Origin: Rhodosorus marinus CCMP1338
Lineage: Eukaryota; Plantae; Rhodophyta
Length of the DNA: 64,000 nt
Direction of reading: 5' to 3'
Assembly: GCA_029953675.1 (NCBI GenBank)
Contig: JAMWBK010000010.1
Span: 1,178,001-1,242,000, forward strand
Below the pieces are notes generated by a model, which saw only the letters and a program-made list of their open reading frames with translations, was not told the DNA's origin and searched no databases. The translations under genes were made by a program, and so were the position numbers. Shown piece after piece: positions 1-64,000 of the stretch (position 1 is its first letter; each line of letters begins with the position of its first letter).

Positions 1-485
1 AAAATACACCAACCGCTTTCACTCGGGTTAACAGAACCGGCTGGTGCAAAACAATAAACGGAAACTGTTAGGGTAGGGGTTGCTGTAGGTAGTAAGATTT
101 TTGTTTGTCAATATTTTAAAGAAAATGTATATATTCTTTCGCAGCGGTCGATTTGGGCAAAGCGAGGGGGGGTAGAGGAACGGGGATTTGCGCGCCTCGT
201 TTGTTTCTGAATGGTATGGAGAGCTTTTCTTCCAGGACGGAAAAAGGGTTTTTGTGGTTCTTGCGGTTGGATTTTTGGATTCCTACGCTTTGCGGGCGTG
301 CGACAGGGAAACGGAATGGATCCACTTACGAGTATGTATATAAATCCTGGACTTGGTCGTGCACGTGCGGGCTGAGGTAGAAACGGTATGACTGTGCAAG
401 AAATGTGGATGACAGAGAACGTGAATGATAGTCTATGTAGTTGAGGGAGAAAGGCCTTTGTTGGTCATCGCACTTGTTGGTCAAG

Positions 486-839
486 ATGGGGTCGGTTTGC
501 GATAACTGCGGAAGAGGAGTTCAGGAAGAGCTTTCTCTCGGTGTTGAACTTGGCCGGAGGTTTTGTAGCATGGAGTGCTATTGGAGTGAAGTACTTGATG
601 AGGACAAGAGCCGATTGAATAGGGGGGATTCGAGGAGTTTGTCTTTGGGTAGTCGGACGTCTGAATCTTCTACTGATGGAAGGAAGGGTGCGGGGAATCG
701 CAGGACAAATGGACCATCCGTATATGCGAAGAAGACGAAAAGCGTTGATGAGATGGATACGAATGCAATGTACTTGTACCATGTTGAAAATGATTTGTCC
801 TCGACTTTCCGTATGCGAAGAGGACTCATTTTATTATAG
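486..839 (+). CDS. Small FCS/TRASH-type zinc-finger protein (single exon, 117 aa)
   Basis: ATG at 486 inside ORF 441..839. The motif CDNC-x17-FCSMEC (CxxC...FCSxxC) sits at the N-terminus and is followed by a Ser-rich low-complexity region. Confidence 0.55.
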   Translation: MGSVCDNCGRGVQEELSLGVELGRRFCSMECYWSEVLDEDKSRLNRGDSRSLSLGSRTSESSTDGRKGAGNRRTNGPSVYAKKTKSVDEMDTNAMYLYHVENDLSSTFRMRRGLILL

Positions 840-2801
840 TTTACAACTCGCAACTGCTAACATATGCATGTAATATATAGTTGACCACCCTAGCGTTAAA
901 TTATATTCAACTCTCAGAGTGTTAATTTACAAAGCTCGCAACGAGAAAGTCTGTCATTGAGACCCTTTGAGAACATGTTCATGACATTCTGCGGGGTTTG
1001 TAGTGATCGTCTGCAGCGGACGCTTGACAGACTCCCGTACCCGACTATGAGTTGTCGGTGGATTCGGGGAGGGCAAAAGCAGAACAAGGAGGTTCAGAGC
1101 TAACAAGTCAGGCAGCTACCGACCACGAGGACTCGGATTCCTTCATGTGCAAGTGTGCGAGGTCTGTTCTCGAGGTGTTTTCTACATGCAGAACTTCGCA
1201 TCCAAGGGCACAGAAAAGCCGCGCTTGTGGCTTCAGTCCTCAAGCGTTTCTCAGTGCGATTGCAAAAACAGCGGCTCCATGTCAGTATTCTCAACTCAAT
1301 ACGACTATGCTGCTTGAGAGCTAAATATTCTTGTCCAATTTTTACATCAACCCCGTTCGCCCTAGTTAATCAACCCATATCCTAAACGACGTGACCGCCA
1401 AGCAATCAGGACAGACCCCCAAAACCCACATCCGCCGCTGTAGTCGGCATTGTGAAAATACCCCAATTATTTTGGAAAACAACCTATCGGATTTCCATCA
1501 CATAAGCACACGATATCAAGATAACGAAAAAATTTCATATTGATTGAATATAATCAAGAAAGAACGTTGTGTTTTTATATTATGGAGCAGAGCCCCCTAT
1601 TGGAGTTCTAGCTCGTATGAGGGATACAACCTACCAATTAAGTATTGGAACGATGTAGTCTTAAGAGCTAGTAACCAATAGATGCTGAGAATTCTTTCCA
1701 AGGCGGCCTAATACTAGCAGTGCCACTGGGTATTGGGACAGCTGTGTTGGCTATTGGGTTTTACCGTGAAACTAACAAGCCCGGATGGGGGGCTATTGGG
1801 TGTCATTAGTGCATTGGGACTGTGGGCCTGTGGTCGCGGTGGTTAATATTTTTTTTTTCTTGGGTTTTCAGCTCCCGAAGTATTCGGCCGATCTGGAAAG
1901 ACCTCGACCTGATCAAGACGGTTCTATTTGCTGGGGAACGCATTCCCGAGCTAAAGTACGACATCTGCAGGTTCATGGCGGAGGCAAAGCAGAGTACGAA
2001 CATAGCCGCTTTTGTACCCGGAGCCGAATTTCTGTGTCTATCTCTGGGAGTACGAGGTCTACCGATCTGCATACAAGCGCGTCCAACGAACTCTGACCGA
2101 GGTGATCAGGGACGTGCTAGTTTTTCTCCTACCGCGCTGCTCTGCCTGTATTTTATTCTGTCAAGCACATTGGACCATGTAGCCATCCACACGGCGTCCC
2201 GCCGGAGAGAAAAAAAAAAAAAAAAGCGCGAGAGTCAAATAAGCGGATAGCACCACCTTCCTAAAAACTTGCAACTTATCCCGCCGCCGTCAGTTTTTAG
2301 CTAGTTAGCGTTTACTAATGAGTTAGTAGTCACACACATTGTAACTCACTCTGACTTTTCCCGTCCAAGGACACACAGACTCAGGGTCAATAGTTCTCCA
2401 GCACTCCAAATAGACTTCGCACACTCCTGACTCCCGTTCCTCCCGTCCTCCTGTCCCAGGAAACCCCCCTTCCCCCCCCCCAAAGTTGTTCGATTTCCAT
2501 TAAACCACATAGACCACAATCTAAGCAGAGCAAAAGACAAGCTGTCCCAAAAAGAACAATGCCAAAAATTCACGAAATGTGACGTCTCCACCTTCCAGCA
2601 ATGTCCGGCTATGCAAAATTATGCTCGGGCTGTGCCAAAATCTCTGGAGGTGCAACACCCTTTTGAGCTTAATCGTTATTGCACATCCCGATGGAGCAAA
2701 AGTATAAGTACGATGGTCAAACTCGATATTCCCAGGTTAGCTGGAGAGAAGATAGAGAAGAACAAGATAGAATTGGGGTATATTACCTAATTTGGGAGTA
2801 A

Positions 2802-5042
2802 TTAGGGGGGAATAAAACTCGAAATATGGAATAATTTGAGTAATACCCAGCTGGCTGTTGGAGACGTGAAATCTGGTCTCATCGCCAACTGGTTGATTGC
2901 TCCCCGGCTGAGTGGGTCCGCAATATTTTCCGCCCCTTTCTTGTATTCGATATTGAAGGAAAACGGCATTAAGCGATTCACATATCTCGCTTGTCTCTTG
3001 GTAAGCTCCTTTTGCGAGTGTAGAAAACGCAAAGGGTTATGGTCGGTGCGAAGCCCAAATCGTTGGCCCTCGCGCACGTACGTCCGCCAATGTAATACCG
3101 CTAGGGTCAACGCGTAGAGTTCCCGTTCATAAGTGGAATACTTCTCCTCCGTAGTGGTGAACCGCTGTGAGAAGTACGCAATTGGATGTTCTCCATCTTC
3201 AAAGGTTTGCAACAACACAGCCCCTACTCCCTTGTTACTGGCATCAGTACAAATTGTGATGGTTTTTGTAAAATCCGGATTTCGCAGTACTGGCTGCTGC
3301 ATCAATTTCTCCCGCAGGGTGTCAAATGCTTTCTGCTGCTCCGGTCCCCACAGAAATTCTACATTCTTCCTCGTGAGGTTGGTCAGGGGTGCTGCTACCA
3401 GGCTGAATCGTGGCACATAGTTACGGAGATAGCCCGTAAAACCCAAGAAGGACCTGACATCGTGCACATTTTCTAGGACTTGCCAATTTTTAAGGGCGGC
3501 TACCTTGCTGGGATCCGGCCGTCGTCTCCCACTCCCAACCAGATGACCCAAATATTTCGTTTCTGGTACACCGAAGACGCACTTTGACCGCTTTGTATAG
3601 AGTCGGTGGTTTCTCAGCTTCGAGAAGACGATGTCTAGATGTCCTTTGTGGTCTTCCTTATTCGCCGAGTAGATAATAATGTCGTCAAAGAAGATCATGA
3701 CGAAAACGTTTAACTCGTTGAAGAAAATACTGTTCAATAGTCGAGTAAACACAGCAGGAGCATTTGTCAGTCCAAACGGCATCACTAACCACTCGTAAAG
3801 ACCAAATGGCGTCGTGAACGCTGTTTTTGGAATGTCCTTCTTCTCCACGCGTAGTTGCCAGTAACCACTCCTCAAATCGATCACACTGAGATATGTGGCT
3901 TTGCCGAGAGCATCTAGACAATCGTCTATTCTTGGCGAGCTGGTCTTGTTGACGATGGTTGCCTGGTTCAGTTTGCGGTAATCGATGCACAATCGCCGCC
4001 CACCATCTTTTTTGTCCACAAAAAGACAGGGTGAAGCAAAAGGCGACGAGCTAGGTCGAACGAGGTTTTTGCTCAGCAAATCTTGTAGTTGAGTTTTCAG
4101 ATCCTTCTGATCTGCAAGACTCATTCGGTATGGTCTTTGGGATGTTGGTTCGGTTCCCGGTTTCAGATCAATTGTAAAGTTGACGTTTCGCCAAGGGGCC
4201 AGGTTCTTAATGTCTTCCACAAAAACGTCAGCGTATTTATCCGTAATAAATTCCTCCAGATCTTTCGCCTCTTCCAGTCGTTTTTGTGTAAATTTCGTTA
4301 TATTTTTGATTTCGGGTTCCTCCAATGTTTCACCTCTGACCGACTTCGTTTGATTCGTTACATTTTTCTGGTTCTGCACAACTAATTTTTCAGTAATGTC
4401 TTCAAGGTGTTTTTCAAGGTTTCCTTCTGTGTAGTTGTCTAGGTTTTCCTCCGTATAATTTTCAGGTTCTGGGTGGTCAGGTTGTTTGTCGGGTTGTTCA
4501 GGTTCTACTTCAGGGTTTTGTTCAGGTTCTTCTTCACTGTAATTCTCCGGGTTTTCAGGGTTGTGTTCAAGGTGAGCAGCAGAACATTCAGCTGCTTCTG
4601 GTTGATTTTCTGGTTCTTCAGGATTTTCTGGGTTATTTCCTTCGTTGGGGTTCAGTGTCAGCGTCTGGTTTGATAGATCGAGTTGCGCCTTATATTTGTG
4701 GAGGAAATCTCTTCCCAGATACCCTGGGCTTGTGGCGTCTTCTACAACGTAAGGTCGCCAGTTGAAGCTGTGACCGCCCAGTTGTAAGGTTACCTTGGCT
4801 TCGCCCAAGATACTTATGGATGTGCCTGGCTAGGTCGTGTCCAATTTCCCGTGTTGGGTTGAGATAATTGGAGCAGCATCTGGAATACCTCTCAAAACAG
4901 AATGACTGCTGCCGGTATCAACTAAGAGAGAAATCTCTCGACCGTTGATCCGCCCAACTAGTGTCATATCTGCCGTCAATGGGATCGAGACGCCTGGGTC
5001 GGCAACAGTGTCGGCGTGCGTCACTGCCGCCCTCCGTTTAAC
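2802..5042 (-). pseudogene. pol: Ty3/gypsy pol (PR-RT-RNaseH) with an in-frame TAG inside the protease, truncated before integrase
   Basis: ORFs 4830..5024 and 2802..4808 are in the same frame, separated only by TAG at 4830-4832 (KLDTT*PGTSISILGEAK). No HHCC or DDE integrase motifs follow. Confidence 0.88.
4992..5042 (-). promoter_or_regulatory. Putative -1 programmed ribosomal frameshift signal between gag and pol
   Basis: Heptamer G_TTA_AAC at 5042-5036 is in the gag frame, and the -1 frame is open into the protease. It is followed by stem GGCGGCAGTG/CACTGTTGCC and a possible pseudoknot pairing ACGCC/GGCGT. Confidence 0.55.
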
Positions 5043-5797
5043 TGTTGGGTTGTAGGAGGTGTAGACTTCGAGATTGTCGGATCTCTATTAGGGTTGTTCC
5101 AGCAGATCCTTTGTGTATGCCCCTTCTTCCCGCAGTAGTTGCAAACAATGTTGGTGTAGTTACGCTTCTGCAGCGCTTGCGTTCCGGGTTGGTAAATGCG
5201 TCCAGACCTGGTTCCCCTGCTTACAGTGGTCTGGGGCGTTGCCATTTTTTGGGGAAATTTCTCTTCCCGTCTGGAAGGTTGGCTGGCTGCCTCAGCTCCC
5301 TCAATTTTTAGGGCAAGTGCCTGTGCCGCCTCAAAATCCTGCACGTCCTGTATGTAGATGTATTTCTTGACCTCGGGTTTAAGGCCTTCGACGAAGCGGT
5401 CGAATTTCTCTGAATCAGAAATTTCTCCAACCTGGATCAGACAATTGTTGAAATATGCGGAATATGCTGCTACACTCGTTTTCTGCTCTGCCCGTGCGAG
5501 TTGCTGTTTCGCGCGGATCTTAGCGTCCGCTGGGTAGAATTGCGACTTTAAAGCATCCTCAAATCCAGCGTAGCGCGTGGGTTTTTGCGATTCAGGTATC
5601 AGGGACCACCAATACGAAGCGTCGCCAGTGAGATAGCCCTCTGCGAGGGTAATCTTGTAGTCGTTGTCGTCGTCAGGCAGACGAGCCAACTTAAAATACG
5701 TGCGTAGGCTATTCAAGAAGGTACTGATAGTCAAAGCATCGCGCCGCCCGTCATAGGGTTTCGGTTGCGGAGCCTGGATCTTGATTAGCGACGACAT
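5021..5797 (-). CDS. gag: Ty3/gypsy Gag (258 aa)
   Basis: PKPYDG N-terminal motif, LTGDASYWW, FVEGLKPEVK, and a CNYCGKKGHTQRIC zinc knuckle. Confidence 0.9.
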   Translation of the reverse strand: MSSLIKIQAPQPKPYDGRRDALTISTFLNSLRTYFKLARLPDDDNDYKITLAEGYLTGDASYWWSLIPESQKPTRYAGFEDALKSQFYPADAKIRAKQQLARAEQKTSVAAYSAYFNNCLIQVGEISDSEKFDRFVEGLKPEVKKYIYIQDVQDFEAAQALALKIEGAEAASQPSRREEKFPQKMATPQTTVSRGTRSGRIYQPGTQALQKRNYTNIVCNYCGKKGHTQRICWNNPNRDPTISKSTPPTTQQLNGGRQ

Positions 5798-5909
5798 TCT
5801 GGGTTTATCTCGAATGCAGGTTCAGGTATCAAATTTTCAGGATCAGCTTTTTCTGGTTTTCTGGTTTCTCAAAAGGTCTCTATTTGCGGGCTCATATTCG
5901 TCAGGGTTT

Positions 5910-5991
5910 CTGGTTATATAGGATTCCTCTGGTTCAACTGGTTATATAGGATTCCTCTGGTTCAACTGGTTATATAGGATTCCTCTGGTTC
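5910..5991. repeat. 28-bp tandem repeat x ~3 in the gypsy leader
   Basis: Unit CTGGTTATATAGGATTCCTCTGGTTCAA at 5910, 5938 and 5966 (last copy partial). The inverted arm has only one copy. Confidence 0.9.
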
Positions 5992-6029
5992 TTTTCTGGT
6001 TCTAGTAGTACTGGTCTCATCGCAAGTTG

Positions 6030-6043
6030 CGATTGAGGAACCA
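6030..6043 (-). other. Possible primer-binding site of the gypsy element
   Basis: On the minus strand, ...GTTCGCA-TAA-TGGTTCCTCAATCG matches the LTR-end CA + spacer + TGG pattern. The cognate tRNA was not identified. Confidence 0.3.
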
Positions 6044-6227
6044 TTATGCGAACCTGAAAAGTGAGCCCAGTACTACTAGAACCAGAAAAGAACCAGAGGA
6101 ATCCTATATAACCAGAAACCCTGACGAATATGAGCCCGCAACCAGAGACCTTTTGAGAAACCAGAAAACCAGAAAAAGCTGATCCTGAAAATTTGATACC
6201 TGAACCTGCATTCGAGATAAACCCAGA

Positions 6228-6364
6228 ATGTCGTCGCTAATCAAGATCCAGGCTCCGCAACCGAAACCCTATGACGGGCGGCGCGATGCTTTGACTATCA
6301 GTACCTTCTTGAATAGCCTACGCACGTATTTTAAGTTTGCTCGTCTGCCTGACGACGACGACGA
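6228..6364 (+). pseudogene. Truncated gag fragment (about 45 codons) in the inverted arm
   Basis: Matches the gag N-terminus up to LPDDD, then diverges into unrelated sequence. Confidence 0.85.
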
Positions 6365-7153
6365 TCTAAAAAGACAGCCTGTCATTACGGATAAAATACC
6401 GAAACAGAACCCCCCCTACTTATCCTCGGTTAGAAAAACAATTGTATTCTAGACGAAATTCATTTTACCTTTTTTTTGTGCTTTGCATCAGAAAGTTGAA
6501 AAAGGGAATAAAAATTAAGTACTTGATCACGGGGCCCCCCTATTGCAATGGTCGAATGGAGACCTGACCCGTAAAAAAAATCTGGACGGAGCTCTCTTTT
6601 CGGACTGTGGTCGACGACCTCTTTGAAAAATACAAAAACATTACAATATGATACACTTTTTTTTTGCGGGAGAAAATCGTATATCATACAGGCAGAGAGG
6701 GAGGGGGGTATGAGGAAAGGAGCTGTGTGAAAGTAAGTGTTTGGTTAAGGGTGATTGAATTTCGGGTTTTAATATTTAGTAGAAATTATTTGTGAGTATG
6801 AGGCGATTTTTTACCCGTTGGGAATTTGCAGGCTTATGTTTATATTTGGAGACTGGCCAGGGGGGTTAGGATTGTATTGAAAAGTTTGTGGGTGTGCATT
6901 GAGGGAGGTTGGGAGTCTCTTGTTGGCCGATGGAAAAAGAAGGGAAGATTGAGATACCTTTCTTGTTTGGCAGAGGAGGAGCTGGTGTAACGGTATAAGA
7001 AGGGTTGGTAGATTCGAAACAAGGAGTAGATTAGGTCGTGGGATTTGTTTTTGGGAAGGGGGGTGGGTTCTAGTTGGAGTTTTGGTTGGCATCGGCCGGG
7101 CGGGAGGGGGGGTGGGGAGATTGGAAGAGGATTAGGGTTTTGCTGGATACAAG

Positions 7154-8546
7154 ATGGTTGCGTTTGTATCAGGACAGGGAGTGATTGGTCGGAAGACCAG
7201 CAAGAGAAAAATGGATCCTTTGGTCAAGATGAGTGCGGAAACGAGTGAGGCGCCTTTACTCGTACGTGCTGCGAGGGGGGAGAAAGTTGAACGTCCTCCG
7301 GTGTGGATGATGCGTCAAGCTGGCAGATATATGAAGGTGTATCAGGAGCTTGCAAAGAAGCACCCATCATTCAGGGAGAGATCGGAGATTCCTGAGCTGT
7401 CCACTGAGATTTCCCTCCAGCCGTGGGAAGCTTTTCAGCCGGATGGTGTGATCCTGTTCAGCGACATCCTGACACCCCTGCCTGGCATGGGAGTGAACTT
7501 TGATATTCCTGACAAGGGTCCGGTCATTGAACCACCGCTGCGTACCAAGGACGATATTGACCTCGTACACGAGCTTGATCCGACTTCTGCGACTCCCTTT
7601 GTGGGAAAAACCCTGCGGGATTTGACGAAGGAAGTTGACGGAAAAGCTGCTATCCTGGGCTTTGTCGGAGCCCCCTATACTCTGGCCACCTATTGCGTGG
7701 AAGGTAGGAATGTTTGCCGAGAGGATAGAACAGAGTATAGTTGACGGTGCTCATCCTTTCAGTTGCATCTTCACTGTATGACACCTCCAGGTGGTAGCTC
7801 AAAATCATACTCCGCGATCAAAAGAATGGCCTTCACTGAGGGTGAGCTGCTTCACAGCCTGCTCGGAAAATTTGCGGACAACATCGCTACATACGCTTGC
7901 TATCAAATTGAGAATGGAGCTCAGACTGTTCAGATGTTTGATTCCTGGGCTGGACAGCTATCACCAATCGACTACGACATTTTCGCAGCTCCGTATCAGA
8001 AGAGGTAGGTTATCAAGTTCGTTGCTCTTGTCCGGAACAGCGGGTGAGTGCTTCAGATTCGCTGAGAGTCGTGCCCCCTTCCTCCTTTCCCCCAAATTGC
8101 TCGGATTTCAGAGTGGTTGATAAGGTGAAGGAGAAATACCCCGACGTGCCTTTCATCATCTACATCTCTCAGGGCGGCACGTTGTTGGAGCGGATGGCCA
8201 GTACTGGCGTAGACATTGTATCCGTGGATTGGACTGTAGATATGAAAGACGCTAGGGAAAGACTGGGTGACGTCAAAGTACAAGGGAACATGGATCCTGC
8301 AGTTCTCCTCGGATCGAAAGAATTTATCACCGATCGAATCATGGATACGATTCAGAAAGCGGGACCTACTGGGTAACGATATCAGCCCTGCAGGACTCCA
8401 CATGCTTTGCGATCGGCTCTCTAAGCTTGTGCTTTTTTCCTTCTGTCAACAGTCATATCATGAATCTGGGCCATGGTGTCATGCCCAATACGCCGGAGGA
8501 GAATGTTGAGCACTATTTCAGAACGGTACAAAACTTCAAATGGTGA
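7154..8546 (+). CDS. hemE: Uroporphyrinogen III decarboxylase, plastid-targeted; 4 exons (~7154-7703, 7791-8004, 8112-8372, 8453-8546)
   Basis: [45 protein letters not shown] and HIMNLGHG motifs. GT-AG introns join the frames. N-terminal MVAFVSG extension resembles a transit peptide. Confidence 0.96.
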
Positions 8547-9164
8547 GCTGGGTGAATACTGGTCATGGGAGTTTGTTTCTTTGGCCAACAGAACGCCTTC
8601 GGCGGAAAAATAGAGGAATACGGTGACCTGAAATAGTGACAGCAAGTACCCAAGCAAGAGTGTCCTACACAGACTTTTTCCAAGAAAGTGTGTCTTCTGT
8701 AGATCCACCTCGGTATCTACGCCGTGGTTTTTGAGTGCTCTGAAACTGTTTTTTTGACTCTGTCAGTTGATAAACGAAAACGTGTAAGGATCCTACCTGG
8801 TACGATCGGGCTGGAGGTTTGTGAAAGGGCTCGGCGTTTCCTAACAGAAAAGCAGCTAGAGCAGGAGCTTCGACCGCAATCCTTTGCAGAACTTTGCTCC
8901 CAGACCGTCTTGCGGAGTTGGGGAAAGTGCTTCGGTTCGACTCAAGGTCAAAGCTTTGACACTCAGAGCGTGATTACGGGAGACAGGAATTCGCCTGGAG
9001 GTTGAGTTCGTTTCCGACGCCCAGGTCATATTTGCCGGGCTGTGATCGGTTTTGAAAACCTCGTCATGGGCGAAACTTCTTCTCCGATGGTGGTTAATTT
9101 CTTGTTAGGTGGCCTATCGGACATGGGCAACCCGATAACTTCCCTCTGACCACCAGACTACGTG

Positions 9165-10108
9165 TCAGCCGCCTCCCTGGAGGAACATGATCAATTGCTT
9201 CTTATAGTTCGTGTCGACGACGTCGAGGGGCGTCTTTTTGTCCTCGTTCTGCACTTCAAGAAGTTCCATTCCATTCAAATCGATCAGTTGCCTGACAATC
9301 CGGTCGTTGCCATTTTCACAGGCAATGTGCATGACCGTATCTCCCGCTTTGTTTTCCCTCTCCACATCGGCACCTGCAAGTTGAGCGGAGAATCACGAAT
9401 GGGTACAGTTTTCCAACAGTTGATGCAAAATCTGATGGGAGAAAGACCTACCCAAGGAGATCAGCAACGACGCTGCTTCGTTGTGGTTTTTCCCAACAGC
9501 ACGAAACAAAGGCGTGTTTCCGTATTTGTCGCCCGCGTTTATCTTCGCTTGAGCTTGCGCAAGCAGTTGGATTAGCATAACATTGCCTCTCCCTGCAGCA
9601 TAATGGAGGGCGGTTATTTTTGAGCTAGTACCGGCTCGAACAAGTTTCTGAACTGCGGCGTCCCCGTTGTCAACCGCCAGTTTATCGAGGAGAAGCCTGA
9701 CCACCTTCTCATGGTCACACGCACACGCCGAATGAAGGACAGTAGTCCCTTCTTCATCCGAGACATCAATCTTCGCATCATACTTCAGCAAGATTTCAAC
9801 AATTCGTACGTCACCTGTCCAAGAAGCAAGTCCACGCGTTTCGCTTGGTAAGGAGGAGCGCCCGTCCCTACCACAGCCAAGAGGGTCGTACAATACATAC
9901 CTGTCGTAGCCGCCCAGTGAAGCATTGTCCTCCCATCCTCATCTCTTTCATTAAGAGCTTTCAATCTCTTCGCTCCGTCATCCCCAAAGCCCTCCAGCCA
10001 CCCACGCAGCCCATCCGCATCCCTCCTATCCACACAAGACCTACCGGTACTCACCTTCGACCCATCCAGCCAAGTAGCCATCCCTGCCTCCGATATTCGC
10101 TCCCTCAT
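9165..10108 (-). CDS. Ankyrin-repeat protein, gankyrin/PSMD10-like; 3 exons
   Basis: Repeats GRTMLHWAA, GTTVLHSAC, TALHYAAGRG, GNTPLFRAV, GDTVMHIAC and KKTPLDVV lie in ORFs 9785..10108, 9393..9893 and 9165..9365. Confidence 0.85.
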
Positions 10109-10263
10109 GCAAATCTTCTTAATAAGAATCGGTCAAGGTAGCTCATTCAACTCTTCACTCAGATCAGATTTCATCCAGACAAGTACTGAGCAACTACAAC
10201 AACCGTCACCCCTTCCAAAGTGCAGACGATACAGCACCTCACCTTTCGCTTCAACTGTCCCAC

Positions 10264-10346
10264 TTTTGTCCCATGGGACAAAAAAGATCTGCGGAGAGCA
10301 TTCTCAGTAGTTTGTTGAATGAGTATTCAACAAACTACTGAGAATG
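10264..10346. repeat. Perfect 20-bp palindrome (10264-10283) next to a perfect 22-bp-stem / 4-nt-loop hairpin (10299-10346)
   Basis: TTTTGTCCCA|TGGGACAAAA, and CATTCTCAGTAGTTTGTTGAAT-GAGT-ATTCAACAAACTACTGAGAATG. Confidence 0.95.
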
Positions 10347-11290
10347 AGAACTCGATCAGACTCAGGTGAATGCTGGTTTGGAGGACAGGTCATCGAGGGG
10401 TTCTTTGCAGAGAACAGTAATATAGTCGAAAGATTATGAAGGTAGACTATGTTCTCGGAGTAAACTTATGCTCCGCCAGGGTGTGGTGGTACGTGGATCG
10501 CTTCTATGAAACCCTATGTAGGAGCGTCCGTGGATAGCGAATTTTCTATATATGCCCGAGAAGGTGTAGCCGTTGTACGTTGGAAGATAATTGTCCCATG
10601 CTCGATGCGAACTGGACCTATTGAAGCTGCTAGGATGAGGTGCGGTCTCAGATAACGCTACTGCAGACACCCGCAAGGCATGCAGCCCCGCCCACTTGTC
10701 GCTTTCATCAAGACCAGATAGAATCAACAGAAAGCCGAGAAGTACAGACATGCTGCCGCGATTACTTTTAACATTTCAAAGGGGCCCCTCCAAATGGTCG
10801 CAAGCATCCTCTTCACGCTCTCTCGACTCCCATGACAACGATCTAGTACTTTTGCTAGTACACAAAAACAGTCATTTAGATGATTGAGAAACTACATATT
10901 GACTGCAACATTTTACGTTCTGTTATTTTCAAATTTTTAATTGCTTAGTTAGACGAGTTGAAACCATGAATTATGAATCTTTTTGGTGGGGTTTCCCAAC
11001 GCCCCCCTTGATGATGTTTTATCCAATGACATAGGAGTATATGTAGAGCAAAAGTCAATCTTGAATTTGGTTGGATTATTTTGTTTGGTAGGGGGTTTTT
11101 GGTGACATTTGTTGTGAAGCGTTGGAGAAGACTACAAAAAGGGTGAGGAGGGAGAGTTGGGAGTGCACTGGGGTACATGGGTGTTTTGAGAAGGAAGAAC
11201 AGAGAAAGGAGCTTTCTTTTGTTTTACTTTCGATTTGGTTGATATTATACTTGGTTTGTGAGTTGCCCCTCGGTTTTGTTTTAATATTGA

Positions 11291-11605
<315 letters not shown>

Positions 11606-12074
11606 ATAGATTAAATAGTGATCAATTAAAATACAATGTAGTGATTCGATTCAGCCGCAACATGCTCATCAGATATTTAAGATCACCCGTGCACATGGAG
11701 GCACCAGGACTTATCGACCAACGCCTAGCTACTGCACGATTGTCTCCTACGAACCTTTCAATCCAGGCGAACGGCCCGAGCTGGTTTAGCGAATTGTACT
11801 ATGTGCGGTTTACTAAAACTCCCAGGTGCCGAACTGCTAGTGGGGGTTGCACAGACAATGACTGCTATGCAGTACGCGTGGGACGGACAGGATAGTGAAG
11901 GGCTTAAAGAAGATCGTCAGAATGTGAACCGCTCCATCGTTACCGTCTGGATCTCATCCCAAAAACACTGGCCCTTTGTACTACGTTTGGGCAAGCTCTC
12001 CCAGGCGCTTCAGAGGCACTTCAATAACAGTTTCGTAGTCCGAAATGCCTCCATCTCGAGGCTCCTCATTAGAG

Positions 12075-12117
12075 CAAATATGCCAGTTGGCGTACAACCC
12101 GCCGACTGGCATATTTG
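12075..12117. repeat. 18-bp-stem hairpin (one G-T pair), 7-nt loop
   Basis: CAAATATGCCAGTTGGCG-TACAACC-CGCCGACTGGCATATTTG. Confidence 0.9.
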
Positions 12118-13257
12118 TAGCAGGCTGTCATCGTTTTCTGCACGTTCAACTGCACGCTCCCCAGATTCTAGAGGTGGCAATACTGTCGGGGAGACACTGC
12201 ACAGGGGTAAAACAGGTTTCTTTTTCTCGACAGGTACTCAAACAACACGTGCGTGGGCCCACTTCGCCAGGGCTGCCGCATCAATCACGAGATTTCGACA
12301 ATGACGTACTGGCGATTACTTCAACAGGCGTGGGATCAAGGAGGCTACGCGATTGCAATACCATCACAGCTCCATCCAGTTAGAACCCTACGTGTGTAGG
12401 TGAACAGCGATCCAGCTCAACCAGCTCAGAGATGTCTTCCCCAGCTTCCCTCGAGTATGTATGAATGAAAAAAAAACCACCCAGCCCTTCGGAGGGGTAT
12501 GTGGATGTTCCGCCATGACGAAATCAGGTAAAAAGATAGAACTTTAGACCCTCGAGGGCATGTTAAGGGGTAGGACGCTTTTCCTTTTTTGACCATTCAT
12601 ATCTTACCACGTGTCATAAGGAACGTTCCTATCAAGGTTGTAGAGTGAGCGAAACTGAGAGTGGGTCGTTGGGAACACCACCGTCTTTGCATTCTATCTC
12701 AGGGTGGTATCTTCAGTTTCTTAAGAATACAACTTTCAGTTGTACGGTCATCCAAAAGTCTTTCTATTTACGTTAGTTTTTCGTTGCTCAGCAGAAATCG
12801 ACGATCTCTGGGAGCGGCGTGGACTGCGATCCGTTCAGCACACGAGGCGAGTGGGGGAAGCCCTACTTCTCAGCATCGACTCAGCGCCTGAAATTGTTCC
12901 GTCCAAGTATCGGGGGGCATGTCGAACGATGTGCAGGAGGCGATCCTTGCAAGCTGCCTAAATCTTTCATCGAATTTCGCTGATTGTACATCGTGCAGAC
13001 TCCAGAATTCTGTTTTCCGGAAATTCCTTGTGCTAAAAGAGCCTCATGCGATATGATCTGTTCACGGCGCCAGTGAGTGCTTGCGAAACATACAAGATAA
13101 GCTTTACATGATTAAGTTCAATGGCCTTTAAATTTTCCTCAGTCAAGAGTGTAAATCCAGTTGATTTGGGAAGAATCCGTTGTTTTTGATGGTGGCCTGT
13201 GCAAGAGGTGAGTGAGACTTTGCCTTTAGCTGCTGGGCTGTGTTTCAAAGCTCTCTT

Positions 13258-15517
13258 TCATAAGTTTCTTACTTTTTCCGGCCCTTCTCTCAATTTTTTG
13301 TCTGAACGCTGGCGTTTCTCCAGCTCTTCCTTCACAACCTTTCCCACAGTACAAAGTCCTCTGTTGTCAGCTTTGCGCCTAATTTACCTTGAGTTGGCGG
13401 TAAAAGCGTCGTTCATACCTGAGCTTTGTCAAACAGCTTCTCTCGCTCTTCCTTGTACTCGGGAGTATCGCTGCAGTCCAGTACAGCTTGAAGCGCTTGT
13501 ACATCCTGTCGCATTCTAAGCCGCGATAGTCGCAAGAAAAACGAGGAGGTTCAGCTAGGATTCTTCGGCGATCCGTTTTTTCTTCTTCGTTACCTGGCGT
13601 CCGTTGGCAAAAGATCGTCAGCGTCTGGCTGTGCTCTTTCGGCGGGACAATCGCGAATATCCCAATACCTTTCCTGGTCGAAGTCCAAGTAGCCTGCCGG
13701 AGCAAGACTATTAGCAAATGGCATGGAAGAGGAGGTTTCCTTCGTGCTTACCCAAGTATGTCCCTTGCGCCACACACAGTACACGAGAGCTGTAGATGCA
13801 AATATCGAAAGTCCCAATTTTCAGCAGAGGTGAAAGATCGTAATCAAACGGTGATTGTGGAGTGCTCACCCATCCGTCCCTTTCAATTTAGCAGGAGCCG
13901 CTTTTGCAGCACCTTTCGACACAGAACCAGATTTCGAGGCGCCTCGGAACAATCCATTTGGTCTTGACAGACCAGAAGGCCTTTTGTCAGCTTCTTTAGT
14001 AACGGCCTTCACTGTATTAACAATATCATAGTCGGTCCGCAACTCCAGGCCCTTTGCATCCAGCAGAGACTCATTCATGTAAGGCGAGCCTTTCTTGCCG
14101 GTAGCTGCTGTGAGTCCCGAGAAGTCCATCCTGACAAAAGGAAAGAAATCCGTTAAACTAAAACCCCACATCTCCACACATGCACTTGGTTCAGGCGATG
14201 CCCATGATCGTACTTCTGAAACTTTGTCGAGGACGGCTTATACACAACTCCCCTAAAGTAATCTGTTGGCTTGCTGTTCGCCCCTCCGAAGATGCCAAGA
14301 AACTTCGGATCGACATTAAGCGCAAAATCTGCGACTATGTCGTTTGCTTGATCGTAGATACTCAATCCCCCTAAAAACCTGTCAGGTAAGACTCACATGA
14401 ATGAGTGCCTGTCTTCCTTAGAATCGAGCTCCCCCTTTCTTGCTCTGGTTAGCTTACTCCACTCTTCTCTCTCCGAAAAGCAAGCCACGAAGGGCCATGT
14501 ACGGCATTAAGATGACCACCCTCCCTCCATCTACAAAGTTCCATGGGCCACGAGATCAAACTTTCAGTGGGAGATCTGGCCAACGTTTGTATCGAATAAC
14601 CCTCACCTTGGAAGTCCACAATATTGACACCGTTTCGTCTCGTTCTGACGCAATTCTCCAACATGTTCACCTTCCCGCTAAACATTCCGAAGCCCATGAA
14701 CGTATACAAGTTCTTCGCATAAACCACAAGCGCTAAGCTCAGTCATAAGAATGGCGAAGAGGGAGTACAAGAGGGAGTACAAGCCTCTGGTGCGGATGGG
14801 ACAACCTACCTCCGGGTGTCGTACTAGCCAGTGCGTGACTGGAGGATGGTGATTCGTTTGCTCCAAATACACCGCCGTACCGTCTTTCCATTTCGCCGAA
14901 TACGTTTCACCCAGAATCGGGTTGAAAGGTTTGGATAAACTAGCCGAGCCGTGCAGCCCCGCAATGACAAAAGCCTGAGGCAGAAGCGGTACCAGACGGA
15001 CGAGTGAGGGCCCCGCTTGCACACTACCGCGAAGATTTTCAAGATGGACAATCGCGATTCATACCGCAACGAGCTTCACTCTCTCCAGAGGATTCTTTTC
15101 CATTGCCGCCTTAGTCAAATAATACGGTCCGTAGTCCCAGTCATCGACTAGCTTTTCGAGAAAGCTGCGAGGTTGGAAGACGCTGACGTGAAGGGACAGC
15201 TCGGTGAGCGGTTTTCCTGCACGTCCACGAAGGTGTCAGCTCGGAAGCTTCCTCATGAGCAGATTCTGTTCTAGGATTTTTCTACTGTTCCCACCAAAGA
15301 TATGCAGTCCAACACATTGCGACGTCGAGGAGTGGCCGAACAGCTTACCTTCAAAGAACTTGGATCCGACAGTACGTAAGGTCCTCGCGATAAAAGATTT
15401 CTGTCGTTCAGCCATGTCACCGTCTGTAATGGCAACACCGCCCCCGGAAGAACCCATAGAGTGACGGAAATCATCGCTAGCATCAAAACTCTTGGTATCA
15501 AAACTTCTCAGAGACAT
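13258..15517 (-). CDS. Oxysterol-binding protein (OSBP/ORP family, ORD domain only), multi-exon
   Basis: PRSFLEK, KPFNPILGETY, EQTNHHPP (OSBP fingerprint), LPTDAR-MRQD, and AQ-VVKEELEKRQRSDKKLR across about 9 exons. The 3' end is approximate. Confidence 0.9.
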
Positions 15518-17223
15518 GATCGCAGTTTTCTCACAATCCAGTTAAGCGACCGTAATCCCACATTAGACTCACAAAACTCTTGGCGCTTGACCTACCCAAC
15601 CCCACCCCCCCCCCAACCCTACGCCTGCTTCCGTCCCTTCGACGTTGACCCTCAAACCCAGACTTTCAAATAAGGATGACACGTCAAGACTAATTGAACT
15701 CAAACAAAGCAAACTCTACCGAGAGTCACAAAAGGACCTTAGGACATACAACTCTACACTCTTTTCAACCTAATCACCCTTCACAACCCTCCTTCTCAAA
15801 GCACCCATGGCCCCCAACCATCCCCAGTCCTCATGTTTGTCACACGCTGAAAGAAAACCCTTTTATGAGCACTTACAAAACGATCGTCCAAAAAACACCA
15901 ATTTTCGCTGCCTCCAATGTAGGCACATAACAAAAATGAAAAATTAATATATTTACTAGAAGCAAGTAAACATTGGTCACTTTCTGTCCTAGAAACCTTC
16001 GTAGCCACTGTTTTCATGCTGAATAGAGTGTCCATATTTTTCTGTAAAAAAAAGAGAGACACAGCGTAACCTTGATAAACAAGACAAGACGAACACTTTT
16101 TCCTTGTTTTGCCAGTGAGTCAGCAGCCGAGGATAAGTCAATGTCTGAACCCCTCAACCGGCCCCCCCCCCAGAATCCGTGAGTTCCGAATATTTGAAAA
16201 GATTGGGGAGTGTCGTGTCTATAGAAAATCCGATTTCTACCCCCCCACTGACACTATACCATGTGCAGCATGATGTACTTCCCCTCCTACCCCCCCTCCA
16301 TATTTCTCGATAAGCTGTGGAAAGTGCCCAGGCCGTACAAAAAAAGATGATTGGGTAAATTATTGTCCCTCAAGGGGCGGACCGGAAAAATTGGCGAATG
16401 CGATAGAATGAGAACATATATTGCAATCGGAGAGACTCTCTGCAGATATCCTGTAAATTATTTTTATACATGAATAGGTTTATCGTTTGATGTATTTTTA
16501 TTGGCGTGTTGTAATATATATTTCTCAAACGATTTTTTTTGGGAGAACTGAAGGATTGGTTGGATTCGAGGATATTGATTTATTGGCGGTTGCGGGTAAA
16601 CAGAGTTTCGGGCTGGGACACGGCCACACGTCCTGAAGACAGGTTTCCAGACATCCTGAAAAGATTATTCAATTTAGTTCAATAGCTCGCTCACTGAAGA
16701 AGGGACTACCAAATACGTTTCACCCGACCAGCGGGGCCAGTCAAGGCAATCCCCGTGCTTCGAAAACACTGGATAGGATAGAGGAGCGCAAGCGCGGTTC
16801 CTGAGAGTCTCTAATATAGTGGTAAGGACATGCGCACCGGTGCCTCGGGAGGTATGGAAGAGGCCCTCTCACGATCGTTGTGAGAATGGTGAGACCATGC
16901 CCAAACCCTCAAAGCCTGCCAAGTGCCTAGGGCGCCACAATGTCCGGTAGATCAACCAACCGCTTCCGGAGTGATCTGCTATCAACAGATCTGTCCTTAT
17001 TCACAGGAAAGCATGAGCGGAGTCTCGTAGAGCTCTTGCAATCGGCTCAAGAGCCCGGAGCTAACGTTGTACAATACCCCTTCCGGAAAAGAACGGATTC
17101 CCGGACCTCATATCTGTGATCGAGGTGGAATCATCTGAATTATTTGCGGTGGTATCGAATCCGACTTCATTGAGTGAGTACTGGGGTGGACGCCGTTCAA
17201 CTAGTTGAGAGAGTGAAGTCTTG

Positions 17224-18760
<1,537 letters not shown>

Positions 18761-19280
18761 CTCTCCCATACTACCGCGAAAGGGCCCAGGCTTGAGCCTT
18801 CGTACAGTGAACCCTAGTGGTCGTTTTTGGAACACGACACATTCCGAGTAAAACCTTGAGTTCCTAGCACTTGATAAAGGCAGAATTGGCCTTCGAAGGC
18901 TCAACTCCATTTTATCTCCATTCAATATTTTCAATCCAATAGAATCGATAGAATGTTTTTTTCTGCATATCAATAATATAAGAATTCTCAAGGGATGCTT
19001 TTTTAAAACGGAGATCAATATTATTCCCCAATAAATAAGAATAATGTAGAAGAATATGTTTTTCATAAGATATTCTCGTATATTTAGCCAATGGATTTTG
19101 GCAGACGAGATATGCTTATTTTTCTAATTAGTTTCTTGAGTCAATGAGATACTTGTTGAAAGCGAGGATTCGATTGCGTTGATTGGGGAGGATCGAGCTA
19201 GACTGTCGGTATCTGACGGGATGGTGACGGGTTGGAGTTAAAAAGTGAGCACCGGAGTTTCGATCCATAGGAAATAATCA

Positions 19281-20950
19281 ATGACGACCACAGGTGCGTG
19301 GAATTCTGGAAGATCTCCGTGGCTTGCTTTTGCTTCAACCCCCACTCTCGGTCATCTCGGGTAATAAGGGAGGAACTGGATCTTTGGATGGCGTGAACCC
19401 AGCGAAGCCGATCTTGGTTGAGTGGGAGCATTGATATTTTTAGAGCCTGAGGATATAGTGTTTCGTTCATTTTTGCTTCAGATGCGATTAGTCGCGCGAA
19501 AGCGTTGTTCAAGTCAAAATTTGGAGCAGATGCTGAGGTTGGTGGAGCAGCACCAGGCAGGGTGAATCTTATAGGCGAGCATACAGATTACTGCGATGGA
19601 TTTGTATTCCCGTTAGCATTGCAGTTCAGTACTGTAGTCCTCGGCAGGAAGAATCCTGAACACGCGGGTACTGTAATAGTCTGCAGTGAAGCGCAAAACC
19701 AAGAAACAATAGAATTTGCTGTAAGTTCAGCCGAGTACTAGGATTCTCAATTCGGGTGTTTGTTACAAATTCAGCTCTAACTCCCTATGAATGCGCAGAT
19801 GTTAGATGGCATGAAGGCAGGCGAACCTGCCTGGACCAACTATATTAGGGGCATGGTGTCTATCTATCGAGAAAACGGTTTTGACGTGCCTGGGTTCGAC
19901 GCTGTTGTTTGTACTGATGTACCAATTGGTGGCGGAGTGAGCAGCTCCGCAGCTTTTGAGGTGAGTCTGACGTTTGCGTATTGTCACTGATGCGCATTTC
20001 CGCAGTGAAGACATCGGCACTCTTCTCAACTGGACGTTGCCGCTGTACTATACACAGATGTCTAGCGGGATCTTCATTGAAGAGCTGTGCAAGAAGACTG
20101 TGGAAAAGGAGACTCGCGCGCTGTGGGGCCAAAAGTGCGAGCACACATTCGTCGGGCTCATGTGCGGGATTATGGACCAGATGATCTCCTCGAAAGCGAC
20201 GCTTGGTCATGCGCTTCTTATTGATTGCAGGTAACTCCTCCTGATCACTTGAAATTCGCTCCTGCTAGATGATTCTAAGTGTTCAAAACCTTAAACAGGT
20301 CACTGGAATGTGAGGAAGTGCCACTCACAGATCCTGGAGTCTCTGTTGTAGTGTGCAACTCGAACGTCAAGCACACGCTTACGGGTTCCGAGTACCCGGA
20401 CCGTGTTAGACAATGCAAAGCCGTCGCAAGCGCGATAGGCGTAAAAGCACTTAGGGATGCGACCATGGTAGGACCGCTAGCTACCAGCCGCTGAGGTAGT
20501 TGATTGCGTACTTAGCAGCTTTTTCTTGACTTACAGGAATCGCTGAATAGTGTCAAGGACAAGCTTTCGGACGTTGAGTATCGAAGAGGCCGCCACGTTA
20601 TCACGGAGGACAATAGAGTCCTGGACTGCAAGGATGCTTTGATTAGCAAAGACTATCCTAAAGTGGGAACCCTTATGACAGCCAGTCACGCCAGTCTAAG
20701 GGACGACTACGAGGTCAGCATACCCGAGATCGATTTTCTGGTTGAATTGGCCAACTCTTTCCCAGGGGTGTTCGGGTCTAGGATTACTGGAGGTGGTTTC
20801 GGAGGCTGCACTGTTACACTGGTCAAGACCGAGAACGCGAACGCCCTGATGGAGAAAATGTCCCAGGATTACCATGCCAGGTTTGGTGTGAAGGTCTCGT
20901 CGTTCATTACCAGCCCGGGCTCTGGAGCTCACCGGGTAGATATGTCTTGA
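19281..20950 (+). CDS. GALK: Galactokinase (GHMP kinase, GALK1/bacterial-like type), multi-exon; first mini-exon MTTT at 19281-19293 is inferred
   Basis: [78 protein letters not shown]. Confidence 0.96.
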
Positions 20951-22823
20951 AGCCGCACTTGCTTCGCAGGTAAAAATCATAGATTTTCGACCTAGTCAAT
21001 CCGATAGGCAGTAAAGTACGTTCTGAGGAACCAAGCATTTCTACAACCTCGCGTGGCAAAGAACGAGAATCGCAGCCTTCGTTCTTTCATCACGGCTTCC
21101 ATTGTGGATTTTCGATGTGACTCTTGTGGCCACGCTAGCTAGTTAGGCGTCTCTCAATTCTCTGCTTCCAATCCCTGATGTCTAAGTATCCGAGAACCTT
21201 TGCCTAAACTTCAGACGAAGCCGCGCCAATGAAAAAGCATTGTCCACAGAAGATTAGAGAAAAGGACTTCCAAGATCTCTGAGAGGATATTTGGATGGAA
21301 GCCGCTTTGATCTACATGAATCACGTCGTTTTTCTCATTCTCTTCTGACGCTCCGCTAGCAACTGCTCCTGGGGGCTGTGACTACATCGCATTTTCCGCT
21401 TCTGCTGGTTGTGCAATGCCAGCCAATGAGTATGTACAACCTAGAAGAAAAGAATCAGATGTGTACGTTCAAGCTGATTGGAACAATGATGCTTGCTGAT
21501 TCCCTATTCATCGCCTGGATGGCTCTTCGTGACCCACCGACTACTACATGAGTTGCTTAGGCAGTCCCAGCAATGCTCTAGCTTTCTGAGGAAATCTAAA
21601 TTTATTACGAAAAACAAGCTCTCTCGTGGTCAGTACGCAGCTTTGAATCCTAACCAACAGTCTGTCCTCCTAAAATCTCAAAATTTAAAACAAAAACTCG
21701 GGTCCTGGTACTGAATACCCTAGAACAGTCTGTCCATTAAACAACGAATTATTACCAACCGTCGTCTAGACTGTCCAATTAGCTTCGAGAAGTTTGGAAA
21801 CTCAATGGGCAGCAGAATATTTGATTTCGATGTGGTCGTGGGAAGGGGTAGGAAAAAAAACTGAAAGTTAGGCACTGACCTTTTGACCTTTTCGAGGGAT
21901 CTCACCCCTATGAAAGAGATGCTATTTTCTGAAATGTTTCTATTTTTGAGATTGTTTAGGACTTGAACGGAGTTTTCCACGGTGGCGGTTTTGAACTTCG
22001 AAAAATTTGAAAGACACCTCCTGCAAAGGTCCGTCGCCTTTAACCTACCCCCCTTGTATTCTCCGAATGACGACCAAACTCTACTAAGCATTCAGAAAGT
22101 CAAAAAAAAATCAAGATTGAGAAAATACGAAGAAAATTCCGCGATCCTGCAGTTTCAAGCGTTGAAATGCAGAAGAAAACCAATCGGAAAGACGTACAAC
22201 GCGGGCCTAGCTCTTCCCATGCCGTTCCCCGTCACATGGCTGAAACTCTCTTTTTTTAAAAACAATACCAAGGTTTTCTCGTTGTTCCCAAAAAGTATTG
22301 GCGGAGATCTAATTTTCAACCCGTTACCAAGAAATATAACTTTATCTGTCATACTCCAGTATTCGCCTTTTTAAAAAAGTTGACTAGATTATCATATGCA
22401 GAATAGAAATTTATTCACATGACGACTTTAAATTGACTGAATACTTGATGACATTTAAATTGAATCTGACGTTACTTCACCTTGTCAAGTACTTATGGGA
22501 TTTCGTGCAATTTAGTGCCGCCAGGAGCTCAGTTGATAGGATCTTTCTGGTCATGGCTTGCTCTGGGGGGTTTGGTGGGTATGTCTCTGGTTGAGGAAGG
22601 GTTGAGGAGGGTAACGAGGGAGCTTTGATATGGTTGTGGGATGCCTTAGGTTGTGCAAGAGTTGTTTGGTTTCTTTTGGCTTGTTTGTTTGAATTGCATG
22701 AGTGGGACGGCTGGCTTTTACCTTTCCTAGATGCTCGTCTGTTTCCCCCCCCCTTTTTTTTTGAGTTTCGTCCGTTTTTGCGTTTTTGTTGTTTTTTGGT
22801 TGCGTTGAGAGAAGAGAGGCATT

Positions 22824-24937
22824 ATGGTGACTTCTACTAGAGAGGTGGGGTCGCTTGTTATTGAGAATGTGCCTCCGTTCTCGGAGTCGTTGGTGATGAG
22901 GTTGGATCAGTACCAGAACCATCGCGCGTGTGTGTTTGCGAGTTGGGGAAGGCACGAGAATGGAGAGCCGTTTATTCTTATTCGTACGAGGTTCTCGGAG
23001 ACGATGCAGGTGGGTTATCTGCATTACCTTCAACGGACTGCACCTGTTGCTCACAGTTCTTTCATTCTTTCCTGGGCTTGACTGGATTAGGTCCATCGCG
23101 TGGATCGGCCACTTGGAATGAGATATCAGCACACGTTCTGTAGGGAACCGGTTGCCTTCGCTCAAATGAATCCAATTCCGGAGAGAAACCAGTTCGCCAT
23201 TCTGAAAGACTATGGCGGTTCCGAACTTTATCAAGTCTACGTCTTCACAACGAAGAGCGCGTTTCGGCGTCGCGTGTCGACGGGAAAGGGTCGGCAAGGA
23301 GGCGTTCGATGGAGCCATTCCGGAGATAAACTTATCTACTCCTCAACAGCCAGGAATGGGAGGGACTGGGACATTGTTGTTCAGAAAATTCCGGTTATGG
23401 TAAGTGACACAGCGGACCCTTTTGAACCAAGACATATATGCGGTTTCGCTTCTAAAACGGTGATAATTTCATTGCGCAGTTCGAAGAAGACGGAGGGGCA
23501 GAGCTCGTCAGGAAGGTGGAAATGAAGGGAATGTGGATGCCGCTCTCGATTTCATATGATGATGAGATTATTTTGCTCTGCAAGATTATCAGCTCGAAAC
23601 AATCCGAAATATGGTCCCTGCAAGGGGAGGAGTTGACAAAACTGAAGGCTGGCACGGATGAGGAACCAATGGTCTATGGACGTTCAGCACAGTTCTCGTA
23701 TCAACAGCGTGATGACGGCTCCTACGTTGCGTACTACACGACAGATCAGGGCTCAGAGTTTCAGCGCCTGTACAGGATGAGGTTCCACCCAAAGAATGGC
23801 TTAATCGAGGACTCGTGTCTTACGAACTCCTTGGAATGGGACGTGGAAGAAGTAGCCGTTTCTCTCATGAAGAAGACGAACGAAGACGTTGTTGCATACG
23901 TAGTCAATGAGGACGGGGCAAGCTCGCTTCATCTGCAGATAGGTGAATCGGAGACGAAGTTCAGCAACCTTCCAATTGGTCAAATCTACGGCCTGCAGTT
24001 TTTGCACGATGATGAGCCCAAGTTGGCTCTGACGGTGAACGGTCCTCACACCCCTGGCGACGCGTATGTGCTTGACATCGGAACAATGAGTATGGAAAGG
24101 TGGACAGAATCCGAAGTTGGTGGATTGAATCCTTCAACGTTTGTGATTCCTGAGCGGGTACGCGTCAAGAGCTTTGACGAGCTGGAGGTACCAGCGTTCG
24201 TATATAAACCAAAGAAGAAGTGCGATGGAGGATTTCCAGTGGTTATACATATTCATGGCGGGCCCGAAAGTCAGTCCGTGCCCTCTTTTTCTCCAACCTC
24301 CCAGGCAATGGTAGAATTGCTGGGATGCTGTGTGATTGACCCGAATGTGCGTGGCTCAGTAGGCTACGGAAAGACCTACATCAAGCTTGACGACGGTTAT
24401 AAACGAGAAGATTCTGTGAAGGACATCGGAGCGGTTCTGGATTGGATTAAAACTCAATCGGACTTGAACCCTGAGAAGGTAGCTGTTTTCGGCGGAAGCT
24501 ACGGAGGATACATGGTACTGGCCTGCATGATACGCTATGGTGACCGGCTCATGTGTGGCGCGGAAATCGTTGGAATTTCGAATTTTGTTACCTTCCTGGA
24601 GAACACGTCGGATTACAGACGAGATCACCGAAGAGGCGAATACGGCGACGAGAGGGATGCGAAGATGAGAGAGTTCTTGAACAAGATTTCTCCGTTGACC
24701 AATGTAAATAAGATCAAGAAGCCAATGCTTATTGCTCAAGGGAGAAACGATCCTCGCGTACCGGAGTCTGAATCTGTGCAAGTGCGAAATGCAATTCGCG
24801 AAAACGGGCTGAACGTTTGGTACATACTGGCGAAGGACGAGGGGCATGGCTTCCGGAAGAAGCAGAATAGAGATTTCTGGAACGCCGCTTTGTTCTCTTT
24901 TTTGCAGGAACATCTTGTGAAGGGCTTGGAGAACTAG
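22824..24937 (+). CDS. S9-family (prolyl oligopeptidase / acylaminoacyl-peptidase-like) serine peptidase with beta-propeller; 2 introns in the 5' part
   Basis: IHGGPESQ, PNVRGSVGYG, catalytic GGSYGG (Ser), NDPRV (Asp) and DEGHGF (His). Confidence 0.93.
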
Positions 24938-25930
24938 TGCAATAAGGAGGAGGCGGCCAGGTTGCAGCGCGGTAGAAAGCTGCGAACGGAGAATCCTGAT
25001 CTGAAGCATCCGGCCCACCCACCGGACAATGCCTACTGGAAAAATACATAACTGTGCCCTTCCGGGTTCGGTACGGGTGACCTGCGCCTACGTTCGCATG
25101 ATAGTAACATCCCCCGCCAGAACCTAACGGCCAATCTCTTTCCGACGAGTTGTTTCTATATTCCTTATCATCTTATGCTATCAAAAGCCAAGCGAAGAGA
25201 GCTCTGCTAGAGTCCGTGCACGAAGCCAAGCAGGACAACCTCATCCCGCCCAGGCATACACAACGCCAGTGAGCAGCAAAACCCGCAACTCTTTTTTTTT
25301 TGGTCTTCATATACGAAACCCCCCCCCCCTTAACTGAAAATTCAATTAAAAAACGAAAATCAATGTTGACAGGTGGCATATCATGATTAGCCCAAAACAC
25401 CCGCGAAGAAATTCAGAGAAAAACAAATTCGAAATATCGCAAATTCTATTTTTAGGATAAAAACAATACCAATTCGTGAGACCGGCTTATACTTTACTCT
25501 ATCTGCATATTTATTTCGAAATATCATGTATTTTGTCTTGGTTCTGGACGGGGCTCCGTTTTTGTGCAGGAAAAAAGGGGTTTATTTGGTTGCCATTTTG
25601 CGGCTTGGTTTTTAGTGTGCGATATGAACTATTTGAAAAGGAGGTAAATGGTAACGTCGATGAAGTAGCTTTTCGGGGGATAGTGGGTTGGGGGGGGAGG
25701 AGCGTTGGTGGAAGGCGAAGGGCTCCTCCTGTTTTCGAGTTGAAGACTAGTTTAAGTTTTTGTGGTTTGAATAGAACTCTTCCTGATGCTACGAGTGATT
25801 TTGTGAATATTTGTATTATGTGGTGGTAGGTTTTGGTCGTTGGTGGACTCTGTTGGGGTTGTGGGTTGTCGAGGCGTGGCGGTGATGGTTGAAGGTCTTG
25901 GAAGTTTGGGAGGGGGCGAGGGGGAATGAT

Positions 25931-28313
25931 ATGACGAGCGTTTCTCCGAACATGTCAATTGTGTCGCTTGAGCTCGGCCATAAGACGTCGAGGGATGCTG
26001 AGGCCGACCTGTTGGACGATGGACGTGGAGATGGGGTTTGCAAGGAACAGGTCCAAGCAGAAGGAATGGAAAACAGAGCAAGCAAGAATTTAGAACAGAA
26101 AAATTCAGTTATGGAACGTAAGTCATTAGCGGCTTGTTTGAAAAATGAACAGGCATCGAATGAGGAGAAGGGCATGGCCCTGTCGGCCATGCACAAAATG
26201 ATTATGGATGAAGACGAGTTGGACGCAATGTTGGAACTTGGCGTGATTGGTCAAGTGTGTCAAACACTTCGTGGGATACACGTGTTTCAGAAGCAGGTCG
26301 ATAAACCAGGAAACGCACTTGTGGATGAGCTGACCAAGGAGGAACTCAACATCTCCTGTTCCGGAATTCGTTGTATTGCGTTGCTTGTCAATAAGAGCAG
26401 CAAAGCGCGGACTCACCTTATGGAGGATAAAGGTTTGGAATTAGTTGCTATCGCTGCTTTGGAAAAATCAATGGTTGATGTAAGGGTGGACGCGTACTCG
26501 ACCTTGGCGACCATGGGTATTTGGTCTGGTCCAAGGTATGCGCTGAAAGTCGTTGAGACACCCGGCGTGATGAAATGCATGGACTACATTATCCGCGATG
26601 AAAATAACGAGTTTGACAACATGCTGAAAGTGTCGATGGTAGACGCGGTAAGCGTGTTGGCAAGCAGGAACCGCGCCCGGAAGGTTCTCCTCGACTACGA
26701 AATGGAGCATTCGATGAGGGACGCTGCTCGAAGCGCTTCAAACTCCAGGGCGTTCAACTTGGCGGCGAAGGCATCTGTAGCCTCGGGAGCGCTCGATGGC
26801 AAAACTTTAAACGATCTGGGTTTTCTGGTTGAGGTCAGTGATAATGACAGCGATTCATCCAGCGACGTGCAACTCGTAGAAGAAGAAGATACGAACGTGA
26901 CGCGCACACCCTCGAAGCCAGCATTGGAGGGAACGGAAGTGTATGACAACGTACTTAGAACGCAAGCTGACATGCTGAATAAGGACGGCAACCAGGGAGT
27001 ATCCGGTAGGCTATTGGAACTCGGTGATTACTTAACTGTCGCGAGGGCAACAGCAGCTGCGACTCGTGGAGGTTCATTTTCTGACACCGATGCGGCAGCG
27101 ACAGCTGAATGGAGGAGTCTGATCAGCGGTGATCCGATCAATGTTCGCAGAAAGAACGGAGATGGAGCACATTTGAAAGCACTCGCCAGGCAGGGCATAC
27201 CCCACTCTCTTCGCTGTGAGGTATGGCCATATCTTCTGTCATGTACCGACCTCAGTGGATCAGATGTATACGAGAAGGCCGTTAGTACTGGCGTGTCGAA
27301 GCAAATCCAAGTTGCTATTGACAAGGACATCACCAGAACGATGCCGGAGCACGAACTTTTCTGGGCAGGAGGTGCCCAAGTTGGCCTGAAGAGTTTGCGC
27401 GCTGTTCTCCGAGCTTACGCTGCATATCACCCGGAGGTAGTGCTTTGCCCAAGCACGGAGACTCGGAAAGTCTTTCATTATGGTCGCCTGGAGCGCTTGC
27501 GGAGCTTTCATGTAGCTAACATTTTCATTGTTTTACGAACAGGTTGGATATTGCCAGGGGATGTCATCACTTTGTGCACTTTTCATGGTCAACGCGGAAA
27601 CCGAAGCAGACGCTTTTCATATGTTTGCGGCCTTCATGGATCAGTTTCGTTTCAAGGGAGTCTATTCGGATGGCCTTCCAGTGATGTATGAACTGGTCGA
27701 GAAGATTACTTACCTGGGGATGGAGAAAGTACCTGCAGTGATGGACAAGATTGCCGCGGAGGGCGTTCCCCTGGATTCCTTTCTGCCGGTTTGGGTTATG
27801 ACTGGATTCACGTATTATTTCCCTCCAACATTGGCATTCAAGATTTGGGATATTATGCTTGTTGAAGGGAATACCGACATGTTTGTCTGCTCCGCCCTAG
27901 CAGTTCTTGCTTTATCAGAGGCCATAATCATGTCAGGGAACATGGAACAGATTACACTGTGGTAAGTACCTTTTTGTTCGAGATCAACGGACTCCAGAGG
28001 AGCTCCGAACCATTTATCGACGTCGACTACACATGCTGAAGATCGTGCATTCCTCCGTAGGTTTCAAAACGGATTTGCCGAGAGGAAGACTGGGATTGTG
28101 GATAATCCGGAACTGTTCTTGAAAGTCGCGTTGGAATTTGAGAATGCGGCCAAGATAGAGGAAGTCGATGAAGAACCTACTTGCGGTATATTTTCAAAAC
28201 AACATCCCCTGCGCGGTGTCCGGAGGCTGCCACGGAGGACTTTCGAGTTTGTCCACCGCACCGGTCGTCGTCCATTTTCAAAATTAGCGGAGAGGCGACG
28301 CAAACCAAGCTGA
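25931..28313 (+). CDS. TBC-domain Rab GTPase-activating protein with an N-terminal ARM-like helical region; ~3 exons
   Basis: RQGIPHSLRCEVW, IDKDITRT (arginine finger), GYCQGM (glutamine finger), FKIWDIML. The N-terminal ~300 aa are helical repeat-like. Confidence 0.9.
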
Positions 28314-30043
28314 GCCTTGTTGTGCTGTACACTAACGAAATGTGTCAAGCCTTGATTTTTTTTTCGAGCGGGGCTTGTCAGACTACACTAATCTGTGTTA
28401 ATGAATTCACTCACTTAACCATGTTATCTTGTCTTCGCCTTTTTGCTTGTTTCGTAATGCACTGACCAAACCCATATGCGATCAAGAGTGGACAGAGACA
28501 AGGCGTCATGCCAAATAGGTCCTCAGCTCGGATTGCAAATCACAGCATTGAATAGGAGCTAGAAAGCGATTCTACAGAGCCTGTACAATTGAGGGGTGAG
28601 GGAAAGGATTCAGCTGCGTCCTTCGCATACAATGAGGACCAGAAGGACGCCTGTACAATACTTGCAGTATACGCTGATGTTAGTCCGCTTGACACCCTGA
28701 AGGCAGTTTGGCATGGAACTAGCATCACTGCAGTGTACCTTCCCCTCCGAAGTCATTTGTCCCTCAGGTCCCTGCGAAAGCTGTCGGTACTGAGCAGCGT
28801 CTTGAAGATCTGGTTCTGGCAGCGGCGTATGAACGCTGCCTTATCATTCGAGCCACATTCTGAAACGCCCTCCTCGACAGAAGCTTTTGCAAGTCACGAT
28901 GTCACTGGCGCGCCACCGCCGCCCGGGGCTTGCGTGCTTATGTTCGTGGTACCTATTAGCATATTAGCACTTCTCGCGCGTAAGCAACACAAGAATGACT
29001 GAACACAGTCAAAAAGCTACACTATCCTCCCCGCACAGAAACAATCCAATCTCGCCCTTTGCATTTTACATCTATTTATTCAAAATATTCAACGCACAGG
29101 TAACCCAATGAAAATATCCGTTTGCGTACTAGCTGTTTTCAATGAAAATTAGTTCACGGTCAAAAATCGAGGGTTTCGGGGGAGCTTCAAATATTATAGA
29201 AGAAAAAACAGATGGATCTCCTGGGCCTCTCGCGAGTGGTGTCATCGATTTCTTATTTTCTTGATAAATTAGATCAAATTGTATCAAACGGTCGTCCACG
29301 CAGATATTCTTCGGAACCTAACCAATCATCAAATGGAAAATGTCGTTCGCTTCTTTTTTGTAGGTCAATACAATTAGTTATAAATCTCAAGCTTATGGCC
29401 GCCTGTTCAATTCAAATTGTTACCATATTGACTGGCCTTTTGGGGTAACAGTGGCCCGTCTTTTCATTGGCCCCCGTTGAAAAGTCTCGAAAAGTCGGAA
29501 AATTTTCGGGCACCTGTTTTTTTTTTTTTTTTGGTCCACCGGAAAACCCTGGTAATAGTGGACGTGTTCACTGGCCCAAGGGAATTTTTTTTGCTTGTTT
29601 TGTTTTACTTTTTGAAGTTACCTATCGAGAAGGCTGATTCTCAGTGACAAGGCTATGAGATTTGTGAGGAACGTGGATTGAGTGCGGAAGGAGATGTGTT
29701 TATATTTCGATTTTTCTGTTTGAGGAAGACGGGGAACTGGTCTTGCAGTTTGGTATTGGAGGAATAGGGGGAATTTTGGAGGAGATACTGTGTTCTGGAA
29801 GAGTAGACTTTTGTTTGGATGTGTTAGGTTTTTGAAGAAGAGAGAGGGGGGAGGGAGATGTGGGTGGTGAGGTATGTTTGTTTTTGTAATATATTCCTGA
29901 GTCCAGTTTTGGAAGTGTGGGAGGCGGTCTTTAGCGGGTCTTGCTGAGGGATGGATGGTTTCTAGTGGTTGGAGTTTTTCTGGGACTGGTTTGAACTTGT
30001 GGGGAGTGGAGGAGGGTTTGGGCTTTTGGAAGGGCACAGGAGG

Positions 30044-32541
30044 ATGGAGGTTGTTTGTTTTTTGAATTTTTTCTGTCCTGGCGTGGCTGCATGTAGGGGT
30101 GCGGGAGCCCGGAATGATCGGCTTTTGGTTCGTTCTGTGGCACAGCCTCGGGCTAGGAGAGGGGCCCTGGAGGCGCCCTGGCCGAAGGAAGAGGACGTAA
30201 AGAGCGACCTTGTAGATGGTCGGCTAGATGCCCTACGTAGTGATGGAGGGAGCGGGGAAAGGGTATGTTTGGAAGACCGTGAGAGTGCACATCAGGAGCG
30301 AGCGGGAGATCTTGTTAAGAGTGGACGACCGGGCTCACCTGAGGAGATGGAGAAGCTGGTCATGAATTTAGTTGAGGATTCGAAGGATGAAGAGCTGGTA
30401 GTGCTGGTTCAGGACTGGATAGCTGATGAAGACTCCGCGGCTTTGTCGAGTCGCGTGTACCATGAACTATTGATGGCTTTGAGTAGATTGAAACAGGTAA
30501 GACAGGCAGGATTCGAATCGATTGGAGATATTGGGTTTTCGTCAGTATTCTGAATGACGCTCGTGCATGCTGGGTGATTAGATTAGTTCGTTGTTCATGG
30601 AATGGAAAAACTTAAGCCGAGAGGAACTGTTGCTTCCGGACTCTCATTCGGAAGTCCTAAAGGCTCTCCTCAAAGATCGCCGCATACCCCAGTGCATGGT
30701 GGTTGTCGAAAAGATGATAGAGCGTGGTGTACCACCCACGAAGGAGGTTATGGAATCACTGATTCGCTGGTGCGTGAGAAATGCTGACGCAAGGCACGCG
30801 TATGCATGTCTGGATCTGTCCCTGAAACAGGAGTTCGTTATGCAGAAGTGAGTGCTGCTACGTCTGCTGTTTTCAAGTGATGTCATCTCCGGTTGATTTC
30901 TGAACCTCTTTTCCGGTACTCCGGTGTTCTTGTTGTCTTCCAGGACTACGTACCAACACGCGATTACCCTCCTTTTGAAGCGCAATGAAGTGGACAAGGC
31001 CATAAAACTGGCACTTGCTTTGAGTTCGACAGGGATTGGGCTTGGCCAATCGCTGTGCAGCGCCCTTCTTAAGTACGCCGCCCGAAGGAGGCGATTCGAC
31101 CTGATTTGGGAGCTTCTCGTGGAAGCTGAGCGATCAGACTTCATCAAACTGGATAAATTCTCATGCAACCAAACCCTTGAGAAGGTCGCCAAGTGCTTGT
31201 CCTCGTCGGAGACACTGCAGTTTAAAGAGCGATTTGAAGCGGTTCACGCGAAAAATGGAGTTGTATGCAGCATTACTCAAGGTTGAAAATTCGTTGAGTC
31301 GCATGTTCTAATCTTCCATGTTCTCTTCATCCTTTCCTCTCAGTTTCTCATCGATGAAAAAACGTATGAGGTCCTCATTGAGGTGTTGGCGAAGGCTGGG
31401 GAGCTGGAGCAAGCTGAGGAGATTTACCGCGAGGTCCTAGCGCGAGGCATTAAGCCCACTAGAGACGTGAGCTGCTCAATTCGCAATTCCGCACCGACAT
31501 CAATGCGTTTTCGTTGAAACCTGACACGCCTCACCCTGTTGACTCTGTTTCGGTTGGCAGATGTTCCAGTCGATTATCAAAGCATGCGGAAAATATAGAG
31601 CTCTTGACAATGCGTTTGAGCTCCATGAGCAGATGGTGCTCTCTGGAATCAATCCCAATGCAGCGACTTTCAATGCGCTAATGAACGGATGTCGCCTTGC
31701 AGGTTGGTCCTACCCAGCGCTGATTCCTTTTGTGAACAGGTTCAAGTTCTCAATTGTGTTTTGATCTGTAATTGGCAGGTGATGTCTCCAGAATTCTGCA
31801 GGTCATCGATATGATGTGGAGCTCCGGAATTGCTCCGGACGTCGTGAGCTATTCCTCATTAGTTGACGCTTACGGAAGAATTGGACGTGTTGAGGACGCT
31901 TTTGCGACAGTGGACGACATGATAGCGCGAGGTGTTGAACCTAATATCGTAACATTTACTCATCTGATTAACGCTGCGGTTCGAGCTGGTAAGTGTGCCA
32001 AGGCATTGTTGAAATAGCTGGCCACGTGGTGCTCCCATCTCCCGATAGTTATTGTTAACGTGCTTGAACACGTATCTCCATGTTGAAAGGACATATTGAC
32101 GCGGCGTACAAGGTCCTGGAGCTAATGAAGGAGAAGGACATGGAACCCAATGTTTTCACTTATTCTGCTCTCATCAACGGCCTCGCAAAACGTGGCGAAT
32201 ATGACAGAGCCATGGATTTAATGGAACAGATGAGATCCAGGGGAATCCACCCCACGGCGGTCACTTACGCGACTTTGCTGAAGTCTGCAACGCGGCTGTA
32301 TGACGAGGATAAAACGCGAAGTATTGTGAGAATGCTCGAAGATGACCTTGAGGTAGGTGCTTGTTCTTGGAAATTGCAATCGGCATGTATTTCTGCGCAC
32401 CACTAAGTCTGTTGAAATACTCTTACGCCATAGGGACTTGATCGAAAGTCTCTTAAACTGCTTTATGACTTGAGCAGAACAGCAAAGGTATCTTTCTCAG
32501 AGAAAACCATTGGGCGGATAAGGGAGCTCTTGAACCTGTAG
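30044..32541 (+). CDS. Pentatricopeptide-repeat (P-type PPR) protein, probably organelle-targeted; multi-exon
   Basis: 35-aa repeats FQSIIKACGK...NPNAATFNALMNGC, PDVVSYSSLVDAYGRIG, PNIVTFTHLINA, PNVFTYSALINGLAKRG, PTAVTYATLL. The N-terminus is rich in R/A. Confidence 0.9.
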
Positions 32542-33154
32542 GATGTACATTGTGTAATATGTTGCGGATAAGAGTTTTTTCAAGGTTTTAAATCCGCGGA
32601 GATCAACAGCAAACCCTTGCTAGCCTAGATCGAGGCATTGCCATTCGTGGTCTCGCTTGATCGCTCGCTGTGTAGTCATAGGCAACGACTGAGATGGGTT
32701 CCTTTTTGCTGCCATCAACCAGACCCCAGCGTCAGCTCTCAAACCGAAAAGTATGCTTTCCCATTGGAATCAGAAGCCCCCCTCGCAAAAAGCACTAATT
32801 TGGCTCGAGTTTGAGGACCCTAGAATTTTGCACAGATTTGTTGTTATTCGAGAGTGTTGTGCTAACGATAAAAAACATTATAAAGTCAATTTCTGTATTC
32901 AACAAAGCTGTTCATTTTCGAACGTTTGGTCTGGCTCTTAATAGAAGAGCGAGTATAGGTGAAATATATATATATTTGCATTATATTGATTAATGAATGA
33001 AATGTGACCTCTGCGAAAATCCATGCCAACGGTAAATAAAATAATAAAATAGAAATAAATAGCCGAGAAAGCAACGATTGCCTAGGTTTGGATTAGGCTA
33101 TTGCCTAAAGAACGAGTAACGAGAAAATATATTTATTATTGTATTATTGTAATC

Positions 33155-33974
33155 ATGGAATTGGGTTTTTGGATCGCTCGGTCGTATTGGTTATGGTAAA
33201 GGTGAAGGCAGCGCTCTCGTGGATTGGTTTGGTTGCGGGGAGAAGTTCACTGTGCTAGATGCTGGCGGATCAAGTTCGAGAAGCGTATGTTTGATAAGAG
33301 AAATATTTGATATTGTTATATTGACAGCGATTTCAACATGCAGGTTAGAGTTCAACAGAGAACTAGCTGCCTGGAATCTGGACTTCGGCAAGGAGTACAT
33401 TCGGTGAGTTTGCTTGGAATGTTCGCTTTGTTTCGATTGCTGAAAATTCCCTACTACGACTATTAGGGGGTCTATGTGGGAGTTGCTTCCGGTGTATTCA
33501 CAGCAGCGCAGAGGTACTCCAACGGAATCCACTTTAGCATGAGAGAATTGGGAGCCCTGTCAGTGGCGCAAGGATTGGAGTGGGGATGCATGATTGGATT
33601 TTTTTATGTGAGTCATGCTTCCGTCCACCACTTTTTAGAGATCTCCCAATTCATTTATTGATTGATTAGGAACGCCGAAACCCTTTTAACCTCCAGAGTT
33701 CAAAGTGTGCGCTTGCGAAGACACGGGGCAAGGAAGACGTTGTAAACTCCGTGATTGCCGGGGCCTCCGCGGGAGGTTTGGTTACTGCAGCGAAACACGG
33801 GCGATATTGGAGATACAATATGTAAGAAGGGAACTTGTCGAGTATCCGAGAGAGTCCCGATCTCATCGAGTCACCACTGACTTTATAAGTTTTGCTTCGT
33901 TCTACTAGCGCCGGTATTCGTGGTGCGGCAGCCGCTGGCACAGTACTCGGTACCTTGCACTATCTGCTTCAATA
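33155..33974 (+). CDS. Tim17/Tim22/Tim23 (PRAT) family inner-membrane translocase subunit; ~6 short exons
   Basis: Spliced product contains SCLESGLRQGVHSGVYVGVASG, ALAKTRGKEDVVNSVIAGASAGG (R-x-K-x-D-x2-N...AG..G signature) and further GxxxG helices. Confidence 0.8.
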
Positions 33975-35141
33975 ACTGGAGTACCCTACAGCTGCTTTTT
34001 TTTAGCTGGGGAAGTTGCTCGATATGTTCCAGGCCAGCCATTACCCACAACCAGAGCGCGTACGGCTAACCAGCTCCACCGGGTTAGTAGTGATCTAAGG
34101 AGTTACAAGCAGCTTTACCAAAGCGGCGAGGGGACTGGCCAGAGCTCATCCGCTCCACGTCCTGGACGAGAGGCTGCTTCTTTTACAACAAACAAGTGTA
34201 GACCATCATGGACAGCCTGTTAAATAGTCAGATTTGTGAGAAGTGCTCAGTGTACAAGCGACGGATTAGCAGGTCTACTGCGAAGACATTGTGTTTTTTT
34301 TGTTTTTGCTTCCTCACGAGCCATAGGCTGCACTGGAAAACTATTGATAGTGTTCCGGGCGGATTCGGAATGAGTTCCTGTATTTTTAGTTTGATTTTTG
34401 AGCCGTTGTTGCAGGTAACCTGCCAGCGTTTGCTGAGTTAATGCCATGGCATAATCTAGATGTAAAATGAAGAACGAGCGTGCAACGCTTTCGATGGCGA
34501 AAGTAAAGATGAACGAACTCAAGCAAAAATATGTTGGAGGCGGAACTAAGTGGTAGTTGGATCCGGGGTCGTTACCGTGCTAATGGTGAGTTACCCGGCA
34601 TGTCTAGAAGCAATTATTCTATTTGTCTGCAAGAAAGAGTCATGATATCACCTGCTGATAGCGAGTAGTTCGCGGTCATCATCACTAGACGATGCTCTCC
34701 GGTGTACCCGCTCACAGCGTTTTTTTTTCCAACGGTCGTTAAGTACAGTTCTTCCTCGCCAAGCCTGAAAAATTCCGAGGGTGGCTAGTGACCCTACCAC
34801 AGATCTTCTATCGATATTCAGAGAATACATATGTATCAAACCGCTCAGGCTTTAGCACACGACCTCAACGTCGATCCCCAAACCGCCCCTTAGTAAAATC
34901 GTACTAAGGATACTAACCTGACAAACTAAATGCTTTTGGAGGGGCCAATTCTGAAAGCTACTATCATATGAAGTTTTAGAGTAATTTCTACTCGGCCAGA
35001 AAAATGGGAGATATTGTGGCGCCTGATAACGTGAGGATGAAATTGCAAAAAAATGCAATGAATTGTTTTTGTCGGTCACGAAAGAGAAAAGGGTTCTTAG
35101 AGGCTTTTCGAGGAGATCTCCTGAAGCAAGGGTAGCAGAGC

Positions 35142-35179
35142 GAGAGAGAGAGAGAGGGATAGAGAGAGTGTGTGTGTGT
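35142..35179. repeat. (GA)n/(GT)n compound microsatellite
   Basis: GAGAGAGAGAGAGAGGGATAGAGAGAGTGTGTGTGTGT. Confidence 0.85.
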
Positions 35180-35633
35180 ATTTGTAAGTTCTGATTTTGG
35201 GGTGGACTTTGAGGGTCTCCGAAGTTTTTCGAGGTGTTTTGAAAAGAAGCTGGAAGAAAGGCTTTTGCCGATAGTGTGTAGAGTGGATTTTGTGTTTTGT
35301 CGTTGGATTGTGTTTTCCGTCGTTGTTTGACGTTGATGGCTTTGGTCGGGAGGGGCTGGTTTGTCTGGTTGATCGCTGAAGAAGATTTCGATTAGAGGTG
35401 CTTTTTATTTGGGACCTAACCCTCGCGCGGTGGAAGAAGGTGAAGGAGACTCCTGTGTAGTTCTTTTGCTGTTCACATGCGGTTGTCAATTTAGAGAAGA
35501 GGTGTGGAGGTGGTTGCCGAGCAATGCTTTTGTCTGATAAAACCTGAGGATTCTTTGAGTTAGGTGTCCTTGCTGGTGGTGGATAATGGCTTAGCTCGAG
35601 AGCTGTAGATTAGGCAAGAGAGGCTGAGCAGGT

Positions 35634-37844
35634 ATGGAGGGACTCGGAGGACATGCTGTTCCAACTCGAGGACAGTGGAGTCTTTTGAGAAAGTTTGAGC
35701 GGGGAAGTGTTAGGAGAAAGGTGAAGGACTTGGTAGGCCTAGGTAAACTAGGTTTAAAGGGTAATGGGAAGTCGGCGGGGCCACCGGACCAGGATTTTGA
35801 TCTGCGATCGGCAAACCCGAGCACAGATGATCCGGGGTGGTATACGAACGAACTGCCTTCTGAGGAGATGACGTATCACGTTGAGTTTGTTACTCCGGAA
35901 GCTAGTGCGAGCGGACAATTACCTCATGTTCATAGTGAGATGGTTGGCACCGCCACATAATTTGCAACTCGTGTGCGCAAGCTAGCTAAGCTTCACGTTG
36001 ACACTTTTTCTCATTCGATTCAGCAGAGCGAGCATCGTCCATGCAAACCAGGCGAGAGGAGGGAATCAGATTACCGGGGCTTGGGAGATGAAAGTGAGTG
36101 AACCTGAGGGGAAAGGGTGCCTCTGAGTCGTACAAATCGGTTTGACCTTTGCTAACGTTGGTTTTTGCTTTTGTCTCGCTCTCCCTACAGTTTTAGTGGA
36201 ATGCTCGCTCTCCTCTGTTGAGCAGAGTAATGACGTGGAAAGCTCACTTTCCGGGAAAACACGAAGCAGCACGGACTCAATGGACGAAAGCCCTAAGGCT
36301 GACAGCTATACCGCACTTGATAACCACTTTAAGGATTACCACGGAACCGACAGTGAGCAGCAGTTTGACGAAGTAGTGGACAATTTTGTGCGACAGGTGT
36401 CTTCTCGTATTGGCCTTGATGATGACAGCGTTTCTGTTCATTCCGAAACAGTAGTACGGGTAGGAAGCAATCGAGTGCAAAATTTCGCTTGTGAGGCCGA
36501 CGTCAATCCATCTACCGTTCTATTCTGACGTATTGAGAGTTTACTGTCTATAATTTCGAAGGTTGAAGAGGAAGTAGCAGAGGAGGCCGGCTTGAATGAC
36601 GGCAACGGCTTGATTAGGAAGCACTCCAACCTTGTGGGACTCAACCGGTCCATAAGCTTTGACTGCTGTCCCGAGCTAGCTCATGGGCATGCTGACGAGC
36701 ACGAGCAATCTGGAGAACATCAAGAAAACTCAGGGAGCGAGATGCTGATTCGCGAGAGTACTCTAGATTCTAGCATACCACCTATTGAAAAAGTAGTAGG
36801 AGACAAGATTTCTCGGATCCTGCAACCCCAAAAGTGGACTGAGCGTGTGTTCTTTGTTGTTGGGGAGAACTACATGGAGTTGCCCTTGAGATACCCAACG
36901 CATGCAGAGATGAGGCAGGTTCGCTTCGCTGGAGCTTTGGTAGGCATTTAGGATCATCGTCGCCTTCGTCTAGTGGAGACTGCCCCCGTAGAACTAACAT
37001 CTGGTGTTCTGAGCAGGATTCTACGGATATCGGCACCTTCGCGAGCCCTATTATGTCCCCAGCCATTTGGAAGGATTCGCGGAGTGCACAAAATCCGGTC
37101 AGACTAGAGCAAGTGCCGAAGGACACCGTAAAACTCTTGAAGCTCGTTGGAAAGTGGGAGGCGGTTGCAGGACAAGCACTGGTTGACTCGCTCGACATGA
37201 AGACTTTCTCAAAGAACCCGCTCAACAAGAAATCACGACAAAAGCCAGGAACTGCTGGAGCCGCAAAGGAAGTACCACCTCTACATCCATACCACGCTCC
37301 GCTGTCTTCACTAAAGACGTGGATGCCGAGCGTCACTTCTCTGAATAAGAGTCTGGTGAGAATTGGCGTCAAGCAGAAGCTCTCTTCATCGTTTCCTTCT
37401 TGAAAACTGAGTAGAAAATAATGCCACTGACGAAGGCCAGCATTCGCTCCCTGTTCGCAGGCATTGGATAAACTGTTTGCTTCAACTGACGAAGGGGCCT
37501 TGGTGTTCTTCAGCTGCAAACATTTTTCTCGCCGAAGGACAATAACTGTCTTGGGGAGGCTGCTAGAAGCCAGAGGATGTATTGTCCTAGTAAATGACGA
37601 CCTTCAGCATATCAAGGTCGAGGCAGTGCACGCTGGCGAGCGTCTTCGCTGTGCCTTTAGGCTCGAAGACGACCCTGCCGCTGAGGCAATCAAAGTTTCA
37701 TTCCTGATTCCTCGCGTGGAGAGGCGTAGTTGCCGAACCAATCCCACCCTTGCAGCCGCCTACACTAGTTTCTTTTCGGATATATCATCTGACTTTGAAA
37801 CGTTTGTGTCACTATACAGTTTCTCCGACCCGTCGGAAGAATAG
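35634..37844 (+). CDS. Multi-exon protein of unknown function; acidic disordered middle, C-terminal KA1-like fold inferred
   Basis: Same-strand ORFs 35634, 36142, 36592, 37053 and 37464 are separated by GT-AG intervals. The C-terminal ~100 aa show a beta-alpha-4beta-alpha hydrophobic pattern. Confidence 0.6.
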
Positions 37845-38282
37845 CTAAACACGCGACTAACAGTTCCATTAAGTAAAGATTAACTACTATCCAACAAAAT
37901 CGTTGTCTATTTTTCCTAACTGCACTCTGGGTCCATCGATCATTGACCTGCGCGGAAGCCGCAGACCGAACCTGGTTCATTCCAGGCAAACAACGACAAC
38001 TCTTATCACTGAAAGGATGCATCTGGAATGATTTCGTTTTTAATACGTATGCAAACAAACCTCTCGAACAATTGAATCAACCTCATTCGCAGTGCTCACC
38101 CTTCCTGGGGAAAGGGTGACCTGGGGTTTGCGGCCAAGTGCAGGCAACTCCTAAAGGCCTCCTTATCGCATGGACAGCCCTCTCCGGGTGTATTGCTTAA
38201 GCGGGGTTCTAATCTGGGTTCGGACAACCAGTATGACTGACCACTGGTCCATTTGATAGGCAAGCTACGTGAACATTTGAAA

Positions 38283-39393
38283 ATGAGAATTCGAATCAGG
38301 ACTTCTACCGGTGCGAGTGGAGTTGTCGACGACCTATCTCCGGATGATAATCTGAACGGACTGAGAGAAGCCATAGGCAAAGTTCTCGGAATCGAAATTG
38401 GGCCTTCAGTTAAAAGTAAGTACAAGAGAATACTCGTCCTTCGTCTCTGCGCTGGGACTGAGGGGTTTTGGGGTGGGTTTTGATGATGTTCGTCAGTTGT
38501 CGTGGGGTTCCCGCCAAAGGAACTTCCAGCCTCCCCCCAATCCTTGATAAAAGAAAGCGTTGAGGATGGAGATACGTTAAGCATAGATGTCGGTAGAGTA
38601 GAACAGACAAAAAAAACGAGGAGGACGAGGAAGAGGAAACCTGATTTGGAAACTACTGTTGATATAGTAGATGGAGCAAGGTACGCCCTTTCAATGTGCA
38701 ACGTGGGTATGGATTGGAACGTCTCAACTGAGAGACGCCACTACCGTACTTCTGTTTTGGTTAGGACGGACGTCGCGGAAAAGCTCGCTTTTGCAGCGGC
38801 AAATCCACTCACCGCCCTGGACGAAATCTCAAGGTCTTTCCGAGCGTCTTTCAAAGAGGAAATGAAGAAACGAGAGGCGGAAAGACTGGGGCATTGGAGA
38901 TACAGCTCGGTATTGGCTGGGACGTTCCGATTGTTAGAAAACAAATCCAATTCGTCGAGCTTCACAGTCAGTTTTAAAGCCGAGGGAAAAAGCTGGTTGG
39001 AAGAGAGCTACCCAAGATACCCCCCGGACGTTCTTCAGCAATTGATCCCATTGATTCACTGCGATGAAGAAAGCAGAGAGAACTTGCGATCATTTAACAT
39101 GTCCATTGTATCCCCTCGAGTGTTCTGGAATGTCGCTGTACAATACGAAGGACAGGTAAGATGTTCTGCGAATCCCAGTGTTTTATGAATAGCTTTGGCT
39201 TTGTACGCTCCCAACCTCTGGCGGTCAGAAGACAGCAACTGAAAATGGCAACGACTTTTTTCGCCAGGTCGAAGCCGCGATGAAGAAAATTTGTCCTGAC
39301 CTGGATTGGAGCTTTCTTTCAACCAGGAGGCGCACCCTCAGTGAGAAAGCTAAGAGGGCGAAGGAGCAGAACGATAATGAGGAGGATCGCTAA
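38283..39393 (+). CDS. Protein with an N-terminal ubiquitin-like (OTU1/YOD1 UBXL-type) domain and an uncharacterised C-terminal domain; 3 exons
   Basis: MRIRIRTSTG...LREAIGKVLG...VGFPPKEL...EDGDTL, then ENLRSFNMSIVSPRVFW and LDWSFLSTRRRTLSEKA. No OTU catalytic motif is present. Confidence 0.7.
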
Positions 39394-40149
39394 CGAAGCG
39401 GATCGCTGTTGTCATCGAAATTTATATCGCCTCTCGTCGAAAGCGATGGGACTATCCCAATCTTACGAAGAACATCTACGGTGTGATTTCTACATCTCTA
39501 ACGAGAATCAGAACACGTCATGGCTCAGCATCGAAGCTGCGTAGCATCGAGCCTGGGATAGTCCCAGCTTTAGTCCAAAATGTGCAAACATCGAGGGCTG
39601 GAGAAGACGGATCTACCGAAAGCTGGCAGCAGCTGATGTGAATCAGGAAATCGATCCAGAGGGTTCTAATTCTCACATCACATCAGATCAACGTCTTCGG
39701 AGCCAAGCTACCGGGGAGTGCGACACTAAAATAAGTAACCCGGTCCAACTAAACCACAAACTGCGGGTCTCCAACCAAATCAGCATTGCTCGATCCGAGC
39801 AAACAACTGAGTTGGGATACCAAATTCGGGGGACCACGAGGAGCGCGGAGGGATCCCACTCAGTCAACCATTCCGCAATCTCATTCACAAAAGTGGATCC
39901 GTACAAACAATAGCTCACTACCAATAGCTCACTACCAATCTTAAGCCCCGCCACTGACTGCGGAGACCGACGACCAGATGACGTTCCAAGTTACTTCGCG
40001 GGAGAGACTTTAGTCTTGGGACGACATGTCTGTTAAAGGCCAGCCAAGATCATCCTTGATGCCTTTGTATGCTGCCCACGCCGCAGTTGCGCCGTTCGCC
40101 GTGTCCGGGTTGTGCACCAACTACCTTTAGTACTCAGGTAAAAATCTGA

Positions 40150-42530
40150 TTTGGCAGAAAGTGGGTACGGGGCATCCCCCCCTTGCCCCCTGCGCAAGCC
40201 ATATGGCGATTTCAACTGCCTCGTGAAGATTCGATGCCCCCAGTGTGCCCCCACATGCCGCCAAATCCTTTTTGCTGTCGTTCGCTCGTTTCTTCGCCGC
40301 AGGCGGTCATATTGTCAGATGGAAACTATCTGGGAAGGCATATGAAGACTTCACGAGAGAGTATTGTCAAAGATAAGGCATTTGCGTTGAAAAGGAAAGA
40401 TCCGGTGGCAATCCCTCGTCCGGAAGCGGACAATGAAGTTTTCGGGTGATTTGATCTGCCTCCAGAGTTGGATGGGAATGGTTGGTGAATGGAGTTTGTT
40501 GGCGGTCTTAGCGAAGAGAGTCAGCTTTCTGTGGCTTTTCACCACCTTTTCTCGCGTGTCAGGGTCGCTCGAGAGGGCTTTTGGGTGGTATTGTGGTTTG
40601 CGAAGCGGTTCGATTCGGCAACTGCCGTGGAGAGCAGGTGGCTCGAGGTTCAAACGTGTTTAACTGGGAGGCCCTTCGTGTCTTTGCGGTCTTCCTGGGC
40701 CCCAGCGTCGGATGGCTACACCGAATTCCCGTCTCCCGTCCGTGGAGCTTCGGCTGGGTGGCTTCGGGACCTTACTGTCGCTCCGGAGGCAGACCCGGCA
40801 GCATCGCGCCGAGTACACCTTCTCCTTCCAGAATTGGGGTCCGCGTTTCTGCAACCTATGCTTCCCTCTCCTTTTTGCGTGCTCCTCCACCAAAGCGTCC
40901 TCTCTTGCCTCCTTCGGGGTGCTGGGCCTACTAGTACTACTACTACTGCCTTGGATTCACATCCTTTAGAAGCTTCCTCAGAGGTGAGGTAGCAGGAAGG
41001 CTGAGTCATTTCGGGCCACTTGCGACCTGGTTTTTTATCTCGTGAGTGTAGCTTCGAGGATCGGCATTCTCGCCTTTTCTCCTGGTTTGAGGGTTTTCTC
41101 GCCCGTTTTCCCTCTCGGGACGTTCCTCTGTGCGTCACTGTCCTCCAGTCTCGCTTCCTCATCGCCTCCGGAGGCGGGTTCCTTCGTGTTAGGTTTTATT
41201 CTCATGTAGGTGGCGGATCATCCTGGTCAGAGCCGTGTTGGAAACTTCTATTTGTTTTTCCCCGCTTCGGCTTACGCCCTCCAAGGGTTGCGATCCGTGT
41301 CCCATCAAGCGCAAAGTTCAGCTGTTTCTCCAGGAACTTTGAACGTTTGGAGCCCTTGTACCTTTCGAGTCTTTCTGCTTCTTCTTTGCCTTCCACTTCA
41401 TCTTCGTCTCGCTCTCGTGGCAGGCAAGGGCAAAGGCAGCTGTGGCACAGGGGGTTATGCGACGCGGGGCGGCTATTCTTCAGTCGCCGTACTGCAGTTG
41501 AGCCCTTCCGGACCGATCTTGCTGCAGCGGTCGCTGGGCTGTTCCCGTTGGGAGACGTGGGATGTGGCCGGGTAGGATAAGCGGGTGTTGGTTCGGCCTG
41601 ACGAGGTACCGGCTCTTATTGAGTCTGGCCCGGAGGGCCGCGCTCCTGGTCCTTCCGCGCTTCTTCGCGTCGAACTTTTCCAATAGCTGGGAGAGGAGGG
41701 TCTCGATTCCCTCTCACCCGGATCGCCGAGGCCTTTGTCAATGGGGGTGCGCTGTTACGGTGGCTTGGAATTTGATTGTGCAATCCCAGCTTGTCCTTTT
41801 GTCCAACCTGTCCATTCCGTGGCGGCGTCCTCACTACGCCGCATCGGCATGCGGGAGGCACTTTCGCAAGTTAGTCAGTCGCTTCTTATCGCGCTGTCTC
41901 TCCAGAGCGGCAAGGGATGGGTTGTTGACCTGACGCAGGTAGGGGTTGGGTATTCGGGTGGTTGCGAACTTGTGACGCGCATCATTGGCTTGGAAAATCT
42001 ATTTATTGCGCTGATTGGTGCCGCTGCTCTCCATGGCCTTCGCCAACGCCTTTAACAGCATTTCGCACACCCATGCCCTCGAGGTGGTACGCCAGCTGTT
42101 TCCAATGGGGTATCCCTTCCTACAACGTGTCTATGGTGAGGTGCCAAATGAGCCTCGCCTCATTCTCCTGGATGATTTTTCTTCTCCAGGCTTCGTCTGG
42201 GGTACTAGGGTTCAACAGGGCGACCCCTTGGGGCTATTCCTGCACACATGTGCCCTAAAAATTGTGCTGCTGAGGGCGAGGGCCTAGTTCGCCAGCGTTC
42301 GAGTTATCGAATTCCACGACGACGTGCCGCTCCTCGGTCACCCGGACGACTTGGAACCCGCCTACCAGTTTCTCAAGAAAGTAGCGTCTTCGATAGGTCT
42401 GACTGTTAAGCACGGCAAGTGCCAATGGTACCAGTCGATGAGGCTATCGTCAAGACTTCCCATTGCTTTCAGAGCTAGTGGGTCCGTTCAAGTCAGAAAC
42501 ATCAGCGTACACCACACGACGCTCTAGATC
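40150..42530 (+). mobile_element. CRE-clade non-LTR retrotransposon, copy 1: frameshifted 5' half (degenerate C2H2 fingers + RT)
   Basis: RAPGPSALLRVE, FRKLVSRFL, QVGVGYSGGCE, FANAFNSIS, RVQQGDPLG, FHDDVPLLG and GLTVKHGKC appear in shifting frames. Finger-like remnants lie near 40230 and 40590. Confidence 0.85.
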
Positions 42531-42869
42531 TTTCTTCGTTTATTTCATATAATTTCCTCCAACTTTCCGCTTTCTTTGCTGGACGTTTTAAGACGACCCT
42601 ATTTTTCCGATTAAACCATTCATTCATTTTTCCGAAATAGATTCATTCATTTTTTCCCCTCGGGCTTTTTTTTTTTGGTATCCGTAAAATATTCGGTATC
42701 AGAGACAAGCAACAAGTGTTGCTGCTAACAAGACCAGGTGCGTGAGTGTTGTTGATCCACTTCCTTATCCTTTTATTCCGAACCAACCACACTTGATTGA
42801 TTCTGGGATCACTATATATACAATTCTAGCTCTGAGATGCTGGGACTTGGGGAAAATGTTCATGCAGAT

Positions 42870-42917
42870 GCAAGCGTACGAAAACGCTAATTAGGATTAG
42901 CGTTTTCGTACGCTTGC
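42870..42917. repeat. Perfect 22-bp-stem / 4-nt-loop hairpin
   Basis: GCAAGCGTACGAAAACGCTAAT-TAGG-ATTAGCGTTTTCGTACGCTTGC. Confidence 0.95.
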
Positions 42918-43012
42918 TACCCAGCTTGATCCTAAACATTCAGGTAGCTGACAAACTACGAATCACTTCTGGCGACTAGAGTGGCTCTGTGTTACCAACC
43001 CTGCTCTTCACT

Positions 43013-44256
43013 GGACTTTACTAGCATAGCCTGAAGCGCTACGCAAGGCGTGAAGATGAACTAATAACTAGGGAGGGAAGCATGCAACCCCAGGCGCCGA
43101 TGGCGCCCCTCGGAAAGCATGTCGCTGGAATATCGCCAAAGGGAGACACTTAAACGCCTCAAGAGCGCCAAATATTCAGTAGGATGCTCAGCAAAACATT
43201 TCCGCAACCACTCTAAACCCGACTTAACCACGTGACCAAAGCTTTCCACAATGAATGGCTGGAACCGGTGAGAGCGACCCTCAGCGCAAGGCAGACTGGC
43301 CATGCTCTCAGCATACCGTCGTTCCTTAACTCTTCGAAGGGCTGAAGCCGCGGCCCCCCGGCGGCGGGCGGCTGCGGTGAGGTGGGCGCTGGCCACGGGG
43401 CAGGTAATCGCAAGGTCCACATATGTTGAGCGTCTGGCAGCAGCGTCGGAGACGAGGAGATCGGCTATACAACGGGGCGGTGCAGAGTCCGAGATGGATC
43501 TGGGCAGTTCCGACTCAACCTCAACCGTATGCCCTATCCGAGTCAAAAATTCGCTGAGGATGTACTTGAGGCGAGTGTGACGCCTCGTACGGAGACCTCG
43601 CAACAGTCCGCAGGAACCCAGGAAGTGGTAGCCACAAGCGTCAATCCGGCTCTCACATCCCTGACAGAAAGACGGCCGATTAGAGTGCCACGGAGCCTGT
43701 GGCAAACCGAGATAGATCCGTGCGGCAGAACGGAACTGGAAAGCATCGAGACGATGACTCAATGACGACGGTAGAGTGGTTAACCACAAGTGCGAGAGGT
43801 GGCCTCCCATGCCGCGGAGACGAGCGGCAGTGGTAGGCGGCGTGAGAGGAGAATTGAGCATGACTGTGTGAGCGGCACTGTGTTGGCCCCAGGTGAGGCT
43901 ATGTTGAATCACATCAGCGCGGGAGCTCCACAATCGGCTCAAACCCGGGTAGTCTGCAACAGGGGACCCGGGGCTAGCCTCTCCGTCATCGGCAAGAACT
44001 CGGTCGAGGGGACAATCCTCAATCGCTTCAGCTCGTCCCCATAACAGCTCCCTCCAGGAACGAAAGCGGGACCGATTTGCGTCCGGCACGGCGTTGCACC
44101 TCCTGAACGCGTGTTGAAGACCATCATAAATTGTCAAAAGCGGGGGCGGCAGGGTCACTGGATCCTCGTTGGTCAAAGCTCGAGCCAAGAGGCAGGCACT
44201 TCGCATCTGGAAGGTCACCAACGTTCGCAGCGCGGTAGCCCAGGAGGCAACCGCCG
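43013..44256 (-). mobile_element. CRE-clade copy 2: 5'-truncated, intact zinc knuckle + restriction-like endonuclease ORF and 3' UTR, with a 12-bp TSD
   Basis: CQGC-x9-HFLGSC, RHTRLK, ADLLV, YVDLAI, KERRY, FIVESFG. CTGCTCTTCACT occurs at both 43001-43012 and 44257-44268. Confidence 0.93.
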
Positions 44257-44829
44257 CTGCTCTTCACTAAGTCCCACTGTCATAGAAACCCCATCTAGGT
44301 CCAGTCAATATAAAGATCTTGATTGGTTCCAAGCCTTTTCGATTGACTTACGGGAGTCCCGGATCTGGACTTTGTACCCGCCCTTCTGAACTGCCAGAAA
44401 TACTTTTGACCTCCGTTGTATTTCTCCAAACTTCGGTACCTTATTTTACTGTTTCGCTGTCCCGGAAGCCCACCACTTGGGCCCAAGTAATCAACGTCTG
44501 CCAATGCATGCCGGCCTATTGTGAGGCTCTCAGTGACTCTACCTCAGGTCTGCAGTATACTATCTATACACCGGATATACTATTCTAGCTACGCCATCCT
44601 GCCGGTGCTTCCAACTATGCCAAAGGCGCAATATCATCGCCGTCCAAGATGAGCATAGAAAGTAATTGGATGGAGCTTCAGGGGAGCATTCGATAGGTGT
44701 AGATCAGTCGGAATCTGCTAGCACCTCCCCCTTCGAATGATCACCCTGATTAAACCATTCATTCACATCGATGTCCAGGCATTTATTACAAATTGTTCCG
44801 TAAAACAATACGGATAGACGTTGTTTAGC

Positions 44830-45750
44830 TAACAGCTCGGCTACAGAGGCCTAGACCGCCTAGACGTAGCGGTAGGCCCACTTGGGCGCGAACTATATCA
44901 CGGGTGGGGCGCGGAAGATGACCCAACTCCTCATCTAGGAAATATCCCAGCTCACCAAAGCTCTCGTCGCCCGTACGGGTTGCCAGCCACCGGCCCCAGT
45001 GAGTCGGGAGCGAGCGGAACCAATAGGTGAGCCGCTGACTTCAACAATATCGATAAAGCATCAACGAGCATTGCAAGAAGCCGCGAGGAAGCCGAAGGAG
45101 CTCCGAGACCAGCTGCCGGTGCTTACTCAGAATCTGCGACAACTCACCCTCCACGGACGACGCGGGTCCATACGGGATGCCCAGGTGGACAAAACTTGCC
45201 CAACGCCAAATATCCCGGAAACGAGCGGGGACCTGCTGCTCTTGAATGTCCGTTCCTCCCCCGTAGAACGACTTCGCATGATTGATTTCGAGATCGACGA
45301 GGGATGCCAGTGTGCGGAGACGATCGTACGCCGCCGCGAGGGTATCTGGAGGGCCTAATGAGGCAGACATCATCGTGGTAACCCACTGCGGACCTCCGGG
45401 AACTCGGAATACAGGCTAAGCAAACGACCTTAGGCCCACAGGCGTGCAATAAAGGCGCCAACGGGTCACCTGTTGAACCCCGGTCCGCGCCTCGAAGGAG
45501 TGTGAGGAAGGGCTGAGGGGGTCATAAGTTGGCCCGTGACCCATCAAAGAGAAAAGACTACTAACAAAGGGAAAAGCTACCGATAAGACCTGGCGCACCA
45601 CATGCATAATGGCCGGTCGAGAGACCCGATTAAAAGCATTACTGAAATCTACAGATAATAAGCCGTAATCCGGCGAGTAGGCCAGATCCGAGCCAAGAGG
45701 TACGGATAGCAATTCACAGCCGCCACGATAGCCTACGCCCAACCGCGTGT
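44830..45750 (-). mobile_element. CRE-clade copy 3: RT core and thumb fragment
   Basis: GVGYRGGCE, DFSNAFNRVSR, TGVQQ, LEINHAKS, HLGIPYG, then QRLTYWFRSLP and AQVGLPLRLGGLGL. Confidence 0.88.
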
Positions 45751-45840
45751 GTCAAAAAAAGCGACGGGATTCGGGGACCAAAATCTGGACCAACCACCGT
45801 TCACGTGGTGTTTGCGTTGCTATCAAATTTTTTTCTCCAT

Positions 45841-46060
45841 ATGTTGAATGAATTTGTTTAATCGGAGACTGACGGAAAAAACGTGGAGGGGAAAAAAAGA
45901 CTAATCGCGGGGAGGTCGCGCGGCCTCCAGCATCAAAGCAGTGTGCACACGTAACAGCAAGGAACTAAAACGGGTAAACAACGGGGAGAGACGGTTAGGG
46001 CGCTCGCGGAACAACACTCCCGAAGCCAACGAGAACCAACGGAATCAACGAACCCAAAGC
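45841..46060 (-). repeat. Dispersed ~220-bp repeat ending GATTAAACAAATTCATTCA (family member A)
   Basis: Aligns by eye with 56260-56470 (+), 60523-60715 (-) and the 3' half at 52025-52140 (+). Confidence 0.8.
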
Positions 46061-46187
46061 ACTCATATGTTAAACGAATTGGCCGAATGGGAGACTGAAA
46101 GCACCCCTATGTCAGCGCCGAAATTACTTCGCTATTCAAGAAAGATATTGATTATTTGATTATGATGTTTAAAAATCCAGCTAAAGT

Positions 46188-46303
46188 GGTGGGGGTGGTT
46201 TTATGCTACGCAAGACGTAAAAGGAAACTAGGGACTACTAGGGAGAAGAGCATGTTAAACCCTGGCGGCGGTGGCGCCGCCTCGGCGAGCATGTTGCTAA
46301 AGT
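46188..46303 (-). mobile_element. Short CRE 3'-end insertion (~110 bp) present in ABCG duplicate A only
   Basis: Homologous to the end of the RLE ORF and the 3' UTR. Flanked by GCTAAAGT at 46180-46187 and 46296-46303, and absent at the paralogous site near 60800. Confidence 0.8.
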
Positions 46304-46663
46304 AATCTCTAAGTGAAGAGTGATAACGGGATTCCGGTAACTCAATGGATAGCGGAAGCGGACAACAGAAGAGTGCACAATAAACAACAGTGTTGTATTT
46401 AGTAACTCTGTTCAGCTCGGCGCAAGCCGAGCGCAAACCCTCACAAACGGAAGCAAATACCTGCTCATGCCCATAGTTTTTTTGTAGTACTGCTGTTGTG
46501 TGGCTTGGCATACGGCCTCCCACGGCGTAATCAGACTTCAATCTTGAGCAAAAATTGCAACTGGCAAATAGTTTTAAATTAGATAACTTAGGAGTTAAGC
46601 TCGTGTAGCGCAGGTCCAGCGCAGCAAGCAAGCTGGCCAGATCAATCAATCCGCAGACTTTTC

Positions 46664-49600
46664 CTAACGCTTCGTATACCGGAGGTGCTTGAACCCGAGG
46701 TAACCGACTATCCATGAGAATAACGTGAATCCAGCCAGAGCTCCTACGGAAACCCACTTGCCATAACCTGGCACTCCGTATATTTTCAGCAGTTCGTCTC
46801 CGCTTGTAATTGGGCAGAACTGACATTCACTGTAGGTGGCGTTAATTGTCAACGTCTGGTATTCACCTAGGTACGAAAAATAAGTCACATTCAGTACGCA
46901 GTTTTAACAGAGCACTAGCTTGACCTTGAAAGGGGTTCAGCGAAATCTTCGTACTGTGAGAGGGAATCGATTCACAATCTGGGAACGCATACGTATCGTT
47001 ATCGTTTCCAGGAAAAGGGAAAGCATGGAGCTCGTTGGCTGTACACTCGAACTCCACTCCAGTGACGACGGCTTTCATAACGCCAGCCAGGTAGTAGCCG
47101 ATCGGATTAATCCAGTAGATCCAGATATAGTACACAGGTATTGAGTCCGCCGGGGCCATGAAACCAGCGAAGAGTTTGAATATGCTTTTCATAAAGGGGA
47201 CCAAGGTCAGCCCAATATATTCAGTAGGGCTAATTGCACCAAGCATAGATCCAAGGGCTACGGCCCACAGAGCGAAGGAGAATTGAATGACGAAGAAGTA
47301 TCCGAATGCAGATGCTAAGAGCCAAACGAGAACAATACAAAAAATGCGTCAGATCGTTGTCGAATGGCACTGCTCGGGCGGCGTCGCAACGCGTTTGTAT
47401 GGAGTGCTTCTCACTTACCCTGAAACCCGACCATGAAGAAGAACATAATACTGAAGACGAAGTTGGTTACCAGCGTGAACGGTGCGTCAGCAACCAGCAG
47501 AGGGATGTAGTACGCTAATGCTGAGTAAGCGCCCGCGCCACATTCTCGATAGAAAGCAAGCCTGTCATGGAGAACGTTGCCAACAGCGCTGTTTATGCTG
47601 ATCAGGGCAACATTACCAGACAGGTAAGCCGCTGCAGCGAGGGCGGTCTGTCCAGTTTGAGTTTTCCCTAACTGAAAGAATGAAAGGCCGAGAATCACAG
47701 CTTGGGTGACCGCAGTGATGAAGCGCGTGAAGTGAAGCTCCGGGTTCCTCCAGTTCACAGTGCAGAACCGCTTCAGGTTCGCAACGAACTGCACTCGAAA
47801 GCTTGTTGGGAAAATATTGTCAACCTTGATGTGGGACGCCTTGTCTGGCACTATCGTAGGCTTGCCACATTTCGTACGCTCTAGGCTCCCCATGAGTTCC
47901 TTGTTCTCAGGGCTTAGTAGCCAAATCTCGTGCCAGTCCTGCTGGCCCCCCTACAACCAAATCAGCGAATCCCATAAGACTAGGTGAGCATTCCACATCT
48001 TCAGCAACATCTGAAGGGAGCTCTCTCCTTACCCGCGCTGTCGTCGCAGTACCAATTTGGTGGAGCATATAGTCCGCTGGGTTCAACTTGGGATCCATGG
48101 GATCTCCTCCGTTCTTCTCAAAGTACGTAATCATTTGTGATCCCTCTTCTCCCAGATCTCCAAAGTAGGCCACTCTGCCGCCGCTCTGCAGGAGCAGTAC
48201 ACTGTCAAAGAAGGAGAACACCTCTTTGGACGGCTGATGAATGGTGCACAAAACCGCGACGCCGGTATCGGAGACCCTCCTCAAAACTTTTGCCATCTGC
48301 GTCAAAACACGGTCAATCGTGCGTGCACTGCTAAGGCCAGCTTCCAATTTCGTAAACGGGATGACCAAGGACTGCGCTCACCTTCAACGCCGCCCTGGAA
48401 TCCAATCCCGAAGTTGGCTCGTCCAGGAACAGAATAGACGGTCGAACTACGAGCTCCACAGCGATCGTGAGACGCTTTCGCTGCTCAGAAGAAAGGCCAA
48501 TTGCACCCTCGGGAATATCGACAAGCTCATTTTGAATCTCACGCAGCTCCAGTAGGTCTATGGTATTCTCTATCTGGTCTTCTCTCTCCTTGTCCGAGGT
48601 CTCCTCCGGCAGCCTCAACCTCGCAGAGAACTCGATCGCCTCCCGAACTGTCGTCTTCGAAACGTGAATATCGACCTGCTCCACATACCTATGCACAAAA
48701 GAATGCACCAGCAACCATTTTGAAACACGGTAGTGCGTCAGCGATAGCACTGCTTCCAGTCGAAACAACGAAAGAAACAAGCTTCTGCCAACTCTCTTAC
48801 CCTGAAACTCTTCCGATCGGGTAATCCAGAGGATATCCGTTTACAAGGACTTCGCCAGTCATCGTACCCTTGGGCTTGCGCTGTGCAAGGACGTCCATGA
48901 GCGTCGTTTTGCCGGCTCCCGAAGATCCCATGAGCGCACACAGCCTTCCTGGCAGTACGTACCCACACACATCGTGCAGAAGTTCTTTCTTCTCATTCCC
49001 GCCAATCGGGACTGTGTATGACACGTCCTTCCATGTGAAGTGGGCCTCCCTAAAGCCGACCTTCATTTCGTCCTCTGGCAAACTGAGGTCGATCGCTTCG
49101 ACACCTAAGTTTGTGGGTTTCGCTTTTTGCGATAGGAGGGTCGTTCCGCGATACCGCGTTCGTCTTGCGATAAAAATTACTGCGAGAAACATCACCAACG
49201 ACAGGCCCCACAAAGCTAACAGTGAATATGCGCGCCAGGAGCTAGTTCAATAAAAGGCATTTGGCGATCGAAAGAGAGTCACGAAGCAAGGCGTCAGGAG
49301 TTGTTCATCCGTTTCCCGTCACTTTTTATGCAACGCTTACACTCCAATTGGGTAGCCAAATCGAACCCAAAGGTACGCCTCTCCCGTCGATATAGTGCAT
49401 ATCTTGTCCGCTTCAGGGACGTACTGGTTCCAAGGGAGCAGCTCTTGGGGAGCACATTCGAAGACAAGGCCGACGAACTCGTTATAGGCCAATCCACGGA
49501 ATGCGTACTGAACCGGTGAAATCCAGCCAATCCAGACGAGCCAGCGCGGGTCATCCCTGAGCGCAATGAAGTAGCCGCTGTAAATCTGGAATACAGCGTT

Positions 49601-51784
49601 GAGAAAACTGACTAAGACGACGGCTGTAGTTGAGTTTGGGCAAGTAACAGTGAATAGTCGCCCAAGCATGTCCATGTTGAACCGGAATGTAACAACCATG
49701 AAATAGAAATAGGCGAAGTGGGAGCCCCTAAAAACGAGCGAACAAGAGTTGCTTTCTCAGCTCAGGTCCAGCAATGCACATTCAGAGTCTGAGCGCCTCA
49801 CCTATCGTTCATGTTGAAGCCAACAAGCGCATAGAGAACACTCGAAAATAGCAGCGAGACAAGCAAGTTGAGAACCAGAGCGTCCACGATGCCCGCGATC
49901 TGGAAAGGAGCAGCGTTGTAAAAGTGGGCTGCCCTTTGTTTCAGGAAGATATTGTTTTCTGCGAAAGCTTTCTTGATTCCCTGCGTGGCAGCTACGGAGC
50001 ACAGCCGAGATCAAAGAGGATTAGCTTGAGCCTTACGCTGTACCTGAGATTGGAGATGAGATAAGACTTACTCGCAAGAAAGATACCGAGGACCACAAAA
50101 ACTACCCCGGTCCTTTCATACGCTCCACGCAGCGTAAGCGGAAGCATGTAAAACAGGGTCCCGGCGAGCAATGCCATGATCAACTTGCTCACAAATTCGA
50201 CAACAACCGCACTCTTATCCCAGGATACCCTCATTGAACGTTTCAGTAGGATTCCCAGCTGACTAGTTCTTGTCTGCAAGCACTCCCGGCCAAAGAACTT
50301 CTTCGAAATTTCATCTGCTTCAGAGTGCCTTCCCGAAGTACCGCGGAAGCCCTCTTCGATCTTCTTGCGGATGTCGGCATACAGCTCACTGTTTTTAAAA
50401 GCCTCCTCAAATTCGTCGACGGCAGTTAGCTCCTTGCCTTCGAAATCCTTCATCTTAACTGACTCAGAAGAACTTGGGTTGGACACGGCCAGCAAAAAGT
50501 CAGCTATCGATTTCGCGGGAGGTCTCTTAAACCCCATTTCTCCAAAGTACCCCTCAACCTTCTCTCGGGGACCGTAGTAGATGCATTTTCCGCTGTCAAG
50601 AACACAAATCTGTTTCCCATAGCACAATTTCCATCAGCAAATGCATGGCTCACAAAGGAGAGAGGAGCACGCCAGGCCGTGGTGTTCGGAACCAGAGCAG
50701 CTAACCTTGTCGAACTGTTCGAATACATCATTTCCAGGCTGCTGTAAGGCCATGAAAACTGTCAGCTGTAACGCGTCGGCCACCTGCCGGACGCCCTTTA
50801 CGATGTCGAGGGTTGTGGTCGCATCCAGCCCTTTTGAAATACTATCGAAGAACACGAGTGAGCCCATGCTTCCGCAAAGCATCTCTGCGATGGAAACACG
50901 CCTTCGCTCTCCTCCAGAAACTCCTCGCAATGATGCGTCGCCGACAGCAATATCGAGGGTATGGTTGATCCCTAATAAACGGGTGATCAGCTCAACACGA
51001 TTTCTCCGAATCACTTTCGCGAAGGGTAGAAAGTCCGGAATACCGCACTTCGCAGCGAACTCCAAAGTCTCCCGTACGGTCAGTACCGGGTAGTGTGCGT
51101 CGTCCTGGCGAACTCTTAGCATGGAGTGGGCGTAGAGCTGTCGGTTGCTTTCTTCCCAGATATCATCTCCGTTAATAAGCACCTCGCCGCGTACGGATTC
51201 GTACTGGTTCGTAACTCCGGAGAGGAGGTTCAACATTGTCGTCGTTCCCGCGCCTGGTGGGGCCTGAATGAGGACCATCTCGCTCGGTTCGAGGTAGCCC
51301 GACACTCCGGAGAGAATGCTTTTTGACATTTTTTCATCTTTCGTGCAGGCCACAATCTTCCCCGTCTTCAAGAACGGTGCTATCAGCCTCCCGCCAACTG
51401 TACTGTGCCCGAGTTTCTCAGCAAAAGGGACTACAGCCCCAATCTGAACAAAAGGAAAGGTTCCAGGAGGCTCGTCTCAGATAAGATCCTGAAAAAACCG
51501 CGGCGGATAGACCACAGTAACATGTGAAACAGATGGCTTACGTCATTCCAAGTTACGCCGTATCCACCCATTTCATGCCCAGTGAACATGGTGAGGATAT
51601 CGTAGAACAGCTGGTGAGATTTCTCAGAGTCAAACTGTGGGTTGCACGGCTCATACATCGGTTCCTCATACCACGCCCCGAAATGATGTTCTACTGCCTC
51701 CCTTCGTTCACGAAGCACCTCGAAGCTCTTGCCCACAACAAAGCGGGCAGTCCAGCCGCACCAACCACCAGTAAAGCAGTCCAT
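46664..51784 (-). CDS. Full-size PDR-type ABCG transporter, copy A (NBD1-TMD1-NBD2-TMD2), multi-exon
   Basis: NBD1: APPGAGTTT, VSGGERRRVSIAE, FFDSISKGLD. NBD2: GSSGAGKTTLMDVLA, LSSEQRKRLTIAVEL, LFLDEPTSGLD, CTIHQPS. PDR ECL motifs AFRGLAYNEF and WIYWINP. Confidence 0.93.
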
Positions 51785-52024
51785 GACAATAACCTCGCGA
51801 TGACCCCACCAGCCCGGGTTCCTCCTTCAGTCTCTCTGCTATCTCTCCCTTCTCAAGGAGAAGAAAAATATTCCTCTCTTCCTATCTCCCATGTCTTAAA
51901 TCCTCTAGCACTCCTCCACGGCCCTCCCACCCTTGCAACCTCTGAATCAGCATGCCGCTCTCCCTGCGCAGTGCTCACATATACACCGTCCGCATCTACC
52001 AACGGTATCCCCCAGCATGAACCC

Positions 52025-52160
52025 AAGCAATGTGTGAACACGCTCCTTTGATGTTCGAGGCGCGATGTCTCGCTAGCGGAGAGTCTTTTTTACCCCTGGG
52101 GATTTTTTCTTTCAGTCTCCGATTAAACAATTCATTCAACCCAAGCCGGCTTTAACGCTC
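52025..52160 (+). repeat. Truncated member of the ATTAAAC-(ATTC)n repeat family plus a second bare terminus
   Basis: ...CTTTGATGTTCGAGGCGCG...TTTCAGTCTCCGATTAAACAATTCATTCAAC, then CCATTAAACAAATTCATTCAT. Confidence 0.75.
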
Positions 52161-52379
52161 CATTAAACAAATTCATTCATAGTCTGGGGCCCATTCTTTT
52201 CCGAGAGCCCACCCACTCCCCCCCCCCCAAAAGACGCTGTCAGCGAAAGACATGTTCACTATTGAAGTAGCATCTAATATCTTCCACATCACCCTGCGAA
52301 ATTCAACAAAAAAGGAGCGGACGTTTTACGTGAGCCATTACTGTCAGGCTGTTGAGTATCTGGGACGCCTGTGTCCTTT

Positions 52380-52586
52380 AAGTATCGCCCTCTGGCGATA
52401 TTCTAGTAGCATCAGCAGGGGCGCTGAGACGCGGCACCGCCGCGCCTGGGTTTGCACGCTTTTCTCCCAGTTCCTAGTGTTCCATTTCACGCCGTGCGTG
52501 TAGCGCACCAGGCTATGCCAGTAAAACCAGTCTTCACGCCTTGCGTAGCGCTTCAGGCTATGCTAGTAAAGTCCAGTAAAACCAGT
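52380..52586 (+). mobile_element. Two nested CRE 3' ends: an older ~140-bp tail plus a ~44-bp tail inserted into it with a 12-bp TSD
   Basis: LSIALWRYSS...RHRR matches the end of the RLE ORF. AGTAAAACCAGT occurs at 52520-52531 and 52575-52586. The inner 44 bp is identical to the 3' end of copy 2. Confidence 0.85.
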
Positions 52587-53181
52587 AAAACCCCCACTGT
52601 CAGGTACGTTGAACAATGATTTGAATATAATAATTAGATTAATCTGGGTCCAATGGTTGATGAAGATGTGCCTGGGAGACGGTAAAATAAACGGCGGAGC
52701 TTGTTGGAAATATTGACTGCGTGCCCTGTCGCAAGCGGGCTATATTAACCGAGAGGGAAGTTAGCGGAGTGGCGCAAACGCGAATTCCCCCATCGTCAGA
52801 AGTTAAGCAGTCGACAAGCAGATAGAGGTGACGTCATAGGAGCCAAGCGAGATTGCCACAAACAGCAAAAGACATGACACCTCTTTGGACGGGTCTTCGA
52901 CTTTTCAGATTATACTTCGTGTTCTTCGCAATGCTCCGAGCTGTCTCTGTCTCTCTGGCCCTCGAAAGCTGCTTTGCTGTTGGACGCGAGTAAAGAGCGT
53001 CTCCCTTTTCGCTTCTACGCGCCGAATGAAGTGATCATCGTCTATTGTCACTCTCATCCAACTAGAAGAGGAGCGGTCAGTCTACCGGGGTAGTATTAAA
53101 ACTTAGTGCAATATGAGAGTCTGTCACTCTTCCGCATGCAGATGCGGAGCGGTCAGCACAACCAGGTAAGTATGTAGATAC

Positions 53182-53225
53182 GAGAGTGATATGAGAGTCC
53201 GTGGCAGGACTCTCATATCACTCTC
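53182..53225. repeat. Perfect 19-bp-stem / 6-nt-loop hairpin in a patch of short local repeats
   Basis: GAGAGTGATATGAGAGTCC-GTGGCA-GGACTCTCATATCACTCTC. Confidence 0.92.
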
Positions 53226-55553
53226 CAGATGTCAGATCGCGACCATCTGGCCAATCCACCATCGGTATGTGTAAACAATCTAATGTTTGTTTGCCGAAAA
53301 AAAAATCGTCGCAATGATCCTGCTTGCAAAGGGTGCAGGGTCTCTAGGGAATTAAATTGTATGTAAAACAATATTTTGATTGGCTCCATCGCGAAGCATT
53401 ATTTGTCCACGGCGTGGATAAATTTCGATGAGCGCTCAATCCTATAAAACTTAAATTATGTAGTGAACATCTGCACTTTGAATTGCTGGTGAACTTGGAA
53501 CTGCACCCTCCCTTTCCGGATCCTACCATCAGTTTGATCCCGCATAACCGAATATGCCTCCATAGAGAACCAAACATTCCGTCTTTGTCTTTGGTTGGGA
53601 TGCCTGTGATTGGAAAACCAAGGAAAAGGAAAGGAAAAACATTGGAGGATACGCTCAGCATGTCGGAACTATCAAAACCTTTTCTTGGGAGGGATCAAAA
53701 AACACCCAGTTTTCCTCGATTTTCTCTTTGGAACAGATGATATGTGCGGTCGGCCATTTGGCGTAAATCTTCTCTACTAACTAAAGGACAAAGCTCAAGA
53801 TTCTACGTAATTCTACAATTTCTTCTCAAAATATACTCCAGTGATGCTTTCCTCCTTTGGCTTTTAGGTATTGGGCTTGCAAAGGGTACACCGGGAAGAA
53901 GACAAGAAGAAAGGTTTCGTTGGCGACAGGGGGGCAGGGGGTACTTTGATGGCTGCTGTGCGTGCCGCTCCAAAACAAAATGGGACATCGGCAATCAAAT
54001 CTGGAATAAATGTGAAGATCCGCGAGAACGTGCTAACGACAATAGTAACGTCGATAGTATCAATCCGTATGAGATCAATCACTATAGTATCAATCACCAT
54101 GGATGGTACATTAGATCTGCCGACGCGAGAAGCAGATCTTCCTCACAGACAGTATCAGGGCTACTAGTGAAGTGAAGGGCTTAGTGTTCATTGGGAAGCG
54201 GTAGAAAAGGCAGAGAGGAGGGGAAAGGAATAGAATAAAAGAACAGAATTTCCTTGGGTTTGGGTTAAGATGGCGGGTTTCATCGCTGCGTCTGATTTCC
54301 ATTATCTTTGGCATAGAGTCAGTGGCTTTCGTCGCGATCTGTCATTGGAGACCTTTTAGAGTGGTTATATCCTGCTTTAGGTCGATACCGTGTTCAGGGG
54401 GTTTCGTAGGAGATTTAGTTTTACAATAAAATAAAGACAGCTTTGCAAGACAAATTTTCAAGTATGTTGAAACTCAGATCATTGGACAAGGAGAAACGAT
54501 TGGACTTTTTATCAACTAAGAGGTTTTTGGTTGGCCTTGAAAAGTGGTTCAACAGAAACGAACGAGCAGTCAGTCCATAAGTTAAAATGATTGATAATTG
54601 TATCAATTAGTGGCTTTTTTTCAAATTCAATAGCTATTAGATTTCACAGGTGGCGGCCATAATTTTTGTCCCAGCTCTGTTCTGCGAGGTTCGACATGTC
54701 TGATCTTCTTTCCCCCCCGCCCCCAAGAAAACCGCGAACCACGGACCACGGTAGCACGTCCTCTACCCCCTTAAGAAAGAAAACTTTCTTCTCAGAAAGC
54801 GATTAATATATAACAATTTATGGCAACAGTGCACTGTTTGAAAGTAATATTTGGGATACATCTGTAATTATTTTGGTAATTAATATCAAAGCTAAGAATC
54901 CATATATTTTCAGCTCCACCTTTTACTCAATTAGATGAAATAAATTTTAGAGAAGTTTCCATGTTTCTCACAGAATCTTGTCCTCGCCCTCGAGCCTTGG
55001 GTACGACCACCCTTTTCGAGAATTCTACACTTTTTTTGTACTTTGTACCAAAGGATTGCAGCGCGCATAAATATCTGAGCGAAACGGGCTGCTCTGTCAA
55101 AGCACTCGTGTCACGCCTTGCTCGTGAATTGCGTTTATTTTTGATCTAAGAATGATTAGCTCTAGTTTTAAGATGATATGTTGGCACGGTTTTTTACTGA
55201 AATATTCCCAAATTCGCGCTTTGGAGAAGACGATCTACGTGCGGACCGCCATTTACTGAAATATTAGAAAATTTGGATGGGTGGATGGATTTACTAGTAA
55301 ACTTTCTCCCTCGAAAAGGGAGGGTAGAGATAGCCTGCCACACAAGAATATAGAAACATATGCAATACGATAAAATGGAATATTTACGTCTCTTTTCTCG
55401 GACAAAGTCAAGTGGACACTGAGTTCCGCTGGTTTTTCTACTTTCGGGTTTTTTTTTCCAGTCTTTGATTAAAGAGATTTACAAATACAGCTTGCGGCAA
55501 AACAAAAAAAATCATTGGGACTCTGAATAAATTAGACGACTACTTACTATAAT

Positions 55554-55676
55554 TAGGGTTGTGCCAAGTGAGTTGGGTTTTTCGATGTTTACCCCTCTAA
55601 ACCCCCCTGTTTTCGTGGGTTTAACCACTTCTGGGTCGTAAACATCGAGAAACCTGACCCACTTGGCACAGCACTA
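55554..55676. mobile_element. hAT-type MITE (~123 bp)
   Basis: Imperfect ~39-bp terminal inverted repeats starting TAGGGTTGTGCCAAGTG / TAGTGCTGTGCCAAGTG. Flanking direct repeat CTATAAT (8-bp ACTATAAT if the terminal A is shared). Confidence 0.75.
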
Positions 55677-56259
55677 CTATAATCGTGTAAAAACTTGTGG
55701 GAAAACCTCCCCCTCACTGTTTTATCCCTCAGTCAATATCGGTTTGAGGGCTGAGAAAACGCGGAAAACGCGGAAAACGCGAAAAAAAGCCTTATGAAAA
55801 ACTACAGGATATAATATACATACGATTACGGACCTTGAAGCCAATCTCCTTTAAGTTTTTTTTCGTATTGTTGGAAAGGGATGGAACGTATTTCCCACTA
55901 TCAGTAGATCAGGTCTTCATTTGTTTTTAATTAAATTGAACACGCACGATCATCCCCCACTTGGGCAGCCGCACCGTTAGTCACCACCGGATTGTCCTCA
56001 TCTAAAAGTTTCGTTTTTTTGTTGTTCTTTCTCCGGCAGAGCTTTTTATTTTGGCGGCACGTTAAACAGATGGACGGACGTTTTGGCCCAAGTTTTTCTG
56101 TTGAAGATAGTTATTTGCCGGCTGGGGAGAGCGCCATGGATTTGCCGAAGCCAGTATGAGACGTCGCAAAGAGTTGAAATATGCGGGGGGCCTTGTTTCC
56201 CCCCTGCATTCGTGCTTCAGCTCTAGCTCATCGCCTGGTACCTCTGGTCATTGAGTCTT

Positions 56260-56470
56260 TGAGTTCATTGATTCCGTTCTCGTTGGCTTCAGGAATTGTT
56301 CCGCGAACGCCTGTGACCGTCTGTCCTCGTTGGTTTTCTCGTTTAAGTTTCTTGCTGTGTCGAATGAACGATGCTTTAATGTTGGAGCCGCGCGATCTTC
56401 GCCGCGCTTAGTCGTTTTTTTCCCGTCAGGGTTTTTTTCTTTCAGCCTCCGATTAAACTAATTCGTTCAG
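56260..56470 (+). repeat. Dispersed ~210-bp repeat (family member B) ending GATTAAACTAATTCGTTCA
   Basis: TTGATTCCGTTCTCGTTGGCTTC...CTTGCTGT...CTTTAATGTTGGAGCCGCGCGATC...TTTCAGCCTCCGATTAAAC aligns with the reverse complement of 45841-46060. Confidence 0.8.
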
Positions 56471-56765
56471 TTTTTCAAGAAATTCGCGTGCAATGTATAC
56501 TTCCTGATTGAACGATGTTGGTAAAACACAATGTTTTTTACTTGCTCTAAATTGAAAAATTAAATTCTAACTTTAACCAGAAAAAGGTAGCTTGATAGTT
56601 CAAAAAAAAGCTCAGTCAATATAATTATCCTGATTGGTTGCTTCCATTTTGATAAAAAATACAAAGTTTTTACTGACGGTGTATAAAAAACTAAAAACTA
56701 AAAACTAAAAACTAAATCGCACCGCATCGTCTTCGATCAAAATTCTATTATAAATCGAAGTGGGT

Positions 56766-56855
56766 GATCGATGGTGTTACGCGAACCCTACCTCCGGCAA
56801 AGAAGGCTTTGATCGATAGTGTTACGCGAACAATACCACCGGCAAAGAAGGCTTT
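56766..56855. repeat. 45-bp tandem duplication
   Basis: GATCGAT(G/A)GTGTTACGCGAAC..TACC.CCGGCAAAGAAGGCTTT occurs twice. Confidence 0.9.
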
Positions 56856-57299
56856 GAAGAAGCTTGGTGAACAGCTCCGATCCTTTGCGCTATAAGTCCT
56901 TCTCGAACTGATGTTGTTCACGCTCAAACACCATGCGCTGCGATCAACAAACCTTACCCCGGCAACTCTCTCGAGTTCCAAAAATCTTATTCGTAAACCA
57001 CTTCCCCAAAAGTCGTCTCTCTCTTTGTCTGTATCTCTACACCCCCTCCCCTTTGGACTGAGGAACTACTTGTGCATCTCCCTCGTCAAAAACGACGACT
57101 TGTCAACCATAAATTGTAGGTAGACCTGCACATGCCTGAGAGTCCCCGGTTTAGCTTTGGTTTTCTATTTGCCGTGAGTAAAAACTTTGTATTTTCTATC
57201 AAAAGCAACCATGGGCTTTGTCCCATAAAAGGTTTGATAACGACCGATTGCGTCCGATATTTTTCAATGCCTCTTTTTGGGTGGATGGTCGTTCGCTGT

Positions 57300-57570
57300 T
57301 GGGCTTTGGGACTCTCGCTTGGCGAAATAGCAGTGCTGAATGATTACGCTGGCGAAATAAACCCATTCGAGTATTGGCGAAACGCAGAGAGGCTCCTTGA
57401 GCCAAGTCCCCCGATTCGTTCTCGGATACTGCCATCACATAGCCGAGACTGTTTTTATCTGCGAAAAGCACGAAGACGCAAATCAGAAACAGGCTCGACC
57501 TTGCGAAGCTCAAAAAACTTGAAGCAATTAAACTCTTTCATCGCACATCCCAGCCGAGGAACCGCAATCG
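57300..57570 (+). pseudogene. Frameshifted hAT transposase C-terminal dimerisation-domain remnant
   Basis: INPFEYWRNAE, then (other frames) SLSQVPRFVLG and RLFLSAKSTKTQIRNRLDLAKLKKLEAIK, resembling the hATC W...L...ERxFS...RNRL pattern. Confidence 0.6.
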
Positions 57571-58539
57571 CGACCGGCGGATGTTGCCGCTGTTTGAGAA
57601 AGTGCGCTTGTCGACGAAGAATCATTTTCCGACCCCGAAGTGCATGCGTGGGAGGCCGAGAAGGAACAGTCAGAGCCCCAGCGCGAAGGGCCAACTCGAA
57701 TCGAGGAAGAGCTGTGCGCCGTGGATGATCAAACGTTTCCGACGGAGAGGAAGTTCCCCACTTGTTGTCGGAGCCAGAACTCGAAGAAGAAGAAGAAGAT
57801 TACACGGGACACCTTGGAAATTCAGCAGACGCTCATATCTTCGGACACACCCGCGGCGGCTAGAATGGAGATGGAGATCACTATGCTCATCTGCTCTCGG
57901 AAGAGCTCTCCATCATGGAGGGTAGACAGGACGGGTTTCGGTTCTTGAATACTATTGACGCCTCCACGAGCATGAGATATATGTTTAGGAGTACGTTCGA
58001 GATCATCCTGAGAAGTCTGGGCGCATCTATTGACTAGCAGTACAATATTCCTAATAAAGCAAGCCTCAAGCCTCATATAAGAATGCTCATACTGGAAGGC
58101 CCTAGCTTTTGATTTCACAAACAACCGCTCGTAAACGCATAACATTCAATAGCTGCTATCTTAAGTTTACGCGTTGCTCCGCGCATATTTAAGATTTCGG
58201 AGGAATCATCCAGACTCTGGGCTTGATGTACAACCAACGGCATTGCGGGCACAAGAATTCTCCAACTTCATTCTTAGGTACACATATCTTGAAGCAACTC
58301 ATGGTTGCCAACCTACTGAAGCTACTGGTCATGTGACTCGAAGGACCAGTCCAGTCGGCTTGCTCCGAGGGTAGCTCCCGCGGGGCTAGGGAAAACGCAC
58401 GGCACAAAGAACTCGCCTCGAGAACAATGGCGGTTGAACTCCGCCACTGGGTTAACCCAAGAAGATACTGAAACGCGACCAAACATGTGGTCGATCCCCA
58501 AAGTACTCACGCTACCAGAGGACATGAGAAAACTCCCTT

Positions 58540-58750
58540 CGCAATGCGCTTGGGCTACTCCCAGTCCTTGCCACCTTAACCGCCTTCTTCAGCCAGTGCC
58601 ATGATAGCCTAGTACACCCTCCGCAACCACCTCTACTCGTTGCATTGCAGATCTCCTGGTCTCGGACGCAGCCGCCAGACGTGCAGCATATATGGACCTC
58701 GCTGTCACTTGCCCTGTGTCAGGTACTTATCTCCCTTCTGCCGCTAATGC
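58540..58750 (+). mobile_element. Old CRE RLE-region fragment
   Basis: CIADLLVSDAAARRAAYMDLAVTCPVSG aligns with CIADLLVSDAAARRSTYVDLAITCPVAS of copy 2. Confidence 0.8.
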
Positions 58751-58972
58751 CGGAGATGATTGATTATTGGACTAACGTTGATTGAATATCGGACGATTTA
58801 TCGCACCCGTTTATCGGACGGGCAATCGGACCTGTTTTTTCAAAGAATGTCAATCAGACACCCCCCCCTTTTATTCCGTTCTGCAATAGTGTATCCACTT
58901 CAAAAAACTATCGGACCGTCCGCTAAACGTTATCGGACGGCCCACGACAACCTTAGCATGTGGTGGTTTACT

Positions 58973-60431
58973 GGCTTTATTAGCATAGCCTAAAGCGCTA
59001 CGCAAACCTTGAAAAGGCACTAACAACTAGGTAGGGGAGCGTGCAAACCAAGGTGCCGATGGCGCGCCTCGGCATGCATGCTGCTCGAATATCGCCACAG
59101 AGAGACATTTAAACGCCGCAAAAGTTCCAAGTATTCAACAGGATGCTCAGTGAAACATTTCCGCAACCATTCCAAACCCGCCTTCTGCACGTGACGAAAG
59201 CTTTCCACAATGAAAGGTTGCCTCGCGCTGAGGGTCGGGGGAGCGACCTCAGCGCGAGGCAGACTGGCCATACTCTCAGCATACCGTCGTTCCTTCACGC
59301 GGCGAAGGGCCGAAGCAGCTGATCCCCGGCGGCGGGCGGCAGCCGTGAGATGGGCGCTTTCCACTGGGCATGTAATCTCGAGGTCAACATATGCTGAGCG
59401 TCTGGTGGCAGCATCGGAGACGAGGAGATCTACGATCAGCGGGGCGGTGCCCTATCCGAGATCGATCTGGGTAGTTCCGATTCCACCTCGACCGTATGCC
59501 CTACCCGAGTCAAACATTCGCTGAGAATGTACTTGAAGCGAGTGTGACGCCTCGTACGAAGACCTCTCAACAGCCCGCATGAACCTAAGAAATGGTAACC
59601 ACAAGCATCGATCCGACTCTCACATCCCTGACAGAAAGACGGCCGATTAGAGTGCCACGGAGCTTGTGGCAAACCCAGGTAAATCCGTGCGGCAGAGCGA
59701 AGCTGGAAGGCATCCAGACGGTGACCCAGTGATGACGGCAGGGTCGTTAACCCCAAATGTGATAGATGGCCTCCCATGCCGCGGAGGCGAGCGGCGGTGG
59801 TATGCGGTGTGAGGGGAGAGTTGAGCAAGATTGCGTGAGCGGCGCTGTGTTGACCCCAGGTGAGGCTATGTTGAATCACATCAGTGCGCGAGCTCCACAA
59901 TCGGCTCAGACCCGGGTAATCGGCAACCGGTGACCCAGGGCTAGCCCCCCCCCCTCGTCGGCGAGTACTCTGTCGATGGGAGAGTCCTCGAGCGCCTCAA
60001 TTCGTCCCCATAACAGCTCCTTCCAGGAGCGAAATCTGGATCGGCTCTCGTCCGGCACGGCGTTGCACTTACTGAACGCCTGTTGCAGAGCAACAGGCGT
60101 TCAGTCAAGAATCGGTAACCAGATGGACACGTGGGACGTGTCAAACTTGTACACGAAGACATTTTCAGTGCAACGAGTCATAGATACTCAAAAGCGGTGG
60201 CGGAAGGGTCACGGGGTCTTCGCAAGTCAGTGCTCTAGCCAAAAGGCAAGCACTTCGCATCCGAAAACTCACCAAGGTGCGAAGCGCGGTAGCCCAGGAG
60301 GCGACCGCCGCAGCCGAGCATACGAGTCCACGGTCGGCCACTCCAAATTCGCCTAATCGTAAAGGTAGGGCAATCTGGCCACGAATTAGGTCCCTGTCAG
60401 GAGCCGCTTCCACATCCAGAGGTTCATCCAA
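58973..60431 (-). mobile_element. CRE-clade copy 4: 5'-truncated and frameshifted, inserted into the tail of an older copy
   Basis: GQIALPLRLGEFG...AAAVASW through RLE and the 3' UTR. TSD TGGTGG(T/C)TTACT at 58961-58972 and 60432-60443. Confidence 0.9.
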
Positions 60432-60513
60432 TGGTGGCTTACTAGCATAGCCTGATGCGCTACGCAAGACGTAAAAGGAAATTAGGAACTAGGAGAAGGG
60501 CATGTAAGCCCAC
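60432..60513 (-). mobile_element. Older ~80-bp CRE 3'-end insertion that hosts copy 4
   Basis: TTGCGTAGCGCATCAGGCTATGCTAGTAAGCCACC tail. Outer TSD ACCTTAG(C/T)ATGT at 58950-58961 and 60514-60525. Confidence 0.8.
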
Positions 60514-60522
60514 ACCTTAGTA

Positions 60523-60715
60523 TGTTCAATGAACTTGTTTAATGGGGGACTGATGGAAAAACCCCCGAGGGGCAAAAAGACTACGCGCGGGGAGATCGCG
60601 CGCCTCCAGCATCAATGCAGCGTTCACACGCCACAGCAAGAAACTAAAACGGGTAAACAACGAGGAGAGACGGTCAGGGCGTTGGGGGAACAACACTCGC
60701 CAAACGAGAACTGAT
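60523..60715 (-). repeat. Dispersed ATTAAAC-(ATTC)n repeat family member C (paralogue of A within the segmental duplication)
   Basis: The reverse complement aligns with members A and B. Confidence 0.78.
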
Positions 60716-61183
60716 GAACCCGATATGTCAGCTCCGAAATTACTTCGTTATTCAAGAAAGATATTGATTCTTAGATTAGGATGTTTAAAAATTGGCTAAA
60801 ATAATCTCAAAATGAAGAATGATACAGGATTCCGATACGAATGGATAACGGAAGCGGACAACAGAAGAGTGCACAAGTGCTGTCTTGCGAACATATTTTA
60901 TAGTCACAAAAGCAACTCCGTTCAGCTCGGCGCAAGCCGAGCGCAAACCCTCTCAAACACAAGCAAATGCCTGCTCATGCCCCATATTTTTCCAGTAGTA
61001 TTAAACCATTCGTTCGTGTATGGCTTGGCTTACGGCCTCGACTGCCAAATCAGACTTCAATCTCGAACAAAAAATTGCCACGGGCAAGTAGTTTTACATT
61101 AGATAACTGAGCAGTTAAGCTCGTGTTGCGCAGGTCCAGCGCAGCAAGCAAGCTGGCCATATCAATCAATGCACAGACTTTTC

Positions 61184-64000
61184 CTAACGCTTCGTAAACC
61201 GGAGGTGCTTGAACCCGAGGTAACCAACTATCCATGAGAATAACGTTAGTCCAGCCAGAGCTCCTACGGAAACCCATTTGCTATAATCTGGTACTCCGTA
61301 TATTTTCAACAGTTCGTCTCCGCTTGTAACCGGGCAGAACTGACATTCGCTGTAGGTGGCGTTAACTGTCACCGTCTGGTATTCACCTGGGGACGAAAAA
61401 TAAGTCACATTCAGCAAGCAGCTTCCAGAGAGCACTAGCTTGACCTTGAAAGGGGTTCAGCGACATCTTCGTACTATTAGAGGGAATCGATTCACAATCT
61501 GGGAACGCATAGGTAGCATTGTCGTTTCCAGGAAAAGGGAAAGTACGGAGCTCGTTGGCTGTACAGACGAACTCCACTCCAGTGACGACGGCTTTCAAAA
61601 CGCCAGCCAGGTAGTAACCGATCGGATTAATCCAGTAGATCCAGATATAGTACGCAGGTATTGAGTTTGCCGGGGCCATGAAACCGGCGAAGAGTTTGAA
61701 TATGCTTTTCATAGAGGGGACCAAGGTCAGCCCAATATATTCAGTTGGGCTAATTGCGCCAAGCATAGATCCAGTGGCTATGGCCCACAGAGCGTATAAA
61801 AGTTCTACGACGAAGAAGTATCCAAATGCAGATGCTTTGCAGCCAAACGAGAACAATAAAAAAAATTCCGTCAGATCGTTGTCGAATGGCAGTGCTCGGG
61901 CTGCGTCGCAACGCGTTTGTATAGAGTGCTTCACACTTACCCTGAAACCCGACCATGAAGAAGAACATAATGCTAAAGAGAAAGTTGGAAAACACCGTGA
62001 ACGGTGCGTCAGAAACCACCAGAGGGATGTAGTACGCTAATGCTGAGTAAGCACCCGCGCCAAATTCTCGATAGAACGCGAGCCTGTCCTGGAGAATGTT
62101 GCCAACAGCGCTGTTTATGCTGATCAGGGCAACATTGCCGGACAGGAAGGCCGCAGAAACAAGGGCGGTCTGTCCAGCTTGAGTGTTCGGTATCTGAAAG
62201 AATGAAAGGCCGAGAATCAAAGCTTGGGTGACCGCAGTGATGAAGCGCATGAAGTGAAGCTCCGGGTTCCTCCAGTTCACAGTGCAGAACCGCTTCAGGT
62301 TCGCAACGAACTGCACTCGAAAGTTTGCTGCGAAAGTATTGTCAAACTTGATATGGGGCGCCTTGTCTGGCACTATCGTAGGCTTGTCACATTTCGTATG
62401 CTCTAGGCTCCCCATGAGTTCGTTGTTTTCAGGGCTTAGTAGCCAAATCTCGTGCCAGTCCTTCTGCCCCTTTAACCAGATCAGCGAGTCCAATAAAACT
62501 AGATGAGCATTCCGCGTCTTCAGCAACACCTGGAGGGGGCTCTCTCCTTACCTGCTCTGTCGTCGCAGTACCAATTTGGTGGAGCATATAGTCCGCTGGG
62601 TTCAACTTGGGATCCATGGGATCTCCTCCGTTCTTCTCAAAGTACGTAATCATTTGTGATCCCTCTTCTCCCAGATCTCCAAAGTAGGCCACTCTGCCGC
62701 CGCTCTGCAGGAGCAGTACACTGTCAAAGAAGGAGAACACCTCTTTGGACGGCTGATGAATGGTGCACAAAACCGCGGCGCCGGTATCGGAGACCCTCCT
62801 CAAAACTTTTGCCATCTGCTTCAAAACACGGTCAATCGTCGAGGGCTGTTAGGACCAGCTTCCAATTTCGTAAACGGGACGACCAAGAACTGCGCTCACC
62901 TTCAACGCCGCCCTGGAATCCAATCCCGAAGTTGGCTCGTCCAGGAACAGAATAGACGGTCGAACTACGAGCTCCACAGCGATCGTGAGACGCTTTCGCT
63001 GCTCAGAAGAAAGACCAATTGCACCCTCGGGAGTACCGACAAGCTCATTTTGAATCTCACGCAGTTCCAGTATGTCTATGGTATTCTCTATCTGGTCTTC
63101 TCTCTCCTTGTCCGAGGTCCCCTCCGGCAGCCTCAACCGCGCAGAGAACTCGATCGCCTCCCGAACTGTCGTCTTAGAAACGTGAATATCGACCTGCTCC
63201 ACATACCTATGCACAAAGGAATGCACCAGCAAAAAAAATTGGAATATGGTAGTTATGAGGACGTGCGTCAGCGATAAGCATTGCTTCAAGTCGAAACAAC
63301 GAACGAAACGAGCTTCTGCCGACTCACTTACCCTGAAACTCTTCCGATAGGGTAATCCAGAGGATATCCGTTTACAAGGACTTCGCCAGTCATCGTACCC
63401 TTGGGCTTGCGCTGTGCAAGGACGTCCATGAGCGTCGTTTTGCCGGCTCCCGAAGATCCCATGAGCGCACACAGCCTTCCTGGTAGTGCGTACCCACACA
63501 CATCGTGCAGAAGTTCTTTCTTCTCATTCCCGCCAATCGGGACTGTGTATGACACGTCCTTCCATGTGAAGTAGGCCTCCCTAATGCCGACCTTCATTTC
63601 GTCCTCTGGCAAACTGAGGTCGATCACTTCGACACCCAAGTTTGCGGGTTTCGCTTTTTGCGATACGAGGGTCGTTCCGCAGTACCGCCTGCGTCTAGCG
63701 AAAAACATTACTGCGAGAAACATCACCAACGACAGGCCCCACAAAGCCAACAGTGAGTACATGCCCCAGGAGCTAGGTCAATACAAGTGTTTGGCGATCG
63801 AACGAGAGTCACGAAGCAAGCCGTCAGGAGCTATTCATCCGTTTCCCGTCACTTTTTATGCAACGCTTACACTCCAATTGGGTAGCCAAATTGAACCCAA
63901 AGGTACGCCTCTCCCGTCGAAATAGTGCATATCTTGTCGGGGTCAGGGACGTACTGGTTAAAAGGGAGCAGCTCTTGGGGAGCACATTCGAAGACAAGGC
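61184..64000 (-). CDS. PDR-type ABCG transporter, copy B (3' half; 5' part lies beyond the window)
   Basis: Same exon structure and NBD2/TMD2 motifs as copy A. Ends GYLGFKHLRFTKR. Confidence 0.93.

Follow-up and report, generated by a model that had tools for sequence, protein, structure and literature searches.

The question raised by this locus, part of a 64,000-nucleotide window of the Rhodosorus marinus genome, is whether the short LINE copies that lie head to tail within it arose by insertion of one copy into the 3' tail of another, and what selects the insertion site. Tail-in-tail nesting is real and far beyond chance. [quoted passage not shown] Rather than a novel type of system, this family represents a variant of the site-specific retrotransposons already known.

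The ORF encodes an RT, a CCHC motif and a restriction-like endonuclease (RLE). Over this whole span, which also takes in the thumb/linker between RT and CCHC, a single unbroken alignment with solved R2 proteins extends from one end to the other (E = 8e-42, at an identity of only about 25%), with conservation of C..C..H..C, RH, E, D and K, the catalytic positions among them. That the element is a non-LTR retrotransposon encoding an RLE, as the preliminary description held, is confirmed by this alignment. Its assignment to the CRE type is backed only indirectly, by the published R. marinus RepeatMasker table, an automated annotation that gives 9.04% of the genome as LINE/CRE (CRE/SLACS); the closest named or solved relatives of this RT are R2. 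ORF1 is present in a related full-length copy, and no N-terminal DNA-binding motif (Myb or zinc-finger) was seen on inspection of a related full-length ORF2. Transcripts of the family exist. The 3' motif has five matches in the window and none in shuffled sequences. Across 12 copies, 96% of cells in the terminal stem-loop are paired, and a double compensatory change occurs once (GCGTGGC/GCCACGC). The number of tail units varies, and degenerate repeats occur, eg TAATAAAACCAC TAGTAAAACTACCC TAGTAAAAACC AGTAAAAC at 3499-3550 of L001.

Five insertions had been described as having target-site duplications (TSDs), and all five duplications were found where they had been placed, within one nucleotide. 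The first, c1 (43013-44256, minus strand), is a 1244-bp 5'-truncated A1 copy in unique, non-LINE DNA, and the end of its ORF (the RLE) is intact over 386 codons. Its TSD, AGTGAAGAGCAG on the element strand, is 12/12 identical at 43001-43012 and 44257-44268 (whole feature 43001..44268), and is exactly 12 long because the neighbouring bases on either side differ. The B-type copy c6 (46188-46295, minus strand) is 108 bp long, has lost half of its stem-loop, carries the tail ATAAAACCACCCCCACC and is a weak covariance-model hit. It is flanked by the 8-bp ACTTTAGC at 46180-46187 and 46296-46303 (feature with TSDs 46180..46303), and by alignment it is exactly the insertion absent from the paralogous empty site near 60793, in a duplicated ABC-transporter segment.

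The remaining three insertions belong to two chains. Chain 1 has at its base a CRE-like LINE of family C, represented by its 3' end (to 52140), and, head to tail with it, a family-C 3' mini-fragment of about 40 nt (52141-52180; together 52113..52180, plus strand), a call that rests on a fuzzy match to CAGTCTCCGATTAAAC and a (TTCA)n-like tail. Then comes an old and diverged member of the stem-loop family, c5 (52190..52519 by alignment, plus strand, 5' limit approximate), with its stem-loop at 52496-52518, a C at 52519 and a covariance-model hit of 57 bits at 52481-52528. The tail of c5 is interrupted by c2 (52532-52574, plus strand), a 43-bp 5'-truncated young (A1) copy consisting of the stem-loop and its own tail TAGTAAAGTCC. 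The upstream TSD of c2, AGTAAAACCAGT (52520-52531, plus strand), is the first 12 nt of the c5 tail; it recurs 12/12 identical at 52575-52586, followed by the remainder of the split c5 tail, AAAACCCCC (52575..52595 together, plus strand). Compared with the end of c1, c2 is identical at 44/44 positions and c5 at only about 70%, with indels.

Chain 2 starts from a family-C LINE 3' fragment (60525..60703, minus strand) common to the paralogous segment 45843-46024. The next copy, c4 (60444-60512, minus strand), is a 69-bp 5'-truncated B-type copy that ends in the stem-loop GCGTAGCGCATCAGGCTATGC and then T. The first 6 nt of its upstream TSD, ACATACTAAGGT (60513-60524, minus strand), are by alignment the last 6 nt of the family-C fragment; the downstream TSD is ACATGCTAAGGT on the element strand (58950-58961, minus strand). 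The duplication, ACAT(A/G)CTAAGGT on the element strand, is present as described and 11/12 identical, but its upstream copy starts at 60513 rather than at 60514. Within the tail of c4 lies c3 (58973-60431, minus strand), a 1459-bp 5'-truncated A2 copy with the tail TAATAAAGCC, a broken RT-linker/RLE ORF and an internal 82-bp insertion at 60096-60177. Its upstream TSD, AGTAAGCCACCA (60432-60443, minus strand), is the first 12 nt of the c4 tail, and its downstream TSD, AGTAAACCACCA (58961-58972, minus strand), is the distal half of that split tail; on the element strand they read AGTAA(G/A)CCACCA and are 11/12 identical.

The probability of at least 11/12 identity by chance is 2e-6 at a fixed offset, or about 2e-4 when 100 offsets are allowed. 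As reported earlier, and as can be read directly from the sequence, three of the TSDs start with AGTRA. AGT opens the TSD in 5/5 resolved insertions of the young subfamilies, and the first base is A in all nine resolved TSDs. For two A2 copies in L001, at 16355-16964 and 5320-8197, a TSD was sought and none was identifiable.

Two of the five insertions had been reported to lie just downstream of the terminal stem-loop of an earlier copy, and both are real tail-in-tail nests: c2 in c5 and c3 in c4 start 1 nt past the last paired base of the older stem-loop, at GCTATGC-Y|AGTAA. Two further genomic nests of like kind were found on R. marinus contig JAMWBK010000013, at 2959/2971 in L001 (TSD of 11-13 nt, (C)(T)AGTAAAAACCA) and at 14448/14463 in L125 (TSD AGT(A/C)AAACCACC). 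A fifth 5' junction comes from the transcript L122/L123, in which the new copy begins exactly 12 nt past stem-loop and T; the downstream 12-mer expected for the L122 junction was not found. Over the four genomic nests and the transcript, the start of the new copy lies 11-13 nt, in most cases 12, past GCTATGY+Y, at Y|AGTAAA. The head-to-tail chains attributed earlier to self-insertion are thus real, but they are not limited to one family: older B-type copies are found where the tails of another LINE family, C, end, the order being C, then B, then A. In addition, A copies lie directly against tails of family D, and family C also forms chains of its own copies.

Compared with random expectation, nesting of tail into tail is hugely enriched: the exact stem-loop+Y site would be used by chance with P ~4e-17 in the 103.7 kb examined, a small sample of the 31-Mb genome in which both regions are TE-rich. 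The relaxed y|AGTRA preference proposed at the outset agrees with the AGT start of the young insertions but is insufficient on its own. The 103.7 kb contains 183 YAGTRA sites, about 6 of them behind a stem-loop, and 4/5 insertions are at those ~6. Under a model with YAGTRA only, P is ~1e-5 (range 6e-6 to 4e-5), and therefore the tail context itself is recognised.

The covariance model found 11 intact 3' ends, plus c6, in the same 103.7 kb. All four tails of the older B/old sister subfamilies (AGTAAAACC-type) are occupied, as against 0/7 in the invading A subfamilies; this contrast between old and young tails may be an effect of age and not of sequence. Five of the seven A tails begin AAT, not AGT, and so do not regenerate the motif. 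The proposal that the element targets and regenerates its own tail therefore holds for the targeting of LINE tails, but the tails are those of older sister subfamilies. Nor is the preference for tails absolute, since at least three A copies lie outside them: c1, a copy in a copia ORF (L124), and L001-5330, whose 3' flank is in family-C coding sequence.

On the reading that we favour, the steps of insertion can be read from the copies themselves. The RNA ends in the conserved 7-bp stem-loop and a tail of about 10 nt, T-A(G/A)TAAA(G/A)YYC, and is predicted to lack AGTAAAACCACC behind the A-type tail. As insertion position shows, the young subfamilies A1 and A2 nick the bottom strand opposite Y|AGT(A/G)AA, with an overwhelming preference for the junction of stem-loop and AGTAAAACC-type tail in resident copies of B/old sister subfamilies. 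Each new copy retains a tail of its own, which shows that reverse transcription begins at the extreme 3' end of the RNA; it mostly aborts, giving copies of 43 bp to about 2.9 kb. A top-strand cut about 12 nt downstream gives the 12-bp TSD, and the outcome is a head-to-tail chain with the older tail split exactly 12 nt in. With older B-type copies at the ends of family-C tails, chains grow in the order given above. The tail may be recognised by the element's own protein, whose endonuclease or DNA-binding activity would be specific for the tail motif, possibly aided by pairing of 2-3 nt between the nicked DNA and the RNA end. By analogy with R2, integration may be TPRT with a protein-bound 3' UTR RNA structure. 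In a genome as compact as that of R. marinus (31 Mb, 8392 genes), insertion into tails may offer a 'safe harbour'.

A doubtful but possible alternative is that site choice is guided by RNA. The incoming RNA tail (AGUAAAGYCC) would pair with the near-complementary bottom strand of the resident tail, or with a transiently single-stranded tail, and this pairing, not the sequence specificity of a relaxed nuclease or other protein, would set the productive TPRT site. The resident tails AGTAAAACC and the invading tails AGTAAAGTCC and AATAAAGCC are indeed alike at 7-8 of 9-10 nt, and the uniform first A of the TSDs fits such pairing, as does the fact that B-type TSDs start AC, continuing (ACC)n tails, and A-type TSDs start AGT, which resembles junctional microhomology. 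However, new copies have their full own tail before the downstream TSD, and priming therefore took place at the RNA 3' extremity and not along the tail; the c1 target AGTGAAGAGCAG pairs poorly past AGT, and for B-type copies in family-C tails there is no tail complementarity.

Tandems can also arise where tails are not recognised at all, when the TSD of a site-preferring element leaves an intact target directly 3' of each insertion and a second copy enters it. Double insertion of this kind has been documented as an origin of LINE tandems with tail-to-internal junctions and of R1 arrays (McGurk & Barbash 2018, PMC5932611), and it may account for the family-C chains, in which ACATA(T) recurs at successive junctions (46050, 45843). 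As an explanation of the A-in-B nests it is unlikely, because there the 12 nt between copies are the older element's tail and not its TSD. The c4 TSD, ACATRCTAAGGT, lies outside the tail, and the c6 tail is within the insertion and missing from the empty site; B-type tails are therefore part of the older element, not of its target.

Somewhat less credible still, a nest might be two cDNAs joined in a single event, the RT having jumped to the 3' end of a second RNA within one TPRT reaction; what looks like a TSD would then be a tail repeat that the RT had copied from RNA. R2-type RTs are well known to jump between templates, and the degenerate unit repeats in the L001 tail at 3499-3550 are compatible with such a jump. 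The upstream piece of tail, though, is always 11-13 nt, mostly 12, the length of the TSD in unique DNA (c1, c4), and once the young copy is taken out together with one repeat, an ordinary B-type tail is left. The 5' truncations of the downstream copies fall at four separate internal positions, not at the RNA 5' end from which an end-to-end jump sets out; the partners differ in subfamily and age (c2 100%, c5 ~70%); and the c4 TSD encloses the entire nest, with the tail remainder between both downstream TSD copies. The non-nested c1 and L001-5330 carry the short tail alone and then unrelated DNA, and therefore the AGTAAAACC... that follows nested copies is derived from the target, not from RNA. 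A composite would, in any case, still lie in tail-like DNA.

Very little probability attaches to targeting of telomere repeats, in which AGTAAAACC-like tails would mimic an algal C-strand telomeric repeat and the interstitial chains would be by-products of a MoTeR/FoTeR/Cnl1-like element; the R. marinus telomeric repeat should then be related to GGTTTTACT / AGTAAAACC. CRE-clade relatives do go to telomeres, the little-studied telomeres of red algae have unusual, A/T-rich repeats (eg Galdieria TTTATT(T)AGGG), and in one case (L125, 14036-14050) a tail-like motif runs straight into a CCCTAA unit. Against this, a search of the window revealed no telomeric array, the R. marinus telomere repeat is absent from the genome paper and its supplements, and each observed target is one tail unit following a stem-loop and not an array. 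Random insertion with selection keeping copies inside other repeats, to which a compact genome with 9% LINE/CRE might lend itself, is effectively refuted by single-nucleotide precision beyond the reach of selection (P ~4e-17), and assembly artefact fares no better, as the nests on two contigs differ in sequence, truncation point and TSD and one junction is also present in an independent transcriptome.

Among known systems, R2 (9nl3, 9dou, 8gh6), a 28S rDNA-specific RLE LINE, is the best solved relative of this element, which does not target rDNA and in which, unlike R2, no Myb or zinc-finger N-terminus was detected. R2 typically leaves a small deletion or duplication, in contrast to the 12-bp TSD here. 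The CRE clade (CRE1/2, SLACS, CZAR; MoTeR, FoTeR, Cnl1) shares with the R. marinus element the order of an RT and then C-x2-C...H-x4-C, RH, E, (A/P)D and D, in agreement with the RLE pattern given for SLACS, CRE and MoTeR. Strong site preference is shared with the clade, as are 5'-truncated copies in head-to-tail arrays with Cnl1 and MoTeR. The differences are RHT in place of RHD/N, a spacing of 9 residues, not 7-8, from the second C to the H, and, in a related full-length copy, an ORF1 and no visible N-terminal zinc finger. These CRE-clade elements enter the spliced-leader gene or telomere repeats, whereas this element enters the 3' tails of interstitial resident LINEs; the window contains no Rfam gene. 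In Zepp of Chlorella and in L1/Alu, new copies also enter the 3' tails of resident copies to form nested 5'-truncated clusters, as in the R. marinus family. Those elements use an AP-type endonuclease, with a TTTT/A-type nick in a homopolymeric poly(A) tail, whereas the R. marinus RLE element uses a heteropolymeric motif at one fixed nucleotide beside a stem-loop. Eel UnaL2, a stringent-type LINE, is an L2-clade element with an AP endonuclease and a 3' stem-loop followed by short repeats; the conserved terminal stem-loop and short, sometimes reiterated unit of the R. marinus family appear similar, and we know of no report of self-tail homing by UnaL2. A parallel in arrangement may be drawn with the tandem dimers of TEs (PMC5932611), which likewise have tail-to-internal junctions of 5'-truncated LINEs, consecutive insertions and a duplicated target between copies. 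Unlike the spacer in those dimers and in R1 arrays, the spacer in the A-in-B nests is not a regenerated genomic target but the tail of the older element, so that the insertion site is provided by the element lineage itself.

The interval 52500-60525 is not occupied by a single element. It holds two separate chains of copies, one on each strand, and about 6.4 kb of other DNA lies between them. On the plus strand the 3' end of a LINE of family C (52113-52140), a different CRE-like family, is followed by a family-C 3' fragment of about 40 nt that reaches 52180, then by c5 (about 52190-52519), an old diverged copy of the stem-loop family, and by c2 (52532-52574), a young 43-bp copy in the c5 tail. 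On the minus strand a family-C 3' fragment (60703-60525) is followed by c4 (60512-60444), a 69-bp copy of the B type, and by the 1459-bp copy c3 (60431-58973), which lies in the c4 tail. Two further copies cited in the preliminary description, c1 (43013-44256) and c6 (46188-46295), both on the minus strand, lie outside this interval. A1 and A2 denote young invading subfamilies (together family A); B and the old copies are older sisters. The sample beyond the window was contig JAMWBK010000013, ie the overlapping loci L001 and L125 (39.7 kb), plus three transcript contigs. The 103.7 kb covered amount to about 0.3% of the genome, and both regions are TE-rich.

A common 3' end was found in copies of 43, 69, 108, 1244 and 1459 bp, with TSDs of 8-12 bp and one empty site. 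The signatures of target-primed reverse transcription (TPRT) are therefore all present, namely variable 5' truncation, an intact 3' end, TSDs and no LTRs. The five TSDs previously read from this stretch were all found in the sequence: AGTGAAGAGCAG for c1 (12/12, with mismatches bounding it on both sides), AGTAAAACCAGT for c2 (12/12), AGTAA(G/A)CCACCA for c3 (11/12), ACAT(A/G)CTAAGGT for c4 (11/12, upstream copy at 60513-60524) and ACTTTAGC for c6 (8/8). A match of at least 11/12 is expected by chance with a probability of 2e-6 at a fixed offset, or about 2e-4 when 100 offsets are allowed. The empty site of c6 is in a duplicated transporter segment, where the paralogue lacks the 108-bp insert and reads ...ATTTTAGCCAATTTTTAAAC... 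(alignment A1). All TSDs start with A, those of B-type and older copies with AC (ACAT, ACTT) and those of A copies with AGT; for two A2 copies in L001 no TSD could be identified. Copies c1 and c3, each about 1.3 kb and in paralogous neighbourhoods, were rejected as one duplicated insertion because they share neither TSD nor truncation point nor flanks and have an identity of only 84%. The 9-mer ACTGTCAGG is found at 52340-52348, as an apparent 9-nt insertion in c5, and again directly past the c5 tail at 52596-52604. Its reading as a 9-bp TSD of c5 was withdrawn because element homology continues upstream of 52340, and two stacked copies or a repair footprint are possible explanations of the pair. 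Within c3 there is an 82-bp insertion with an inverted duplication (60096-60177); at the homologous position in L001 (6425-6475) there is an antisense 3' end of about 30 nt from family D, another CRE-like family, flanked by AGTA. This position may be a second recurrent insertion spot within the element.

The long direct repeats (46.4-49.5 kb and 60.9-64.0 kb) reflect the duplication of an ABCG/PDR transporter gene and not a transposon; the two gene copies (46400-51400 and 60900-64000, both on the minus strand, with ABC_tran and ABC2_membrane domains) are 90-97% identical and have ORFs broken into exon-sized pieces. The two segments are homologous as far as the tail of a family-C LINE fragment that both contain (45843 / 60525), so this LINE either predates the transporter duplication or marks its edge. 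Also in the window are a Ty3/gypsy-like LTR retrotransposon (2802-5797, minus strand, and 5661-6364; gag with CCHC, pol with protease, RT and RNase H), which adjoins a 275-nt inverted repeat that is 99% complementary, a MITE-like inverted repeat (55540-55690), the repeat (AAAAACT)4.4 (56686-56716) and a 45-bp unit repeated twice (56765-56857).

Twelve copies share TTGC-GTAGC-GCWYYAG-GCTAT-GC, ie a 7-bp helix with a variable 7-nt loop. Over these copies 96% of cells are paired, with one double compensatory change (GCGTGGC/GCCACGC) and three one-sided changes; covariation carries little statistical weight here, most pairs being invariant. The terminal stem-loop RNA is conserved, as in the 3' ends of stringent-type LINEs, with weak support from shuffling (41/500). 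A covariance model of the 3' end found 11 intact ends and c6 in the 103.7 kb, and a search of the same DNA for further diverged tails returned known copies only. The helix is followed by Y and then by a short tail, and the subfamilies were sorted by 3' UTR and tail. Subfamily A1 (c1, c2 and one transcript copy) has the tail TAGTAAAGT(C/T)C and carries the target motif T^AGTAAAGTCC, the caret marking the insertion point here and below. In A2 (c3 and four copies from L001 and L125) the tail is (T/C)AATAAAGCC and variants, starting AAT. B copies (c4, c6 and L125-14448) have TAGTAAAACCACC and then a variable C/A-rich run, which as duplex sequence across the insertion point reads GCTATGCT^AGTAAAACCACC; the tails of two older copies, c5 and L001-2959, are AGTAAAA(A)CC... 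Antisense tail-like motifs that lack a stem-loop (AGTAAAACCACTGG, AATAAAACCACC and GATAAAACTCCAGTAAACCCTAAG; L125 13590-14050, minus strand) lie near the nest in that locus, one of them joined to a CCCTAA unit, and may be tail-only insertions.

The preliminary description had two copies landing just past the stem-loop of an earlier copy, and this holds for c2 in the c5 tail and c3 in the c4 tail. Two more nests were found on the second contig. The one in L001 reads ...GGCTAGGC-T^AGTAAAAACCA^(538-bp A2 copy ...GCCACGC TAATAAAACCACTAGTAAAACTACC)C-T^AGTAAAAACCA^GTAAAACAACCC, and that in L125 reads ...GCTATGT-T^AGTAAAACCACC^(802-bp A2 copy ...GCTATGC TAATAAAACTCC)^AGTCAAACCACC^ACCACCACCACCACTGCCACC. 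In each of the four genomic nests, the split in the older tail comes 11-13 nt past Y (mostly 12), and the same 11-13 nt recur after the newcomer's own tail. In the transcript assembly L122/L123, a 170-nt A1 copy begins exactly 12 nt past the stem-loop and T of another copy; the downstream 12-mer is absent from this assembly, where the assembler may have jumped from one copy to another at their common 3' end.

Four observations indicate that the nests are real sequential insertions. Firstly, A copies outside nests (c1 and L001-5330) run from their short tail directly into unrelated DNA, so the AGTAAAACC... behind nested copies did not come with the incoming RNA; this speaks against the possibility, considered at the outset, that the TSDs are tail repeats copied from RNA. 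Secondly, the B-type tail is part of the older element, since the c4 TSD lies outside it and the c6 tail is missing from the empty site. Thirdly, the piece duplicated in nests has the same length as TSDs in unique DNA (12). Lastly, nest partners differ in subfamily and age: c2 is identical to c1 at 44/44 positions, and c5 is about 70% identical to other copies, with indels. Template jumping in one event predicts variable upstream tail lengths and complete downstream 5' ends, neither of which was found.

Insertion at the one admissible position in one of the 11 tails has a probability of 5e-5 per insertion in the 103.7 kb. The stem-loop followed by Y^AGT was the site of 4/5 TSD-resolved A insertions, so that tail-into-tail nesting is far above random expectation in these 103.7 kb (P ~4e-17, or ~9e-17 with the published genome-wide element count). 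A relaxed y^AGTRA preference had been suggested. The TSDs of A copies do start with AGT, but such a preference alone is insufficient: there are 183 YAGTRA sites in the 103.7 kb, about six of them behind a stem-loop, and a model with this preference only gives P ~6e-6 to 4e-5. What is recognised is therefore either the context of the tail or a more extended motif, for example Y^AGTAAAACC. A partial match was also used as a target by c1, CTT^AGTGAAGAGCAG. The preference is not absolute, because one A copy (L124) lies within a copia ORF and the 3' flank of L001-5330 is within family-C coding sequence. The former, a transcribed family-A copy (L124 1380-1904) 5'-truncated at ...LRTRHHTR and fused in frame to a Ty1/copia RVT_2 ORF, is a LINE insertion into another retrotransposon at a non-tail site. 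A DNA hairpin beside the c1 target, which might direct nicking by its structure, was sought by eye and none was seen. A perfect hairpin with a 20-bp stem is present at 42868-42915, just downstream of that target.

An A copy occupies all four B or old tails with an intact stem-loop, compared to none of seven A tails (Fisher P = 0.003; age and sequence effects are inseparable in this sample). Five of the seven A tails start AAT and so do not recreate the AGT motif. The earlier proposal of insertion into the element's own tail, with regeneration of the target, thus applies only loosely, to the family as a whole and perhaps to A1. The layering extends to other families. The c4 TSD starts in the terminal 6 nt of a family-C tail (alignment A2), and c5 and an older L001 fragment (2924-2969) also start at the ends of (TTCA)n-like family-C tails. 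A2 copies in L001 start directly past family-D tails, (GAT)n and GGATC, and 5'-truncated pieces of family C come behind a family-C copy in at least four places (window 52140, 46050 and 45843; L001 26205). Altogether 7/9 5' junctions of A copies are within 15 nt of a CRE-like 3' end (P ~4e-17). Family D ends ...TAGTTAGCCTCTGAATAAACGGATC followed by trinucleotide tails, (ATC, TTC or GAT)n, and also forms head-to-tail pairs, with twelve 3' ends in 40 kb (L001 16200-16350, 17160-17200, 8200, 9785, 12984 and others). Yet another CRE-like family is represented by a fragment of its N-terminus and RT (41065-42506, plus strand; 41-46% amino acid identity with a copy in L001), whose end is close to a 23-bp tandem repeat (42601-42654) resembling reiterated family-C tails.

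The element is an RLE-bearing LINE of the R2 type, as had been suggested in part by the assignment to non-LTR retrotransposons with an RLE, because it aligns in one piece to R2 and its catalytic residues are conserved. The 386-codon ORF of c1 contains C-x2-C-x9-H-x4-C, RRH, an E-rich stretch, IAD and, 14 residues on, VD. A near-full-length family-C copy (L001 21592-26205) has an ORF1 of about 430 aa without a Pfam match and an ORF2 of about 1046 aa with RVT_1 and the same C-terminal module as the c1 ORF. A profile of 19 relatives aligned to solved R2 proteins over RT, linker, CCHC and nuclease domain end (E = 8e-42), and to LINE-1 ORF2p over the RT only (1e-16). In this profile C, C, H, C, R and H never vary and E, D and K hardly do, and all are present in the c1 ORF. 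The RLE motif of CRE elements is C-x1-3-C-x7-8-H-x3-4-C-x9-10-RHD/N ... E ... R/KPD ... D/E (PMC12857005); family A, with C-x2-C-x9-H-x4-C-x9-RHT ... E ... IAD-x14-D, shows small deviations from a pattern that is common to all RLE LINEs and not specific to CRE. The putative assignment to the CRE type has indirect support from the automated LINE/CRE label in the paper on the R. marinus genome (31.19 Mb, 49.03% GC; the window is about 48% GC), where RepeatMasker classed 4036 elements as LINE CRE/SLACS (2.82 Mb, 9.04% of the genome) and the RepeatModeler/RepeatMasker output contains 24 LINE/CRE families. The defining CRE targets, spliced-leader genes and telomere repeats, are absent; the flanks are LINE tails or unique DNA. 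An Rfam search of the window found no spliced-leader gene or other Rfam gene, including rRNA and with it the 28S rDNA site of the R2 clade, and the window contains no telomeric array.

Close relatives of the ORF (68-86% identity) were found in R. marinus only (GCA_029953675.1, the MMETSP transcriptome and JGI transcript assemblies). Protein searches for more loci gave 5, 4 and 27 proteins, the majority of which were transcripts without a name from other organisms. Among 5.8 billion proteins, a few R. marinus entries were followed by about 25 unnamed proteins of 800-1050 aa with 23-28% identity, from metagenome or transcriptome contigs and one from the sponge Ephydatia; the only named match was a weak one to an R2-type protein. 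This RT-RLE lineage is almost an orphan in protein databases. No N-terminal zinc finger is visible in the related family-C ORF2. An N-terminal C-x2-C motif is present in more distant relatives, and many of these roughly 25 proteins have an N-terminal C-x2-C...H motif that is absent from the alga's ORF2. Metagenome contigs scanned with GTAGCGCNNNAGGCTATGC (16 specified bases) gave 120 unrelated chance matches, none with further similarity to the element, and a distant homologue locus, from an unrelated AT-rich organism, was uninformative on tails.

Tail-directed sequential TPRT is the probable mechanism. From the insertion positions, the nick is in the bottom strand opposite Y^A, one nucleotide past the helix, with a stagger of 12 nt; the newcomer keeps its own tail and its 5' truncation is variable. 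The family is transcribed, with intact RLE motifs. If it works like R2 and stringent-type LINEs, its ORF2 protein would bind the terminal stem-loop and tail of its own RNA and nick the tail motif in DNA, and synthesis would be primed from the extreme 3' end of the RNA, perhaps stabilised by 1-3 nt of pairing. Recognition of the site by protein is favoured over RNA pairing because priming did not use tail complementarity. A bolder reading, which we consider unlikely, is that LINE lineages have succeeded one another, each evolving nuclease or DNA-binding specificity for the 3' tail DNA of the previous one (B hits C, A hits B), and that a compact RLE protein without a recognisable N-terminal DNA-binding domain reads a motif of about 9-12 nt by the hairpin. 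If so, it would amount to a homing module that is precise to the nucleotide and retargetable in nature, and different from the R2 system with its zinc-finger/Myb guidance. In a variant of the succession reading, the tail motif may be the alga's telomere repeat.

The stacking of new copies on old helps to explain how a compact 31-Mb genome carries a 9% LINE load with limited gene damage, and shows an origin of ordered head-to-tail arrays, which are possible seeds of satellites. RLE LINEs are being engineered for site-specific gene insertion, and each new natural target specificity is informative. The target here is a short heteropolymeric motif scattered genome-wide by the element lineage itself, providing a clean natural system for finding out which component chooses the site: the nuclease, a different protein domain or the RNA tail.

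That LINEs can home to tails, to telomeres or to arrays of their own is not new in principle. Zepp in Chlorella and L1/Alu insert into A-tails. MoTeR, FoTeR and Cnl1 build arrays at telomeres, and tandems of R1 and other elements form by double insertion (PMC5932611). In this alga, elements of the kind have not been described beyond the automated label, and the literature searched did not mention retrotransposons of the genus Rhodosorus. Compared to the known array-building and tail-seeking LINEs, the present element has an RLE, and its target is a heteropolymeric motif of about 9-12 nt that is hit at a fixed nucleotide next to a hairpin. Its motif is supplied by sister lineages, in chains layered C, then B, then A, and its host is a red alga in which such elements make up 9% of the genome.
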